A stretch of DNA of 64,000 bases from a virus. The stretch covers positions 42,895-106,894 of the IMG/VR virus record IMGVR_UViG_3300025168_000039; one strand, 5' to 3'. Shown piece after piece: positions 1 through 64,000 of the stretch. Position 1 is the stretch's first letter, and the number at the start of each line of letters is the position of its first letter. The position numbers and the translations under genes were made by a program. Below the pieces are notes generated by a model. That model was not told where the DNA came from. It saw nothing but the letters and a program-made list of their open reading frames with translations, and did no database searches.

Positions 1-344
1 AGTCAGCTATAGATTTAGCTACAGATTATGAGCGTAGACTTTCTTTTCAAGCTAACATTCAAGAGTATGTAGATATGTCTATCTCCAGTACAATTAATCT
101 ACCAGCTTGGGGATCAAAAGATAATAATGAAGACCTTGTAGTTCCCTTCGCTAACACTCTTGCAAAATATGCACACCGTCTTAGAGGATTTACCTGCTAC
201 CCTGATGGTAGTAGAGGAGGACAACCATTAACATGTGTTCCTTATAAAGAAGCGGTAGCTAAATTAGGTGAAGAGTTTGAAGAGAATATTCAAGCGCATG
301 ACATTTGTGAGATTTCTGGAGCGGGAGGTACTTGCGGAGTTTAG
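1..344 (+). CDS. nrdJ: Class II (B12-dependent) ribonucleotide reductase, C-terminal part (truncated by window start)
   Basis: Frame open from position 3; VDMSISSTINLP, RGFTCYPDGSRGGQPL and C-terminal Cys pair; homologous to 52967-54676. Confidence 0.9.
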   Translation, partial: SAIDLATDYERRLSFQANIQEYVDMSISSTINLPAWGSKDNNEDLVVPFANTLAKYAHRLRGFTCYPDGSRGGQPLTCVPYKEAVAKLGEEFEENIQAHDICEISGAGGTCGV

Positions 345-355
345 ATATTATCCTA

Positions 356-432
356 ACTCTCGTAGCTCAACTGGACAGAGCAACAGATTTCTAATCTGTA
401 GGTTGCAGGTTCGAGTCCTGCCGAGAGTGCCA
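356..432 (+). tRNA. tRNA-Arg (anticodon TCT)
   Basis: Acceptor ACTCTCG/CGAGAGT, anticodon arm ACAGA-TT-TCT-AA-TCTGT, T-loop GGTTCGAGTCC, encoded CCA. Confidence 0.95.
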
Positions 433-441
433 GATAAAATC

Positions 442-471
442 TTGACACAAATATAAAAGTGTGAATATAAT
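442..471 (+). promoter_or_regulatory. sigma70-type promoter
   Basis: TTGACA-18nt-TATAAT upstream of AGGAG RBS and glycosyltransferase operon. Confidence 0.7.
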
Positions 472-501
472 GTATGATATTAAAAGAATGCAGGAGTTAT
501 A

Positions 502-651
502 ATGGCGGCTAGAAAGTCAATTGGACTATCAACAAAGGTAAATACAACCAGACATATGAGAACTTCTATCGGTTCTTCCACTAATTCAAGACCTAAAAAT
601 AAAAATACAAAAAGATTACATGGTAAAAAATACAGGGGGCAGGGAATATGA
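502..651 (+). CDS. Small basic phage protein (49 aa)
   Basis: Not in ORF track; AGGAG RBS; MAARKSIG...RTSIGSSTNSRPKNKNTKRLHGKKYRGQGI; stop overlaps next ATG; YRGQG ending resembles small marine phage proteins. Confidence 0.75.
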   Translation: MAARKSIGLSTKVNTTRHMRTSIGSSTNSRPKNKNTKRLHGKKYRGQGI

Positions 652-1445
652 ATGACATTCCAACAGTTTATATTGGCTACGATAAAAAAGAAGATGATGC
701 TTTTCAAATTTTAAAAGAATCAATTATTGATACCTCTTCCCAACCTGTTAGAGTAGTCCCTTTAGATCAAGAAACATTACGGCGTATTAATTTATATCGT
801 AGATCATTTCAAATTCAAAAAACTGATAACGGTTCTGTTAAAATTGATTGGCAAGATAATAAACCTTTTTCAACTGAGTTCTCTTTCACAAGATTTTTAA
901 TTCCATTTGTTAATAATCTAAAAGGACTTGCTCTTTTTATGGATTCTGATATGATGGTACGGACTGACATAATGGAAGTCTTTAAGTATGCTTCTAGAGA
1001 AGACAAAGCCGTCTGGTGTGTCAAGCATAACTACAATCCATCAGATGATTATAAAATGGATAATCAAGTTCAGACTAGATACAATCGAAAGAATTGGTCT
1101 AGCTTTGTGCTATGGAATTGTGAGCATGAAGCCCACAAAGATTTAACAATTGACGATGTTAATTTAAAGTCAGGTTATTATTTACATAACTTTCAGTGGT
1201 TATCGGATGATCTAATTGGAGATATCCCTGAAGAATGGAACTGGTTAGATGGTCATTCTCCAGAAGAGATAGAAGCAAAGAACGTACACTTCACTACTGG
1301 TGGACCTTGGTTTCCTAAGTGGAAACCTAAGAGATCAATCGATGCTAAGTATGCATTAGAGTGGACTAACTTTAGAGATTCTCTTTCAATAGAAGAGGTG
1401 TTAGGAAAAACAAAAACAATGAAGTGGAATAAAACTTATGAGTAA
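648..1445 (+). CDS. GT-A fold glycosyltransferase (CDI/GT8-like)
   Basis: IGYD, STEFSFTRFL, FMDSD (DxD), RKNWSS, HFTTGGPW motifs. Confidence 0.85.
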   Translation: MNDIPTVYIGYDKKEDDAFQILKESIIDTSSQPVRVVPLDQETLRRINLYRRSFQIQKTDNGSVKIDWQDNKPFSTEFSFTRFLIPFVNNLKGLALFMDSDMMVRTDIMEVFKYASREDKAVWCVKHNYNPSDDYKMDNQVQTRYNRKNWSSFVLWNCEHEAHKDLTIDDVNLKSGYYLHNFQWLSDDLIGDIPEEWNWLDGHSPEEIEAKNVHFTTGGPWFPKWKPKRSIDAKYALEWTNFRDSLSIEEVLGKTKTMKWNKTYE

Positions 1446-3762
1446 CAAAAATAAAGTGACGGTGGTAACATCCTTTTCGGAGGATGGCTGGGAAACCTAT
1501 GCCGAGAGAATGATTAAGTCTGCTGCAAAATATTGGGAACCGTCCATCAAGCTTGTTGCTTACTACCATGACTTTGATATTAATTCTAAAGACATACCAG
1601 AGTGTGACCATATTGAGTTTAGAAATTTAAATGATCTAGAAGAACTACACCAATTCAGAAATACCTACAAAGATTTTAATGGTACAGGTAAGGATAGTCA
1701 GGGTTATAACTGGCGTATGGATGGTATTAAGTTTAGTCATAAAGTATTTGCTATTGCTGACTGTGCGTTTAATTTAAAGAGCGATAGTGACGAGGCAGAG
1801 GGTGATCATGATCCTGGCTGGTTAGTATGGATGGATGCTGATACGGTTACAGAAAAAAATCTATCAAAGAAAGCCCTTCTTAAATCCTTACCAGAGAAAG
1901 TTAATCTAGTACATCTAGGAAGAAAACATTTTACCTATAGTGAAACTTCTTTTATTGGTTTTAATTTAAATAGCGACACAGCTCTAGAATTTATTGGTGA
2001 CTTTATTGGCGCTTATCTAACAGGAGAAGTTTTTAATTATAGAGAATGGCATGACGGGTTTCTGTTTGAACGACTTTTAATTATCTATAAAGCTCATGGC
2101 TTAAAGTTCCATGATTGGACCGGATCAAAAGATATAAAGTCACAAGTAAAAGGTGAACAAGCCTTTGATTTATTTCCTCTTAGTAGTTATGTAAAACATT
2201 TTAAAGGTAGTAGAAAGAAAGCTTCTTCTCAAGGCGTAGCCCCAGATGTTAATGGACCTCAAAGATATGCTAAGTTAATTGAATTAGTAGAGCTTTACCA
2301 ACCTAGTACTATTGCTGAAACAGGTACATGGAACGGTGGTCGAGCTATTCAAATGTCAGAGGCTGCATTTAAATCTTCATATGAAGTAACTTATTATGGT
2401 TATGATCTCTTTGAGGATGCTACCACAGAGATCGATGAGAAAGAACTGAACAGCAAACAACATAATTTTTTCGCTGCAGTAAACGCAAGACTTAAAGAGT
2501 ATCAAGAGAACTGTAAAAATGCTGGTCGTAAGTTTAACTTCGAATTGTTTAAGGGAGATACAAAAGATACACTTCAAGAAAAGAAAGTTGACTTTGCTTA
2601 CATCGATGGGGGTCACTCTGAAGAAACTGTAACCCATGATTATGAGATGTTAAAAGAAAGTAAGGTTGTTGTCTTCGATGATTATATTTCCAAAGATGAA
2701 AAAGGAAATGATCCAGGCAAAGAATTTTATGGTGTTAATAAACTGATCGAAAAGATTGATCACCGAAAGAAAGTGTTACCATCTGCTGATAGAATTATCG
2801 AAGGAGGTATCACTCACCTAGCTGTAGTTCTAACGGATGATACCCTTGAAGATATTCCAGAAACTCTTGGCCGATCACCTATTATTGTACAGCCTAGAGA
2901 TTGTATGCCTAAAGAAGACATTCTTAAAAATGTTAAAAAGAATACTTCTGTTATTGATACATGGGTTACAAAAGCAAAGCCTCATTCAGAAGTTGCTATT
3001 ATTATTTCTGGTGGAGGCAGCACTGATTGGAAAGAGGTAAAACGTACAATTAGAAAGGTCGGAAAGAAAAGAGCTAAAGTTATTTGTGTTAAGCATTCTT
3101 ATCCAGAGTTATTGAAAAATGACATTAAACCTTTTGGATGTGTCATTCTAGACCCTCGTCCAATTACAGGAACAAGTACTCATGGAGTTGTCCGAAAAGA
3201 TTTGTTTAAAAAGATTGATGATAGTACTTTATTTATGGCAGCATCTATGACTGATCCTTCTGTTATAGACTTACTGCGAAAGAAAACAAAAAACATTGTA
3301 GGGTGGCATGCATATACCAACGCACTACAAGAAAATATTAAAGATCAAGTTAAGAACGATGCCGTAAAAATTGACGAGAAGTTAGGTATCAAAGAAGGAG
3401 CTACGATGATTATCGGTGGTACTTGTGCAGCCATGCGATCAATTGGCATCATGCATACTCTAGGCTTTAGAGAGTTCCATCTCTTTGGATATGACTGTTC
3501 CTTTCCTGAACCTTCTAAAAAAGAACAGAAAGAAACAACGGATGAGGGTAAGCCAAAGTATCTAAAGGTAGGTGTAGGGAATGAGAGCTTCTGGACTACC
3601 GGAGAACTCCTGGCAATGGCACAAGACTGCGAGAAGTTATTCGAGAAGGAAGATGTAAACCTTAGTATAAACTTTCATGGAACTGGTACACTTGTTTCTA
3701 AGCTCTGGGAAATATCTGATACTCATAAGTTACGCACATACAAAGAGGTTCTTTCTTTATAA
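1438..3762 (+). CDS. Three-domain protein: glycosyltransferase + class I SAM methyltransferase + Maf/DUF115-like domain
   Basis: N-term WMDAD; middle ETGTWNGG, GYDLFE, IDGGHS, VVFDDY; C-term IISGGGS and GFREFHLFGYDCS. Confidence 0.75.
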   Translation: MSNKNKVTVVTSFSEDGWETYAERMIKSAAKYWEPSIKLVAYYHDFDINSKDIPECDHIEFRNLNDLEELHQFRNTYKDFNGTGKDSQGYNWRMDGIKFSHKVFAIADCAFNLKSDSDEAEGDHDPGWLVWMDADTVTEKNLSKKALLKSLPEKVNLVHLGRKHFTYSETSFIGFNLNSDTALEFIGDFIGAYLTGEVFNYREWHDGFLFERLLIIYKAHGLKFHDWTGSKDIKSQVKGEQAFDLFPLSSYVKHFKGSRKKASSQGVAPDVNGPQRYAKLIELVELYQPSTIAETGTWNGGRAIQMSEAAFKSSYEVTYYGYDLFEDATTEIDEKELNSKQHNFFAAVNARLKEYQENCKNAGRKFNFELFKGDTKDTLQEKKVDFAYIDGGHSEETVTHDYEMLKESKVVVFDDYISKDEKGNDPGKEFYGVNKLIEKIDHRKKVLPSADRIIEGGITHLAVVLTDDTLEDIPETLGRSPIIVQPRDCMPKEDILKNVKKNTSVIDTWVTKAKPHSEVAIIISGGGSTDWKEVKRTIRKVGKKRAKVICVKHSYPELLKNDIKPFGCVILDPRPITGTSTHGVVRKDLFKKIDDSTLFMAASMTDPSVIDLLRKKTKNIVGWHAYTNALQENIKDQVKNDAVKIDEKLGIKEGATMIIGGTCAAMRSIGIMHTLGFREFHLFGYDCSFPEPSKKEQKETTDEGKPKYLKVGVGNESFWTTGELLAMAQDCEKLFEKEDVNLSINFHGTGTLVSKLWEISDTHKLRTYKEVLSL

Positions 3763-4169
3763 TGCTAACAGAAAAGCAAGAGAAGTTTGCACAGTCATAT
3801 GTACTAAATAATAATGCTACTGATGCAGCAAAGAGTGCAGGGTATTCTGATAGGTCAGCTTACAATCAAGGCTATCGTTTATTACAAAATGACTTTATCG
3901 TAGAAAGAATAGAAGAGCTATCTAGAGAATTAAAAACTAGTGTGGATGTTGTAGCTGAGATTGAAGATCAATATACCTTTGCTAAAACCAATGGTCATGT
4001 GAACAGCGCCATCAAAGCTCTAGAACTTTTATCTAGAGTCAGAGGTAATAAAGTTGAAGATGGAAAGAATGTTAGTAAAGAAGAGTTGATTACTCTTATT
4101 GTTTCAACCTTTGAGGTTCTTGGAAAGGAACAAGTAGAAGATATGGTTAAACGCTGTAAATTCGACTAG
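3762..4169 (+). CDS. terS: Terminase small subunit-like HTH protein
   Basis: LTEKQEKFAQSY..NATDAAKSAGYS..AY.QG.RLL, typical Terminase_2 N-terminus. Confidence 0.75.
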   Translation: MLTEKQEKFAQSYVLNNNATDAAKSAGYSDRSAYNQGYRLLQNDFIVERIEELSRELKTSVDVVAEIEDQYTFAKTNGHVNSAIKALELLSRVRGNKVEDGKNVSKEELITLIVSTFEVLGKEQVEDMVKRCKFD

Positions 4170-4304
4170 CAGTAAAAAATAAGCCCCTACGTTGACCATT
4201 GAGTAGGGGTGAAGACAGTCTCGGCTACCTACCCACCAGGAAGAACCCTAAGTTTACCAGTGATCCTTATACGGTCTTACAGAGCATTTACTAAAAAATA
4301 AGAC

Positions 4305-4466
4305 CTATCTTCCTCTACGACGGTTGGGACCGTTCCTTTTTTTAGGTTGAGGTTGTTTTCTTACAGGAGGGACCAGTGATTTCTTTAGATGCCATCCAAC
4401 TGCTACACCTCCAACATAAGATATTGCAATAAGAGTAAGGTATATTACAAATACAGTGACTGTCAT
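4305..4466 (-). CDS. Small membrane protein (53 aa) with basic tail
   Basis: Not in ORF track; MTVTVFVIYLTLIAISYVGGVAVGWHLKK...RRRGR; starts 2 nt after upstream stop. Confidence 0.6.
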   Translation of the reverse strand: MTVTVFVIYLTLIAISYVGGVAVGWHLKKSLVPPVRKQPQPKKRNGPNRRRGR

Positions 4467-4467
4467 T

Positions 4468-4809
4468 CTACTTCTCTACAAAAGGGTGGCGGCCATTATG
4501 CATTTTTTGTAATGCTGTAATTTCAGATTCTGTTTTTTTCAATCTTTCAGAAACAAAACCTCTCCATTTATTTTGCCCCTCTAAATTACTCGGACTTAAA
4601 ATATTAGACAAGACTTCTATCTGTTGTTGTAAAACTGCAACAACATTTTTAACACCATCAAACTTTCTGTTTAATTCATCAAAATATTTTCTTTGTTCGT
4701 CTTGTCTTTGTTTTAGAGATGACACTTGATTGCGAACCAATCCCCATGCACCAGCTAATGAAGCTATGACTGCCCCAATCTGGATCGCCATCCTTGCATC
4801 TAGTTCCAT
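4468..4809 (-). CDS. N-terminal TM + coiled-coil phage protein
   Basis: Hydrophobic N-terminus, heptads, MHNGRHP end; homolog at 60047-60403. Confidence 0.75.
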   Translation of the reverse strand: MELDARMAIQIGAVIASLAGAWGLVRNQVSSLKQRQDEQRKYFDELNRKFDGVKNVVAVLQQQIEVLSNILSPSNLEGQNKWRGFVSERLKKTESEITALQKMHNGRHPFVEK

Positions 4810-7800
4810 TATTTCTCTACCTCTACCAAAGGCTTCTGAATATATTCTACAAATATATTAGTTAACCCATCTTGTAATTTACTAGATAGTTCAGGGCTAA
4901 CCTGTCTATCTTCTAAAGCTTTAAATATACTCATATCCCCAATTAAATTATCAGGCATAAACACACCACTTTCTACACTGCTTGCGACATCTGCAATTAA
5001 TGGTAAAATTAATTCGTCGTTAGCAGTATACCAGAACTTATTTGTAGCTGCTTCTAAAACTCCACTTATACCTAATATTTTTGGCTTAGTTAAATCAGCT
5101 TCAGATTTACCTTTTGGTATTTCATAGTATTCAACATTTTTAAATTCATTAAGTCTCTTTGTAAATTTTTGCATACCTTTATATTTACGGTCTTGTAAAT
5201 TTTTATAGCTTTTTAAAAGCTGGTCTATATCTTCATTAGTTATTTCTCTTCTAGGAAGTTTTCTTACATCAGCTAAAAAATTATCTTTTGTTTTAGCTAT
5301 AGCTTTTAATCTACTAGACATGTCATAACCCATAGACTTTTGTACGTCTACGGTTATTGGTCGAATACCTGTCTTAACATAAAATTTTAAATCCGTAGAA
5401 CTTAATGGAAAGCCAGAAGCTCTTTGCCCCTGTCCTTCTCCTAAGAGTTCTTCTGAACTTACAGACTCCGCATATTGTCTAATAGCTTTAATAGTTCCTG
5501 GCTCTAAAAATTTTCCAATCTCCGTTAATGCTGATATAACTTTATCTTTAGTTGTGACACCTACTGCATCATCGTAAATTGGTTTACCTGTTTTCAGATT
5601 TGTTCCGCTTACAACATTAACTAATGCTTCTGTTAAAAACTTAGGAGATAGATATGCACCAGCAAGTCCCTTTGTTGCATTACCTACAGCATCATCTATT
5701 TCAGAGTCAGAAACAAATCCATTCTTCATTAACTTAGCTTGAAGCAAACGAAGAGGTGATTTAAGTACATCAAAAGTATCAGCAGATGTAGAGCCAATAT
5801 ACCTAGATGTTATTCTAGGGTCTGCTTGATTGTTATCTTTAACAAATGGTTGAAGCCAAAACTGTTTCGCACCCTTTGTCCAATCTGGAGATACAGCATT
5901 TACAAACTTTTTATTAGCTTCTGTTATTTGATAAGCATCTTCATTTTGACTAGCAACCATATCCCAACCACCAGCAACAACTCCGGCACCTGCGAATCTT
6001 CTTGCCCCATGTGCAATCAATGCAGGGTTTCCTGTTTTCGTTCCCTCCACTATGTCTTTCACACTAGTCTTTAAAATATTTTTAGTATTTCTTATTACCT
6101 CACTGGGAAACAATACATAGTTACCTATCAAAGGAGTCTTGGCTATTTCTCTAGCTAGTGGAGCAGCATCGCCATATGTAGGCATAGTCTCTCTAACATA
6201 TCTAGCAGCTCTTTCATCTAAATCATTATCATATATTTTTTTAGCTGCCTTACGTTTAATACTACGCTCTTTCATAATATTACTTATTGTTGGTCCTTCT
6301 TTAAATATCTTTTTTAAAGCTGCTCTTTCACTTTCATAAGCAACTAATTTTAGATAGGCATCAGGTTGACCATACAAAGAACCTAGCTTACTCATTGTTT
6401 TTCGATAAGCTTTGCTTACTGTGCCAGTGGCATTTTGCATTTGAGAAGCACCAGCCTTTATTAGTTCTCCAGTAACATCTTGCTCAATAACACCAAGCCT
6501 TCTTAGCTTTGCTAATTTTGCAACAGCTACAGGATTTTTTAAAGTAAGCTGATTTCCTAAAGTTCCTATTTCTTTTACTGCTGCTTTATAAGCAATCGGA
6601 TTTAAGAAGTGACCATTTGCAATAAGACTTTGAGTGCCACCAATAAGGTTTAGTGCATACGCAGGTAGATCAAGCAAAGTCTCTTTTGCCTGTGCTAGTG
6701 ATGCAGCATTAACCCAAATACTTCTAATTCTACCAGAGCTATTAAATAACTCAAGACCTTGATTAATAGCCCTACCCATCTCAGGACTTGTGTAGATATC
6801 TTTTAGTATTTGCCTTGAGTCACCTCCAAATTTTCCAATTGAATCTTTAGCAACTTGCTCTAAACCAAATTCAATATTTGGAGCAGAACCTTTTTGAAAG
6901 GTTGTTTTTACTGATGGTAATATAGGAAAGAAACCTTTTAAATCTACTTCTTTTCCTACATTTTCTCTAGCAAATTTTTCTACATCTTTTAAATATTTTA
7001 ATTCTGCTATTAATTTATTCTGTTGAATTAAACTAGTAGCAAGATTTTGTTTACCAGATTTATTTTGACCAAGCAAATCTAATACAGAATCATCTAAGTC
7101 TTGTTTTTTTCTTAAAACTTTTATAGTTGCGGGACGATATCCCTGTTGTGCAGTCCCACTAAATATTTTATCTATCAGAGGTCTATCCTCTTTAGACAAT
7201 CTATAAACCATGTTAGTAATAACACTATCAACATCAGCAGAATCAACTCCCTGCTTTTTTAAATATGATCTTGCGTTCTCTACCTTCGTAAGAAAAACAG
7301 GATCAGGAGATTTATCTAGAAGTGCCTTTTTAATTTCAGCATAATATTTAGGATTATTAGCAGATTGAAAAGTTCTAGATAAGTAGAAACCGTTTCGATC
7401 TCTATTAACTCCAATTTTTGCATTACCTGTTAATCCTAATTGAGTATTAATTAATGTTTCATTACTATTAATTTGTTTTTTAATATTATCTACTTGATCT
7501 AATACAGTATCAGGGATACCCCTTTCGACAAATGATTGTCTATTTTTAGCGCCAGAATTTATATATTCATTTAAAATATCTTCATCAACATCACTATCTT
7601 TAATTGATCGTTCTAAATCTTTTATCTGTTTTTTAATTTCAATTTCAGAACCAGCCTTTGACCTAGTTCTTTTTCTTGCAGCATCCGCTAAATCTTGCGA
7701 AAGATTAGCATCAGACCGTAATAGTTTTCCTGCAGCGGTATTTATTTTAGCAATCGGATCTTTTAATGGACGAAATAAGTTTCCTGCCCCAGTTTTTAAT

Positions 7801-9035
7801 CTAGCAATATTTTGCGTCGTAAAAAGTTTTTTAGCTCCAACTCCTATTGTTTTAAATGCCGCTGCACCAACAGCAGTGTCTGCTATCGCTCCAAAATATT
7901 TAAGAAGTTCGTCTTTTCTAGTAGTTGAATTTGGATTTACTCTAAACTTTTTAATTTCCTCTACTACAGATTCAGGTAAACTGTCTACCAATCCTAGATC
8001 AGCATTGGTTGCAAAGTCAATAAGTAGCCCTTGTTGTCCTTCGTTAAAATCTGTAATTTGTACAAAGCCTTGAACCACCCCTACGTTTGCACCACTAGCT
8101 TTTACTAATCTTTCTACTCTTTTAGAAAAATCTTTTCCTCTACGCTTTGCTATATAAGCAAGTCCTTTTCTAGCAAGTTTTGCGCCTATGCCAGCTATAG
8201 AAGCTAAAGCTATTAACTCGCTAACCATTTTCTCTTCATCGTTTAAATTAGGTTCTAATATTTCATTAACTTTTGCCACCGCTTTACCAAAAGGAGATTC
8301 TTTTAGTAGTTTAGCTGTTGCTGGATCTGTAATTGTTATTACAGACATTGCTATTTCACCGGGTGTTTTCCCTATTTCCAAAGCTGCTTTGCCGAAAATT
8401 CTTGCCGCTTGTCCTTGTCCATATACATTCATATAAATAGCTAAAAGTTTTCTTTCAGGTATTGTAAGAGATGCTGGGTCTTTCTTAGCTTTGTCCTGTA
8501 ATTTTTTTAGTAATTCAGTTCCTGCTTTACCTGCAACCTCAAGTGGTTTATTTTCTGTCTGCTCTGGAGTAGAGACTCCTTCTACTGAACCTTCTCCAGA
8601 TTTAATTGACTCTGAAAATATAATTCCAAATTCATTAGGCGTTTCTACTTCTGAAGAAACTCCAGCACCTTCTATTGGCACAGAGGTAGCCTCAACAGGA
8701 GGAGTAGCCTCAACAGGAGGAGTAGCCTGGACAGGGGGAGCCGTTTCAACAGGAGTAGATATAGATTGATCTACTGCTGAAATAAGTTCTTGAGGAGGAA
8801 CTTTTATAGGATTTGCTTTTATTAAAGGAACTTCAGGTTCTTTTACATCTACAGAAGGAGCTTCAGGTTCTTCTTTAGGTTTAAGCATATTAGAAGGAAC
8901 TTCTTTCCATTCCGCTCCGTTATATAAATACACCTGTCCTGTATCAGGATTTACTGCTTTTTCAGTTGGAATGTATTCTTTACCTTCCAACCTATGTCCC
9001 TCTCCATTATCTGGATTATAGGTTATTTCAGACAT
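4809..9035 (-). CDS. Large internal virion/ejection protein (1408 aa)
   Basis: Size, position at end of morphogenesis operon, helical composition; homolog at 60403-64000. Confidence 0.65.
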   Translation of the reverse strand: MSEITYNPDNGEGHRLEGKEYIPTEKAVNPDTGQVYLYNGAEWKEVPSNMLKPKEEPEAPSVDVKEPEVPLIKANPIKVPPQELISAVDQSISTPVETAPPVQATPPVEATPPVEATSVPIEGAGVSSEVETPNEFGIIFSESIKSGEGSVEGVSTPEQTENKPLEVAGKAGTELLKKLQDKAKKDPASLTIPERKLLAIYMNVYGQGQAARIFGKAALEIGKTPGEIAMSVITITDPATAKLLKESPFGKAVAKVNEILEPNLNDEEKMVSELIALASIAGIGAKLARKGLAYIAKRRGKDFSKRVERLVKASGANVGVVQGFVQITDFNEGQQGLLIDFATNADLGLVDSLPESVVEEIKKFRVNPNSTTRKDELLKYFGAIADTAVGAAAFKTIGVGAKKLFTTQNIARLKTGAGNLFRPLKDPIAKINTAAGKLLRSDANLSQDLADAARKRTRSKAGSEIEIKKQIKDLERSIKDSDVDEDILNEYINSGAKNRQSFVERGIPDTVLDQVDNIKKQINSNETLINTQLGLTGNAKIGVNRDRNGFYLSRTFQSANNPKYYAEIKKALLDKSPDPVFLTKVENARSYLKKQGVDSADVDSVITNMVYRLSKEDRPLIDKIFSGTAQQGYRPATIKVLRKKQDLDDSVLDLLGQNKSGKQNLATSLIQQNKLIAELKYLKDVEKFARENVGKEVDLKGFFPILPSVKTTFQKGSAPNIEFGLEQVAKDSIGKFGGDSRQILKDIYTSPEMGRAINQGLELFNSSGRIRSIWVNAASLAQAKETLLDLPAYALNLIGGTQSLIANGHFLNPIAYKAAVKEIGTLGNQLTLKNPVAVAKLAKLRRLGVIEQDVTGELIKAGASQMQNATGTVSKAYRKTMSKLGSLYGQPDAYLKLVAYESERAALKKIFKEGPTISNIMKERSIKRKAAKKIYDNDLDERAARYVRETMPTYGDAAPLAREIAKTPLIGNYVLFPSEVIRNTKNILKTSVKDIVEGTKTGNPALIAHGARRFAGAGVVAGGWDMVASQNEDAYQITEANKKFVNAVSPDWTKGAKQFWLQPFVKDNNQADPRITSRYIGSTSADTFDVLKSPLRLLQAKLMKNGFVSDSEIDDAVGNATKGLAGAYLSPKFLTEALVNVVSGTNLKTGKPIYDDAVGVTTKDKVISALTEIGKFLEPGTIKAIRQYAESVSSEELLGEGQGQRASGFPLSSTDLKFYVKTGIRPITVDVQKSMGYDMSSRLKAIAKTKDNFLADVRKLPRREITNEDIDQLLKSYKNLQDRKYKGMQKFTKRLNEFKNVEYYEIPKGKSEADLTKPKILGISGVLEAATNKFWYTANDELILPLIADVASSVESGVFMPDNLIGDMSIFKALEDRQVSPELSSKLQDGLTNIFVEYIQKPLVEVEK

Positions 9036-9056
9036 TTAATATTCCTATTTAATAAT

Positions 9057-11405
9057 CTATCGAGTGGAAGTGGGTACTATGTTAGAACCAGTAGGCGGGG
9101 TAGGCATTAGACTAGGAGGTTTCTCGCCCATTAGCCTTGTATATTCTGCTATTATTTTTTCTTTACTACCTAATAATATAGGATCATTTAATACTTTACC
9201 AGCAAAGATTACCGCAACCGAAGAATCTCTTTTTGCTGCAGCATCACCCATTAAAGCTTGAACAGTTGCAATATTCTGTTCTATAGTTGCTGCGTCTTGT
9301 TCGTTGTCAGTTGCATAAACTTTCAGTTGACCTTTATTGATTCTGGTTCCTATAACCCTTCCCTGATCATTTGCAATAGGCAGCATAAAGGGAAGACCCG
9401 AAACCATTTTTGGGGCAACCTGTCCAATAACAAACTTTCTTCTGTCCCGTTTACTTTTATTCTTATTATCATGTGCTTTAGCAGCAGCTTTCGCCCCAGC
9501 CGTCAATCTATCTGCTTGCTGTTCATGTATTTTGAGAGCAACATTAGCAACTCTAGTACTTGCCTCATCCACTGTTTTGGCTAAACGATCTTTATCACCA
9601 GTACTATCTATCTGTAGATTTAATCCAGCTATCTTACCCTGCCTCACTTGTTTAGCTTGAGCTTCTGTGATATTAGATATTCCGGCTAAGTTAGCTAACT
9701 CTTTATCTTTAATACCTTGTAAGTTTTTTCTCTTTTCTCTTAATAATTTTCTTTCATCTTTATAACTACCTCGTAAATCACTCAATGCTTTTGAATCTAG
9801 AAAGCCAGATGCTACTGCTTGAAGAGGAGTCTTACCAGCAGGGTCTGCTCCTAGTATACCAAGACCTCCCTTGATAAGAGCAAAGTATTTTTCTCTACTA
9901 AGATCGTCTTTTTCTTTATCATACGCTTCTGTTAGATCAGTTCTTCGTTTACCAAAATCAACATTCTTTAAAGCTTCTAAATAATCTTTACGCTCTTGAG
10001 TTTGGGTTGGTGTTAATAATGGGTTTATCTTACCTCTTATAGCTTCTCTCTGTCTTGCTGATTCTAATCGTCTATCAACCATATCTTTTTGAGTTCTTTG
10101 GTATGCGCTTAAAAAAGATTCTGGGTCTGGACCAACTGGAAGAATTGGTTGCATTGCATAGCCTTTATAAGGGTCTACACTAGGATCACCATAAATAGAA
10201 GTCGTTTGGCGACTACCAGCTATATTTCTAGGATTACCTACATTGCCAGCCTGTGCATATTTACCAATCTTACCACCATTAGCAAGACCAACAAGCCCAC
10301 CTTCTTTTTTACTAAAAGCTCCAAAAGCACCAGCCGTACCTAAAGCAGCTAAACCAAGACCTCCTATCTGTTGAAAGGCAGATGGAGTTGCAGTTGTTCC
10401 TGTATCTCTTTTAACTGTACTAGCAGGAATTGGTGCAGAATAACCTCTAATAATAGATTGATAATCTTGAAGAGTTCTTTCAGGAAAAGTTCTTGCAACT
10501 TCATATTCTTGTTGTGCAATATCCAATGCCTGTTGTCCAACACCTCTTCGTTGAGCGCCGGTAGTTTCAAGTGCTGTTAGTTCTCGCATAGTTTGGCCTG
10601 GAACAGCCGTAGCTAAAGAACCAAACTGTGATCCAGCACTTCTCTCTCTGTTTCTTTGTTGAGCAAGTCTATTCTGTGCATCTTCAAATGCCGCTGCTTG
10701 TCCCTTCGCTTGAATATCTCCCAACCTTTGTTGTAAATTTCTATTTGCTTCAGCCTCTAAAATCCCTTGTCGAGAACCTCCAAATGCTCCAGCGGCAACA
10801 GCCTTCTGTCCTATTCTTTGTCTCTCAACATCACCTGTTCTTTCAAGTTCTCTCTTTTGAATGTCAATTACATTTTGAATATAGGGATTCATAAACTGAC
10901 CAACAGATGCAGCATTAGGTGCTAATGCACTTGAGGCAGTTAAAGCTTCTGCTGTTCTAAAGTAAGGTTGACTTGCTCCTTGTAGATTTTGAACCCCTGC
11001 AAATGCTTGTTCTTGCTCTGGACTAAAGGAAGCAATACGAGGGCCAGCAAAGGGAACATAGCCTTCTTCTTCTCTTCTCTCTGATAGAGCTTTTGATTTT
11101 TCTAGAATATCCGTAACAAATGGTTTTAATTCATCAGGAATAGTTTCCTTCTGAATAGTACTTTGAGAAGGAGCAGGAGCAGAACCTCCACCTGGACTAC
11201 CACCCATGAACTGAATTAATCCTGTATTTGGATTGATTGTACCAGACCCACCCATGTCTCGAAGAACTTGCATTTCTTCAGTATTGACATGAGCTAGTTC
11301 AGTATCTCCTCCTATACCTTCACCAGAAAGATCAGTATATAAACAATTATATAACTCTATCTTTTCAGTTGTAGATAATTTAGAAACAATATTTTTTACA
11401 GACAT
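9057..11405 (-). CDS. Internal virion (DNA transfer/pilot-like) protein
   Basis: GDTELAHVN..GTINPNTGL N-term motif; NPYIQNV..GAFGGSRQG; Q/A/G-rich; likely start MSVKN at 11405. Confidence 0.65.
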   Translation of the reverse strand: MSVKNIVSKLSTTEKIELYNCLYTDLSGEGIGGDTELAHVNTEEMQVLRDMGGSGTINPNTGLIQFMGGSPGGGSAPAPSQSTIQKETIPDELKPFVTDILEKSKALSERREEEGYVPFAGPRIASFSPEQEQAFAGVQNLQGASQPYFRTAEALTASSALAPNAASVGQFMNPYIQNVIDIQKRELERTGDVERQRIGQKAVAAGAFGGSRQGILEAEANRNLQQRLGDIQAKGQAAAFEDAQNRLAQQRNRERSAGSQFGSLATAVPGQTMRELTALETTGAQRRGVGQQALDIAQQEYEVARTFPERTLQDYQSIIRGYSAPIPASTVKRDTGTTATPSAFQQIGGLGLAALGTAGAFGAFSKKEGGLVGLANGGKIGKYAQAGNVGNPRNIAGSRQTTSIYGDPSVDPYKGYAMQPILPVGPDPESFLSAYQRTQKDMVDRRLESARQREAIRGKINPLLTPTQTQERKDYLEALKNVDFGKRRTDLTEAYDKEKDDLSREKYFALIKGGLGILGADPAGKTPLQAVASGFLDSKALSDLRGSYKDERKLLREKRKNLQGIKDKELANLAGISNITEAQAKQVRQGKIAGLNLQIDSTGDKDRLAKTVDEASTRVANVALKIHEQQADRLTAGAKAAAKAHDNKNKSKRDRRKFVIGQVAPKMVSGLPFMLPIANDQGRVIGTRINKGQLKVYATDNEQDAATIEQNIATVQALMGDAAAKRDSSVAVIFAGKVLNDPILLGSKEKIIAEYTRLMGEKPPSLMPTPPTGSNIVPTSTR

Positions 11406-11406
11406 T

Positions 11407-11835
11407 CTATAGTTCCCTCGTAATAACTGTTGTATATTTTTTAAAATCATATTTAGGTGTAAACTTTAACCAGCCATCTCTAGCATATCCTTCAAGTCTT
11501 TTTACACCTTGTTCTCTTGCAAACTTAATAATAGGAGAATCTTCACTCATTCCATAATCAAACCATTTATGAAGTGTGTGAGACTTCGTTCCAATGTAAG
11601 GCATTGCTAAAACTTTATACTGTGGAAAAGTAATAAGTTGTGTTATGCAAATTCCTAAGATACCATCTTCTTCATCTGCACCTACCCAAAGTTGTAAGTA
11701 ATCACCTAATAACTCTTTGTAGATATCATTTAAATCTTTTTCCCCTTGAGTTCTTTTTAAAGGTTTTTCTATAAACTCAACAACATGAGGCCATGTTACA
11801 TCAACACAGTTAGGTTCAATTTTTATTAACTTCAA
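11407..11835 (-). CDS. Virion-associated GNAT-like protein
   Basis: QLWV..GICITQLITFPQYKVL..FAREQGVKRLEGYARDGW; position among internal virion genes. Confidence 0.5.
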   Translation of the reverse strand: MKLIKIEPNCVDVTWPHVVEFIEKPLKRTQGEKDLNDIYKELLGDYLQLWVGADEEDGILGICITQLITFPQYKVLAMPYIGTKSHTLHKWFDYGMSEDSPIIKFAREQGVKRLEGYARDGWLKFTPKYDFKKYTTVITREL

Positions 11836-11838
11836 TTT

Positions 11839-12525
11839 TTAATCACCGCCTGAGTCGTAATCGTCCTCTGGCTCTATAATTGGCGCTCCGGCTTTTGGCG
11901 CTCTAATGTCTTCATCACTTTGCACTTCTTCAACTGGCCCTTCTACAAGTGATCCTGGTTGAATAGATCGAGATAAATCTCCAAGAGACTGCCTACTATC
12001 CTCTGCCGCTTTTATATAACTATCTAAATAACCTGAACCACTAGCAGTATTACCTGTATCATATACAATAGGTGTATATGCAGGAGAGAATAAACTATAA
12101 ATTCCTCTGTCTGGTAATGTTGTTCTTCCTGATCCTTTACCTCCCGAAGTAGGATTAGTTCCTTGAGGAGGAGAAGCATTTACTGCATCAAAAGGAGAGC
12201 GTTCTATACTTGTAACAGGAGGTATAGGTAGATTAGGTGGAGTACCAAGAACAATTGATCGACCATCACCAATTGGATCAGAAGGCTGATTAACTGGGGG
12301 TTGATCTCCTACAAAACCTGTTGGAGAAATAGGAATAGATGAAAGTCCACCTCCTGCTGCAGAGGCATTAACCGCATCAAAAGGAGATCGTTGTATACTA
12401 GTTACAGGAACTGGAGATGCAATCGCTGGCTGTACAGTTGGTACACCATTGATAAACTGCTGCGAAGGAGTAGTCTGCCCTGTATCTTGTAAATATTGTT
12501 GTTGCTCACTAGTAAGAACTGCCAT
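11839..12525 (-). CDS. Pro/Ser-rich low-complexity protein
   Basis: Internal duplication PVTSI(Q/E)RSPFDAVNAS; tightly packed in operon. Confidence 0.65.
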   Translation of the reverse strand: MAVLTSEQQQYLQDTGQTTPSQQFINGVPTVQPAIASPVPVTSIQRSPFDAVNASAAGGGLSSIPISPTGFVGDQPPVNQPSDPIGDGRSIVLGTPPNLPIPPVTSIERSPFDAVNASPPQGTNPTSGGKGSGRTTLPDRGIYSLFSPAYTPIVYDTGNTASGSGYLDSYIKAAEDSRQSLGDLSRSIQPGSLVEGPVEEVQSDEDIRAPKAGAPIIEPEDDYDSGGD

Positions 12526-12534
12526 AACTTAATC

Positions 12535-14760
12535 CTATGCTAAAAATGATTCTAAGCCCTGTTTAATAGGCTTCTGCTGTTTTTTATTTCCTGTTGCTTT
12601 ATGTCTTATGTTTTTAACAAAACCATCTAACTTCTTTGCACCTGAAGTAGAAGACCCACTTCCTATCATAGCAACTGTATCTGCAGGTATAACATATTCA
12701 TCTGGACTTAATAAAGCCATATCAGGATTATCACCTTCTACTTCAAATAAAACTTGATCTGATTGTCCATCTCCAGGTCCAATTACTTTACCTTCGAAGT
12801 ATTGTCCAATCCCTCCTCCTTTATTATAAAGTTCGACATCAGGAATCCGATGAAACATATTTAAACTTTCTTCCATTCGTCTTTCTATGTGAGGTACTCC
12901 AGGACGTAAAAAAAGATCTGATATAGCTTTAGCTCTATCTTCTACTGCTCCCATTCCTTTACCTAATAAAATTTTTCTTAGCCTTTGTCTATTTCCTGGA
13001 CCAGCATCATATGGAAGTACTCCTTCTCCTTCAGTACTAGTCATTTGTTCATGGGCATATTCCATTTGATTTTGTTCATTATTTGGTAATTTATTATCTT
13101 TTAGATATCTTTTATAATCTTTCTGTCTACCTTGTGTAAATTGAAACAAGCCCAGACCTTGATTTAATCCTTTTTTCTTTCCACTCTCTCTTTGAGTACC
13201 TTTAAAGGTAGGTGCCTCAACTGCTATATTACCCATAATAGCAGCTATGCTTTCACTAGGATACTTTTTTTCTTTATAAAAATCATAAACTACTTTTTGT
13301 TTAGGAGTAAAAGAATTTTTTTTTGAGCCATTGCGGGGAGTACCCCCATTAGCAAGGCCAATAAGACCACCTTTATTAAACCCGAAATCTGCTCCAACAT
13401 TAAAACCATCTCCTCCTTGACCATAAGGTGTAGCGATAGCTCCAGGGTCTTGATTTACCTGTCCTACCATAGCATTTAATGTTGCTCCACCTACTGCATC
13501 CGAAATAAATTTATCAACTTCCGATGCTGCTTTCTTCTTCTGTAAAATTTCTTCTTCTTTTCTTTTATTTTCTGAATCAACCGTTTCTTCTTCGACAACT
13601 GTATCGGTTTCTTCTACAGCCACTTCACCTCCTTCAGCTAATGTAACTGTATCATCATCAACATATCTAAATGGTGTTAAGCCTTGGCTAATCCCACCTT
13701 CTAAAGCAAGTCTAGTATAATCTTCTTGTGTAAAACCTTCTTGAGTAGGTTCACCACCTTCTAGGCGTAAAGGTCTACGAGTATATGTATCTTCTAATGC
13801 AGCTAAACCTCCATCTGCATTAGGATCAAATTCTGGAGGAGTCATCACAGCTTCCATCGCACCAAATGCTAGAGGAGTATAGGTTGATGGTCTTTGCAGT
13901 AATGCACCTGCCATTTGAGTAGTTGTTAGTGGTGCCCCACCCGCTTGTTCTAAAGCTTTTTGAGCAGCCACCGCACCTTTTATGCCAAAGTCTCTAACAA
14001 ATGTTGTTGCTGGAATATTTTGACCAGCAGCAAATGGGGCAGCATAGGCGACTCCTGATTGTTTAGCTATTTCTGCAGTAACAGGAACCGTTTGAAATCC
14101 TTGTGATGCACCTGCCATTTGAGTAGTTGTTAGTGGTGCCTGACCCGCTGCCGGGAAAAAGGATGGTGATACTGGTCCCACAGATACTGGTCCCATGTTT
14201 GAAAGAGCCGTTCCAGCATTTGCTCCTGCAGAAGCAACATTAGTACCAGTTTGAAGTCCTTGTGAAGTTAGTGCCTGATTAGATGCCTGTTGTGCTGCTG
14301 CTGTAGAAGCACCTTCAACGCCAAGTCCTGCTTCTAATGCAGCCGAACTTGGACCCATCATACCTGTCATAACACCAGCGGTAGCACCAGATATTAAACC
14401 ACCTACAAGAGCATCAGTTGGTGATTGACCTGCCGCAAGTCCACCAGCAAATGAACCAACACCAGCACCAACACCAGCACCGGCAGCAGCACCAAAAGCA
14501 CTACCTCCAAATGCTGTACCAAGACCCGGACCAAGCAATACAGTACCAGCAATCGCACCTACGGCTGGTAACAATGATCTAAAATTAAAAGCTTCTGGTA
14601 ATCCCGTTTCTGGATTTACAGTTAGTTGGCCCATACTAGATAGACCAGCTAATTCATCTGGGCGCACATGCAACAGTTCTGTATCACCATACCGTCCTTG
14701 CGCAGCCATTAGCCCTGCTATGCCACTATACGGAGCCTCTTGATTCCTCATCGCTACCAT
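12535..14760 (-). CDS. Internal virion protein with embedded phage tail-lysozyme domain
   Basis: GRYGDTELLHV..NPETGLPEAF N-term; Gly/Ala hydrophobic stretch; IAAIMGNIAVE..GLGLFQFT lysozyme-like motif; GPGDGQSD..EYVIPADTV C-term. Confidence 0.7.
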   Translation of the reverse strand: MVAMRNQEAPYSGIAGLMAAQGRYGDTELLHVRPDELAGLSSMGQLTVNPETGLPEAFNFRSLLPAVGAIAGTVLLGPGLGTAFGGSAFGAAAGAGVGAGVGSFAGGLAAGQSPTDALVGGLISGATAGVMTGMMGPSSAALEAGLGVEGASTAAAQQASNQALTSQGLQTGTNVASAGANAGTALSNMGPVSVGPVSPSFFPAAGQAPLTTTQMAGASQGFQTVPVTAEIAKQSGVAYAAPFAAGQNIPATTFVRDFGIKGAVAAQKALEQAGGAPLTTTQMAGALLQRPSTYTPLAFGAMEAVMTPPEFDPNADGGLAALEDTYTRRPLRLEGGEPTQEGFTQEDYTRLALEGGISQGLTPFRYVDDDTVTLAEGGEVAVEETDTVVEEETVDSENKRKEEEILQKKKAASEVDKFISDAVGGATLNAMVGQVNQDPGAIATPYGQGGDGFNVGADFGFNKGGLIGLANGGTPRNGSKKNSFTPKQKVVYDFYKEKKYPSESIAAIMGNIAVEAPTFKGTQRESGKKKGLNQGLGLFQFTQGRQKDYKRYLKDNKLPNNEQNQMEYAHEQMTSTEGEGVLPYDAGPGNRQRLRKILLGKGMGAVEDRAKAISDLFLRPGVPHIERRMEESLNMFHRIPDVELYNKGGGIGQYFEGKVIGPGDGQSDQVLFEVEGDNPDMALLSPDEYVIPADTVAMIGSGSSTSGAKKLDGFVKNIRHKATGNKKQQKPIKQGLESFLA

Positions 14761-14787
14761 TTATAATTCTCCAAGTTAGATTTGTAT

Positions 14788-14816
14788 ATTATACAATAAA
14801 AATAAGTTCAGTGCAA
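14788..14816 (-). promoter_or_regulatory. sigma70-type promoter for internal virion genes
   Basis: TTGCAC-17nt-TATAAT on - strand in intergenic gap. Confidence 0.7.
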
Positions 14817-14818
14817 AA

Positions 14819-15094
14819 TTAATTAAAGTTTACCCAACCAGTACCGCCTACATATCCTTTAAACTTTCCAGTACTTGCGGAATATGCTACATCTCCACTT
14901 GCTGGTCTTCCTATTTCATTTACACTAACAACAGAATAAATTTTAGTTGATGGTGAAGATTCAATCTCTATATCTCTACTCTCTAATAAAAACTTTATCT
15001 CTGATGCCCATGAATTAATATCATTATATAGTTGACGTAATTCGTCATTTGTAATATTATAATTAACAGAGAAGTTAGGATAAGAAAAAGACAT
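14819..15094 (-). CDS. Small tail-associated protein
   Basis: GDVAYSASTGKFKGYVGGTGW C-term, as in fiber/needle-like modules; coupled to upstream gene. Confidence 0.55.
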   Translation of the reverse strand: MSFSYPNFSVNYNITNDELRQLYNDINSWASEIKFLLESRDIEIESSPSTKIYSVVSVNEIGRPASGDVAYSASTGKFKGYVGGTGWVNFN

Positions 15095-16980
15095 TACCTT
15101 TTACCTGCTGGTTGAATAGCTACTCGAACACTACCCCATTTCCAAGATGTATTTAAATCAGATGTTGATACTCTAAAATTAGCCTGTCTTCCTCTTGCTC
15201 TCATGTCAATTTTTTGTGTAGCATCTGTTATATCAAAGGGACCAATCTCTTTTGTAGTTCCTGCAGGATAATCTTTTATATTAATTGAAAATTTAATTGT
15301 ACCCGTATTAATATCATAATCAGGAATAATCTTATCAATAAACATAATATCATCACCATCACCTATATCGATATCAGCACTCTCAATAAATGATGTTAGT
15401 GGTTGATTGTTACCAGAGAATACAGAAGTTGGTTCATTATACCAAATAAACTGTGGGTTAGTTGCTGAAACATTTCCAGTTACTGCTCCTGTAGCAATAG
15501 TGTTAAGAAATACTGAGTCATCAATAAAAGTTGTATAGAAGTTAGAACCATAGACCCAAGTATTTTCCATGTAGTTATATATTACATAACTATCTGGTTC
15601 ATTAGACCCAGACTTTGGATATAACCAAATGATCTCATGGAACTCTGAATTAAGACCAGCAAACACTTTAGATTTTTGAGTCATATTAAAATCGTCATAT
15701 AGATATCTACGAATAGTACAATCTAATTTTTTAACTGAACCATCGAACATAAAGAAGTCTGTGTCACCCATCCAATATGTTCTACCCCCTACATCAATAG
15801 CTGCATGTGATCCTATCAAGCCACAGTTTGTACCGACTTGAGACATTCTAAATATAAAGGGAGGACCAACAAATTGCAGAGTATAAAGAGCATTATCTGT
15901 ATAAACTAGAATTGCATTACGTCCTCGTACACCACCAACAATTCTAGTACCATCAATAAGTTGAAGCTCACCTGATGTAGATGATACTGAAGGAATCCAG
16001 TTAGCATAATCTTCTTGATCTGACCATCTTACAAGAAGAGGATTAAAGACTGATGTTGCAAACTCTTCTGTTCCAAGAGCAATCACATGACGATCATTAG
16101 GAGATATAACAATACTATTAATTTTTGATGGTGCAGTACCCACAACAGAAGACCTAACCGGCGCTAAACTTGCATTAGCGTCCCAATGAATTAAGTTTCC
16201 TCCTTGTCTAGCAGCAAGTAAATCTTCACCAAAGTTATCTAAAGACCACTGTGTTCCTAAGAAAATAATGTTAGAAGATTCTGCTGGTTGATTCCAAGCT
16301 CTTTCTCCTGTCGCTGAAACACCCGCATTATATATACCTGCACCATATCCCAATCCTTGAATTGGATTTGATTGACCTGTAGCTAAAAGAAAGAAAGCAA
16401 TACCTGAACCCTGATTTGATTCTGTACTAGCGGCTACACTAGTTACACTAATAAAAAAGTTATTTACTCCTTGAACACTTACTACTTCAAATGTAGGTCC
16501 ACCAAATGAAGATACAGAAAAATCTAGTCCGTTTGTGGTAAAACCGTTAATAGAAGTATTAGAAAACTCAACGTAATCTCCGACGTTTCTTCCATTATTA
16601 TTAGAACTAACCTCAATTAAAGGAGAGCCAGCAGCCGTATCAAAACTCCCTGCACTCCCTAAGTTACCAATACTAACTGTACTAACTACTGGTGTTATAT
16701 CATAAGGATAATCATTATAAACAACATATAATTTACTTTCAGTACCATAACCTAAAAGTTTTTCTGTATTATTATTTGTCCAGGCAAGTAAATCTCTAGC
16801 AGTTCCGGTAAAAGAAGTATCAATAAATTTTTGATATCCTCTTAAATTTTCAGGCTTACCTTCTCGAAAGCGTACTCGATCTCCATCAAACCATTTACCT
16901 TCCTCAGAATACTGAGTAGACTCACGGTGAAATCCCGGCTTTAAATTTAATTTTTGTAATTTAGAAAGAGTAGAGGCCAT
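15094..16980 (-). CDS. Tail tubular/nozzle protein (P22 gp10/T7 gp12-like)
   Basis: LKPGF..WFDGDRVRFREG, WSLDNFGEDL, VRWSDQE, RARGRQ; beta-propeller-like. Confidence 0.75.
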   Translation of the reverse strand: MASTLSKLQKLNLKPGFHRESTQYSEEGKWFDGDRVRFREGKPENLRGYQKFIDTSFTGTARDLLAWTNNNTEKLLGYGTESKLYVVYNDYPYDITPVVSTVSIGNLGSAGSFDTAAGSPLIEVSSNNNGRNVGDYVEFSNTSINGFTTNGLDFSVSSFGGPTFEVVSVQGVNNFFISVTSVAASTESNQGSGIAFFLLATGQSNPIQGLGYGAGIYNAGVSATGERAWNQPAESSNIIFLGTQWSLDNFGEDLLAARQGGNLIHWDANASLAPVRSSVVGTAPSKINSIVISPNDRHVIALGTEEFATSVFNPLLVRWSDQEDYANWIPSVSSTSGELQLIDGTRIVGGVRGRNAILVYTDNALYTLQFVGPPFIFRMSQVGTNCGLIGSHAAIDVGGRTYWMGDTDFFMFDGSVKKLDCTIRRYLYDDFNMTQKSKVFAGLNSEFHEIIWLYPKSGSNEPDSYVIYNYMENTWVYGSNFYTTFIDDSVFLNTIATGAVTGNVSATNPQFIWYNEPTSVFSGNNQPLTSFIESADIDIGDGDDIMFIDKIIPDYDINTGTIKFSINIKDYPAGTTKEIGPFDITDATQKIDMRARGRQANFRVSTSDLNTSWKWGSVRVAIQPAGKR

Positions 16981-16986
16981 ATGCTT

Positions 16987-17961
16987 TTATCCAAATGAAG
17001 AAACTAAAATCATATCAATAGCACTAACGCCTCGTACATTGTATACCAACATATCAACAGCACTAGCTACTGTAGACAATACAGGAACTTCTGCATCAGG
17101 GAAATTATAACTATTCCCATAAGACAATGTTCTTGATCCAGTACCGTCTTGAAAAACATAAATAAATCCACTTTGTCCTGGCTGGGCATTAGCACCATTT
17201 CCAAGTGTTCTATTACCTGCTAAAGAAACAAAGAATGTTGTTGCTGTAGATAAGTCTAAAGCAATTGAAGCAGCATCTGTAAGTGTAACCGGAGGTATAA
17301 CTAGCTGACCACTAAAAGTTGCTGTAGAAACAAACGTAGCAGGACCATTAACGCAGACATCTGCAGTAAATAATGCACTAGATACTTGCATTGAATTAGC
17401 AGCTATTGAAGTTACAAATATATTTGTTGCTGAAACACTTGTTGCAAAACCAACAGCAGATGCAAAGGCAACTGCCTTATTAAAAGTATTTGCTTCAGTA
17501 AAAGTATTTGCTACAGAGAGTTTTGCAAAACCTGTAGTTGTATCTGCAGTTAAATAATCTAAACCAAAAACAGATACAGTATCACATAAGAACATCTTTC
17601 TACTACCAGCAGCAACAGTACTGCCTGTACCCGCTGCTGTTTTTAATGTAATAGCTGCAGAATTTTGTCTGGTTGTTTTATCATTAATAACATAACTCTT
17701 TGACTTTTGTGGAACAAGAACATTTAGACTAGCAGAGACTGTTCCTGAAAGTTCAAGAAAAGGACTGCGAGATTGATCTGTTGTTCCGTCATTAGCTGTT
17801 AGAGTTACATCTGCACTAGATACAACAACTGTCGTATAAGCAGCAATAGCTTCGTCTACTAGATCAATAACATTTTGATTTAAAACTGTACCCCAGCTAT
17901 TAGGATTTTCTCCATCTCCCTGCTTCTCTAGTCTAATCCTAGTTGTGTAACTACTTACCAT
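16987..17961 (-). CDS. Tail fiber/appendage protein
   Basis: SSYTTRIRLEKQGDGENPNSWG N-term; QDGTGSRTL C-terminal fiber module. Confidence 0.7.
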   Translation of the reverse strand: MVSSYTTRIRLEKQGDGENPNSWGTVLNQNVIDLVDEAIAAYTTVVVSSADVTLTANDGTTDQSRSPFLELSGTVSASLNVLVPQKSKSYVINDKTTRQNSAAITLKTAAGTGSTVAAGSRKMFLCDTVSVFGLDYLTADTTTGFAKLSVANTFTEANTFNKAVAFASAVGFATSVSATNIFVTSIAANSMQVSSALFTADVCVNGPATFVSTATFSGQLVIPPVTLTDAASIALDLSTATTFFVSLAGNRTLGNGANAQPGQSGFIYVFQDGTGSRTLSYGNSYNFPDAEVPVLSTVASAVDMLVYNVRGVSAIDMILVSSFG

Positions 17962-17963
17962 TC

Positions 17964-18302
17964 TTATATTCCTTTTTCATTCTCTAAAACTATTGTGTAA
18001 ACTTCTATACCTCCAAGAAGTAAAACCTTTCTAAGACTAAAAAGTCTTCCTTGTGTGTCTACAAAATTATTATACATTGTATTTGTTATTCCTGGAATAG
18101 GTTCTTCGTTAAATACACACTCACCTTCTATAAGATATTTTCTAAGAACATAGTGATAATCTTCTTCTGATACTGTTTGTGATTCTGCTATTGATACAAT
18201 AGCTTCTTCAGAACGACAAAAATTCCAAATTAAAACATCATGATGTGCATTAGCAACAGAAGTTGTTAAGAATACCATTAAAAAAATTATATATTTTATC
18301 AT
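17964..18302 (-). CDS. Hypothetical protein with signal peptide
   Basis: MIKYIIFLMVFLTTSVANA signal-like N-term from ATG 18302. Confidence 0.55.
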   Translation of the reverse strand: MIKYIIFLMVFLTTSVANAHHDVLIWNFCRSEEAIVSIAESQTVSEEDYHYVLRKYLIEGECVFNEEPIPGITNTMYNNFVDTQGRLFSLRKVLLLGGIEVYTIVLENEKGI

Positions 18303-18318
18303 TGTAATCAGCTTTATA

Positions 18319-20025
18319 TTAGTTAATAAACTTTTGTAAAGAATCTCCATATTTATCTTTAAGTAGACTAGTATTAGTAGAAGTATCTCCTGCGTAAATA
18401 ATATTATTTTTATTATCTATTCCTAAAGAATGACCCCATCTAACTTTTAATGAACCAATTTTTAGTTTATTGTCTCTATAATCTTCATCAGATGTATAAT
18501 CATATATATAATCTTTTGCCGTAAACTTATAGCTTTTCAATGTATCTTTAAGTTTTTTATCAGGATTCATTACAGACCACTTTTGAAAATTATCTGTTCT
18601 AAAGAAATGACGAACATTATTAATATTATTACTATTTTTAACCATAGCTAATGAACGATAAGATACTTCTTCCCATTTTAAATTAAAATTCCACCACCAA
18701 AATAAATCTTTAATAGACGATATTGTATATGGACATTTAGAATTAAACAATTTGATATCCTCAATATCATTAGGATATTTATTTTTAATAAACTCATCTA
18801 CTGTCATTTTTAATATTTCAGGATGAGATATAAATCCTGATGATCCAAAAAGTTGATCACCACATTCTCCTGTAATTGTTAAACCTTTATTTAAATTATC
18901 CGCAATATGTCTTATAACTGGAGAATAAAAAGGTTTATCCATATAATATTTATTAGCATCTCTCTCTGTCATTAAGACTTCTTCTGTTTGAATTTTATCT
19001 TTAATATAATTATTCCAAAATAAAGGATACTCTTCAATAGAATTTAAAGTATAGATAATTTTTAATTTATCATGCCAATCAGAAGGTTTACTTTTTAGTA
19101 AACTTACCAGAGCTACTGTACTATCTATTCCTCCGCTCCAATATACTTTTAATTCTTTATCTTCATTCCAAAGCTCTACACCTTTTTCATCTGCTACTTC
19201 TGCAAAGGATTTTGTAAATCCTGTTGCATCAGGTATAGGACTTGCTTCTAATTTTAAGTTACTTGTTAAAGTATTTGTTCTATCATTTGGAGTCCAAAGA
19301 CAATGAATAGCTTCTCCGATTAAATCTAGTGTTGTTTTTTTATATTCTCCTGATCCAACTCTTAAAAAATCTGGACGAGCAATAATAAGTTTATCACCTA
19401 ATATATCTGTTGACTTATCTACTGAAGATGTATTTTCAAAATTAAATATACTTGTAAATTTATCTAAAACTTTAATGCTACAATCAATATCTAAATAATT
19501 AAACACATTTCTAATTTGTCCTACACCTACGGCAGTATGTAAAAGAACTGAACATTCTACACATTCCTCTTCAGGCACAGGATTAATAAATATATCTTGA
19601 TCATTCAATATGTCTACACAAGTTTGCGGGTCAGAAGCATTTAAAATTTCTTGTCTTTTAGTTTTATATAATTCTTCAACAAATAATCTAGATGCATTTT
19701 TTTTAAACTGATCTAATGCATCAGTAGCTTTATCTTCTACTGTATCTCCTAAAATAGTAGTCGCTTGATCTTTAGTTATTTCTGATCGAAGAAACTGTTC
19801 AACTTGTGTCATGCTCTTAGGCTCTGGAAAATACCAATTTATATTTCTTACATATTGATCATCAAATCTTTCTAACACAACTTTTTTAACAGTCGCTAAA
19901 TCTTTCCACTGCTCTTCAAAAGCTGTCTTAGCTTCATTAAGAACCATAACTTTTAAACCAATATCAGAAGGTGACTTGTCACTTCCTGGTAAAGGATTGT
20001 CCCTTTTTTTTAATACTAGACTCAT
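18319..20025 (-). CDS. Asparagine-synthetase-like PP-loop ATP pyrophosphatase with extra N-terminal domain
   Basis: VYWSGGIDST PP-loop; ITGECGDQLFGS motif; no glutaminase domain. Confidence 0.75.
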   Translation of the reverse strand: MSLVLKKRDNPLPGSDKSPSDIGLKVMVLNEAKTAFEEQWKDLATVKKVVLERFDDQYVRNINWYFPEPKSMTQVEQFLRSEITKDQATTILGDTVEDKATDALDQFKKNASRLFVEELYKTKRQEILNASDPQTCVDILNDQDIFINPVPEEECVECSVLLHTAVGVGQIRNVFNYLDIDCSIKVLDKFTSIFNFENTSSVDKSTDILGDKLIIARPDFLRVGSGEYKKTTLDLIGEAIHCLWTPNDRTNTLTSNLKLEASPIPDATGFTKSFAEVADEKGVELWNEDKELKVYWSGGIDSTVALVSLLKSKPSDWHDKLKIIYTLNSIEEYPLFWNNYIKDKIQTEEVLMTERDANKYYMDKPFYSPVIRHIADNLNKGLTITGECGDQLFGSSGFISHPEILKMTVDEFIKNKYPNDIEDIKLFNSKCPYTISSIKDLFWWWNFNLKWEEVSYRSLAMVKNSNNINNVRHFFRTDNFQKWSVMNPDKKLKDTLKSYKFTAKDYIYDYTSDEDYRDNKLKIGSLKVRWGHSLGIDNKNNIIYAGDTSTNTSLLKDKYGDSLQKFIN

Positions 20026-20162
20026 TTTGTAAAACTTTCTTCCAGTTGATGAAGTTGAACTATTACTCTAACCTGTTCTGTAGAATATGCAAAACAACCA
20101 TAAAAGGCAAAACACAAACCTAAAACTTTAAACGTATTTATTATATATTTTTTATACTGCAT
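20022..20162 (-). CDS. Small membrane protein (46 aa)
   Basis: Not in ORF track; MQYKKYIINTFKVLGLCFAFYGCFAYS...; ATGA overlap with downstream gene. Confidence 0.55.
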   Translation of the reverse strand: MQYKKYIINTFKVLGLCFAFYGCFAYSTEQVRVIVQLHQLEESFTK

Positions 20163-20736
20163 GAGTTCCTAACATCATAGGATGGTTAAACTCGTCATTA
20201 GTACTAGACCATATATGCATTGGAACAACAATTAAATCTTGGTTATCTGTTTCAAAGTGATGTGGCTCCATAGCATCTAAGATTAAAGTTTTTCCTTCAA
20301 TTAATTTATGTTTCTCTGTATTAGAACCTACACCTGAAACTGCTGTACCGCTTCCTGATAAAACATATACCACTCTATCTGTCGAATGAATATGATGTTT
20401 TTGTTCTGAACATCCGGCGGGTATCTTTAATAGTTGCATACAAGGATCACCAGATCGAATTGGAGGTAAAATATTGTTAGTGCTGCATCCATTAATATAT
20501 GGTAGATAAGTGTTTAAATTAATTTCAGCAGTTCTGTTTGGTGGTATATACCCGTATATAGTAATAATAACTCTACCAAAACATACGCCCCAATTTTTGA
20601 CTGATACACTTTCTTTATTTATAATCCATGCTGAACTATTTTTAGGTATTTTATATTCGTTTCCTGAAGTATCTACTTCGTAGTAGTATAAACTATTTTG
20701 TTTTGGAATGTAACTACGATTATTTAAAAATAACAT
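20152..20736 (-). CDS. Cupin-domain protein
   Basis: QKHHIHSTDRVVYVLSGSG and EPHHF cupin metal motifs. Confidence 0.75.
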   Translation of the reverse strand: MLFLNNRSYIPKQNSLYYYEVDTSGNEYKIPKNSSAWIINKESVSVKNWGVCFGRVIITIYGYIPPNRTAEINLNTYLPYINGCSTNNILPPIRSGDPCMQLLKIPAGCSEQKHHIHSTDRVVYVLSGSGTAVSGVGSNTEKHKLIEGKTLILDAMEPHHFETDNQDLIVVPMHIWSSTNDEFNHPMMLGTHAV

Positions 20737-21492
20737 CTATGATGTAGCTCCAAAAACATTTCCACTATTTGTTACATTTACTGTTGCACCTGAATTTAAT
20801 CTAACTGCTTTTCCTGCTGCTCCTCCTGATCCACCTGAGCCAGCGACTCTACAGTTTGCATTTCCACCAGGACCACTACCACCAGCGCCGCCATTACCTA
20901 CATTACCCCAAGTTCCCCCAGTTCCTCCTGTTGAGGCTCCACCTGAAGAACCACTAGTTGCACTATTTGTGGGAGGATCATTAATACTTGCACCAGCACC
21001 TCCATTACCTCCTGTTAAATTAGTGCAATCACTACAACTCTGCGCTTCAGAATCATAGGTAGTACAACTACGGTAGCCACCACCACCACCGCCGCCTCCA
21101 CCACCGCCAGCAATGTTTGCACCAGAATTATTTCTAACACTTGCTGAAATATTTTCTAAGCTAATTGCATCTCCACCGTCTCCAGCAGCACCGCCATTAC
21201 TACCACTACCACCACCACCACCTGCACTACCTCCTCTACCAATAATATTACCATTATTAATTAAAGTAAAATTACTACCGGCAACAAGATGAGCAGTTAA
21301 AGCTGGTACATTACTAAGCTGACTAAAAACATTTACACCACTATTAACAATAACTGTTGCATCAATAGGGTCTATACCGTTCCAATCGTAACTACCTTGC
21401 AACACATTAGACAGATTATAATTTTCTGTATCTGAAGATATAATTAATGATTGACCTGTAGGTCTTCTGTTTGCAAAAAATAAAAATGGCAT
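20737..21492 (-). CDS. Glycine-rich receptor-binding adhesin (T-even gp38-like)
   Basis: LINNGNIIGRGG, NIAGGGGGGG polyglycine motifs; GKAV..VTNSGNVFGATS end. Confidence 0.7.
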   Translation of the reverse strand: MPFLFFANRRPTGQSLIISSDTENYNLSNVLQGSYDWNGIDPIDATVIVNSGVNVFSQLSNVPALTAHLVAGSNFTLINNGNIIGRGGSAGGGGGSGSNGGAAGDGGDAISLENISASVRNNSGANIAGGGGGGGGGGGYRSCTTYDSEAQSCSDCTNLTGGNGGAGASINDPPTNSATSGSSGGASTGGTGGTWGNVGNGGAGGSGPGGNANCRVAGSGGSGGAAGKAVRLNSGATVNVTNSGNVFGATS

Positions 21493-21506
21493 TAATTAAT
21501 TCCTAT

Positions 21507-22289
21507 TTAACTTGTAGCCCCGAAAACATTTCCAGAATTATTAAAAGTATTAGTCGCACCTGAGCCAACATTAATCGCTTTACCCGCTGCTCCTCCAGCA
21601 CCACCTGCCTGATTTGTTTTACAGGATGCTGGGTTCGATGCAGAACCTGCTGCACCTGCTGATCCTGTAGCCCCCCAACCGCCACCAGCACCGCCCGTAC
21701 CGCCTGTACCGCCTCCTGAACCACCTGAAGAACCATTTGTCGGTGTATTGGTAGCAGGAGTATCAGAACTTGCTCCTATCCCACCGTTACCACCAGTAAA
21801 ACTTGATTGACCACTACATGCGCCAGTTTCTTCATTGTGACTTCCTGCGCCTCGACCACCGCCGCCTCCTCCGCCGCCACCGCCTCCTCCAGCAATATTA
21901 GCTCCTGAAGCATTATTAATTATTCCAGTTAGATTACTCAATTCTATAGCGTTACCACCAGCCGCACCTGCGGCACCAGCCGCATTAGCACCACCACCAG
22001 TACCTTGTACTCCACCATGAGCAGCTATAGTTCCTGAGTTATTTATAGTTAGATTACTACCGGATACTAATATGGCTGCAATAGCAGGTGTAGAGGCTAC
22101 AGATGCTCTAATGTTTACACCTGAATTAATATTGAGTATAACATCAATAGCAGTAGACCCATCCCAACTATAATTATTTGTAAGGTCATTAGCTAAATTA
22201 TAATTAGTTGCATTAGAAGAAAGTGTAATAACAGTTCCGCTAGAAAATACTGTAGTACCACCTTGAACTATAGGTAGTGGAAAAGTCAT
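21507..22289 (-). CDS. Glycine-rich receptor-binding adhesin (gp38-like), paralog
   Basis: Same architecture and identical NSGNVFGATS C-terminus as 20737-21492. Confidence 0.7.
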   Translation of the reverse strand: MTFPLPIVQGGTTVFSSGTVITLSSNATNYNLANDLTNNYSWDGSTAIDVILNINSGVNIRASVASTPAIAAILVSGSNLTINNSGTIAAHGGVQGTGGGANAAGAAGAAGGNAIELSNLTGIINNASGANIAGGGGGGGGGGGGRGAGSHNEETGACSGQSSFTGGNGGIGASSDTPATNTPTNGSSGGSGGGTGGTGGAGGGWGATGSAGAAGSASNPASCKTNQAGGAGGAAGKAINVGSGATNTFNNSGNVFGATS

Positions 22290-22290
22290 G

Positions 22291-24165
22291 TTACTGTAAT
22301 GCCTTTACGGTTAGCATTGAAAATGTAGTTGAACCATCATTTATTCTTGTAATATAGAAAAAGAACTCATGTCCATTTGTAGTTGTTAAACTATCTCCAT
22401 CTGTAACAGTATAACCAGAAGTAGTTATAGTTCCTGCACTTCCATTATTTTTATATAAAATTATCATTGTACAGTTTTTAGCAGGAACAGCTAATGTATG
22501 TGCGCCACCATTAATTGCATGTTGGAAGTTTCCGTCGTCAACATCAGGTGTATAAGTGCCGCTAGACTTTGTACCTGCACTATGAGCAGCAGCACTAAAG
22601 CCAGCGGTTAATTCATCCGCCTCATCTGCTTTTAAAATATCAGCATTAAAAGCTTCAACATTACTTCCAATTGCTACTCCAAGATTTGTTCTAGCCGTAC
22701 TAGCATTATTTAAATCTGAAAGGTTACTAGCAATAACTAATCTAGTTCCAATACTTGTTGCTAGTGTTGCAGATAAGGCTACCGCAAAGTTACTAACAGA
22801 AGTTATACGAGTATTAGCTGTTCCAATGCTGGTTGCAAGGGTGGCAGAAAGATTTGTAATAACTGTATTGACAGATGTTATAGCTCCTGTTCTATTATTA
22901 ATACTTGTAGCCAGAGTTGCAGACAGTGCAACTGCATAATCACTAACAGAAGTTATACGAGTGTTTGCAGTTCCAATGCTTGTAGCAAGAGCAGCAGATA
23001 CAGTAGCTAATTGTGAAGGTGTTACAAAACCTGAACCATTTCCAACAACACCATTAATAGAAGTAATAGCAGCAGTTCTATTTCCAATACTGGTAGCCAT
23101 TGTAGCTGAAAGAGCTACTGCATAATCACTAACAGAAGTTATACGAGTGTTTGCAGTTCCTATACTAGTAGCCATTGTAGCTGAAAGAGCTACTGCATAA
23201 TCACTTACAGATGTTATGCGAGTATTAGCTGTTCCTATACTAGTAGCCATTGTAGCTGAGAGAGCAACTGCAAAGTCACTAACAGATGTTATTCTTGTAT
23301 TAGCTGTAGCAATACTAGTGGCTAAAGCAGCAGATACGGTTGCTAGTTCTGCACTGGTAGCATAATTTCCACCATCACCTATAATAGAATTAATACTTGT
23401 GATAGCATTAAGATTAGTTTTTGTAAGAGCAGATACAGCAGCAACTTCTGTTACATTTGCGGCTGATACTCCTGCCATTAATAGTTCGTCAGAATCAATA
23501 TTAGTAGCACTTAAAATTCCAAAGACTGCGGAGCCTGTTGCTACAAAAGCAGTACTAACAGAAACTGTACCAAAGTTTTGATTGGCAGAGACAGCCACAA
23601 CACCACTAACAGGAATAGAACTAGATACAGCACCACCTACAGTCATTTTAATACCTGTACCAGCGTCTACTCGTTTCATAGTACCACCTTCTGCTGATGG
23701 AACATTTATTAGATTACGTCCATCTCCTACAAAAAATGCAGCAGAAACAATTCCTGTAATCGTTGCTGCAGATGCAGAAACTTTAGCAACATGAATTGTA
23801 GTACCAGATAGGCTAACAGCAAAAGTTGGATTACCTTCTGTACCATTTGCATTTGTAATTGCAATACCTGCTCCGGCAGTTAGTGTTCTACCTAAAGCAT
23901 TACCGCCACTAACTGCAACAATACCTGTTATACCTGTAAGATCAGTAATAGCATTAATAGCTGATGCATTAGCTGTAATCGCTTGACCATTAAGTTTAAA
24001 TGTTCCATTAACATCTACAGCACTCTTACTTAACTTTAAAGCTGAGTTTTCTCCTGATCCATCTTGAACATATTGTTCTGTCGAGGTTAAACCATCATTA
24101 CCTGATCCAACTTGCAGGAGTTGTTTATATGTGTTTGCAATTAAATTTCCAGTAAGTGTACTCAT
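22291..24165 (-). CDS. Long tail fiber with coiled-coil repeats
   Basis: Ser/Thr/Ala-rich; 25-aa repeats; NLSDL..ARTNLG fiber motif; likely start MSTLTG. Confidence 0.75.
   Translation of the reverse strand: MSTLTGNLIANTYKQLLQVGSGNDGLTSTEQYVQDGSGENSALKLSKSAVDVNGTFKLNGQAITANASAINAITDLTGITGIVAVSGGNALGRTLTAGAGIAITNANGTEGNPTFAVSLSGTTIHVAKVSASAATITGIVSAAFFVGDGRNLINVPSAEGGTMKRVDAGTGIKMTVGGAVSSSIPVSGVVAVSANQNFGTVSVSTAFVATGSAVFGILSATNIDSDELLMAGVSAANVTEVAAVSALTKTNLNAITSINSIIGDGGNYATSAELATVSAALATSIATANTRITSVSDFAVALSATMATSIGTANTRITSVSDYAVALSATMATSIGTANTRITSVSDYAVALSATMATSIGNRTAAITSINGVVGNGSGFVTPSQLATVSAALATSIGTANTRITSVSDYAVALSATLATSINNRTGAITSVNTVITNLSATLATSIGTANTRITSVSNFAVALSATLATSIGTRLVIASNLSDLNNASTARTNLGVAIGSNVEAFNADILKADEADELTAGFSAAAHSAGTKSSGTYTPDVDDGNFQHAINGGAHTLAVPAKNCTMIILYKNNGSAGTITTSGYTVTDGDSLTTTNGHEFFFYITRINDGSTTFSMLTVKALQ
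22745..23345 (-). repeat. Imperfect 75-bp (25-aa) coding tandem repeat
   Basis: Unit ALSATMATSIGTANTRITSVSDYAV repeated about 6-7 times. Confidence 0.85.
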
Positions 24166-24443
24166 TAAACCTGATTCCATTCAGTTGTTTCATTTTCCCA
24201 TTCAGTACCCGCTGCTTGCCAAGCAATATTTCTATCATTATTAGATGGGGGTCTGGGATTACGAAGTGTTTCGTCATCTCTTACATTAGGTGTTTTATTT
24301 TGTGGATGGTTTTTTAAATCATACTGACCTTCCCAATCAGTTGGACAAACCATCATTCCATAACTATTCTTTTTTAATACTCTAAGAGGATATTGAAATC
24401 CACAAGTATCGCAAATTGCTTTAGCATTTTTATTTGTTGCCAT
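24165..24443 (-). CDS. Conserved phage protein with Cys motif
   Basis: AICDTCGFQY..MVCPTDWE..HPQ. Confidence 0.7.
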   Translation of the reverse strand: MATNKNAKAICDTCGFQYPLRVLKKNSYGMMVCPTDWEGQYDLKNHPQNKTPNVRDDETLRNPRPPSNNDRNIAWQAAGTEWENETTEWNQV

Positions 24444-24457
24444 ATTAAAGACTCGCT

Positions 24458-25132
24458 CTAAATATAACCAAGTCTAGGTCTAATATACATACTAGCTCTT
24501 TCTCTATCTTCAACATTTGCTCGTTCAAGAAGTTCCTCATAGTTTTGTTTTAGCATAGTTATTCTACCTGGATCAATCTTTGGTCTTTTCATTGACATAT
24601 AATATGCAAGACCCGCTGTTAAACAAGGAAGAAATCTTTTAGAGATATCAGCATTCTGTCCTGCAGATTTATTAATATCTTGAAACTCGCTAATCTTTTC
24701 TACTTTTAAAGTATCTGTTGAATTTTCAGGAATAGGCCAAAGAAATATAGTTGGGTTATCTCTGTTTCTCTTTACAGTAAACTGTGTTGGTCTACCTGTC
24801 TGTCCCTTTCTTGGAACTTGTAAATATTCTTCAAAAGAAATACGAGTTAAAGGAAGATCAGTATTATCTCTATTTAATATAACTTGAAGAGTATCAATAG
24901 TTGAATCACTAAGAGGATATGCGGTGGTGCTAGTTGTAAGGGAAATAACAGATGTCTCTGTTGTCCATAAAAGAATTTCTCTATTCTGCCAATCTTTTAA
25001 CATTAGATTTAAAGAGCGACGAGCAGAAGCTGGTTCATGGCCTAGCGTTTGCTCTCCACCAATCATCTCTATTGCTTCTTGAATAACGTCATCAATATCT
25101 AAATTGAACGTAAATGTTTCACTAGTCGCCAT
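24458..25132 (-). CDS. Head-tail adaptor/tail tubular protein A
   Basis: ARRSLNLML.DWQNR..LW, GRPTQF, LWPIP, RFLPCLTAGLAYY. Confidence 0.7.
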   Translation of the reverse strand: MATSETFTFNLDIDDVIQEAIEMIGGEQTLGHEPASARRSLNLMLKDWQNREILLWTTETSVISLTTSTTAYPLSDSTIDTLQVILNRDNTDLPLTRISFEEYLQVPRKGQTGRPTQFTVKRNRDNPTIFLWPIPENSTDTLKVEKISEFQDINKSAGQNADISKRFLPCLTAGLAYYMSMKRPKIDPGRITMLKQNYEELLERANVEDRERASMYIRPRLGYI

Positions 25133-25137
25133 TTAAC

Positions 25138-25350
25138 TTATCCCTTTTTACTTTTAACTTTATACATAGCTTTTGCCATTTTGCCACCTGCTTTGTTTTT
25201 AGCAGCATTAGACAAGTCCTTAAAGTGCATCACCTTCTTTGATGCTTTAGTATGTGTTTTGCCACTATGGATTGATTGGTCCGGCATCTTATGAACTTCA
25301 CCATAGTAGGGTGTACCATCTTTAATAAAATGTGTCTTGCCTTTAGCCAT
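25138..25350 (-). CDS. Small basic His-rich phage protein
   Basis: HFIKDGTPYYGEVHKMPD..HSGKTH; packed in operon. Confidence 0.65.
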   Translation of the reverse strand: MAKGKTHFIKDGTPYYGEVHKMPDQSIHSGKTHTKASKKVMHFKDLSNAAKNKAGGKMAKAMYKVKSKKG

Positions 25351-25662
25351 CTAACACTTCCATCTTTTTCTAGCTTGCCTAAGTCTTGAGTTAGGATTCT
25401 TAGCTGCTTTGGGAAATTTTTTCATTTGTCCTGCTGATCTAGCACAGTAACTTTTACGTCTTGTTGCTCTCTTACCAGTAGGTTTAGATTCAGTAACGGC
25501 TGTTTTAAGTTTACTACCAGGATTTTGTCTACGATACTTAGCTACTCCTTTAGCCGTTAGACCAGCACCAGACTTAGTAGGACGTTTATGACCACCACCG
25601 ATAGTCATCCCTTTCATGCCTGTGCCTTTCCGTACACTTTTCTTTTTTGTTCTTATTGCCAT
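25351..25662 (-). CDS. Basic phage protein (DUF6321-like)
   Basis: GAGLTAKG..NPGSKLK..RRKSYCARS..ARKRWKC. Confidence 0.7.
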   Translation of the reverse strand: MAIRTKKKSVRKGTGMKGMTIGGGHKRPTKSGAGLTAKGVAKYRRQNPGSKLKTAVTESKPTGKRATRRKSYCARSAGQMKKFPKAAKNPNSRLRQARKRWKC

Positions 25663-25669
25663 TCTGTAC

Positions 25670-26137
25670 CTATTTATCTTTCATAGCTTTACCAAAACCT
25701 TTTTTAGCTACTCCACATCCTCTAGGTTTAATTGAACCACCTTTAGATTTAAAAGTTTTAACCATCGTAGGTTTACCTCCTACACCTTGAGGTTTACTTC
25801 TTTTTCTTTTAACAGCAGATTTTTTTTCTGAAGCCGTCATGTTTTTTGCTTTAGCAAGTGGTACACACTTAGGATATTTTCTTTTACTTTCTTTAGTAGA
25901 CTTTCTACCACAAGGTTGATACTTACCATTCTTTTTAGGAGCGCCTATGTCTACCCACTTCTCGCCTACCCATTCTCTAAGACCGCCTCCTTTTTTCTTC
26001 TTAACAACCTTTTTCTTTCCACCAGGAGTTACTTTGCCACTACAAACTGCAGACGCATACATATTAGCATAAGCTGATGGGTAAACATCAAACTTTCTTT
26101 TTGCTGCTGCTTTTCCTTTTGGACAAAGTTTAGCCAT
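25670..26137 (-). CDS. Basic phage protein
   Basis: YPSAYAN and KWVDIG..PCGR..YPKCVP motifs; C-term KGG..GCGVAKKG; likely start MAKLC. Confidence 0.7.
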   Translation of the reverse strand: MAKLCPKGKAAAKRKFDVYPSAYANMYASAVCSGKVTPGGKKKVVKKKKGGGLREWVGEKWVDIGAPKKNGKYQPCGRKSTKESKRKYPKCVPLAKAKNMTASEKKSAVKRKRSKPQGVGGKPTMVKTFKSKGGSIKPRGCGVAKKGFGKAMKDK

Positions 26138-26147
26138 TTTACATTCC

Positions 26148-26864
26148 TTACTTCTTATATGGTCCTTTACCAAAACCTCTTTGTGCTTTTCCACAGCCTA
26201 CTGGTTTTAATGTTTTTCCTACTCTACCTCCTTTATTATAATCAGCTACAGGAACTCTAGGAGACTTTTTACTTTTACCAGATGATGATCTCTGTTTATC
26301 TTGAGCTTGTTGTAACAAATCTTTTTGAACATCTATTTCTCTTTTTATCTTTTGAGCATTCCCTATTCTTCTGCCGGGACTAACATTTTTATCAGCAGTA
26401 GAATCTTTTAATTTAACTTTTAGTTCATCTAATCTTTTATTAATTCTTTCTTGTGCTTTTATAGCTTGTCGTGTAGCTTTTTCATTTATAAGTCTACGTT
26501 GTCTAGTAGCTTGCATAACAGAAGTGCCACCACCTTGAGTAACTCTTTCCCCTTGTGTTCCTACTTCATTCATCTTAGAATAGTTAGGTTCAGAAACTAT
26601 GGATCGTTTTTCAAGTTTTTCTGCTCTTCTTCTAGTTGGACTATCTGCTGCAAGCACATCAGAGTCTTCGCCTTTTCTAGACTTACCCTTTTTAGAAACA
26701 CCTTGTTGATTAAACAAAGCTCCTCCAGTGATTCCCTTTTTACCATTACCGGGAGGTCTTTTTCCACCTGCTGCTGCTGGTCTAGGCTTACTCTTCTTAC
26801 CAACTCCTTTTCGGGGTTTCATAGTTTTTGATTTTATTGCAGCCCTTATTAAACTTTTAACCAT
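26148..26864 (-). CDS. Lys/Arg-rich protein (putative internal/DNA-condensing)
   Basis: MVKSLIRAA N-term; C-term YNKGGRV..GCGKAQRG. Confidence 0.65.
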   Translation of the reverse strand: MVKSLIRAAIKSKTMKPRKGVGKKSKPRPAAAGGKRPPGNGKKGITGGALFNQQGVSKKGKSRKGEDSDVLAADSPTRRRAEKLEKRSIVSEPNYSKMNEVGTQGERVTQGGGTSVMQATRQRRLINEKATRQAIKAQERINKRLDELKVKLKDSTADKNVSPGRRIGNAQKIKREIDVQKDLLQQAQDKQRSSSGKSKKSPRVPVADYNKGGRVGKTLKPVGCGKAQRGFGKGPYKK

Positions 26865-26876
26865 CTTATATCTCCC

Positions 26877-27548
26877 TTAATCTTTTCTAACAGCACCGGC
26901 ACCTCGCATGGCTTTGCCACACCCTTTGCCAATACCCTTACCTTTACCCTTACCAACTTTTCCACCTTTGAAAAGTCCTTCAAAGCCACCTAATTCTCGT
27001 AACTCATCTTCTAAAGCTTTAGTATTAACATTACCATCACCGCCTCGCATCATTCTTTGACCTACATCTGCACCAGATGAGTAGGTTCCTTTATTAGTAA
27101 CTTGACCTTTATTTCCAATACCTGCTAAACCAGACGTTACCATACGTCTAAGTTGTGCAGAAGACATATCTTCTCTTACTGGAGGAAGTTCTTTTGATCT
27201 TGCGGGAGCATTAATTGAAAGTCTTTCTTCAGAGGTTGAACCTGCTCTAGGCGTTTCGATTCCACTGCTTTCAGACATGTCTCGTTTCTGCTGTTTAACC
27301 AAACGATTCAACTCGCCTTGTTCAGACTTGCTTCTTTTTGGTTCATCTTTCTTCTTAGCTGTTTTCTTCTTAGCTGTTTTTTTCTTAACAGATTTCTTTT
27401 TAGAAGAAGATTCTTTCTTTACAAGCTTCTCAGCTTCTGCACGGGAGATGTCTTTTGATTCCATTAACTCTTTAACTTTATTAGAAGGACGACCTTTTTT
27501 ACTCTTTCGACCTCTTTTTAACACTGCGGCTACTATACTTTTTACCAT
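26877..27548 (-). CDS. Lys-rich protein (putative internal/DNA-condensing)
   Basis: AGGAGG RBS; MVKSIVAAV N-term; KKKTA repeats; C-term FKGGKV..GCGKAMRG. Confidence 0.65.
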   Translation of the reverse strand: MVKSIVAAVLKRGRKSKKGRPSNKVKELMESKDISRAEAEKLVKKESSSKKKSVKKKTAKKKTAKKKDEPKRSKSEQGELNRLVKQQKRDMSESSGIETPRAGSTSEERLSINAPARSKELPPVREDMSSAQLRRMVTSGLAGIGNKGQVTNKGTYSSGADVGQRMMRGGDGNVNTKALEDELRELGGFEGLFKGGKVGKGKGKGIGKGCGKAMRGAGAVRKD

Positions 27549-27557
27549 CAATACCTC

Positions 27558-28679
27558 CTATTGATAAAATATTTCTTTAATTGAATTATAGTTATCTAAA
27601 AAAGTTTCTTTAGATAAAACTTTACCATTATTTAATCTAATCACTCCTCGACTTTGACCTTTATGAACTTCGCCTTTTTGATGAGGTAGTTGATTAGAGT
27701 AGTCAATAAGAGATTGATCTTTATAAAAAGATAACATATACTTAATCATTTCTGTATTACGACCATGTTCTGGCTTAATATATTTTCCCTGTTCTAAACA
27801 AGTATGCATCATGTATTTTTGAAACTGATCACTATGGTAAAAAGAAAAAACATTATCTGCTCTATCAACTGAAATTTCGTTCATTAAATACCAAGGTCCG
27901 ATAACTCTGTCTGTATATGCAAAATTAAATTTAATCCACCATAAAGTTTTTAACGGATCATTCTTAATACTTATTGGTGCTGCTTCAATAAAATTATTTA
28001 ATTCCTCAACAACTGTTTCACTATGACACTCTGATATTTCGTCTGCAATATCTTTTATTAATTCTTGCCAAGACTTATTCTTATATACGTCATTTAAAAT
28101 ATCAGGCCATTTATCTGTTATTAAACCATGATAATAACTATCATTATGAACTGTACCGTTTGATAATGTATTACCAGGATGACCTATAATTGATACAGAA
28201 TCTTCTGGATGAAGCTCAGTGTTATTAAGCAATCTATAATTATGATTATTATCAACTATAAATTTATACAAAGCAGGATTGAATTGATTTAAAGCCTTTC
28301 TATTTTTTGTATCCTTATCAAAAGTAAATACCGCTCTAATTTTATTTTTATTACAATTCTGTAAAAATCCTGCGTACATTACTGCAGAATCAAAACCACC
28401 TGAAAGAAAAACATCAATATATTTATTATTAGATAAAGAATTAATTATGTTAATTTTATCTTCAATACAGTTAATTAAGCTTACTTCTTCTATTTCTGTT
28501 GGTATCTGAAGTTTATATTTAGGATCAACCTTATATAAGTTCTTTAAAGTTCCTGTTCTATCAAGAGGCTCAGATGGTGATCTACCTAATAAATATATTA
28601 AAAATTTATACCATTCTGGTGTTTTAAAATAATGATATAAAGCTTTAGAGTGTAGCTTAATAACTGCTAGTTCAGACAT
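27558..28679 (-). CDS. Asparagine-synthetase-like PP-loop protein (divergent)
   Basis: DRTGTL, VFLSGGFDS PP-loop, WWIKFNF, FYHSDQFQKY shared with 18319-20025. Confidence 0.65.
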   Translation of the reverse strand: MSELAVIKLHSKALYHYFKTPEWYKFLIYLLGRSPSEPLDRTGTLKNLYKVDPKYKLQIPTEIEEVSLINCIEDKINIINSLSNNKYIDVFLSGGFDSAVMYAGFLQNCNKNKIRAVFTFDKDTKNRKALNQFNPALYKFIVDNNHNYRLLNNTELHPEDSVSIIGHPGNTLSNGTVHNDSYYHGLITDKWPDILNDVYKNKSWQELIKDIADEISECHSETVVEELNNFIEAAPISIKNDPLKTLWWIKFNFAYTDRVIGPWYLMNEISVDRADNVFSFYHSDQFQKYMMHTCLEQGKYIKPEHGRNTEMIKYMLSFYKDQSLIDYSNQLPHQKGEVHKGQSRGVIRLNNGKVLSKETFLDNYNSIKEIFYQ

Positions 28680-28681
28680 AG

Positions 28682-28879
28682 CTAAACAGAATAATCATAT
28701 TCCTTATCGTCAATAACAACTGGACTTGTCGTAACAGCAGTCTTATTAGCAGCCGGTCCCTTTCTAGCCGCACCATAACCTTGCCCAGTAGGTCTACCTG
28801 TACATTCTATCTTCTCTTCTTTATAACGCTTAAAACCTTTTGCGTCATAAGAATAAATTTTATTATTAATAAGTGGCAT
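28682..28879 (-). CDS. Small protein with GQGYGAARKG motif
   Basis: AGGAG RBS; motif related to C-termini of neighbouring basic proteins. Confidence 0.65.
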   Translation of the reverse strand: MPLINNKIYSYDAKGFKRYKEEKIECTGRPTGQGYGAARKGPAANKTAVTTSPVVIDDKEYDYSV

Positions 28880-28890
28880 AAGTATTCTCC

Positions 28891-29550
28891 TTAGTTAGAC
28901 CCTTGGACTAAAGTATTAGCTGATCCATCAGGGTTCGCATTGTTCTCCATATTATCTTGACGATTTCTTCTAGCTTGATTGCGTAGTCCTTCTATAGCGC
29001 CTCTGTACTCATTTGTAAAAATAGCACTGAAGTTTGAATCTTTCATAAATAAACATGCTTCAATCATAGAAGCATAAAATAAAGCATCATAGCAGAAGTC
29101 TGTAAAATAATTTGTGGGGGCTGCAGAAGTAAGTGTGGTTGGTCTTGCTACATAGAGAACTTCACCCTGATAAGCCGAAGTCGGTGTAGGAGCCACATGT
29201 ATAACTGAGTTATTACGAATTGAATAGTACTTTGGAACTCCTGTTGATGTATTAGCATAAGGCCAAAAATCATTTAAAAATTCTTCAGTCCGTTGAAGTA
29301 AATTAATTTTACTTCCACTTGCTCTTAGATTAACATGCCTAATAATTCTTGTATCGTCTGAAACAGAAACAACTTGACTACTCACAGCACAAGCAATAGA
29401 AACAGATGTATTCAAACCAATATCATCTAATTCTTTTATTAATCTGTTCTCTGCCTTGTTTACAAATCTTGGAATCTGGTCAACAAAATCTGTGCCTGTA
29501 TTTTCAGACGTATTAATAATATCATTTACAAGATAGGTATAATCAACCAT
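28891..29550 (-). CDS. Head-tail connector/adaptor protein
   Basis: FVDQIPRFVNKAENRL, GVPKYY, VAPTP, DALFYASMIEA; downstream of capsid. Confidence 0.7.
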   Translation of the reverse strand: MVDYTYLVNDIINTSENTGTDFVDQIPRFVNKAENRLIKELDDIGLNTSVSIACAVSSQVVSVSDDTRIIRHVNLRASGSKINLLQRTEEFLNDFWPYANTSTGVPKYYSIRNNSVIHVAPTPTSAYQGEVLYVARPTTLTSAAPTNYFTDFCYDALFYASMIEACLFMKDSNFSAIFTNEYRGAIEGLRNQARRNRQDNMENNANPDGSANTLVQGSN

Positions 29551-29555
29551 AAGCT

Positions 29556-29852
29556 TTATCCATAGTAAATATAAAATTTGCCACCAGCACTAGATCCAGC
29601 CAATGACACTTTACCACTACACTTAACACCCACTTCATTTAGATATACATTATCCATTACGTTAGTACCTAGTGCAGCATGTTTTATTTTAGGTCCGTTT
29701 TGATCACCTACAATTATTTCAGATGCTGTTGATACAGCCAAGGAATAAACCTGTATTCTAGTATCAGCAATCGTAACACTTGATATAGTATCTACAAAAA
29801 TACCATTTCCTCCGGCACCCCCTGTAACTTGAGCTAATCGAATATTTGACAT
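29556..29852 (-). CDS. Small virion structural protein
   Basis: Beta-rich, ends IYYG; follows major capsid gene. Confidence 0.6.
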   Translation of the reverse strand: MSNIRLAQVTGGAGGNGIFVDTISSVTIADTRIQVYSLAVSTASEIIVGDQNGPKIKHAALGTNVMDNVYLNEVGVKCSGKVSLAGSSAGGKFYIYYG

Positions 29853-29871
29853 ATTTATCTCCAATCAGAAT

Positions 29872-29897
29872 AAGAGGAGAGATTTCTCCCTCCTCTC
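29872..29897 (-). terminator. Hairpin downstream of major capsid gene
   Basis: GAGAGGAGGGA-GAAA-TCTCTCCTCTT then TATT on - strand. Confidence 0.65.
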
Positions 29898-29906
29898 ACC
29901 CTAGTT

Positions 29907-30857
29907 TTAGTTACCTTGATTACCAAAGAAACCTCTCCAATCGGACCAACCAAAACTATAACGCTCTCTAGCTTTAAAGCGAAGGTTGCCGGTATCGAAG
30001 TCAGGCTCCATCTTAGTTTGCAACGGTGAACGAACAAACATCTTAGTACCGTTTGGAACATTCGTCTTAATGAACCAAGCGTCTGCATCAGTGAATCGAC
30101 GGTTAATAAACACACCCTTCGGAAGCATAGACATGCTTTGAATGGAGTTCACATCATTCCACCCTGCTGGGTTGGTAGCAGCTTGTGATCCGCCAAGAGC
30201 GGAAACCGTACCAGAAGCAGGAATAAGAGTGGAGTTCAATAACGAGTTCGACGTTGCCCAGTTATCAGGAGCAACATGAAGTGATTCTGCACTTCCACCT
30301 GTCAAAATGCCCCGATCATCCTTAATCTTTTGGATAGTCGTAAGCGCCGCTTCAAGAGAAGCGAAAGACAAATCAGCCGCAGAAAGTACGTTAGTTTGTG
30401 TACCGTCTACAGTTGGATGGGACGCACTAAAAAGTGGTTGTCCGTCACCTCCTGCATAAGAGGTGTTAAAGCCTTGGTTGAAAACATCCGCACCTTTTAC
30501 TTGCTTAGTATTACCCATTGCTCTCGCAAGAGACTTAGAGCGCAACTTTGCAAACGTATCATACAGATTGTCTTCCATAGCTTCTTCCGTAACGGCAAAA
30601 GCAAGCGAAATCGTTTCGTTAGTATAACGAGCAACATAGCTTTCACTAGCCTCGTCATATGTAACAGCAGCGCCTTCCGCTTTTACTGGAGCATTACCGA
30701 AGCCCGTAAACAAGACTTCTTCTTCAAATGCACGATCTGAATTTTCAATTTCAAACAAAGGTGCATGTTCATTTTCTACTTCGCCATATTCTAAACCAAA
30801 AATAGCATTTAGACCAGGAAGTAGTTCTTTAGAAATACTAGCTCTATTAATAGCCAT
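29907..30857 (-). CDS. Major capsid protein (Mu gpT-like HK97 fold)
   Basis: KELLPGLNAIFGLEY, SDRAFEEEV, DGQPLFSASHP, DFDTGNLRFKARERYSFGWSDWRG. Confidence 0.9.
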   Translation of the reverse strand: MAINRASISKELLPGLNAIFGLEYGEVENEHAPLFEIENSDRAFEEEVLFTGFGNAPVKAEGAAVTYDEASESYVARYTNETISLAFAVTEEAMEDNLYDTFAKLRSKSLARAMGNTKQVKGADVFNQGFNTSYAGGDGQPLFSASHPTVDGTQTNVLSAADLSFASLEAALTTIQKIKDDRGILTGGSAESLHVAPDNWATSNSLLNSTLIPASGTVSALGGSQAATNPAGWNDVNSIQSMSMLPKGVFINRRFTDADAWFIKTNVPNGTKMFVRSPLQTKMEPDFDTGNLRFKARERYSFGWSDWRGFFGNQGN

Positions 30858-30872
30858 GATTAAACCTCCTTA

Positions 30873-31454
30873 CTAGATGCCAGCCGGTGCGGAAAGCATC
30901 GCATCGACATGTTTAACAATACGAACTTCAACAACCGGAAATGCTCTTTCAGTAGCAATATCGATATCATTCCCTGGAACATCCTCAACACCAATAGCTC
31001 TTACTGGAAGAATGGCGTCGTTACGAGTTGCAGCCTTAATACCAAAGCCTGACTGACCTGTAAAGGTACTGCCAGCGCCAAGAGTTAGACCGAAGTTTAG
31101 AGTATTGATATCGCCTGAACTAATTGTAGCATCCGCTTGGATGAAATACGTTGTGGCGGGGTTAGTGTTTACCACTGCTTTAATATTAGAAGCACTGGTA
31201 TTCGCTGGCCAATATTGTGAGAAATTAGGCTCACCATTGGCTTCGTAGTAGACTCCCTGAAAGACACCAACTGCAAAGTCAGCATCTGCCGAAACGGGTT
31301 CAATATTACCAAGAGAGGTTTTTACCAAGTCACCCGTGAAGATTGATCTAGCATCGCCGGAAGCAATGGGAAGTTCGTCAACACCAGTGGAGTTAGTACC
31401 TGAACCACGTTTACGAGCGGGAAGGAAACCACGAAGATTTTTTGTAGTTGACAT
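30873..31454 (-). CDS. Capsid decoration/minor capsid protein
   Basis: IFTGDLV, VGVFQGV, YWPA; immediately upstream of MCP. Confidence 0.65.
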   Translation of the reverse strand: MSTTKNLRGFLPARKRGSGTNSTGVDELPIASGDARSIFTGDLVKTSLGNIEPVSADADFAVGVFQGVYYEANGEPNFSQYWPANTSASNIKAVVNTNPATTYFIQADATISSGDINTLNFGLTLGAGSTFTGQSGFGIKAATRNDAILPVRAIGVEDVPGNDIDIATERAFPVVEVRIVKHVDAMLSAPAGI

Positions 31455-31491
31455 ATTGTCTATCCTTTCCTAAGTTATACCGTTCTCTGTT

Positions 31492-31992
31492 TTAGTCTTG
31501 AAAGCTTGGTCGCCTTCCTCTAGTAACAGATGAACGATTGTTGTTTGTAATGGGCATACGGGAATCAGAAGCGCCTTCTAGTTGCGAATTAACCGCATCT
31601 ATAAGTTCTTTACTCTTCGTCTCATAATACCGTTTACGAGCAGCAAGCTTGCCAAGGGGCATTTTAGCCAAAGCTAAGTCTCCACGACAGACTGTACCAG
31701 CATACCGCCCACCCTCTTGAACGATAGAGGACATGGATAGTTCAGGAACTTCTTCAGGGTCTACAAAAGTCCAACCTTCTGACTGTTTCTTACCAACATT
31801 TTGATAATCGTCTTGGTTGCGTAATGTAATGCGAATCCATCGTAGACCCATTCCTTCATTTTCAAAGCGTCTATATACGCTATCAGGAATCTCTAGAGCA
31901 TTTGGCTCTTCATAAGTCCACTCTGTTTCTTCTCTTGAATTTTGTTCTCTCGTATCAATGCTACGTTCTTTAGTTTCTTTCCGTGTATTCAT
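31492..31992 (-). CDS. Conserved head-module protein
   Basis: LRWIRI..EGWTFV..GDLALAKMP. Confidence 0.65.
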   Translation of the reverse strand: MNTRKETKERSIDTREQNSREETEWTYEEPNALEIPDSVYRRFENEGMGLRWIRITLRNQDDYQNVGKKQSEGWTFVDPEEVPELSMSSIVQEGGRYAGTVCRGDLALAKMPLGKLAARKRYYETKSKELIDAVNSQLEGASDSRMPITNNNRSSVTRGRRPSFQD

Positions 31993-31996
31993 TTTA

Positions 31997-32989
31997 CTAT
32001 ACTCCACGCTTAAATGTTATATCTGTATATTCACCATCTGATTTATCAACTTTTAGTTTTTCAGCGGCATATACCTCAAGTGGTATGTTCCATTTCTGTG
32101 CAAGCCTTACGTCTTCTTTAGACAACTTTACTTTCTTATTAGAACTGGAGGGACTGCGTGATGTTCCAGCCACCACCTGAGAGGGTTGTTGAATTGTTCC
32201 GGTATCAACACTCCCGTTATTTTCTTCTTGACTAAACTTCTGAGGAAATTCAGTTCTCAATCGTCGGTCAATCTCATTATAAAAATCCTGTTCGTGAGGA
32301 TCATAACCTATTTGTTTTAATTCTGCATCAATTGTATAAGCTGCTGCCGTCATAATAGAATCTTTTCCAAACCATTCATTCTCTTCCGCCCAATCTACAG
32401 CCATTGCATCTGGCTTTTGAGGAGCTTGAGCAGCTTGTGGTTGCGCAGCACCAGCTTCTTGTTTCTTCTCATAATCTTCTAAAGCATACTGATGTCGTTT
32501 AATATCATCAATATTAGTAGATGCTCTTTGAAGAACATCTAAAGCTGCTAGAGTTCTTTCAGGATCACCTGAATTATAAGCTTCAACGTAATCATTTTTA
32601 GCTAATGATATCTGTTCTTCTAATTGTTTTTGTGAAACAGAGCTATTAACTTTTTGTGTATCAACGTAGGTTCTTTCCATGCTCTTTAGATTTGTTTCTA
32701 AATTTTCTTTTTCTTGTAGAAGAGCTTGGATACGTTCATCTCTCTCTTTTCTTTGTCGAACAAGATTTCTTATTCTTTTCTGTGCACCTGATGTTTGTAT
32801 TCCATCAAGTTCTTGAATAGATTCTTTCTTCGTTTCTTCTAATTCTTGTTTAGGTTTTTCGATCTCCTCTGCTGTTTTAATTTCAGTAGATGTCTCGATC
32901 ACCTCCTTTTCTTTAGAATCATTCTCAACTTCAAAATCAACCTGATCTGGGACAGTAACGTCTCCCCATTCCGTTTCGTCTTTACTCAT
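31997..32989 (-). CDS. Capsid scaffolding protein
   Basis: Acidic coiled coil; AQKRIRNL, WAEENEWFGKD..MTAAA, KVKLS..AQKWNIPLEVYA; likely start MSKDE. Confidence 0.75.
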   Translation of the reverse strand: MSKDETEWGDVTVPDQVDFEVENDSKEKEVIETSTEIKTAEEIEKPKQELEETKKESIQELDGIQTSGAQKRIRNLVRQRKERDERIQALLQEKENLETNLKSMERTYVDTQKVNSSVSQKQLEEQISLAKNDYVEAYNSGDPERTLAALDVLQRASTNIDDIKRHQYALEDYEKKQEAGAAQPQAAQAPQKPDAMAVDWAEENEWFGKDSIMTAAAYTIDAELKQIGYDPHEQDFYNEIDRRLRTEFPQKFSQEENNGSVDTGTIQQPSQVVAGTSRSPSSSNKKVKLSKEDVRLAQKWNIPLEVYAAEKLKVDKSDGEYTDITFKRGV

Positions 32990-33038
32990 TAAATTTTCCT
33001 TTATACGCTGCTTCGACACAGGCGGTTACGAATAACTA

Positions 33039-33067
33039 ATTATACAATATAATTGTAATTGGTGCAA
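33039..33067 (-). promoter_or_regulatory. sigma70-type promoter for scaffold/capsid genes
   Basis: TTGCAC-17nt-TATAAT with ATTG before -10, same as 14788-14816. Confidence 0.7.
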
Positions 33068-33072
33068 CTATT

Positions 33073-33495
33073 CTAGCAAGATAAATTAAAAGTAGGGTCT
33101 AAATCTTTTGGATTTTCAACTCGCATAATAATTTGATCATCATACAAAAGAAGTAATTTAATTCCTTTGTAATGAAGTTTAATACCTGCATTTTTTCCGT
33201 AGCATACATATTCATCTTCTTTACACCACGGTGGTCCGGTAAACTTACTAACATCTTTATATGCTTGCTCACCGACTTTTAAAACCTTTCCAACAGTTGT
33301 TAGATAGGCAATATCATCTCTTGTAGAGTCTGGTAAATAGATACCCCCTTTAGTTACTGGCTTAACTGAGATAGGTCTAATTAAAACATGGAAACCAGGA
33401 ATATCTGGTAGTACTTTAGGATCAGGAATTTCTTCTTCAAATCCTGTAATCCATTGATCATTCTGAATAGCTTTATTTAAAGCTTGAACTTGCAT
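33073..33495 (-). CDS. groES: GroES-like co-chaperonin
   Basis: VLIRP..TKGGIYLPD..VGKVLKVG..LLLYDDQI. Confidence 0.8.
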   Translation of the reverse strand: MQVQALNKAIQNDQWITGFEEEIPDPKVLPDIPGFHVLIRPISVKPVTKGGIYLPDSTRDDIAYLTTVGKVLKVGEQAYKDVSKFTGPPWCKEDEYVCYGKNAGIKLHYKGIKLLLLYDDQIIMRVENPKDLDPTFNLSC

Positions 33496-33497
33496 GG

Positions 33498-33692
33498 TTA
33501 ACTCTCCTCATTATCATAGTATCGTTTTTTTACAATTGAAAGAATATTACTTTTTGCCCATGAAATTCCAGAATGGAACCCTACTAATTCTTTATATGTT
33601 GCGTAATCGGAAGCTGATCCCTCCGATAAATTACTTCTCACTGATTCTAATTCTTTGTCATATGAATCAACAATCTCATCCCATAAATTCAT
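33498..33692 (-). CDS. Conserved small head-module protein
   Basis: LSEGSASDYATYKELVG; between portal and GroES. Confidence 0.65.
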   Translation of the reverse strand: MNLWDEIVDSYDKELESVRSNLSEGSASDYATYKELVGFHSGISWAKSNILSIVKKRYYDNEES

Positions 33693-33875
33693 TTATACAA
33701 CTATAGCTCCAGTAATGAATGATGCTGCACCTACAATTAAAACTTTTTTCCATATACCACAAGGAGCTTGATGTCCTATAGGTAGGCAGTTACAGGAACC
33801 GCATCCCACAACATTTTTAAATTTATTACAATACTTATTAATTTTATTTTTAATTTTTCTAATTTGTTTTTCCAT
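33693..33875 (-). CDS. Small Cys-containing protein with C-terminal TM segment
   Basis: CGSCNC..C..WKKVLIVGAASFITGAIVV. Confidence 0.5.
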   Translation of the reverse strand: MEKQIRKIKNKINKYCNKFKNVVGCGSCNCLPIGHQAPCGIWKKVLIVGAASFITGAIVV

Positions 33876-36423
33876 TACTTAAGTCCTTTATAAGATTTGT
33901 AACAGTTTTCATGCTTTCCGATTCTATTTTTGTATCAGATGACATTTTATTTCCAGCTAATCTTGTAAGAAGTTCTGCAGCTTTATACGCATTATTATCG
34001 TCTAGCTTCTGTTCCTCTAAGGCTCCCTTCAATAAAGTCTCAATAGCTTTAATAGCATGGTCAGATTGATTCATCTCCATATCGGCTGCAAGTTTCTGTT
34101 GCTCCTTAGTGCCTTCTCCAATATACTTAATAACAATTTCATTCTCGTCAATATCTAATTCTCTATTTTTCAATGCAGCACTAGCAGCATCTTTAGCCAT
34201 CTGTGCTTGTAGCTTATCTCGTTCAACTTCAAGCTTCATAGTTTCAATTTGAACAAGCTGTTGTTCTGGTGTTGGTTGCATCATCTGTGGATTATTAGCT
34301 TGAAGAACTTGTTGTGCAGCTTGAGCCATAGCAAACTCAATCATATCTGATGTAATAGGCTGACCTTCTGGTACTTGATCTTTCATAGTTAGAGCAACAC
34401 CTTCAACCTGTTCCTTATACTTCATAACAGTATGTTCTTGAATATTAGCTTGTAGTACAGGAATAACTGATGCCATTAAAGGCTGACCACCACCCATAGG
34501 GTCTTGCATGAAAGACATCTTAACTTGAATATGTGCATCATGATTTTGGCCTGGAAAAGCTCCAATAGGTTTACCTTTAATTGCAACTTGAATATCTGAT
34601 AAAGGATCAAGAGGTTTAGGTTTTGTTTCAGGTGGAAGTATTAGATCAAGATTAGGCATGTTAGCTGCTTGGAGAATTGTTCTATTCAACTCTTCCATAT
34701 TAAACATACCAGGAGGAGCTTGTTGGGCTAACTGTAAAGCTAGCTGAGACAACATCATCCGATGAGCATTAGAAGGAATATTTGGGTCACTTACTGGGAC
34801 AATATCTACTCTTCCATCAAAATCTCTTTTTAGAACTTGTCGTGATACTCCCGGAACCTCAAATGGATATTCATTAGGCAGATAGTCATAATTAATCTGC
34901 GCTAATATTTTTAATTCTTCTCGTTGTGCGTTGTGAAGCCTTTTATGAATAGCTGAGAAAAATTTACTACTGGCTTCCAGCAGCGCCATCGTAGTACCTA
35001 CGGGACCATAAGAGGCGGCATCAGATACTACCTGTTCTGTTGAGTCAGCAAACTTCTGTCCAGCACCAATAACAAAATTGAGCATAGAAAGAAGAGTATT
35101 GGACGGCTCTTTATAAGGCAGCGGAACAATAGACTTAGATAAGTCCATTCCCGTTGCCTCAACTTCTTTAAACTCACCAGGAGATATCGGATCATTATCA
35201 CCAACAATTCTAACTCCTTTGGCTTTAAACCCTCCTGGCAGATTAGCAAATTGACCCGCATCCACTAACGCTCTCATAGCTGCCGTAGCAGTCATCGTTA
35301 GATTACCAAGGAAATGGATCAAGCCTAACCCATAGAAACCAAAGCCCGGAACATATTTGTAATGAACAAAGTGCATTACTTTTTGTCTTGTTTTATCGTC
35401 AGGTCTATAGTTTCTACGAATACTTAGAATTTGTTTTGATTGTTCTTCTAGTGTCACAATATAAGGAAGGGACACACCCTCTTCATGTTCAGAGTCTTCT
35501 GATAATTCAAGATAACAGTGCTGCTCTAGAAGAACATACTGATAATCAGAATCGGTTGTTTGAGCAAGACCTAAGACTGTATCTAACTTAGTTGCCATGG
35601 ATGATTGTTCAGGAACATAAGCTTCTGGTAAATCAATATCCCGATACATACCCACATCAATTTCCTTGATGAGGTCAGTTGGACTTCTATAAATTACATG
35701 AGTATATCTATCTGCTTTCCTTAGATTACTTGCATAGTATGATACATAGAATTGATCAATAGGAACAAACTCAGATACAGGACGCTCTAATGCAGCATCA
35801 TAATATGTTTTCTTAAAAGCGGAACCGATAATAGGTAGATGAAACAATAGCCGTTCTGATTCGTCAAAGTATTCCGGCATCTGTTCAGTTAGCTGATAGT
35901 TCATAAATTCTTGTACACGATTAGCCTGTTCCATCTTATCAGGAGTCTCGATACCTATTACTTGCGACTTAACTGGACCGGCTGCTGGAAATAATTCAAG
36001 CGAAGCCTTTGCCTGAAACTTAACGGCTGATTCAATAAGGAGAGGATGGACAGCGGTACAGGCTCCCTCAAAAGGTTCTGACGCATCTTGAAGCTTTAAT
36101 CCTAAAAGATCAAAGCCCCGTTCAAACATACTCTCCCATTCACTTCTAGAATCTCTATCAGATTCAAAGTTATCAAAAACTTTATTAGCTATTTCTTCTA
36201 GACCGTTATCGTCAACCTTATCTGCTAGGTCTTCAAACCATTCTTTAATATCTGGTTTAGCTTCTACCTCTATACCTTCTTCAAAATTTACAACTACCCC
36301 ACCGTCAGAATCAAGATCAAAACTTACATTATTTTCTATATCAATAGATGCACCATTACTTGTATCAAGCTCAATAATTTCTGCATCACCTTTTTGATCG
36401 AAGGGGTTTCGTTCAATCGCCAT
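33859..36423 (-). CDS. Portal protein (P22-like)
   Basis: PFEGAC.AVHPLLIES, GSAFKKTYYD, FVHYKYVPGFGFYGLGLIH, PVGTTMALLE. Confidence 0.9.
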   Translation of the reverse strand: MAIERNPFDQKGDAEIIELDTSNGASIDIENNVSFDLDSDGGVVVNFEEGIEVEAKPDIKEWFEDLADKVDDNGLEEIANKVFDNFESDRDSRSEWESMFERGFDLLGLKLQDASEPFEGACTAVHPLLIESAVKFQAKASLELFPAAGPVKSQVIGIETPDKMEQANRVQEFMNYQLTEQMPEYFDESERLLFHLPIIGSAFKKTYYDAALERPVSEFVPIDQFYVSYYASNLRKADRYTHVIYRSPTDLIKEIDVGMYRDIDLPEAYVPEQSSMATKLDTVLGLAQTTDSDYQYVLLEQHCYLELSEDSEHEEGVSLPYIVTLEEQSKQILSIRRNYRPDDKTRQKVMHFVHYKYVPGFGFYGLGLIHFLGNLTMTATAAMRALVDAGQFANLPGGFKAKGVRIVGDNDPISPGEFKEVEATGMDLSKSIVPLPYKEPSNTLLSMLNFVIGAGQKFADSTEQVVSDAASYGPVGTTMALLEASSKFFSAIHKRLHNAQREELKILAQINYDYLPNEYPFEVPGVSRQVLKRDFDGRVDIVPVSDPNIPSNAHRMMLSQLALQLAQQAPPGMFNMEELNRTILQAANMPNLDLILPPETKPKPLDPLSDIQVAIKGKPIGAFPGQNHDAHIQVKMSFMQDPMGGGQPLMASVIPVLQANIQEHTVMKYKEQVEGVALTMKDQVPEGQPITSDMIEFAMAQAAQQVLQANNPQMMQPTPEQQLVQIETMKLEVERDKLQAQMAKDAASAALKNRELDIDENEIVIKYIGEGTKEQQKLAADMEMNQSDHAIKAIETLLKGALEEQKLDDNNAYKAAELLTRLAGNKMSSDTKIESESMKTVTNLIKDLSNGKTN

Positions 36424-36571
36424 TTTTTCTTGTATCCTTATACTTCAAGTAAAGATAGTTACTTAATTCTTTCCAGTATGATTCAAAAGATTTAAAATCT
36501 TTCTGATTTGGTCTGATCAGATTATGATCTATTCCTTTTTCAAAATCCCACACAACAAGTCCTAACATCAT
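36413..36571 (-). CDS. Small hypothetical protein (52 aa)
   Basis: Not in ORF track; MMLGLVVWDFEKG...; abuts upstream stop and overlaps portal start. Confidence 0.5.
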   Translation of the reverse strand: MMLGLVVWDFEKGIDHNLIRPNQKDFKSFESYWKELSNYLYLKYKDTRKNGD

Positions 36572-37012
36572 TTATCTTGAGTTTTTAACAATAGATGCAC
36601 CAAAGTAGAGTCCTACAATAGCAGATACTAGATGAGTGTCAAGAGGTGTTAGAACTAAACCTCGTAAAGCTTGCCATTTTATTATTTCTTTTCCTTCAGT
36701 CACAAAGAAAAAGCCAGGATTAAATTCTGTATAACCTACTGTTACCAAAATATCAGGCCAGAATACTGCTACAACTTTAGGCCAAACAATAATGGCTAAC
36801 ACAGCAGAGATTGCAATAGCTCTTCTTGTAATCTGAAATCCGGTATTCTCGTAACGTCGAGCAAGGTCTGTTGCTTTTGATTGTTCTTGTAATCCTTCTA
36901 TAGCCCTGTTGAAAACTTCTTGTTTTGCTTTCATACTTTGTGACCAAATAGCCATAACTCCAGATAATAATCCAGAGCCAAGCATTGTTACAAGTTCTAA
37001 TGGAAAGCCCAT
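36572..37012 (-). CDS. Membrane protein, possible holin
   Basis: Three hydrophobic segments; TRR.IA and AIVGLYFG resemble 3TM holin-like proteins. Confidence 0.55.
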   Translation of the reverse strand: MGFPLELVTMLGSGLLSGVMAIWSQSMKAKQEVFNRAIEGLQEQSKATDLARRYENTGFQITRRAIAISAVLAIIVWPKVVAVFWPDILVTVGYTEFNPGFFFVTEGKEIIKWQALRGLVLTPLDTHLVSAIVGLYFGASIVKNSR

Positions 37013-37041
37013 TCGGTTACACCTCTTGCTGTTAGAAAATA

Positions 37042-37070
37042 ATTATACCACTAAACTCTCCAGTATGCAA
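37042..37070 (-). promoter_or_regulatory. sigma70-type promoter
   Basis: TTGCAT-17nt-TATAAT with TGG extended -10, overlapping terL stop. Confidence 0.6.
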
Positions 37071-38616
37071 CTTTCTTTTGTCTACGGGGATTTACATCAT
37101 CTTCCCAGCTAGGATCATCTGGATGAGTTAGATGCCATGACTCTTTCATGTAATGCACAGCCATAGCTAAAGCATCTACCTGATCATCATGTCTACCGTT
37201 AGGAAAACTTAGTAGTTCTTCAATCAGATCATCTGCCCATTTTTTATTCTTCGGTATCCACAAGCGTCCCGCTTCTAACACCGGAGTTGCTGCGTATACT
37301 CTAGCTACCTTGTCTCTATCTGGTGTGTACTCTAGAATAGGCAAACCACCTCGTCGTAAATCTTGTATCAGTGATTGACCACTAGCTTTCTTTTCCACAA
37401 TACAAATATCAGGTCTATACTCTTCATGTAGATTTTGAGCTATCTTTCGGAGATCAGGATATTCAAATCTTCCTCTGGTATTTCCTAGTAGAATAAGATT
37501 ACTAGCAATATACTCTTCTCCTTCGTAGCTTTCTTCGGGCATCTGAAAGATACCCCATGTTTGAATAACGGAGAAGTCAGCACTACTCTTTGTCGAGAAG
37601 GCTGTATCTAATGTTTGAATAACAAAGTCACAGGTGGGAGGATCATCATATTCCCATCTTTGTATCCATCTCTTTTTTATTATTCCACCTTCTTCTGGTG
37701 TAGGATTCTGCATATACAATGAATCCCAGTACCTTGACCCATTACTTGCAATGATCTCTTCTTCATCAACTCGTAATACTTCATCAGGTTTCCACTCAGG
37801 AAAGTAAGAACTTCCTACAGGTAAGTCCAGAAGCTTTGATGCTTCTTCATCTATCCATGCAGGAATACGAACTACCTCCCATTTATGAGTGGCTTCCATA
37901 TCCATTACTTCTTGTTGTTTTAATAACCAACCACAAAGATCATCATGGTGGTATCGGGTATTCACAATTACAATAGACCCGTTAGGCATGATACGAGTAC
38001 GCAAACCTGCAGGATACCATTCCTTAATATACCGCCTACCCGCTTCAGAGAAACTATCTTCCTCTGACATAGCATCATCTAGTATTGCTATATGTGCTCC
38101 TCGTCCCGCAATCTGTGATCTAACACCAGCAGCATAGTAGGTTCCATTAAGATTTGTTTTCCATTTACCTGCCGCCCGTACATCCTGCCGTATTTGAACA
38201 TTAGGAAATATATTTTGAAACTGATCAGTGTTTACTACATCTCGAACTGATCTACCAAAGTCACTAGCTAACTGATCACTATGAGATATAGACATAATCT
38301 CATGTGTAGGATTATTACCTATATACCATGCTGGGAATATCTTGGAGCATATGACAGACTTGGAAGAGCGAGGAGGAAGAAAGATCATAAGTCTTTTAAT
38401 CTCTCCGTCCTTTACTCTCTGAAGTTTATCAGAAAGTAGCTTTATGTGTCTACCCATCTTCCAATCAGACACAAGAGTAGGAGCAACCATACGGACAAAG
38501 GACAAAAAGCTATCCTGTGATTCCTTTAAAACAAGATCATCCATTAATGTACTTAATGTCATCAATGTATTTACAGGATTTTCTTGATCCTTTATGTATT
38601 CTTCATTAATCTCCAT
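37051..38616 (-). CDS. terL: Terminase large subunit
   Basis: LPPRSSKS Walker A, AILDD Walker B, LDTAFS, VEKKASGQSL, HDDQVDA nuclease motifs. Confidence 0.95.
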   Translation of the reverse strand: MEINEEYIKDQENPVNTLMTLSTLMDDLVLKESQDSFLSFVRMVAPTLVSDWKMGRHIKLLSDKLQRVKDGEIKRLMIFLPPRSSKSVICSKIFPAWYIGNNPTHEIMSISHSDQLASDFGRSVRDVVNTDQFQNIFPNVQIRQDVRAAGKWKTNLNGTYYAAGVRSQIAGRGAHIAILDDAMSEEDSFSEAGRRYIKEWYPAGLRTRIMPNGSIVIVNTRYHHDDLCGWLLKQQEVMDMEATHKWEVVRIPAWIDEEASKLLDLPVGSSYFPEWKPDEVLRVDEEEIIASNGSRYWDSLYMQNPTPEEGGIIKKRWIQRWEYDDPPTCDFVIQTLDTAFSTKSSADFSVIQTWGIFQMPEESYEGEEYIASNLILLGNTRGRFEYPDLRKIAQNLHEEYRPDICIVEKKASGQSLIQDLRRGGLPILEYTPDRDKVARVYAATPVLEAGRLWIPKNKKWADDLIEELLSFPNGRHDDQVDALAMAVHYMKESWHLTHPDDPSWEDDVNPRRQKKVAYWRV

Positions 38617-38761
38617 AGATACTCTTTAGTATCTCTATAGAGTCTCTATAGAGATAACATAAAACCTTTTAAAAATTATTATTAATAATAAACATTATAA
38701 CAATTATTAATAATAAACGATAATAATAACTAATAACTGTTTGTTCGAATCTCTAGAGATT

Positions 38762-38790
38762 ATTATACAGGAGTATATAGATTCTGTCAA
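38762..38790 (-). promoter_or_regulatory. Consensus sigma70 promoter driving the late (terL) operon
   Basis: Perfect TTGACA-17nt-TATAAT on - strand. Confidence 0.8.
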
Positions 38791-39016
38791 GGCTCCCGCC
38801 TAAAATAATTAGGTTTAAATCATCATAATTTTATATAGATGAAATGACCCTCTTATTTTTGGTAAGTATATGGGGGGAGGGGTATATATATTATATAGCT
38901 GAGTCAATTTTTTTGGTGGGGGGTCGTATATTAAATAATCTCTATAGATTATTTAAAGACATGTGACATATCTGCAACACCCCCATGCGAATATGTGACA
39001 TATACATCACATCCAG

Positions 39017-39056
39017 GAAGATTCTTACAGAATCTATGAAGATTCTTACAGAATCT
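39017..39056. repeat. Tandem 19-bp repeat of a palindrome (21-bp period)
   Basis: GAAGATTCTTACAGAATCT x2; core AGATTCT-TAC-AGAATCT. Confidence 0.85.
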
Positions 39057-39090
39057 TTGGAGATAAAAAGAAATATCACCTTGCAAGGTT

Positions 39091-39141
39091 TTATTTTTTA
39101 TATTTAGAGAGATCAAAGTGATCTCTAAAGATAAAAAATAA
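39091..39141 (+). repeat. Hairpin element 0 (divergent member)
   Basis: TTATTTTTTAT-A-TTTAGA..GATCA-AAG-TGATC-TCTAAA-G-ATAAAAAATAA; A.G mismatch. Confidence 0.55.
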
Positions 39142-39249
39142 TATTAGATATCAACCGACTAACTACCAAACCCTGACTGTTGCAGTAATGCAACAACTGA
39201 TGAGATTCGAATAAACTTTGATGAAGTTCTTGACAGTCTATGATGAAAC

Positions 39250-39301
39250 TAATTAATAATCTATCTAGTGAGTTCTTACGAACTAGCTAGATGATTAATT
39301 A
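39250..39301 (+). repeat. Hairpin element 1
   Basis: TAATTAAT-A-ATCTA..TAGAT-G-ATTAATTA, 52 nt. Confidence 0.85.
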
Positions 39302-39322
39302 AAACTTAATTGGAGCAACCTG

Positions 39323-39490
39323 ATGACCAATATTCAATCCCTCAATTTCTATTTCTCCGAGCTAGACATGGAAGTATCTTCCTTCAATGGAGGTTATGAC
39401 CTCCACAATACAATTACCGGAGACCACATCACAACTTGTGATGATCTATGTGAAGCTGAGTATTTTCTATCTGCCATCCGTCAAAACTAA
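39323..39490 (+). CDS. Small early protein (55 aa)
   Basis: Not in ORF track; GGAG RBS; MTNIQSLNFYFSELDMEV...AIRQN; stop is start of hairpin 2. Confidence 0.7.
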   Translation: MTNIQSLNFYFSELDMEVSSFNGGYDLHNTITGDHITTCDDLCEAEYFLSAIRQN

Positions 39491-39539
39491 TTAATAATCT
39501 ACTACTTAGCTTTCTTTGAAAGCAGTAGATGATTAATTA
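39488..39539 (+). repeat. Hairpin element 2
   Basis: TAATTAAT-A-ATCTACT-[ACTTA]-GCTTTC-TTT-GAAAGC-AGTAGAT-G-ATTAATTA, 52 nt. Confidence 0.85.
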
Positions 39540-39551
39540 AATAACTGGAAA

Positions 39552-39731
39552 ATGATTATGAAAATCCAAATGAATATGCGTTCTGACTATGGTCAGTACC
39601 GTTACTATCCAGCTTGTGACAAATCAAAGCTCTTAACAGAGCTTACAAATCAAAAGACGTTAACACCTGCCAATATGAGAACTATACAGAAACTCGGCAT
39701 CGAAGTTGAAATGCTAAGTCACAAACTGTAA
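39552..39731 (+). CDS. Small early protein (59 aa)
   Basis: Not in ORF track; YG...YYPACDKSKLLTELTNQKTLT...IQKLG resembles a common small phage protein. Confidence 0.75.
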   Translation: MIMKIQMNMRSDYGQYRYYPACDKSKLLTELTNQKTLTPANMRTIQKLGIEVEMLSHKL

Positions 39732-39734
39732 GGG

Positions 39735-39787
39735 TAATTAAATATATTCTGGTAGACTATCTTAGGATACCAGAATATTATTAATTA
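39735..39787 (+). repeat. Hairpin element 3
   Basis: TAATTAA..ATATTCTGGTA-[GACTA]-TC-TTAG-GA-TACCAGAATAT..TTAATTA, 53 nt. Confidence 0.85.
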
Positions 39788-39822
39788 TCTTTTAACCAAC
39801 CGCCAACCGATAGGAGATTATC

Positions 39823-40041
39823 ATGGCAAAACGTACCGAGAAGATTACCCAAGCTTTCCGCAAAACCCGTTGGGTTAAGTTGAAAGAAGGCTATGAAGTT
39901 TATAAACAAGCCGTCGAAGACGGCCTACCAATCCGAGTAGTTCACCCTTCCGGTTCTTTTAAAGTTATAAAGAACACCGAGAACCTTCCGAAGGAAGAAG
40001 GTCTTAGATTTAAAGCTGGGGAAGTCGAGGCGGTAGCCTAA
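39823..40041 (+). CDS. Small early protein (72 aa)
   Basis: AGGAGA RBS; between hairpins 3 and 4. Confidence 0.75.
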   Translation: MAKRTEKITQAFRKTRWVKLKEGYEVYKQAVEDGLPIRVVHPSGSFKVIKNTENLPKEEGLRFKAGEVEAVA

Positions 40042-40048
40042 CCTCGGG

Positions 40049-40099
40049 TAATTAATAATCCCCTAGTAGACTATAAGGATACTAGGGGATGATTAATTA
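40049..40099 (+). repeat. Hairpin element 4
   Basis: TAATTAAT-A-ATCCCCTAGTA..TACTAGGGGAT-G-ATTAATTA, 51 nt; extends via CTCGGG/TCTGAG with G.U pairs. Confidence 0.85.
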
Positions 40100-40135
40100 T
40101 CTGAGACATTAATAACTTGATTAATGGAGATTATT

Positions 40136-40291
40136 ATGACTATTCCAGATGATATGAACGTACCCTTAAATCGTAGAGATTTAAGTAAACCGGAGAATAT
40201 TCGTTGGCTAGTTCGTAATCTAGCAGTCAAAAACAGGGAACATCCTAGCTTTAATAAAATAATCAAAGAGTTAATAAATAGGAGTAAATAA
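40136..40291 (+). CDS. Small early protein (51 aa)
   Basis: Not in ORF track; GGAGA RBS; MTIPDDMNVPLNRRD..NIRWLVRNLAVKN. Confidence 0.7.
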   Translation: MTIPDDMNVPLNRRDLSKPENIRWLVRNLAVKNREHPSFNKIIKELINRSK

Positions 40292-40295
40292 TATT

Positions 40296-40385
40296 ATGAC
40301 TTTCCCAATTGTGGTATCGACAATACTATTTATTGTATTCGTGGGAATAGCATATATACTATACAAAGATATTAAAAAACTTTAG
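40296..40385 (+). CDS. 29-aa single-TM peptide
   Basis: AGGAG RBS; MTFPIVVSTILFIVFVGIAYILYKDIKKL. Confidence 0.55.
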   Translation: MTFPIVVSTILFIVFVGIAYILYKDIKKL

Positions 40386-40439
40386 GGTTACGCTAGGCAT
40401 ACACTCAATATCTGAATACTTTTTAAATGGAGTTTAAAA

Positions 40440-40607
40440 ATGAGTTTAGAGAAAGATGCGGAAAAATATGTGAAGGCTTTAAATAGTCCCGCAAATGGTT
40501 GGGGACAGTACATCATTAATGGTGAGCAGAGCCATGTATTCTTAGGTAAAATGTTTGAACAATATGGACAAGATGAAGTTAATAACTTTCTAGATAAGGA
40601 TAATTAA
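40440..40607 (+). CDS. Small early protein (55 aa)
   Basis: GGAG RBS; MSLEKDAEKY..NGWGQY.. Confidence 0.65.
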   Translation: MSLEKDAEKYVKALNSPANGWGQYIINGEQSHVFLGKMFEQYGQDEVNNFLDKDN

Positions 40608-40609
40608 GC

Positions 40610-41311
40610 ATGTCCACACTATCCCCAGACCATAATGCTATTGTTAATAGCACTACTTTGTACCAGAAAAATATACATGAAGTTGATAGTTATCCACATA
40701 AAGTTATTAAAGCAAGCACCAATAAGAAGCTTGGCCGAAAAGTATTACGAGGTAAACTAAACGGCTATCCAATGTATACATTGACTTTAGTGGAAAGAGA
40801 GACTTGCACTAATGCTTGTGAGCATTGGGCTGATTGCTATGGGAACAATATGCCATTCGGTCATAGATTTAAAACTAAAGGACTAATGCCAAGGCTCAAG
40901 TTAGAGCTTGATGCTTTAGATAAAAAGCATCCCAATGGATACCTTGTTAGGCTGCACATTCTAGGGGACTTTTACAGTGTTCTATATGTAAAGTTTTGGG
41001 AAACCCAGCTACATAATAGACCGGCTTTAAATATCTATGGATATTCCCGTCATCACTATGGCTCTACTAATACCAGCAAACCATCAAGAAATATTGGACA
41101 AGCTTTGCTTGATCTGAGGGATAACATAGGCTTTGAAAGATTTGCTGTACGATTTAGCTCTCTGCCTTCCGATACCTTATCGGCCAATACAGAACACAAC
41201 TCGACAGCTAATGCTATTACTTGTCTAGTACAAGTAGATAAGAGTGATAGTTGTGGTGACTGTACACTGTGCTGGACTACTAAAAAACCTATTACTTTTC
41301 TTGATCACTAA
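40610..41311 (+). CDS. GP88-like Fe-S/radical-SAM-related protein
   Basis: TCTNACEHWADCYG, VRLHILGDFYS, C-term C..SCGDCTLCW. Confidence 0.7.
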   Translation: MSTLSPDHNAIVNSTTLYQKNIHEVDSYPHKVIKASTNKKLGRKVLRGKLNGYPMYTLTLVERETCTNACEHWADCYGNNMPFGHRFKTKGLMPRLKLELDALDKKHPNGYLVRLHILGDFYSVLYVKFWETQLHNRPALNIYGYSRHHYGSTNTSKPSRNIGQALLDLRDNIGFERFAVRFSSLPSDTLSANTEHNSTANAITCLVQVDKSDSCGDCTLCWTTKKPITFLDH

Positions 41312-41391
41312 TGCTTTAATAAGGAAAAATTATGGTTAAATTAAATCCTGCTTATATTATTACTGTTGTTTCTTGTTAGGAATATAAAACT

Positions 41392-41538
41392 ATGACAAAA
41401 TATACCGAATTAGAACTGAGAGAAGTCATGTTCTACATGGATTTTAAAACAGTTTTAGAGGCTAGGGAATATATGGAAAACAATGACGCTGAATTATCCA
41501 TTCAAAACGAAACGGAATTTCGCCCCGGTAACATGTAA
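41392..41538 (+). CDS. Small early protein (48 aa)
   Basis: Preceded by GGAATATAAAACT; not in ORF track. Confidence 0.55.
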   Translation: MTKYTELELREVMFYMDFKTVLEAREYMENNDAELSIQNETEFRPGNM

Positions 41539-41567
41539 CCACATACTTTTAAAGGGAATATAAAACT

Positions 41568-41690
41568 ATGATAAATGTAATTATAAAAGCTACACTTTTA
41601 ACTTTTCTTTTAGGAGCAGGTATATTATATTTCGATATGATCTTTAGCACTTCGAATACCCTGTTAACCAATATTAATTATTCTAAGTAG
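41568..41690 (+). CDS. 40-aa membrane peptide
   Basis: Same 17-bp initiation region GGAATATAAAACTATGA as 41392; hydrophobic core. Confidence 0.5.
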   Translation: MINVIIKATLLTFLLGAGILYFDMIFSTSNTLLTNINYSK

Positions 41691-41722
41691 AGTTATCTTA
41701 CGATACTTAGAATGATTAATAT
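41671..41722 (+). repeat. Hairpin element 5
   Basis: ATATTAAT-T-ATTCTAAGTA..TACTTAGAAT-G-ATTAATAT with 5' bulge and TTAC loop, 52 nt. Confidence 0.8.
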
Positions 41723-41753
41723 AAAGTATCTCAACCACATTGGAGTGAATACA

Positions 41754-41951
41754 ATGTCTTTAACTACCATAATGCAACATGATGTTAAGTCTATTAATAC
41801 AACGCAAAGAAATCATCAGGATTTTACAACAGTCTCTGTCCGTTTTGTAACGGAGGAAGGTGACGGCGGAGAAATTACTTTCTTTATAGATAATAAAGAA
41901 AATTTAGATAATATAGACCTAGCTCCTTCCGAGATTATAGTAGTAGACTAA
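41754..41951 (+). CDS. Small early protein
   Basis: GGAG RBS before MSLTTIMQHDV; ORF track start 41712 lies inside hairpin. Confidence 0.65.
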   Translation: MSLTTIMQHDVKSINTTQRNHQDFTTVSVRFVTEEGDGGEITFFIDNKENLDNIDLAPSEIIVVD

Positions 41952-42133
41952 TGTCTATTTCAGTCTACGACTTTGTATTAATTAGAAAAGATGTCAGACA
42001 AAAACAAGGTCGCTGGACTATGGAAGATGACATCCGAATGGATATGCTAGAAGCTGGCTACAATCCGGCCAGCCGTCTAGACATAGAAGAATACTGGAAA
42101 GAAATATTTGGAGAAGATGAAAATGAAATATAA
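41951..42133 (+). CDS. Small hypothetical protein
   Basis: Coupled ORF; DIRMDMLEAGYNP..DIEEYW. Confidence 0.65.
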   Translation: MSISVYDFVLIRKDVRQKQGRWTMEDDIRMDMLEAGYNPASRLDIEEYWKEIFGEDENEI

Positions 42134-42371
42134 AATATTAATTATACTATGCGCTGCTTTTCTTGGAGGATGTGCCGCTCCGCCTATAGTTCTATTATCG
42201 GCTGGTGCTACCGCTGGAGTAAAAGGGGTGGTAGACGATATCGAACAAGATGTTAAAATTAAAAAGTTACAAAACAGAGCAGAACACCTTGAGAAAGCTA
42301 TGAAATTTTACTTAACTACAATGGCATCAGAAAGAGATGAAAACCTATGTTATCTCTTAGATGCAGAATAA
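42123..42371 (+). CDS. Putative lipoprotein
   Basis: MKYKILIILCAAFLGGC lipobox-like; approximate start. Confidence 0.55.
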   Translation: MKYKILIILCAAFLGGCAAPPIVLLSAGATAGVKGVVDDIEQDVKIKKLQNRAEHLEKAMKFYLTTMASERDENLCYLLDAE

Positions 42372-42394
42372 ATAACTTAAACTAGGAGACTAAA

Positions 42395-43357
42395 ATGTTT
42401 GATACCAATAGATTTTCTACATCATCTTTCGCCGCTTCACTTGCTCAAAAAGGGTATAATATGTTAGATCACCTCACCACCACTAATAATCGATCTATCT
42501 TTTTTAAAGTAAATGAGCAACAAGTTTCTGGACATTCTACAGGAACTGTAGCAGAGAAGTACAAGATGCTTTCCCGTGGCACCCCACCCTTGCAACCAGA
42601 AGAATGTTTATCGATAGTTAACAAAAACTATCGTGTGGTAGAAAATGAAGAGATTATTATGCCAATGCAAGAGCAGATGGTTAATCACTTTGATCCCTCT
42701 GTTTTAGCAGACATTCAAATAAAAGATCACATTGCTAAAAATGGTTCTGTATGCTTTGCGGAATACATTTTACCTAAAATGAAAGGTACTGTTGAAACAA
42801 AAACAGGACATAAAACAGAGGTTGGACTTAGATTTATTCTAAAAAATACCTTTGATGGATCGTCAAGTGTTGTGTTCTATGGTGGTGTTATTGACTTCTT
42901 CTGCACCAATGGTATGATCAGTGGTGAATATGATGTAACAAAGAAACGTCATACTAAAAACTTTAGTGTCGATGGCTTCCTTAGTGCATTTGATAGTGCT
43001 ATTGCCCGTCATGGTTGGATGGTTGATAAGTATCAGAAGTGGGCTGACCAAGGGATAAATAATACTATGAAAGTCCAAGAGTTATTTCGTACTCTAACGA
43101 GTGGTAGTACCGACGAACCTAAAAAGAAAAATACTTTATCTGATAGATTGTTTGCTCAATATATAGATGAGACACATGAACGAGGCAGCAATGTATTCTC
43201 TTTAGTATCTGCTATGACCCACTATGGTAGTCATGGGGATGGTAGGTTTAACTTGCGTAAAAACTCTGGACCTGATACACTGTTTAAGCGTCAACAAAGT
43301 GTCAGTAAATGGATAAACTCTGAGGCTTTTGAAAACTTTCTTGAGGTAGCTGCATGA
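42395..43357 (+). CDS. DUF932-like phage/plasmid protein
   Basis: IVNKNYRVVENEE, NTFDGS, FFCTNGMI, H..NF, MTHYGSH. Confidence 0.7.
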   Translation: MFDTNRFSTSSFAASLAQKGYNMLDHLTTTNNRSIFFKVNEQQVSGHSTGTVAEKYKMLSRGTPPLQPEECLSIVNKNYRVVENEEIIMPMQEQMVNHFDPSVLADIQIKDHIAKNGSVCFAEYILPKMKGTVETKTGHKTEVGLRFILKNTFDGSSSVVFYGGVIDFFCTNGMISGEYDVTKKRHTKNFSVDGFLSAFDSAIARHGWMVDKYQKWADQGINNTMKVQELFRTLTSGSTDEPKKKNTLSDRLFAQYIDETHERGSNVFSLVSAMTHYGSHGDGRFNLRKNSGPDTLFKRQQSVSKWINSEAFENFLEVAA

Positions 43358-43572
43358 AAAGAAAAACTAAAACGATTTTTCAATTAACATTTATAACTGT
43401 TGCTATAATTTTAGCTGCAGTTGCATGTGGTAAAGAGGAGAGTGGGGTTATCCCACCTCCTTTACCTCCCTCTTTCTATAATAAACCTGATAAGGTTGTA
43501 CCACCTGTACCACCTGTACCACCTGTAGTACCTGTAGAACGTACTGTATTTTGTTGTCAAATGGGTTTATGA
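43354..43572 (+). CDS. Pro-rich putative lipoprotein
   Basis: ILAAVAC lipobox-like; VPP repeats from 9-bp GTACCACCT units. Confidence 0.5.
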   Translation: MKRKTKTIFQLTFITVAIILAAVACGKEESGVIPPPLPPSFYNKPDKVVPPVPPVPPVVPVERTVFCCQMGL

Positions 43573-43826
43573 TTATGGATAAAGTAACTCCAACCCACAC
43601 TAAAGATTGGTATATCAAATGGTTAGCTAGTATTATACTGATCTTTGGTATGATTCTTAGTAGTAACAATATATATCCTGAGAATATTATTGCTCAAGCA
43701 ACAGGAGCATTCGGCTGGCTAGTTGTCGGCCTACTATGGCACGATAGAGCAATAATAATTATTAATGCAATAGCATTTGCCATACTGTTTAGTGGTATAG
43801 TACAGTATTACATGAGGAGTGGGTAA
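43551..43826 (+). CDS. Membrane protein (DUF6552-like)
   Basis: WYIKWLASII..NIYP.N..GWLVVGLLWHDRAII. Confidence 0.65.
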   Translation: MLSNGFMIMDKVTPTHTKDWYIKWLASIILIFGMILSSNNIYPENIIAQATGAFGWLVVGLLWHDRAIIIINAIAFAILFSGIVQYYMRSG

Positions 43827-44045
43827 ATGGACGTTATAACACACACCCTACTAGCTGTTATGGCTATGGGAGCATGCTATTGGTGGGGGCGATACCTTTC
43901 CAAGAATGAAATTTTTGAGGGCGTAGTTGGAACCATGTTGGATCGACTCGAAAAAGATGGGTTTATTCGCACTGCAGAGGGTGAAGACGGTGATATGGAA
44001 CTGGTTCCTATCTCTGAAATAATTAAAGACGGTGACTCGGTTTAA
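43827..44045 (+). CDS. Small membrane-anchored protein
   Basis: N-term TM; LEKDGFIRT..DGDMEL. Confidence 0.65.
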   Translation: MDVITHTLLAVMAMGACYWWGRYLSKNEIFEGVVGTMLDRLEKDGFIRTAEGEDGDMELVPISEIIKDGDSV

Positions 44046-44291
44046 ATGGCTCAATTTAAGGCGGTTTTGGTCGAATGGGTTGATATTGTGACTCGCTCGG
44101 CAGCATGGGAAAGTCCTGCAAACTGCAAGACGGCGGCGATTACGTCTATTGGCTGGCTATGCTTCGAAAGCAAAACTCACATTGTCATAAGTCAAGGCTA
44201 CGAGGCATCAGACCCTGATGGGGATGTACTATCGCCAGTATCGATCCCAAGGGGCTGCATAACATCCATTAAGACATTAAAAATTAAATAG
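44046..44291 (+). CDS. Conserved small phage protein
   Basis: VLVEWVDI..SIGWL..IPRGCI. Confidence 0.65.
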   Translation: MAQFKAVLVEWVDIVTRSAAWESPANCKTAAITSIGWLCFESKTHIVISQGYEASDPDGDVLSPVSIPRGCITSIKTLKIK

Positions 44292-44296
44292 CTTTA

Positions 44297-44524
44297 TTGT
44301 ATCCCTTGATAACAAATGAGAGGAAATGTAAAATGACAATAAACAAATATAGTTTTACAAATCATTCAGAAATACCAGGACATATACAAATCTATCTTCT
44401 GGATGTTGCAAATGCGGTGAGTATTGAGGAACTTGTAATAGATGATATTAATGATTTTATGAATGGTCTAGATACTTGGGAAACAGAACAAATTTTTCAA
44501 GAAAGTTCAAAGCATATTCATTAG
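44297..44524 (+). CDS. Hypothetical protein
   Basis: ORF; GAGAGGA RBS before internal ATG (MTINK). Confidence 0.55.
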   Translation: MYPLITNERKCKMTINKYSFTNHSEIPGHIQIYLLDVANAVSIEELVIDDINDFMNGLDTWETEQIFQESSKHIH

Positions 44525-44547
44525 TTGTTATGAAAGAGAATTGTTAG

Positions 44548-44724
44548 ATGAGTAAGATAAAAAATTATATGATGGATATTCAAGAGTTCTGTGATGGATA
44601 CTACTATGATGGTATGAATGATTTTCCCATTGATGAGGTAGTTGAAGATGCTGGTATATATTTTAAGAGCAACGAAGCAAAAAAGTATGCCCGACAATAT
44701 TTAACAACACAGTTAGGAAAGTAA
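44548..44724 (+). CDS. Small acidic protein (58 aa)
   Basis: Not in ORF track; MSKIKNYMMDIQEFCDG... Confidence 0.6.
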   Translation: MSKIKNYMMDIQEFCDGYYYDGMNDFPIDEVVEDAGIYFKSNEAKKYARQYLTTQLGK

Positions 44725-44752
44725 ACCTTCTAGTGTATGGAATGAAAGTTAA

Positions 44753-45313
44753 ATGAAAACATACAAAGTCTATGATAGTGCTATAGAAAAAGAACATTGT
44801 AATAATATAATTAAGTTTATAAAAGATTTAGATTTAAATAACTCAAAAATAAACGAGGGTGAGGGTGATGTTGTTAACGAAGAAAAGCGGCAATCCCAAA
44901 CTGCTTTTTTAAATTCAAAAGAATTTGTAGATATTTTTAGTTTGTATACTGGCTTTGCTAAAGAAGAATGTATGTGGAATTATAATATAACTAATTATGA
45001 TACACCTCAAGTAAGTATATATTCTAAGAATGATAAGTACACTTGGCACCATGACATGCTTCCTGATAGTGATGGACTTGTACGCAAGTTGAGTGTATGT
45101 ATAACCTTAAATGATAATTTTAAGGGAGGAGACTTTCAGATACAGAAATTTGTTTCTCCAGTTGAGAAGAAAAGATTTACTACAGTAAAAGAGATGCGAA
45201 ATGCAGGGAGCATTATTGTGTTTCCTTCTTTTATGTGGCATCAAATAACTCCAGTTAAGTACGGCGACAGATATTCTATTGTCTGTTGGTACAAAGGACC
45301 ACAATTTATGTGA
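44753..45313 (+). CDS. 2OG-Fe(II) oxygenase (prolyl-hydroxylase/PKHD-type)
   Basis: YTWHHD (HxD), RKLS, GGDF, IIVFPSFMWHQITPV..G.RYS.V.W. Confidence 0.85.
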   Translation: MKTYKVYDSAIEKEHCNNIIKFIKDLDLNNSKINEGEGDVVNEEKRQSQTAFLNSKEFVDIFSLYTGFAKEECMWNYNITNYDTPQVSIYSKNDKYTWHHDMLPDSDGLVRKLSVCITLNDNFKGGDFQIQKFVSPVEKKRFTTVKEMRNAGSIIVFPSFMWHQITPVKYGDRYSIVCWYKGPQFM

Positions 45314-45319
45314 GGGATT

Positions 45320-45619
45320 ATGTTACAGTCATTAAAAAATATTACTAAGGATATTAAATTAAAAGAAAAAGAGTTAAGTGGACGACCTGTTGGGATATTC
45401 TTATCATCAGCAAAGAGTTCGGAGCTATTTAACGAACTAAATAAAATAGATGAGCGGTTAGAACAGGACTTAATCTATTATAGAAAAACAATTATAGATA
45501 TATTAGATGATGTTAATTCTATTAAGTTTTTAAATTTAAATCAGGAACGGTCCTTACATAAAGTAGCAACACAATTAAATGTTTTGTTTGACGAAATAAC
45601 TGCATCGCAGGATTCATAA
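45320..45619 (+). CDS. Hypothetical protein
   Basis: ORF with GAGG RBS. Confidence 0.55.
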   Translation: MLQSLKNITKDIKLKEKELSGRPVGIFLSSAKSSELFNELNKIDERLEQDLIYYRKTIIDILDDVNSIKFLNLNQERSLHKVATQLNVLFDEITASQDS

Positions 45620-45620
45620 A

Positions 45621-45854
45621 ATGGATGACTTAGATATTTTAAAAAGAAATGTACTTGAGTTGAATACACAATTATTTGGTGAACGTAACCCAACGATTAC
45701 AGTCAAGACATACAAGACTAACACCTACGCCCATGAAGTTGAGATACTCGGACCAAGCAAAGTTATTTACTCGCCAGATAAACCATTATCGTGTGGTGCT
45801 AGGTTGTGGATTGAAACACATAGCGAGGTTGTGGCTGACGGACAGTCAGTTTAA
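45621..45854 (+). other. Apparently chimeric ORF marking a possible genome junction
   Basis: N-term coiled MDDLDILKRNVLELNTQL joined to the C-terminal part (GERNP.ITVKTYK..YAHEVEILG..KPLSCGAR.WIET) of a common phage protein lacking its usual N-terminus. Confidence 0.5.
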
Positions 45855-45872
45855 TTGTTGTGTGAGATAAAA

Positions 45873-45992
45873 ATGTATGAATTAAAAGTAAAAACCGGAA
45901 CATATAGATCAGATACTTTATTTTCATTAATGTGGGTTGTATTTTATCATAGGCTACATCATTGGAAAAAGGGTGAGGGGTTTGTAGATTAG
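45873..45992 (+). CDS. Small protein (39 aa)
   Basis: MYELKVKTGTY..HRLHHWKKGEGFVD; ends 3 nt before polymerase start. Confidence 0.6.
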   Translation: MYELKVKTGTYRSDTLFSLMWVVFYHRLHHWKKGEGFVD

Positions 45993-45994
45993 AA

Positions 45995-47719
45995 ATGGAA
46001 GTTGTCTTAGACATTGAGACTGATGGCTTAGATGCAACAGAAATATTCTGTATCGTAGCCAAGGAACGTGAGTCAGGTAAGATACATGTCTGGAAAGAGC
46101 AACAATGTTATGAAACATTTCCTTTGTTCGCAAAGCGTGTGTCTAAATTCATCATGCACAACGGCATATCTTTTGACGCCTATGTTCTTAACAACCTTAC
46201 TTCAGTTGATATTGATATAGATCGTATTGAGGATACTCTAATCTTATCCCAGCTTACATCTCCTGTAAGAGATGGCGGTCATTCCCTGGAATCTTGGGGG
46301 CAAAGGTTAGGCTTCGATAAGATAGACTTCCATGACTTCTCTTGTCTCACTCAAGAGATGGTGGACTATTGTATTCGAGATGTAGAACTTACCGAGAGAG
46401 TTTACATTGCGCTTCAGACAGACGTGAAGTCTATTCGGAGACAGTGTATAGATTTAGAATACGAAGTTAGGAAGTTAGTTTCTCAACAAGAGAGGAACGG
46501 CTTCACCTTGGATATGCAAAAGGCTACTTGTCTTGTTGCTAAATTAAAAGATCAATCAGATCAAATTGAAAAAGATGTTACAGATATGTTCCCGCCTATA
46601 CCTGTACTTGTCAGGGAAGTCATACCTAAAATTAAAAAAGATGGTAGCTTATCTACGGTTGGGCTAAGACACATAGAAGATATATCTACTGTGGGTGGTG
46701 TTCACTCTGCTATCGACTATCAAGAATTTAACCTGTCTTCCAGGCAACAGATAGTTAAAAGACTTTTATCTAAAGGTTGGAAGCCTAAGAAGTTTACAGA
46801 GAAAGGTCATCCGATTGTTGATGAGGGTGTGCTGAAGGATGTAGATTTACCTGAAGCAAAAAAGATAGCAGAGTTTCTCATGCTTCGTAAAAGGATAGCA
46901 CAGATACAATCGTGGATAGATGCTGTTAAAGATGATGGAAAGGTACATGGACAAGTTCTTACGCTACGTGCAATCTCTGGAAGAATGGCGCATCATTCTC
47001 CGAATATGGCGCAGGTTCCAGCTAGTTACTCACCGTATGGTAAGGAATGCAGAGAATGCTGGACTGCTGGGGATTCACCTAGTCTTGTACTTGTTGGCTG
47101 TGATGCTTCTTCTTTGGAACTACGTGCGCTGGCACATTATTTAAACGATAGTAAGTTCACCAGTGATGTTGTTGATGGTGACATACACACCGCCAACCAA
47201 CATGCGGCAGGGTTAGAGACACGCGATCAAGCTAAGACATTTATCTATGCGTTTATCTATGGTGCAGGGGCAGCTAAAATCGGCTCTGTGGTAGGCGGTA
47301 CAGCACAAGATGGTCAGAGACTAATAGATACCTTCTTGTCTAACGTGCCAGCCTTGGCAACGCTTAGAGCGAAAGTAGATGCTGCCTCTAACAGAGGATA
47401 TCTTATCGGTTTGGATGGTAGGAAACTCATGGTGAGGAACAAACACTCGGCAGTAAATCTTTTAGTACAAGGTGCGGGTGCAGTAATATGTAAGCAATGG
47501 TTAGTTGACATACATGATTCACTCTCCTACACTGAAATGAAGGCGCGTCTTGTTGCGTCAATACATGATGAATACCAACATGAAATTAATAAAGATCAGG
47601 CTGAAGAATTTGGAGAGCTAACCAAATTGGCTATGAGAAAAACTCAAGAAAGGTTAGGTATCAAATGCCCACTGGACAGCGAATACAAAGTCGGCCACAA
47701 CTGGTCACTGACGCATTAA
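45995..47719 (+). CDS. polA: DNA polymerase family A (T7-like) with 3'-5' exonuclease
   Basis: DIETDG, HNGISFD, YCIRDV exo motifs; DASSLELR, RDQAKTFIYAFIYG (Tyr at E. coli 762 position), IHDE. Confidence 0.95.
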   Translation: MEVVLDIETDGLDATEIFCIVAKERESGKIHVWKEQQCYETFPLFAKRVSKFIMHNGISFDAYVLNNLTSVDIDIDRIEDTLILSQLTSPVRDGGHSLESWGQRLGFDKIDFHDFSCLTQEMVDYCIRDVELTERVYIALQTDVKSIRRQCIDLEYEVRKLVSQQERNGFTLDMQKATCLVAKLKDQSDQIEKDVTDMFPPIPVLVREVIPKIKKDGSLSTVGLRHIEDISTVGGVHSAIDYQEFNLSSRQQIVKRLLSKGWKPKKFTEKGHPIVDEGVLKDVDLPEAKKIAEFLMLRKRIAQIQSWIDAVKDDGKVHGQVLTLRAISGRMAHHSPNMAQVPASYSPYGKECRECWTAGDSPSLVLVGCDASSLELRALAHYLNDSKFTSDVVDGDIHTANQHAAGLETRDQAKTFIYAFIYGAGAAKIGSVVGGTAQDGQRLIDTFLSNVPALATLRAKVDAASNRGYLIGLDGRKLMVRNKHSAVNLLVQGAGAVICKQWLVDIHDSLSYTEMKARLVASIHDEYQHEINKDQAEEFGELTKLAMRKTQERLGIKCPLDSEYKVGHNWSLTH

Positions 47720-48231
47720 TAACTTTAACAACTGCAGAGTTAAGGACCAGTGCGTTCATTGGTAAGTCGCGTAATAAAAAGAGTAGAGGTGCTGGGGTAT
47801 TTGATAGCTCTGTTGCAGATACTAACATGATAGATATCATAGGCGCAGAGGCTGAGTTAGCTTTTGCAAAACTATGCAACTTATATCCGACAGACTTTAT
47901 GATACTCGGCCCGCATTCAAAAGCTAAAGGGACTGATGATGGTGATCTAAATATAGATGGTGTTTGTGTTGATGTTAAAACCACAACCCATGAGAATGGG
48001 ATGTTGCTCTGCACTTCAAAACACCTTTCTGGTATAGATTTATTTGCTTTAATAATAAAGAAAGGAGAAGACACGTTTCAATTAAAAGGCTTCATGCTTG
48101 CGACTGAACTTATAGCTGAAGATAGGTTTGGTAGAGCGGAAGGTAAACTTAAAAGACCTGCATATGTGGCTAAACAAGATGAACTATATTGTTATAAAAC
48201 TGCTATGCAAAAGTTAAAAAAAATATCTTGA
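47665..48231 (+). CDS. Hypothetical PD-(D/E)xK-like protein
   Basis: GAEAELAFAK..DDGD..VDVKTT; true start uncertain. Confidence 0.55.
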   Translation: MPTGQRIQSRPQLVTDALITLTTAELRTSAFIGKSRNKKSRGAGVFDSSVADTNMIDIIGAEAELAFAKLCNLYPTDFMILGPHSKAKGTDDGDLNIDGVCVDVKTTTHENGMLLCTSKHLSGIDLFALIIKKGEDTFQLKGFMLATELIAEDRFGRAEGKLKRPAYVAKQDELYCYKTAMQKLKKIS

Positions 48232-48256
48232 CACTATAAAATTATACCTGTATTTT
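48228..48256 (+). promoter_or_regulatory. sigma70-type promoter upstream of ssb
   Basis: TTGACA-17nt-TATTTT. Confidence 0.5.
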
Positions 48257-48315
48257 ATAAACTCAACTATCAAACTAAGTAGTTAGACTTAGTAAATTGT
48301 AAAGGAGAATGTACT

Positions 48316-48783
48316 ATGGATGCTCATATTATTTCTGGTAAAGCTTACTGGGCAAGCGTTGTTAAACCAAACACAACTTACGAAGGTGCATGGCAAGTTG
48401 ATGTTTGCCTTGATGAGGACAATAAAAGTATGGTCGAAAGTCTTGGTCTTACTGTTCAGAACAAAGGCGATGAGAAAGGTGACTTTGTAAAAATTAAGCG
48501 TAAGGTAAACAAGCTTGATGGTTCACAACGCACTGCTCCTATTGTTAAAGATTCTAATAATAACGATTGGGATGATAGGCTTATCGGAAATGGTAGTCTG
48601 GTCAATGTTAAATTTTCTACTTATGATTGGAACTACAACAATAAAAAAGGTAAAGCCTCTTTTCTTCTTGCTGTTCAGGTAGTTGACTTAGTTCCCTACG
48701 GTGGCGGTGGTTCAGAATTTGAACCTGTTAAAGATGGCTTCGTAGTTGGTGGTGGTGAGGCTGTTCAAGAAGCTCCTTTCTAG
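48316..48783 (+). CDS. ssb: Single-stranded DNA-binding protein (T7 gp2.5-like)
   Basis: GKAYWA, IGNGSLVNV, AVQVVDLVPY, C-terminal EAPF. Confidence 0.8.
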   Translation: MDAHIISGKAYWASVVKPNTTYEGAWQVDVCLDEDNKSMVESLGLTVQNKGDEKGDFVKIKRKVNKLDGSQRTAPIVKDSNNNDWDDRLIGNGSLVNVKFSTYDWNYNNKKGKASFLLAVQVVDLVPYGGGGSEFEPVKDGFVVGGGEAVQEAPF

Positions 48784-48876
48784 AACAGATCACAATAAGG
48801 GGTTGCCTCTCTGGGTAAAATGCGGCAACTAAGTTAGTAGTGCGGGAGGGAGACTAACACTTTTAAGGAAATAACT

Positions 48877-49956
48877 ATGTCAAAACATGCTTTGATTACA
48901 GGACTTACTGGACAAGATGGCTCTTATCTAGCTGAATTACTCCTATCAAAAAACTATCATGTTCATGGTTTGGTCAGGCGTAGCTCAACACCTAACACAA
49001 AAAATATAGAACATATTCTAGACAACGCCAACATCTCCATACATGTAGGAGACATGACTGATAGCGCTGGTTTAACCAAGATAGTAAACAACATCAAACC
49101 TGTTGAAGTCTATAACCTAGCTGCACAAAGCCATGTAAAAATATCTTTCGATACTCCTGTATGTACGGGAGACATAAACGCTCTTGGTTCAATGCGTTTG
49201 CTTGAGGCATGTAGGAATATAAAAGATTGTCCTCAACCAAAGTTTTATCAAGCTTCATCTAGCGAGTTGTTTGGAAAGATACAGGAGCCAATTCAAAATG
49301 AAACAACTCCAATGTATCCTCGCTCACCATATGGCGTAGCAAAACACTATGCTTACTGGGCAGTAAAAAATTATCGAGAAGCCTACAACATGTTTGCTTG
49401 TAACGGCATCCTGTTCAACCATGAAAGTCCTAGACGGGGAGAAGAGTTTGTCACTAGAAAAGTAACTAAGTATGTGGCTAACTGGCATCCAAATTCTAAA
49501 CCACTTGAGTTAGGAAACCTTTCTAGTCTGCGAGATTGGGGACATGCTAAAGATTATGTTAAGGGCATGTGGCTTATGCTACAAGCGCCAGAGGCTGACG
49601 ACTATGTGTTAGCTACAGGTAAGAAGAACAGTGTTCGCGAACTGGTAGAAAGTTGTTTCTTGATAGCTTGTAATAGGACTGTTGTCTGGGAAGGAGAAGG
49701 GGTTGATGAGAAGGGGTATGTTTTTTTCACTGATGTATACAACAAACCTCAAAAACATTTAGTGGTTGTAGTTAATCCTGATTTTTATAGGCCGTCTGAA
49801 GTAGATGTTCTATGTGGAGATTCCACCAAGGCTAAGACAAAATTAAAATGGACTTGTGATTATACTTTTATATCTCTAATAAAAGAGATGTTACTAGCAG
49901 ATAAACCAGAAAAAGATTGGTTTACAAACGGAGGTGAATTACCTAATGGTTACTGA
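48877..49956 (+). CDS. gmd: GDP-mannose 4,6-dehydratase
   Basis: ITGLTGQDGSYLAE, YNLAAQSHV, YQASSSELFG, PRSPYGVAK, FNHESPRRG, RDWGHAKDY. Confidence 0.95.
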   Translation: MSKHALITGLTGQDGSYLAELLLSKNYHVHGLVRRSSTPNTKNIEHILDNANISIHVGDMTDSAGLTKIVNNIKPVEVYNLAAQSHVKISFDTPVCTGDINALGSMRLLEACRNIKDCPQPKFYQASSSELFGKIQEPIQNETTPMYPRSPYGVAKHYAYWAVKNYREAYNMFACNGILFNHESPRRGEEFVTRKVTKYVANWHPNSKPLELGNLSSLRDWGHAKDYVKGMWLMLQAPEADDYVLATGKKNSVRELVESCFLIACNRTVVWEGEGVDEKGYVFFTDVYNKPQKHLVVVVNPDFYRPSEVDVLCGDSTKAKTKLKWTCDYTFISLIKEMLLADKPEKDWFTNGGELPNGY

Positions 49957-51127
49957 AATTAACTGGCCTTTAGCCCATGACACTTGGGACAATAAAGAAC
50001 GAGATGCAATGCATGAAGTTATTGCTTCTGGTAGATTTACTTTCGGAGAAAAAGTAAAAAAGTTTGAGGATGAATTTTGTGAGTACTTTGGATTTCCTTA
50101 CGCTGTTCAAGTTAACAGTGGTGGCAGCGCTAACCTTTTAATGGTGGCTGCTGCTGTTGAAAGAGGATGGATATCCAAGGGAGATAAAGTTATTGTACCT
50201 GCCGTTGGTTGGAGTACATCTTACTTCCCGTTTATTCAGTACGGCATTGACTTAATTTTTGTAGATGTTGATAAAGATACTTGGAACATTAATGTAGATC
50301 AAATTGAGGACAACATAGAGGACGATGTAAAGGGTATCCTTGCTATCAATATTTTAGGTAATCCTTGTGACTTTAAAACACTCAACTCTCTGTGTAATAA
50401 ATATGATTTAATATTGTTTGAAGACAACTGCGAGTCTATGGGTGCAAAGCAAGGAGACGCTTACTGTGGTGGGTTTGGTGATATAGGTACGTTCAGTACA
50501 TTCTTCAGTCACCACATACAAACTATGGAAGGCGGTATGGTTGTCTGTAATGATCCTGAGACATATAACAAGCTGTTAAGTCTTAGGTCACATGGATGGA
50601 CAAGAGGTACAAAGTACTACACAAACAATCCTTTTGAGTTTGTTACGCTAGGATATAATGTACGGCCAGGAGAATTGAACGGTGCTTTAGGTTCTGTCCA
50701 GCTAAATAAATTAGATGACATGAACAACCAAAGAATTAAAAACGCAGATACATTTATAAAATATTTTGATAACAAAGACTACTGTAGGATTCAAAAGGTG
50801 GAGGATAATAGTCTTTCCTCATGGTTTGGTTTTGGTCTTGTCTTTGATCGTAACTCGTTCAGGCAAAGAACAAAACAAATACTCGAAGAGTATTCTATTG
50901 ATAACAGACCTATATGTACTGGTAATTTTTTCAATCAGCCTGTATGTAAAAAGTATTATAAGAACATTGAGAGAGGAGCAGTACTGGTCGAAGCGCGTAA
51001 ACTTGATGACAATGGTTTGTTCTTAGGAAACAACCCTATGGATTTAGAGCCAGCTATAAAAAGCCTTAGTAAAATTTTAGACCACGAGTTTGGTGAGAAA
51101 AGTATTTCAAATTCAGGATCATTATAA
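49934..51127 (+). CDS. colD: PLP-dependent GDP-4-keto-6-deoxymannose 3-dehydratase (ColD-like, DegT/DnrJ family)
   Basis: WPLA.DTWD, ANLLM, LFEDNCESMGA, STFFSHHIQTMEGG (His in place of the Schiff-base Lys), RSHGWTR. Confidence 0.8.
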   Translation: MNYLMVTEINWPLAHDTWDNKERDAMHEVIASGRFTFGEKVKKFEDEFCEYFGFPYAVQVNSGGSANLLMVAAAVERGWISKGDKVIVPAVGWSTSYFPFIQYGIDLIFVDVDKDTWNINVDQIEDNIEDDVKGILAINILGNPCDFKTLNSLCNKYDLILFEDNCESMGAKQGDAYCGGFGDIGTFSTFFSHHIQTMEGGMVVCNDPETYNKLLSLRSHGWTRGTKYYTNNPFEFVTLGYNVRPGELNGALGSVQLNKLDDMNNQRIKNADTFIKYFDNKDYCRIQKVEDNSLSSWFGFGLVFDRNSFRQRTKQILEEYSIDNRPICTGNFFNQPVCKKYYKNIERGAVLVEARKLDDNGLFLGNNPMDLEPAIKSLSKILDHEFGEKSISNSGSL

Positions 51128-51991
51128 ATGACAAAAACTATAGATACTATTGTTGAAGATATCTACAACATTTTTGAATGTGCTGAAGAGGTTAAGGTAA
51201 AGAAAGAAGACTTAGATGAATTAGCAAAAGGTATAGTAGATGCTGTTACTGGCTCCATTAAAGAGAGAGAAAGATCAAGAGGTAATTTAAGGTTGTCTCT
51301 TATTGGTCACCCTGACAGAAAGATTTGGTACACTGTTAGAGATGGAGACAAGATTGGTAAGGAAAAGTTAAAGGGACAAGACAAAATAAAGTTCTTGTAT
51401 GGCCATATCCTAGAGTGTCTTCTTGTCTTTCTCTCTCGTACTGCCGGTCATACAGTTACTGATGAACAGAAAACTGTTACTGTTAATGGGGTGGTCGGTC
51501 ATCAAGATGCCATAGTTGATGATGTTCTTGTTGACTTCAAGAGTGCATCAAGTTATGGGTTTAAGAAATTTAAAGAAAATAAAATTCATTCAGATGATCC
51601 GTTTGGTTACATAGCACAAATATCTGCTTATGCTAAAGCAAATAACTTAGATAAGGCTGGTTTCGTAGTAATAGATAAATCATCAGGTGAACTTTGTTAC
51701 TGTCCTGTTCATTCTATGGAGATGATAAATGCAGAAGAAAGGATTGAGTCTCTTAAACAGATTGTTAAATCTGATATTGCTCCCTCTCGCTGTTATAGCG
51801 ATATTCCTGATGGTAAGTCTGGGAACCATAAGCTTCATATTGGTTGCGTCTATTGTTCTTTTAAGCATGTTTGTTGGTCTGATGCTAACGGGGGTGCGGG
51901 TCTTAAAAAATTCAATTACTCTACTGGTCCGAGGTACTTAACCAGGATAGGCCGCACGCCTGATGTAGAGGAAATACATGAAGAGATTTAG
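51128..51991 (+). CDS. PD-(D/E)xK exonuclease (Cas4-like)
   Basis: LRLSLIG, KFLYGHILE, GHQDA..VDFKSAS, GYIAQISAY, C-term CVYCSFKHVC. Confidence 0.8.
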   Translation: MTKTIDTIVEDIYNIFECAEEVKVKKEDLDELAKGIVDAVTGSIKERERSRGNLRLSLIGHPDRKIWYTVRDGDKIGKEKLKGQDKIKFLYGHILECLLVFLSRTAGHTVTDEQKTVTVNGVVGHQDAIVDDVLVDFKSASSYGFKKFKENKIHSDDPFGYIAQISAYAKANNLDKAGFVVIDKSSGELCYCPVHSMEMINAEERIESLKQIVKSDIAPSRCYSDIPDGKSGNHKLHIGCVYCSFKHVCWSDANGGAGLKKFNYSTGPRYLTRIGRTPDVEEIHEEI

Positions 51992-52403
51992 ATCCAAGTC
52001 TGAAAAGAAAGCAAATGATTTTTTAAAGGACAAAAAGGTTTCGTTTAAATTTGAACCTTATTATGTTAAATATATGTGGATTGAAAATAAAAAGTATCTG
52101 CCTGATTTTGTTTTAGACAATGAAATTATTTTAGAAGTTAAAGGTAGGTTTACTTTAGATGACAGAAAGAAACATCTCTTTCTTAGAGAGAGTAATCCAG
52201 ATTTGGACGTTAGATTTGTATTCGACAACCCTAATACTAGGCTTTATAAAGGGGCTAAATCAACCTATGCTAACTGGTGTAACAAGCAGGGGTTTTTATT
52301 TTGTAAACTATCTGATGGCATTCCTGAAGGGTGGATAAGTGGAAAAAAAAGAAACAAAAATTCTTCTGGAAATAGAAGAGATAATAAAAAAAAGAAAGGC
52401 TGA
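51978..52403 (+). CDS. Endonuclease I / Holliday junction resolvase (T7 gp3-like)
   Basis: FRSKSE, YLPDF, LEVKGRF..DRKKHL, DVRFVF, TYANWC. Confidence 0.85.
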   Translation: MKRFRSKSEKKANDFLKDKKVSFKFEPYYVKYMWIENKKYLPDFVLDNEIILEVKGRFTLDDRKKHLFLRESNPDLDVRFVFDNPNTRLYKGAKSTYANWCNKQGFLFCKLSDGIPEGWISGKKRNKNSSGNRRDNKKKKG

Positions 52404-52683
52404 TCCAGAACAGCTTCTGTTTATGAGTGTTATATTGCAAGCCATGCTTGACGCTACTAAACCGATAACGCCAAAGGAATCAGACGAAGCTATAGCAGCA
52501 AGGGAGACATCTATGTCTTGGTTCTTCTGCTCTGCGGGAGTGACTGCAGATGACTTTACGACTGTCTGTGACATAGCGGATGTTGATCCTGATTATGTAC
52601 GATCATTCGCTCATAAAGTTATACGGTCAAAAGAGATTGACTTTGTGAGAAAAAGAATAAACACTGTCTTAACTTTTAATTAG
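52339..52683 (+). CDS. Conserved phage protein
   Basis: LFMSVILQAMLDA..WF..DFTTVCDIADVDPDYVR. Confidence 0.65.
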   Translation: MEKKETKILLEIEEIIKKRKADPEQLLFMSVILQAMLDATKPITPKESDEAIAARETSMSWFFCSAGVTADDFTTVCDIADVDPDYVRSFAHKVIRSKEIDFVRKRINTVLTFN

Positions 52684-52693
52684 GAAAAGACCC

Positions 52694-52963
52694 ATGTACC
52701 AGTTTGACGAAGAACATTATTTAGAAGAGATACACCACTACGTTGATGAGACTTACAGCCAACACTATGCCCAAGGTAAATATCAAGCGACAGATGTAAT
52801 TTTAGACGCAGGATATGGAGAAGGTTTCTGCATAGGTAACATACTGAAATACTGTAAGAGGTATGGGAAAAAAGCAGGTAGGAATAGAAAAGATTTGTTA
52901 AAGGTAATTCACTATGCAATAATTATGCTCCACATCCATGACCAAAAAGAGGAAGGAAGCTAA
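52694..52963 (+). CDS. DUF3310-like (putative nucleotide kinase) protein
   Basis: TYSQHY, GEGFCIGNILKY.KRYGKK, DLLKVIHYA. Confidence 0.75.
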   Translation: MYQFDEEHYLEEIHHYVDETYSQHYAQGKYQATDVILDAGYGEGFCIGNILKYCKRYGKKAGRNRKDLLKVIHYAIIMLHIHDQKEEGS

Positions 52964-52966
52964 TAT

Positions 52967-54676
52967 ATGTCACAGTTTCGCTCAAATGAAAATCCTATGT
53001 TCCGCTCTAAGTTTAGTGAAGATATCTTTAAACACAAATACGCACATACTGGATGCGAAACGTGGTCAAGTTTAGCCAGCGTTCTAGTGGAAGATGTTTG
53101 CCAAGACAAAATGAGCAAAGAAGATAAGACTGCTCTTGCTAATTACATTACAGAGTTAAAGTTTATTCCTGGTGGCAGATATTTGTATTACGCTGGACGC
53201 ACTAATAAGTTTTTCAATAATTGTTACTTGCTCTGTGCTGAAGAAGATACGAGAGAAGATTGGTCTGACCTATCTTGGAAAGCTGAGTCGTGCCTTATGA
53301 CGGGTGGTGGAATAGGGGTAGACTATTCTATATATAGAGAAGAAGGACGCATACTTGCTGGCACTGGAGGCTTGTCCTCTGGACCTATACCTAAGATGCA
53401 GATGTTGAACGAAATTGGCCGAAGGGTTATGCAAGGTGGTAGTCGGCGTTCAGCCATCTACGCTAGTCTTAATTGGAAACATGCTGACGTAAGTAAATTT
53501 TTAGAATGTAAGAACTGGTATGAAATGCCAGTAGGAAACACAGATTTTTCTCTTGGTCAGATTAAAGAACAAGATTTTAATTTCCCTGCTCCTTTAGACA
53601 TGACAAACATAAGTGTTAACTATGATACTGATTGGCTGTTAAACTATTGGAATACCGGAGATGTAGGAGAAATATTTAAAAAGAATGTTGCTCAAGCACT
53701 AAAGACTGCTGAACCAGGATTTAGTTTCAACTTCTTTGAGAAAGAAAACGAAACATTACGCAATGCTTGTACGGAAGTTACTGCTAACAATTGCTTTGCG
53801 GCTGACGGTGGTGACGATAGTGATGTTTGTAACCTTGGTTCTTTAAATCTAGGCCGGATAGAAACCCTACAAGAACTAAACGATATCACTGAACTAGCGA
53901 CTAAGTTTTTATTGTGCGGAACGCTAAGAGCAAAGCTGCCTTACGATAAGGTTTATAAAGTAAGGGAGAAAAATCGTAGGCTTGGCCTTGGTTTAATGGG
54001 TATCCATGAGTGGCTTATCAAGCGCGGTTACAAGTATGAGGTGACAGAAGAACTTCATCAGTGGCTCTCGGTCTATAAAGGAAAGAGCGATTCAATATCT
54101 AAAGAGACTGCGGATAAGTTCAATATCAGCCGTCCTGTAGCTAACCGTGCCATCGCTCCTACTGGATCAATAGGCATATTGGCTGGCACAAGCACAGGCG
54201 TAGAACCTATATTTGCTGTATCTTATAAGCGCAGATACTTAAAAGGTGGCACACGTTGGCACTATCAATATGTAGTAGATAGCGCAGCACAAGAACTTAT
54301 TGATTTATACGGTACTGATCCTAGCGATATTGAGTCTGCTTTAGACTTAGCAGACGACTACAAGCGTAGGATAAAGTTTCAGGCTGACGTTCAAGATTAT
54401 GTAGACATGTCTATTTCTTCTACAATTAATCTACCATCTTGGGGTAGTAAGACTAACAACGAGGATACTGTAGAAGAATTTACAAACACTCTCGCATCCT
54501 ATGCTCATAGATTAAGAGGCTTCACTGTATATCCTGACTCATGTCGTGGAGGACAGCCCCTAACAAACGTACCTTACTCTGAAGCTGTAGATAAATTAGG
54601 CGAAGAGTTTGAAGAGGGTGTAGAAACACATGATATTTGTGACATTACAGGTCATGGGGGTAGTTGTGGGGTATAA
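52967..54676 (+). CDS. nrdJ: Class II (adenosylcobalamin-dependent) ribonucleotide reductase
   Basis: FIPGGRYL, NNCY, GGSRRSA, RNACTE, CNLGSLNL, RRLGLGLMG, AIAPTGSI; no adjacent beta subunit. Confidence 0.9.
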   Translation: MSQFRSNENPMFRSKFSEDIFKHKYAHTGCETWSSLASVLVEDVCQDKMSKEDKTALANYITELKFIPGGRYLYYAGRTNKFFNNCYLLCAEEDTREDWSDLSWKAESCLMTGGGIGVDYSIYREEGRILAGTGGLSSGPIPKMQMLNEIGRRVMQGGSRRSAIYASLNWKHADVSKFLECKNWYEMPVGNTDFSLGQIKEQDFNFPAPLDMTNISVNYDTDWLLNYWNTGDVGEIFKKNVAQALKTAEPGFSFNFFEKENETLRNACTEVTANNCFAADGGDDSDVCNLGSLNLGRIETLQELNDITELATKFLLCGTLRAKLPYDKVYKVREKNRRLGLGLMGIHEWLIKRGYKYEVTEELHQWLSVYKGKSDSISKETADKFNISRPVANRAIAPTGSIGILAGTSTGVEPIFAVSYKRRYLKGGTRWHYQYVVDSAAQELIDLYGTDPSDIESALDLADDYKRRIKFQADVQDYVDMSISSTINLPSWGSKTNNEDTVEEFTNTLASYAHRLRGFTVYPDSCRGGQPLTNVPYSEAVDKLGEEFEEGVETHDICDITGHGGSCGV

Positions 54677-55243
54677 ATGTTAACTCACTATTGCTTCAAG
54701 GAAGTTCTACCAAAGGAATTTTGTGATGGTATGCTTACTGTTGCAAGAGAATTAGATTCTAAAGAGGCAGAAGTTTCTAAAGAAGGCGACGATGTAGTAT
54801 TATCAGAGATAAGAAACAACAGAGTTGCTTGGTTAGCTAATGACGAATTGTCTGAGATACTAGAATTATATGTAGACATAGCTAATGAAAAAGCTGGCTG
54901 GGGTTTTAGTTTAACTTCTTTTGAAGTACCTCAAATATCTTTTTATGGTAAAGGTCAGTTCTATGATTGGCATGTAGATACAGGAGTAGAAAAACAAAGC
55001 GATCCTTACTTTAGAAAATTAGCTATCTCTGTAACACTCAACGATGATTTTAAAGGGGGTGATTTCCAAGTGCAAAATTTTGTTCATCCTCAAGCACCTA
55101 ATAGATTTAAAACTATAAAAGAAATGAGGAGACAAGGAAGTATTGTTGTCTTCCCTTCTTTTATTTTTCACAGAGTAACTAAAGTCAAAGAAGGAGAAAG
55201 GTCTGCTATGACCTGTTGGTTCAGAGGTGAAAAATTTTCTTGA
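54677..55243 (+). CDS. 2OG-Fe(II) oxygenase (PKHD-type)
   Basis: YDWHVD, RKLA, FKGGDFQ, VVFPSFIFHRVT; homolog of 44753-45313. Confidence 0.85.
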   Translation: MLTHYCFKEVLPKEFCDGMLTVARELDSKEAEVSKEGDDVVLSEIRNNRVAWLANDELSEILELYVDIANEKAGWGFSLTSFEVPQISFYGKGQFYDWHVDTGVEKQSDPYFRKLAISVTLNDDFKGGDFQVQNFVHPQAPNRFKTIKEMRRQGSIVVFPSFIFHRVTKVKEGERSAMTCWFRGEKFS

Positions 55244-55322
55244 CTATAGTTTCTTTTTGTAGTAATCTTTTTACAGCATGACATAATGTGTGCTATATAA
55301 CCTTGCTTAACAGGAGAATACT

Positions 55323-55769
55323 ATGAATACAATACTACAAACTGAAAATGTTCAGAATCTATTAAAGAACTTTAGCCTTGGGTTTGAAGATCACCCATCT
55401 TCACCAATGATATCTTTCCACAGAGACAATGCAACTACTTTTCCTTTTCACGATATTAATAAGGACGGAGAGGATGGCTATGTTTTAGAGATTGCTTTAG
55501 CTGGGTATGCAAAAAAAGACATAACAGTAGAAGAAAGAGATGGTTTCTTAACTGTTGCTTCTAGTGATTTTTATAACAATAAAGAAGCTACAGAAGAAAT
55601 TCTAGACTCTATTGTAGTAAGAAATATCTCAAAAAGAAAATTTAAAAGAACATTCGCTTTAAACCCTAACTATGTTGTAGCTGCTGCCGAAATGGTGGAC
55701 GGCTTACTAAAAGTTAGGTTGAAAATGAAAGCAGATGACCAACATAAAAAAGTAATTCCAATAAAATAG
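55323..55769 (+). CDS. Small heat-shock protein Hsp20 (IbpA-like)
   Basis: FPFHDI, YVLEIALAGY, RNISKRKFKRTFAL, AEMVDGLL.V, IPI end; upstream TTGACT-17-TAATCT. Confidence 0.85.
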   Translation: MNTILQTENVQNLLKNFSLGFEDHPSSPMISFHRDNATTFPFHDINKDGEDGYVLEIALAGYAKKDITVEERDGFLTVASSDFYNNKEATEEILDSIVVRNISKRKFKRTFALNPNYVVAAAEMVDGLLKVRLKMKADDQHKKVIPIK

Positions 55770-55814
55770 GTAGCATAGGGGCGGGGTATTGTCTTCACCC
55801 CCTATCACATAAAG

Positions 55815-56576
55815 ATGTTAGATAAACCATACAAGATATATGTAGGGTATGACGAAAAAGAAAAGACTTACTTTGATGTTCTGTCCTACAGCATAAGAAA
55901 AAATACAAACCATCCCGTAGATATAATCCCACTAAAGCAAAATGCACTACGAAGAGCAGGTCTTTACTTTAGAGGAAAAGAAATAAACGAAGACAATCAA
56001 TTTGTAGATTGTTTTGATGGTAAACCTTTCTCAACTGAATTTAGTTTCACTAGGTTTTTAGTTCCTTTCTTAAATCAATTTGAAGGGTACGCTTTATTTA
56101 TGGACTGCGATATGTTTGTGAAGACAGACATATCTGAATTGTTTGATGAGTATTGTAATCCTTCCTTTGCTGTTAGTTGTGTGAAACATGATCACGTTAC
56201 CGACGGTGGTTTAAAAATGGACAACCGTGTTCAGTCTAATTATCAGAGAAAGAACTGGTCTAGTTTTGTTATGTGGAACTGTGGACATGAAGCACTAAAA
56301 GATTTTACTGTCCATGATGTAAACACAAGGAATGGTTCTTGGTTACATAGGTTTGCTTTTCTTGAGAGGGAGTATGAGAATAATCTTATAGGGTCTATAC
56401 CTCAAGAGTGGAACTGGTTAGATGGACATTCCCCTGCTAACTCAAAACCTAAGTGTGTCCACTTTACTACAGGCGGCCCGATATACAGCAACTGGGATGG
56501 TCGAAGAACCATAGATAATAAATATGCTATGGAGTGGTCAGAATTATATTCAGAAATGGTTAAAGTAAATGGTTAG
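55815..56576 (+). CDS. GT-A glycosyltransferase (CDI/GT8-like), second copy
   Basis: Same motifs as 648-1445 (STEFSFTRFL, MDCD, RKNWSS, HFTTGGP). Confidence 0.85.
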   Translation: MLDKPYKIYVGYDEKEKTYFDVLSYSIRKNTNHPVDIIPLKQNALRRAGLYFRGKEINEDNQFVDCFDGKPFSTEFSFTRFLVPFLNQFEGYALFMDCDMFVKTDISELFDEYCNPSFAVSCVKHDHVTDGGLKMDNRVQSNYQRKNWSSFVMWNCGHEALKDFTVHDVNTRNGSWLHRFAFLEREYENNLIGSIPQEWNWLDGHSPANSKPKCVHFTTGGPIYSNWDGRRTIDNKYAMEWSELYSEMVKVNG

Positions 56577-58863
56577 ATTTGTAACATCCTTTTCAGGTAA
56601 ACACTACGACATATATGCAAAAAAAATGTTGGAGTCTGTCGTTGAACACTGGGCAGATGACTTAAAACTTATTGTTTATTATGACACTGTAACTGAAGAA
56701 CAGAAGAAAGACTTTCCTAAGTCACCTATTATTGAATACAGAGACTTAGATGAGGTTGAAGACAGAGCTATCTTCTTAGATAAGATGAAAGGCTGTGATG
56801 GTACATCTAACGGTCAGATGCCTTACAACTTTCGTATGGATGCTCTACGCTTCTGTCACAAAGTATACGCTCTCACAGACTACTTTCTTGAGGTATCAGA
56901 GAACGAAGCCAAGGGTGGCTGGCTTATATGGATGGACGCAGATGTACTGACCACATCCCCTTTGTCTGAAGAAATTTTGTTCCAGGCTTTTCCTAAAGAT
57001 TCAGAGTTAATACATTTAGGAAGAACAGATATTGATTTTAGTGAGACAGGGTTTATTGGTTTTAATCTAGATACAATGCACAGTCATTACTTCTTAGCTG
57101 ACATAAGAGGATGCTACGATATAGGCGAAGTGTTGGCCTATCGAGAGTGGACTGATGCTTTTATTATGACTAGGTTCATTAAGATATATGCAGCGCATGG
57201 CATGAAGGTTCATAATTTAAGTGAAGGTGCTTCTGGTCTAGCTGTTTTCCCTCAGTCTAAGCTAGCTGACTTTATGATTCACTACAAAGGTAATTTAAAA
57301 AACACTATAGATGACGACACCGTTACTCCTGATGTAAGTCTACCTCGTTATCATCAGTTAGCTGTTCTTATCAGAGAGTATAAACCTAAAAGAATTGTAG
57401 AGGTAGGGACTTGGAATGGAGGCAGAGCTATAGAAATGGCCTTGGCTGCTTTCGAGAACAGTAAGCGAGTACACTATACTGGTTTTGACTTATTTGAAGA
57501 CGCAACCTTTGAGATAGATCGTAAGGAACAAAACGTCAAACCTCATAATAATTTTGATGCAGTAAAGAAACGTCTTGAAGACTTTGCTGGTAAGATGAAA
57601 GAGGATAAGAAGACGTTCACCTTTACTTTATTAAAAGGTGATTCAAAAGAAACTATGCCTAAGGCAAAGAAAGAGTTAAAGAAGGCTGACTTTGCTTTTA
57701 TAGATGGTGGTCATAGTGAAGAAACTATTTTATCTGATTATGAAAATTTAATACATGTTCCTGTAGTAGTCTTAGATGATTACTATAGTAAGGATATAGA
57801 TGATAAAATTCCTGGTGATGATTTTCTAGGAACTAACCGTCTTGTAGAATCAATGGAGAAGACAAGGATATTTGTCTTGCCTTCTCAAGATAGAGTGAAG
57901 GATGGTGGTACTGTTCACTTGGCCGTTAGGTTAAAAACAGATGACCTTCCTAACCTACCTAAAGAATTAAGTAGAACACCTATTATAATTCAACCTAAAG
58001 ATTGCGTACCTAAAGACGATATACTGGACAACATAAACGATAACGTAGAGTTAATAAAAGATTGGGACTTTGTTCAAAACTGTGACGTTAATAATGAACA
58101 TGTAATTGTAGCATCCGCTGGTCCTTCTATGGACTTTGAAGAATTAAAAGCTGTTCAGAAAAAATATGATGCTAAAATAGTGTGTGTGAAACATAGTTAT
58201 CCTTTACTCTTGGAGGCTGGTATTCAGCCTTGGGCGTGTGTTATACTTGACCCTCGCCCAATAACTGGTACTAGTACACACGGTGTTGTGCGAACAGAGT
58301 TGTTTAAAGAGATTGATCCAGTTACTAAATTCTTTATTGCGTCTATGACTGACCCTAGTGTTACTAAGTTCATACTGGATAAGACAAAGAATGTATATGG
58401 GTGGCACGCTTTCTCTCAAGCTGTTGCTGATATAGTAAGCGGTAAGATTGAGATAGACTATAATTTAAAAATAGACAAGGAAAACGCTACGTTTGTTAGC
58501 GGTGGTACATGTGCGGCAATGCGGTCAATTGGTATGATGCACATATTTGGATTTAGGAACTTCCATCTGTTTGGTTTTGATTGTTCAATAGAAGGTCTTT
58601 CTGATGAACAGAAAAAAGAGAAACTAGATGATGGTGTAAGACCTAAATATATGCCAGTAGAAATAAGCGACTGTCATTTCTGGACTACTGGCGAACTTCT
58701 TGCAATGGCACAAGATTGTGAGAAGTTATTTGATAATCCTCAAGTTGAAATGATGGTCAATTTTTATGGAGAGAATACATTAGTATCTGAGGTTTACAAA
58801 CTTTCTAAGAGAAGTAATCCAACACACTACACTAAATATATAGAAGAGAAACAAGCAACCTAA
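56569..58863 (+). CDS. GT + SAM methyltransferase + Maf/DUF115-like fusion, second copy
   Basis: WMDAD, EVGTWNGG, IDGGHS, ASAGPS, GFRNFHLFGFDCS; homolog of 1438-3762. Confidence 0.75.
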   Translation: MVRFVTSFSGKHYDIYAKKMLESVVEHWADDLKLIVYYDTVTEEQKKDFPKSPIIEYRDLDEVEDRAIFLDKMKGCDGTSNGQMPYNFRMDALRFCHKVYALTDYFLEVSENEAKGGWLIWMDADVLTTSPLSEEILFQAFPKDSELIHLGRTDIDFSETGFIGFNLDTMHSHYFLADIRGCYDIGEVLAYREWTDAFIMTRFIKIYAAHGMKVHNLSEGASGLAVFPQSKLADFMIHYKGNLKNTIDDDTVTPDVSLPRYHQLAVLIREYKPKRIVEVGTWNGGRAIEMALAAFENSKRVHYTGFDLFEDATFEIDRKEQNVKPHNNFDAVKKRLEDFAGKMKEDKKTFTFTLLKGDSKETMPKAKKELKKADFAFIDGGHSEETILSDYENLIHVPVVVLDDYYSKDIDDKIPGDDFLGTNRLVESMEKTRIFVLPSQDRVKDGGTVHLAVRLKTDDLPNLPKELSRTPIIIQPKDCVPKDDILDNINDNVELIKDWDFVQNCDVNNEHVIVASAGPSMDFEELKAVQKKYDAKIVCVKHSYPLLLEAGIQPWACVILDPRPITGTSTHGVVRTELFKEIDPVTKFFIASMTDPSVTKFILDKTKNVYGWHAFSQAVADIVSGKIEIDYNLKIDKENATFVSGGTCAAMRSIGMMHIFGFRNFHLFGFDCSIEGLSDEQKKEKLDDGVRPKYMPVEISDCHFWTTGELLAMAQDCEKLFDNPQVEMMVNFYGENTLVSEVYKLSKRSNPTHYTKYIEEKQAT

Positions 58864-58876
58864 GAAAGGATTTAAT

Positions 58877-59059
58877 ATGCTTCAAACTATCCTAGACAAC
58901 AGTGATGTAATTTTAAGTACGTTAACAGGTGTCGTTACCATAGCTAGTATTATTGTAGCTGGTACACGAACACCCTCCCCTGATACTATTATGGGCAAGA
59001 TTTATAAAGCAGTGGAATTTTTGGCTATAACGGTAGGTAAAGCTAAAGAAAAAGGTTAA
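58877..59059 (+). CDS. Small membrane protein, possible holin
   Basis: TM segment, TPSPD..GKIYKAVEFLA..GKAK; upstream of spanin pair. Confidence 0.55.
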   Translation: MLQTILDNSDVILSTLTGVVTIASIIVAGTRTPSPDTIMGKIYKAVEFLAITVGKAKEKG

Positions 59060-59066
59060 AAATAAA

Positions 59067-59297
59067 ATGCCTGTAATATCTTCTATTGTATCCTCAGTTG
59101 TTAGTATCTTCACTAAAATACTACCTCTTTTATTTGCATATAAAGCAGGTAAGAATAGTGCAGAGAAAAAAGAACTTGAGGATGCAATAGAAAAGAATAG
59201 GAAGAGAGATAAAGTTGAAGAAGATATTGAGCGTCTGTCTAATGACTCTGTTGTTAGCAAGCTGCGTAACCGTTGGGGGAGGAAAGACTTACTGTAG
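59067..59297 (+). CDS. Putative i-spanin (Rz-like)
   Basis: N-term TM followed by charged coiled coil. Confidence 0.6.
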   Translation: MPVISSIVSSVVSIFTKILPLLFAYKAGKNSAEKKELEDAIEKNRKRDKVEEDIERLSNDSVVSKLRNRWGRKDLL

Positions 59298-59400
59298 TTG
59301 GGTAAAGCCTATCCTTATTTCTGACAATGATAAACTTTCTAACGGAACAGCAAGGCGCATACTTGCTCACAATGAAACATGGGATAAGTTCTGTAATTAA
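59215..59400 (+). CDS. Putative o-spanin lipoprotein (Rz1-like)
   Basis: Overlaps Rz in another frame; LLLASC lipobox; C.WVKPI..ILAHNE.W..FC. Confidence 0.7.
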   Translation: MKKILSVCLMTLLLASCVTVGGGKTYCSWVKPILISDNDKLSNGTARRILAHNETWDKFCN

Positions 59401-59402
59401 TT

Positions 59403-59936
59403 ATGACTGAATTAAAGATAAGACAGGAGAAGTTCTGTCAAGCATATGTCCTCTATCGCAACGCAACAGAGTCAGCCAAGATAGCTGGCTACTCTGAAGG
59501 TTCTGCACATACGCAGGGTCATAGACTTATGCAGCGAGGAGACATTAAAGAAAGAATAGAAGAATTAGAGAAAGAAGTAGAGACACGCATTGATGTTGTC
59601 TCTGAAATAGAAAATCAATATACCTACGCAAAGAACAACGGACATACAAACAGCGCCATCAAAGCACTAGAGGTGTTGTCTCGCATACGTTCTGGTAAGG
59701 AAGACGAAGCTCCTAAGAACGTAGCTGAAATAGAAGACGACATAGTTAAGTATCTTGAAATCTTAGGCGAGAAAGAAACATCAAAACTTTTTTTAAAATG
59801 TGATTTCTTTGCTGACGAAGAACAAGAAGAAGACCTTGATGAGGCAGAACACATAAGAAAAAAGATAGAATCTGTTCCCAAAAGGAATGTTAGGAAAGAA
59901 TACCTGGAATCCAGGGAAGGCCATGTACTAAAATAG
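59403..59936 (+). CDS. terS: Terminase small subunit-like protein, second copy
   Basis: RQEKFCQAY..NATESAKIAGYS; homolog of 3762-4169. Confidence 0.75.
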   Translation: MTELKIRQEKFCQAYVLYRNATESAKIAGYSEGSAHTQGHRLMQRGDIKERIEELEKEVETRIDVVSEIENQYTYAKNNGHTNSAIKALEVLSRIRSGKEDEAPKNVAEIEDDIVKYLEILGEKETSKLFLKCDFFADEEQEEDLDEAEHIRKKIESVPKRNVRKEYLESREGHVLK

Positions 59937-60046
59937 CCTAAATCCTTTGTGCGCCTGATAATCAAACACACATAAAGTTAGCTTATATTCTGGTGGCATG
60001 GCAGCAGGGATATTACTTACCTGCACTGTACGGCTAATTTTAAGCC

Positions 60047-60403
60047 TTATTTTTTAATCTGAGTCTCTTCAACAGCGGGATGTCGTCCATTGTGCATTTT
60101 TTGTAATGCCAATATTTCATACTCTGTTTTTTTTAATCTTTCAGAGACTGCGCCTCTCCATTTATTCTGATCTTCAAGATTACCAGGACTTAGAATATCT
60201 GTAAGAACCTTAATCTGACTTCTTAAAACAGACACAGTATTCTCTGCTGTATCTAGTTCTCTGTTTAATTCATCTACATAAGCTTTTATTTCAGTTTGGT
60301 TAGCTTTTAATGTAGATACCTGTGATCTTACTAATGCCCACGCACCAGACAAAGAAGCTATGACGGCTCCAATCTGGAACAGAAATTCTGTGTCCATCTC
60401 CAT
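60047..60403 (-). CDS. TM + coiled-coil protein, second copy
   Basis: QIGAVIASL.GAW.LVR..MHNGRHP shared with 4468-4809. Confidence 0.75.
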   Translation of the reverse strand: MEMDTEFLFQIGAVIASLSGAWALVRSQVSTLKANQTEIKAYVDELNRELDTAENTVSVLRSQIKVLTDILSPGNLEDQNKWRGAVSERLKKTEYEILALQKMHNGRHPAVEETQIKK

Positions 60404-63400
60404 TACATATTACCTGTAGGACTTTGAATTTGTAACAGGGGAGTACCTTTGGCACCGTCTAGTCTCCCTCGTATGTCTATTAAAAATTGAGGAGCAATCT
60501 TTCCTAATTGCTGGCTAAGTCTAGCCATAGCTTTTTGACTTAAAGAAGGAGGTTTGAAACTACCAACAAAGTTTGAACCAGGAATTTTTATCAGTGCTAA
60601 ATTAATATCCTCCTTAAAAGGATACTTTCCTTTTTCAGATAACATCTCTCGTATTTTTCTATCTGTTATGTTATCTCTTATCCCTTCTTTATTTGTGTAC
60701 TTTACTTTCTTAACATCATGCAAAAGAGAAGCAAGTTTTTGTTGGTTGCTATAAGAATTTAGTAACGACCTATCTATTTCTTCTAGTACAGCTTGCTTGT
60801 CTTCTGACGTTAAAGATGCTCCAGTATTATAAACCTTATTGAGTACTCTATTAATTTCTTTATTAGAGTTATTAATTGAACGAGATAATTTACCTACTTT
60901 ATATTGCAAAGATTTATCAAGACTAAAAGTAATTTTTCTTTGGCCTAAAAATCTAGCTGCCTTATCAGAAGGCCGTAATGGAAATCCTGAAGAACTTCTA
61001 CCTACTTCAAATTTACCATCTTTAGGCACTCCCTCACTTAATTTTTCTTCACTTTCCATAGCTTCTACATATTTATAGATTGCTTTTGCTGTTCCCATTT
61101 CTGGTAGAAGTTCTTTACCAATATTTATAATATTTTCAGAAAGAGTATTATCTTCACTTGTTATATCTCTTCCTGTCTTAAAATCTTTGCCAGTTAAAAC
61201 ATTTAATAATTTTTCTGTTCCTAAAGACAACGAAGTAAAAGAGCCAAACACTTCAGCTAAATTGTCACCAAACTGTTCTATGCTATCTGGAGTAAGTTGT
61301 CCTGAGAAAATTAAGTTATCTGTAGCGCGACCAACTTTAATTATAGCTTCTTGAGGATTGACGGCACCTGTATTGAAGAATTTTGTTTCTATCTTTCCTG
61401 TACGAGGATTTTCTTCCATAGGTGAAACAAACTCTCTGCTAGAATTTATATCATAAGGGTTACTTAATTTATTTATAATACTCTCATCATCATTAGATAT
61501 TAAATTCTCAGCTTTATTAGCAAGAAGTTCACTATAGCCAGCATAAGCTACTGCACTAAAAGCAGCTAGTCTCTTCCCTCCTATTTTTGCTAACTCCATA
61601 TTACCTGTTCTAAGTCCTGTCGTAAAATCTCTTAACGCAATAACTGGTACGTTCTTAGCTACACGAAAAGACTCGGCAAGGAAAGAAGGAAAAACACCTA
61701 TGAGAGGAACATCTTGTTGAGCAACTTTAAGAAGTCTAGGTATTCTAGAATATGTAGGTAAAGTATCTAAGACAACATCTCTAGCAAGTTTTTCTACTTC
61801 ATCTATAGAAGCTTTAGGAAAAGCTTTAGAATATTTATCTAATTCAGAATAATAATTAAGAACCTTAAAATAAGTATCTTCTCCTCTATACAACTTTTTA
61901 AAAGGTTCTACTACTTTGTCTATAGGCTTCAGTAAATATTTTTTTATAAAAGACAAAGCACCATCATCAGAATCTTTTATAACATTCTTAAATGTCTGCT
62001 CTAGAAATTCTGCCGTAACACTATTATCTAATAGGCCATACTCTTGTAATTTTTTTAATTCTTCTTTTGATGCTTTAATAGATGTCTCTGATTCTCCTAA
62101 AAGTCTTTTTATCTTAGGAGTTGATTTATATAAATCTGGTACAGACTTAAAAGCTTTAATAAAGTTACCATTAGCAATAGTAAAAATTACATTACCTTTG
62201 AAGTTTATAACATGCGTTGGTTGAGATAAGACAGTAGCACCAGCAGAATTAAGATAGTTATAAAATTTAATCCCTTTAAAAATATTATTTGTAGCACCCT
62301 CTGGATTAAGACCTGCTTCTAAAGTTTTTTTATACGATTTAGTTGTGTATATCTCGGCTAATGGATTAGCTTTAGGACCAAGTTTAGTTATATAACTACT
62401 AGCAAGACTTCCTAAATTATCTACATAACTTGCTTTAGTATCTCTTGCAGAACTAAATAATTTTTGACCATAGGTTGAATCAGCAATATCTTTAATATCA
62501 TTAACAAATTTAAACTCTGTTAAAATATCAGCTTGCTTTTTAATTGTTTGCTCAGTAACTGTTAATGGATCAGTAGTTGCTTTGAGAAAGTTTTTTACTG
62601 GTATAGGAATATCTACACGCTTACTTAATATCTTTCCAAAATTTGGATTACTATATTTCGTGTCTAATTTTTTATTTACATCTACCAGTTGTTTAAAAAA
62701 ATCTTCATCATTGTCCGTTAATTTTTGTACCAAGTCATATAAATTATCCTCTACCTCTACAGCTTTTTTTGCTGCGTCTGTAGTCTTAGATTGAGAACTT
62801 AAATATTTACGCATACCATCTAATACTTGAGATGCTTCTGCGTCATTGACCTTACCCTTAAATGTATCTTTTATTTTTTTCCTATAGGCAGGATTAGTAA
62901 ATACTTCATAAGTAGTATTTGTATAAAGACCTAAATTTTTATCTAAGACTACATCTATGTTAGCAGCATCTGTGTACTTACCTATTTCTTTAGTATAGTC
63001 ATCAATAATAACTCTAGTATTTTTAATTGCTTGTTGTGTAGTTTTAGGTAGAAGTTCTAAGGCTTCTTTCTGCCCTTCTCTAGCTGCCGCGAAAGCAGCA
63101 TTGCCATAGCCATCTAACTTTTTTGTCTCAGCCGCAGTTCTCTTAGCAGGTTTTTTAGCGTAAATCTTTTTTATATTTCTGGGCATATCAGAAGGATCAG
63201 GTGATTTTCCTAATGCAGTTCTTATATTATAAATATCTTTATCAGCTAGTTCATCAATTGATTTATCGAAGTCTGCTTTTATTGCTCCTTCTAATTCTTT
63301 AGCTTGTTCTTTTGCTTGGCTTTTGCTTGCACGTAAACCAGAATCTTTATCGGCAAAAGCTTGGTATGTCTTTCTGTCCATACCCATACGAGAATTAAGC

Positions 63401-64000
63401 CATTTACCAAGAAACCCTGCTTCTTTAGCAACCTCACCTTTAGGTTCAATGAGCGTATCTATAGGCTGTTCTATTGTAACCTTCTGCTCATACTTACCAG
63501 TAGGACTTTGTGTTATCTTAGTTTCTTTAATTTTACCAGCATCTTCATCTATAACTGGTTTTATTACATCTTCATCTATAGCTTGTTTTTTATTCTTTAA
63601 TGATTTGTATCCTCTAGCTGCAGCACCAATAATTTCAGCAGTAGCGCCAATACCTAAAGCTTCTAAAGTTTTCTTTCCTGCTTTAATAGCAAAGGAATCA
63701 TCAGGATCAATAGCTAATGGTTCTAACCATTCTAATGAATCAGGAGCAGCCTCAACTATTGTATTGACTAATCCCTCGTCTTTGTTAGACAACAGTACAT
63801 CTGAAGCAACAAACGCACTAAACTGACCAGATGCTTTTATACGATCAGCAGCTTTCTTACCTACAAATGGAGCAAGGTTAAGAGCATCTACTTTTTTTGA
63901 TAGTGAGCGGCCTGGAATAGCAATAGTAAGTATTTCTGAACCAGCTTTTTCTAGACCAGTCTGGGCAGGATCAAATGTCTCTTGTAAAGCTTTGTAAAGT
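60403..64000 (-). CDS. Large internal virion protein (truncated by window end)
   Basis: Frame stays open to position 64000; DTLPTY, PLIGVFPSFLAE, SGFPL segments match 4809-9035. Confidence 0.7.
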   Translation of the reverse strand, partial: LYKALQETFDPAQTGLEKAGSEILTIAIPGRSLSKKVDALNLAPFVGKKAADRIKASGQFSAFVASDVLLSNKDEGLVNTIVEAAPDSLEWLEPLAIDPDDSFAIKAGKKTLEALGIGATAEIIGAAARGYKSLKNKKQAIDEDVIKPVIDEDAGKIKETKITQSPTGKYEQKVTIEQPIDTLIEPKGEVAKEAGFLGKWLNSRMGMDRKTYQAFADKDSGLRASKSQAKEQAKELEGAIKADFDKSIDELADKDIYNIRTALGKSPDPSDMPRNIKKIYAKKPAKRTAAETKKLDGYGNAAFAAAREGQKEALELLPKTTQQAIKNTRVIIDDYTKEIGKYTDAANIDVVLDKNLGLYTNTTYEVFTNPAYRKKIKDTFKGKVNDAEASQVLDGMRKYLSSQSKTTDAAKKAVEVEDNLYDLVQKLTDNDEDFFKQLVDVNKKLDTKYSNPNFGKILSKRVDIPIPVKNFLKATTDPLTVTEQTIKKQADILTEFKFVNDIKDIADSTYGQKLFSSARDTKASYVDNLGSLASSYITKLGPKANPLAEIYTTKSYKKTLEAGLNPEGATNNIFKGIKFYNYLNSAGATVLSQPTHVINFKGNVIFTIANGNFIKAFKSVPDLYKSTPKIKRLLGESETSIKASKEELKKLQEYGLLDNSVTAEFLEQTFKNVIKDSDDGALSFIKKYLLKPIDKVVEPFKKLYRGEDTYFKVLNYYSELDKYSKAFPKASIDEVEKLARDVVLDTLPTYSRIPRLLKVAQQDVPLIGVFPSFLAESFRVAKNVPVIALRDFTTGLRTGNMELAKIGGKRLAAFSAVAYAGYSELLANKAENLISNDDESIINKLSNPYDINSSREFVSPMEENPRTGKIETKFFNTGAVNPQEAIIKVGRATDNLIFSGQLTPDSIEQFGDNLAEVFGSFTSLSLGTEKLLNVLTGKDFKTGRDITSEDNTLSENIINIGKELLPEMGTAKAIYKYVEAMESEEKLSEGVPKDGKFEVGRSSSGFPLRPSDKAARFLGQRKITFSLDKSLQYKVGKLSRSINNSNKEINRVLNKVYNTGASLTSEDKQAVLEEIDRSLLNSYSNQQKLASLLHDVKKVKYTNKEGIRDNITDRKIREMLSEKGKYPFKEDINLALIKIPGSNFVGSFKPPSLSQKAMARLSQQLGKIAPQFLIDIRGRLDGAKGTPLLQIQSPTGNM

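Follow-up and report, generated by a model that had tools for sequence, protein, structure and literature searches.

Genes and hairpins of the early region

The carrier is an uncultured marine phage of about 55 kb, whose closest cultured relatives by TerL are Pelagibacter phages, at 39% identity. In the window, that is, the whole 64,000-nt stretch analysed, the early region carries on its + strand small genes punctuated by hairpins, and the five hairpins of 51–53 nt described in an earlier, sequence-only reading were confirmed with the same boundaries. The first, E1 (39250..39301, + strand; 66.4 bits against the covariance model of the family), is followed 21 nt downstream by the ATG of the first early gene, a 55-aa ORFan (fam0; 39323..39490, +) which lies between E1 and E2 and was found in 11 of the 11 relatives compared. 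E2 (39488..39539, +; 61.6 bits), which opens with the three bases of the preceding gene's TAA stop, is a variant in that its 5-nt bulge reads ACUUA and its apex GCUUUC/GAAAGC; a 59-aa ORFan (fam4; 39552..39731, +) separates it from E3 (39735..39787, +; 61.9 bits, −26.8 kcal/mol), the lower stem of which is lengthened through G.U pairs by the flanks AAGGG/UCUUU. Between E3 and E4 (40049..40099, +; −37.7 kcal/mol, z = −8.9, also a match to the covariance model) lies a 72-aa ORFan (fam1; 39823..40041, +), and beyond E4 a block of six tightly packed genes without hairpins (40136..41690, +), including a 233-aa GP88-family protein (40610–41311, +), terminates at E5 (41671..41722, +; 62.8 bits). E5 has the variant arms ATATTAAT/ATTAATAT, and its 5′ arm contains the TAG stop of the upstream 40-aa ORF; a 65-aa ORFan without Pfam or PHROG match (41754..41951, +) starts 31 nt past it, behind a GGAG site. 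A sixth hairpin of the family lies beyond the window, immediately upstream of a primase/helicase gene, and a diverged relative retains this site, its interior having covaried. The hairpins are spaced by 200–300 nt with real genes in between, the flanking ORFs showing third-position excess and conserved motifs; the proposed rule of one hairpin to one gene holds for the first three genes and fails between E4 and E5, where six ORFs carry none. Fam0 and fam1 are the two early proteins common to all hairpin carriers: fam0 has no Pfam or PHROG match and fam1 no family match, and neither predicted structure (pLDDT 92.8 and 70.9, respectively) has a match in the PDB.

Structure, covariation and distribution of the hairpins

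The covariance model recognizes 44 copies (39 distinct) across about 13 related IMG/VR phage contigs, which supplies the homologous elements that had been proposed for search in relatives. The ends are TAATTAAT/ATTAATTA in 37 of the 39 distinct copies; the outer stem consists of 8 bp, all AU, and is followed by one unpaired position, a variable inner stem, a 3–5-nt bulge on the 5′ side, and a short apical stem capped mostly by C-UUAC-G, so that the whole helix amounts to about 24 bp with a fixed 1×1 mismatch and a 5′ bulge. The defect at a fixed position that had been noticed in the window recurs throughout the family, as A.G in 24 of the 39 distinct copies and as U.U, A.A, U.G, A-U, or C-G in the rest, and an exposed CUUA(C/G)G motif is kept across copies, in the loop or in the bulge. 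The elements fold as RNA at −17 to −38 kcal/mol (z = −5.7 to −8.9), with none of 200 shuffles as good, and the pattern TAATTAAT-N30-42-ATTAATTA occurs four times in the window where 0.01 would be expected by chance; three of these matches are E1, E2, and E4, and the fourth, at 21441, is not a hairpin.

The suggestion that the inner stems differ in sequence yet keep pairing was borne out over the 39 distinct copies, in which 13 of the 18 stem pairs change on both sides and 91.7% of the cells are paired; slid controls gave 27–50% paired, and none of 500 shuffles reached the observed values. The hairpin is under selection: its inner stem covaries, and its arms, unpaired position, and apical loop are conserved. 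The arm sequence is invariant even in relatives with 72–74% TerL identity, such as L056; in L042 the arms are CTAATTAA/TTAATTAG, L039-type relatives carry instead an unrelated family of long hairpins, and a sister genome in the same record has no hairpins of this family. Among 40 pattern matches from 185,579 prokaryote species genomes, none matched the model. Hairpin families are, in short, lineage-specific, and the elements of the present one are confined to the early operon in a single orientation.

All copies lie on the coding strand, each behind a stop codon and ahead of the next Shine-Dalgarno site, in the order stop codon, hairpin, a gap of 12–36 nt containing GGAG, and ATG. As had been read from the sequence, the next start codon follows closely in all five elements (12–36 nt from the hairpin end), and the upstream stop falls at the element itself, inside the 5′ arm in E2 and E5 and 3–7 nt before the arm in E3 and E4. 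Every match to the model scores higher on the coding strand, and the sense strand folds better in 32 of the 39 distinct copies, with a mean advantage of 4.1 kcal/mol. The use of G.U pairs as an argument for a + strand RNA proved weak within the core helix, where 14 G.U cells stand against 11 A.C cells; the strand assignment therefore depends mainly on the flank extensions and on the folding energies, which do favour the sense strand.

A further, weaker hairpin that had been placed in the same array (39091..39141, +) is a real but degenerate, AU-armed hairpin of the leader (z = −4) and does not match the covariance model; in the alignment, the corresponding position in more distant relatives is occupied by an E2-like hairpin (L018:1544-1605, 41.7 bits). 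The TTCTTAC motif is also present in two tandem palindromes of the control region, at 39018–39057.

Transcription signals and encoded enzymes

A TTGACA box (39230..39235, +), 14 nt before E1, is the candidate −35 element of the last early promoter. It is kept 13–14 nt upstream of the first hairpin in nine of ten aligned relatives (TTGCCA in L014), and also in the distant L056, and is followed, 19 nt further on (18 nt in some relatives), by the AATAAT of the 5′ arm of E1. The conserved box occurs only at the first hairpin of each genome; most internal hairpins reach 3–4 of the 6 positions, which is background, and a few show TTGAAA or TTTACA about as far upstream. The region contains no excess of promoter-like sites (22 found, 21.1 expected from shuffles). 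Directly upstream of the box is a small covarying leader hairpin (39214..39228, +), which reads AACUU-UGAUG-AAGUU here and AGCCCUU-GAUG-AAGGGCU in relatives, with the compensatory changes CCTTT/AAAGG, CCCTT/AAGGG, and CCCCT/AGGGG in the alignment. From the co-orientation of the genes and the single conserved −35 box, the early region is probably one operon.

An intrinsic terminator was considered and rejected for the family, the base of the stem being AU-only rather than GC-rich and no U-tract following it; a terminator scan of 38500–43500 listed no hairpin of the family and no U-tract, and canonical terminators are present elsewhere in the record. Tyrosine recombinases or integrases (PF00589) are absent from the record and from five relatives, including a complete 56-kb genome, in a search in which all control genomes matched. 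The record likewise encodes no Y1 transposase (PF01797) or RAYT, no Nop-domain protein (PF01798), and neither an RNase III nor a T7-type RNA polymerase. With no polymerase, RNase III, or recombinase of the phage's own acting here, host enzymes would be needed.

Gene turnover at the hairpins

Whether the gene content between hairpins varies among relatives, as a modular arrangement would imply, was tested, with a positive outcome: single ORFan genes are inserted, deleted, or replaced, and homology breaks at the hairpins. The fam4 cassette is missing from L010, L011, and L030 and replaced in other relatives, by an unrelated 73-aa ORF in L012 and by another gene family, fam30, in L018 and L013. 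In L019, fam4 stands between two identical 54-mers with identical leaders, and in L010 there is no fam4 and one such hairpin; single genes bounded by near-identical hairpins are found in L019, L023, and L013, and hairpin-hairpin pairs with no gene between them in L013 and L022. Identical 52-mers also occur with unrelated flanks, as in L013 and L022, where a 52-mer identical to E1 precedes a different gene. The converse is seen in L023 (98% TerL identity), the E4 site of which has the same flanks and a different interior, a near-copy of that of E3. Gene order is otherwise collinear, with indels and replacements and no free permutation, and the duplicated unit often takes in the ribosome site and start codon. 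The hairpins are junctions for the gain, loss, and replacement of single ORFan genes and for the exchange of hairpin interiors.

Interpretation

The hairpins form a family of directional stem-loops that is specific to the lineage and occupies the gaps between the cistrons of the early operon. The explanation we favour, whose chances we regard as evenly balanced, is that they act as stem-loops of the early mRNA that are processed or protected, and that their arms serve in addition as recombination junctions. The early operon would most likely be transcribed by the host RNA polymerase, and the bulged helix of about 24 bp in the polycistronic RNA would be cut by a double-strand-specific host nuclease of the RNase III type; alternatively or additionally, the helix may block 3′ exonucleases. 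Either way, the outcome would be a separate, stabilised message for each small gene, as with the early mRNA of T7. The invariant arms of 8–12 nt, together with the neighbouring ribosome-site leader, would provide homology for copy-choice or homologous recombination, allowing exchange between hairpins within one genome and between co-infecting relatives; such recombination would shuffle early genes in the manner of the promoter-early stem-loops (PeSLs), which are mobile regulatory cassettes found in T4-type phages (Arbiol et al. 2010, PMC2839356; Comeau et al. 2014, PMC4122927).

The proposed role as RNase III sites or stabilisers fits the position, strand, and shape of the elements. RNase III, nevertheless, needs no particular sequence, and therefore does not explain why TAATTAAT/ATTAATTA and the CUUACG loop are invariant; this invariance points to a sequence-specific partner or to a role at the DNA level. 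A protective role meets the further difficulty that RNase III would cut both strands of a near-continuous 24-bp helix and remove the hairpin, and if the TTGACA before E1 is a working promoter, transcripts would start inside E1 and its full helix would not form.

A role mainly in DNA, which we regard as unlikely, would make the elements extruded single-stranded hairpins or cruciforms with arms acting as structure-specific exchange sites, an integrase-less analogue of attC in which copy-choice template switching, or a putative nuclease or recombinase, moves genes and hairpin interiors as cassettes. The layout is indeed attC-like, in that the arms are conserved, the paired centre varies, an unpaired base holds a fixed position, and the bulge lies on one side, and identity ends exactly at the arms, both in the identical 52-mers with unrelated flanks and in the replaced E4 interior of L023; the near-identical hairpins around single genes in L019, L023, and L013, the empty hairpin-hairpin pairs of L013 and L022, and the arms invariant at 72–74% TerL identity (L056) point the same way. 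The attC or integron mechanism proposed by the sequence-only reading is nevertheless not supported, with no tyrosine recombinase in the record or in the complete 56-kb relative, no Y1 transposase, and no RYYYAAC/GTTRRRY core in the arms. Gene order, moreover, is collinear rather than freely permuted, the frequent inclusion of ribosome site and start codon in the duplicated unit resembles ordinary homologous exchange, and the strict placement relative to stop codons and ribosome sites is what an RNA element would require. Unlikely, too, is an integrase-independent phage cassette system in which exchange would be guided by structure and cross over exactly at the invariant 8-bp arms of the folded single-stranded hairpin, so that copy-choice at stalled forks, or a putative phage or host nuclease, would swap whole early genes and hairpin interiors between co-infecting phages.

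It is quite improbable that each hairpin forms part of a PeSL-type composite cassette, with a host-type early promoter of its own (AATAAT as the −10 box) and attenuation of upstream transcription. The conserved TTGACA 13–14 nt before the first hairpin, with AATAAT 18–19 nt after the box, and the TTGAAA or TTTACA at a similar distance in a few internal copies would suit such a promoter; a PeSL stem-loop can overlap the −10 box (PMC2839356), and the downstream ORFans and the indels at the repeats resemble those of PeSLs. Most internal hairpins, however, stay at the background of 3–4 of 6 positions for the −35 box, the 35 nt upstream of them are coding sequence of varying genes, the spacer is 18–19 nt, GC-rich stem and U-tract are absent, and the count of promoter-like sites (22 vs 21.1 expected) is that of shuffled sequence.

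There is a slim chance that the hairpins are binding sites, on RNA or DNA, for a sequence-specific phage protein that times or shuts off early expression, such as, on RNA, a translational repressor, a boxB-type antiterminator, or a processing nuclease. The invariant arms and conserved exposed CUUA(C/G)G would be accounted for, as would the lineage-specific families (the arms of L042, the L039-type hairpins, and their absence from the sister genome) and the recurrence of TTCTTAC in the control-region tandem palindromes (39018–39057); on the other side, no candidate protein was found, fam0 and fam1 matching no family or solved fold, and a binding role would by itself leave the long covarying inner stem unexplained. 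That the elements are selfish miniature palindromes (REP- or MITE-like) spread in intergenic gaps with no phage function is very improbable: they are discrete 52-nt units with palindromic ends and identical copies at unrelated sites, but no transposase or RAYT is encoded, none of the 40 matches to the pattern in 185,579 species genomes fits the model, they are restricted to the early operon and to one orientation, the compensatory changes reflect selection for pairing, and the site at the primase/helicase gene persists, with its interior covaried, in a diverged relative.

Unknown host-takeover and anti-defence functions reside chiefly in the early genes of phages, the turnover of which is poorly understood outside the T4-type phages; the same modular turnover is shown here in an abundant, uncultured marine phage group. 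The junction is a compact 52-nt RNA or DNA element with clear variants, and its covariance model can serve as a finder of early-gene junctions in metagenomic phage contigs. If exchange were hairpin-precise, it would point to a general, integrase-free way of shuffling phage genes, and the cassette system, if real, would be a functional analogue of integrons for host-takeover genes of phages.

Comparison with known systems

TIGR units, which are phage-borne repeats with conserved edges and loop and two variable segments, share these traits with the present elements, but they measure 36 nt, stand in tandem without genes between them, have spacers that are not mutually complementary, and lie beside a Nop-domain Tas protein (PMC12045711). 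The units described here are 200–300 nt apart with genes between, and no Nop domain (PF01798) is encoded. REP/BIME elements are likewise short repeated intergenic palindromes and rearrangement hot spots, and transcribed REP elements can stabilise upstream mRNA. REPs, however, are chromosomal, of 20–40 nt, with a GTAG head and a link to RAYT genes, and no Y1 transposase is present here, nor is any of the 40 species-genome pattern matches a model match.

With attC sites and CALINs, which are clusters of attC sites without an integrase, the elements share an imperfect palindrome whose ends are conserved, whose paired centre varies, and whose extrahelical bases are fixed. In both, small co-oriented genes, most of them ORFans, have one site each behind a single promoter, and the cassette content varies between relatives. 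The elements differ in the absence of an integron integrase or any tyrosine recombinase and of the R″/R′ core sites (RYYYAAC/GTTRRRY), in their length of 52 nt (usually 57–141 nt for attC), and in being found only in a phage lineage.

The early mRNA of T7 has the RNase III sites R0.3, R0.5, R1, R1.1, and R1.3, and the T7 intergenic regions fold into a hairpin family with conserved arms and a variable apex, as do the elements described here. In both phages, a family of intergenic hairpins of about 50–60 nt lies in an early polycistronic operon of the host polymerase (presumed in the present case), between the stop codon and the next ribosome site, with a helix defect at a fixed position, the helix here spanning about two turns. 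There is no sequence similarity, the T7-group AAGGUCRCUC...GAGUGGCCUU sharing no motif with the arms; in the T7 sites the asymmetric internal loop is larger and the upper stems are GC-rich, while the helix here is near-continuous with an AU-only base, and cleavage, known for the T7 sites, is putative for the present hairpins. We know of no case in which T7 RNase III sites are cassette junctions.

For cassette behaviour, the closest published analogue is the PeSLs of T4-type phages, which mediate the same kind of indels (PMC2839356). In both, an intergenic stem-loop repeat precedes a Shine-Dalgarno site and the beginning of a small early ORFan, indels and replacements between close relatives are bounded by repeats that can be near-identical on either side of a gene, and the repeat contains a stable stem-loop (here z = −5.7 to −8.9, with covariation). 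What defines PeSLs is a consensus sigma-70 promoter with AT-rich sequence upstream, and their stem-loop is an effective terminator, often polyG/polyC (PMC2839356), whereas the hairpins reported here have a conserved −35 box only at the first element, have no U-tract, and were in no case called terminator-like; their carrier, moreover, is not a T4-like myovirus. The junction is thus unlike that of PeSLs, a long (~24 bp), AU-armed, bulged hairpin with a covarying interior and without a promoter of its own. In summary, the array is not a new kind of system but a known phage design, that of PeSL-like cassettes and T7-like intercistronic stem-loops, in a new form.

Structure and position of the hairpins

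The five hairpins that the sequence-only reading had claimed on the plus strand at 39250-39301 (E1), 39488-39539 (E2), 39735-39787 (E3), 40049-40099 (E4) and 41671-41722 (E5) were confirmed; their folding z-scores range from -5.7 to -8.9, and none of 200 shuffles folded equally well. A covariance model derived from these elements and run on the whole record matched exactly six sites, all on the plus strand: the five in the window and one at genome 35020-35069, which lies 13 nt 5′ of a 553-aa primase/helicase-like gene. The weaker hairpin noted at 39091-39141 is real but gives no model match, and an alignment of the control region makes it the positional counterpart of an E2-like hairpin of more distant relatives. 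Two scans of IMG/VR, one by pattern and one by terminase, gave 103 loci; the model matched 44 copies, 39 of them distinct, in about 13 contigs.

The anatomy first described, with conserved outer arms, a fixed defect, a variable but paired inner stem, a 5′ bulge and an apical hairpin, was borne out. The outer stem is an invariant, AU-only helix of 8 bp (TAATTAAT/ATTAATTA); the unpaired position above it is A.G in 24 of the 39 distinct copies and U.U, A.A or U.G in others, with three copies paired there (A-U, C-G). The inner stem, of 7-11 bp, varies in sequence between copies, the 5′-side bulge measures 3-5 nt, and the apical stem of 4-6 bp is mostly capped by C-UUAC-G. Covariation was also found as predicted, since 13 of 18 pairs have changed on both sides and 91.7% of the cells are paired, values reached by 0 of 500 shuffles; slid controls were 27-50% paired. 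The covariation and both sets of controls thus indicate that the pairing is selected, and the arm and loop sequences are also under selection. As for the proposed preference for the sense strand, folding agrees with it, the sense being better in 32 of 39 copies (mean 4.1 kcal/mol), but the core helix holds 14 G.U against 11 A.C cells; the preference is real but moderate.

Every copy occupies the gap between two genes: the upstream stop codon is within the 5′ arm (E2, E5) or otherwise a few bases 5′ of it, and downstream come the GGAG ribosome site and then the next ATG, 12-36 nt past the 3′ arm. The small flanking ORFs are real genes: fam0 (between E1 and E2; 11 homologues) and fam1 (between E3 and E4; 8 homologues) carry conserved motifs, with third-position changes in excess, and the ten small proteins that were tested all proved to be ORFans. 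The notion of one hairpin for each gene is right for the first three genes but fails for the six packed genes between E4 and E5, which have no hairpins. The first early protein, fam0 (39323-39490, 55 aa), has a very confident alpha-beta3-alpha model, whose top PDB row is the dGTPase inhibitor gp1.2 of T7, at an E of 0.71 that is far from significant.

Genomic setting and control region

Within the 106,894-bp virus record, of which the window is bases 42895-106894, the minus strand carries structural genes, including the large terminase (37051-38616), the portal (33859-36423) and an ejection protein, and the plus strand from about 39320 carries early and replication genes, including a GP88-family protein, a DUF932 protein, a family A DNA polymerase and ribonucleotide reductase. 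A divergent control region (38617-39250) separates them and the hairpins begin immediately beyond it, so that the array stands at the head of the early operon. The nearest cultured phages by terminase, the Pelagibacter phages HTVC023P and HTVC027P, are only 39% identical, and 50,697 phage records held no similar DNA except one 44-nt match. The record resembles a pair of related, collinear genomes (51-56 kb each; 65-72% nucleotide identity), both with a terminase, a portal and replication genes of their own, joined by a 491-bp stretch that is 99.8% identical in its two copies (window 45187-45677 and, outside the window, genome 33357-33847); a complete 56,002-bp relative with terminal repeats bears the same hairpins. 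This layout, the shared repeat and the complete relative point either to a chimeric assembly across the 491-bp repeat or to a genome inserted into a relative, and the genome to which the sixth hairpin belongs depends on how that repeat is resolved.

A TTGACA box 13-14 nt 5′ of the first hairpin is conserved in every genome, including the distant contig L056 (TTGCCA in contig L014), and an AATAAT lies 18-19 nt 3′ of the box, in the 5′ arm of the first hairpin. The leader that precedes E1 (39196-39249) is strongly conserved in all relatives and contains, besides this box, a small hairpin with compensatory changes and three TGATGA words (CTGATGAG, TTGATGAA and ATGATGAA); its GATGA word recurs as the 3′ arm of the hairpins (GATGATTAATTA), where its G is the unpaired base. 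The words CUGAUGA and GAAAC are present in the leader, although Rfam identified no hammerhead or other family there. Farther upstream, at 39018-39057, the palindrome AAGATTCTTACAGAATCT occurs in two tandem copies 22 bp apart, sharing TTCTTAC with the hairpins' apical loop (GTTCTTACGAAC); these palindromes resemble operators and might point to a shared binding protein. At 38860-38925 the control region has G-runs (GGGGGGAGGGG, TTTTTTTGGTGGGGGG) and TGTGACATAT repeats, and a G-run adjoining a T-run is conserved in relatives; this part might serve as a terminator of the terminase side, or else mark an origin or a terminus.

Distribution among relatives

The contigs with the hairpins are close relatives (terminase identity of at least 93%), together with several found by the pattern scan alone. 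The family is absent from most relatives at 72% terminase identity, some of which have different hairpin families at the same place, as in L042, with arms CTAATTAA/TTAATTAG, and in L039-type contigs, with long AATCACAAAC... hairpins; L056 retains the TAATTAAT arms around a different interior. No hairpin of the family occurs in the sister genome of the record, and 185,579 species genomes gave 40 pattern matches, chance hits in AT-rich DNA, none of which matched the model. These searches indicate that the family is specific to one phage lineage. In a diverged relative, the hairpin before the primase/helicase gene is retained (L172:5769-5827, or G002:C1:9768-9826), with arms CTATTTAAT/ATTAAATAG, a covaried interior (CCCATACAG/CTGTATGGG versus CCTACAG/CTGTAGG) and GAGGAG plus ATG directly downstream. 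The L039-type family, found in the early region of L039 (about 6820-8250, minus strand) and of one further relative with 72% terminase identity, consists of long, perfect hairpins, (A)ATCACAAAC(T/C)NTCAAGTCT(T/C)TTGGGACTTGA..., often right after a TATAAT-like word; early regions punctuated by hairpins are thus general in this phage group, the family differing by lineage.

Gene turnover at the hairpins

Gene content between the hairpins differs among relatives, as the sequence-only reading had proposed to examine, and homology between contigs breaks at the hairpins. The window has the order hairpin-fam0-hairpin-fam4-hairpin-fam1-hairpin; fam4 is missing from L010, L011 and L030, and is replaced by an unrelated 73-aa ORF in L012 and by fam30 in L018 and L013. 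Ahead of fam0, an additional unit of hairpin and gene is present with fam11 in L018, L011 and L030 and with fam32 in L022 and L014, and empty hairpin-hairpin pairs occur in L013 and L022. Two identical 54-mers, each with the same 17-nt leader, enclose fam4 in L019, and L010, without fam4, has a single such hairpin. Identical or near-identical hairpins are also found where one or both of the flanks are unrelated: the exact E1 52-mer precedes fam1 in L013 and L022, and at the orthologous E4 site of L023 the flanks are kept and the hairpin is a near-copy of E3. The remaining gene order is collinear, with insertions, deletions, replacements and conversions and no free permutation. The hairpins, selected, directional and intercistronic in an early operon, coincide with the junctions of gene turnover.

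Function and comparison with known systems

In the early RNA, the chances are about even that host RNase III cuts the helix, that the helix protects 3′ ends, or both; cutting, end protection or the two together would produce stable messages of single genes, as happens in T7. The repeated arms and leaders would in turn offer homology for exchange between hairpins, much as the promoter-early stem-loops (PeSLs) of T4-type phages supply homology for exchange between repeats (PMC2839356). Cutting by RNase III would not account for the invariance of the arms and the CUUACG loop, or for the swapping of interiors with hairpin precision, and these same features keep two other readings alive. Exchange at the DNA level, guided by the structure of the hairpins, is unlikely. 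Less probable still is a sequence-specific protein partner, which was sought among the shared early proteins fam0 and fam1: no partner was found, neither protein has a Pfam or PHROG match, and a PDB search with their predicted models (pLDDT 92.8 and 70.9) gave nothing at E <= 0.001. A search of the record for RNase III, integrase, Y1 transposase and Nop domain found none encoded.

The large virion proteins gave no polymerase match, which makes it improbable that the hairpins are N4-type promoters served by a virion polymerase; no T7-type RNA polymerase was detected in the record either, a weak test in which control genomes cannot match the family. Promoters were rejected, most internal hairpins having only background -35 matches and coding sequence upstream, and so were intrinsic terminators, since the hairpins lack a GC-rich base and a U-tract; canonical terminators are present elsewhere in the record. 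REP elements were rejected as no Y1 transposase was found in the record, and a TIGR array because the units are not tandem 36-mers and the record has no Nop domain. At gathering thresholds Rfam reports one tRNA only in the window, and relaxing the cut-off to E <= 5 adds, for the region, nothing beyond weak look-alikes of microRNAs and snoRNAs, which are generic hairpins.

The suggested kinship with attC sites of integrons was not upheld: neither the record nor the complete relative has a tyrosine recombinase, core sites are absent, and two of the three attC features tested fail here. The concept is not new in itself, although the observation is solid, and the covariance model of the family is usable. 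Like the early RNase III sites of T7, the hairpins form an intergenic family with conserved arms, but their sequences are unrelated to those sites; like PeSLs they behave in evolution, but without the promoter feature that defines PeSLs. In evolution the hairpin works as a PeSL does, and in gene expression its role is probably that of a T7 RNase III site.
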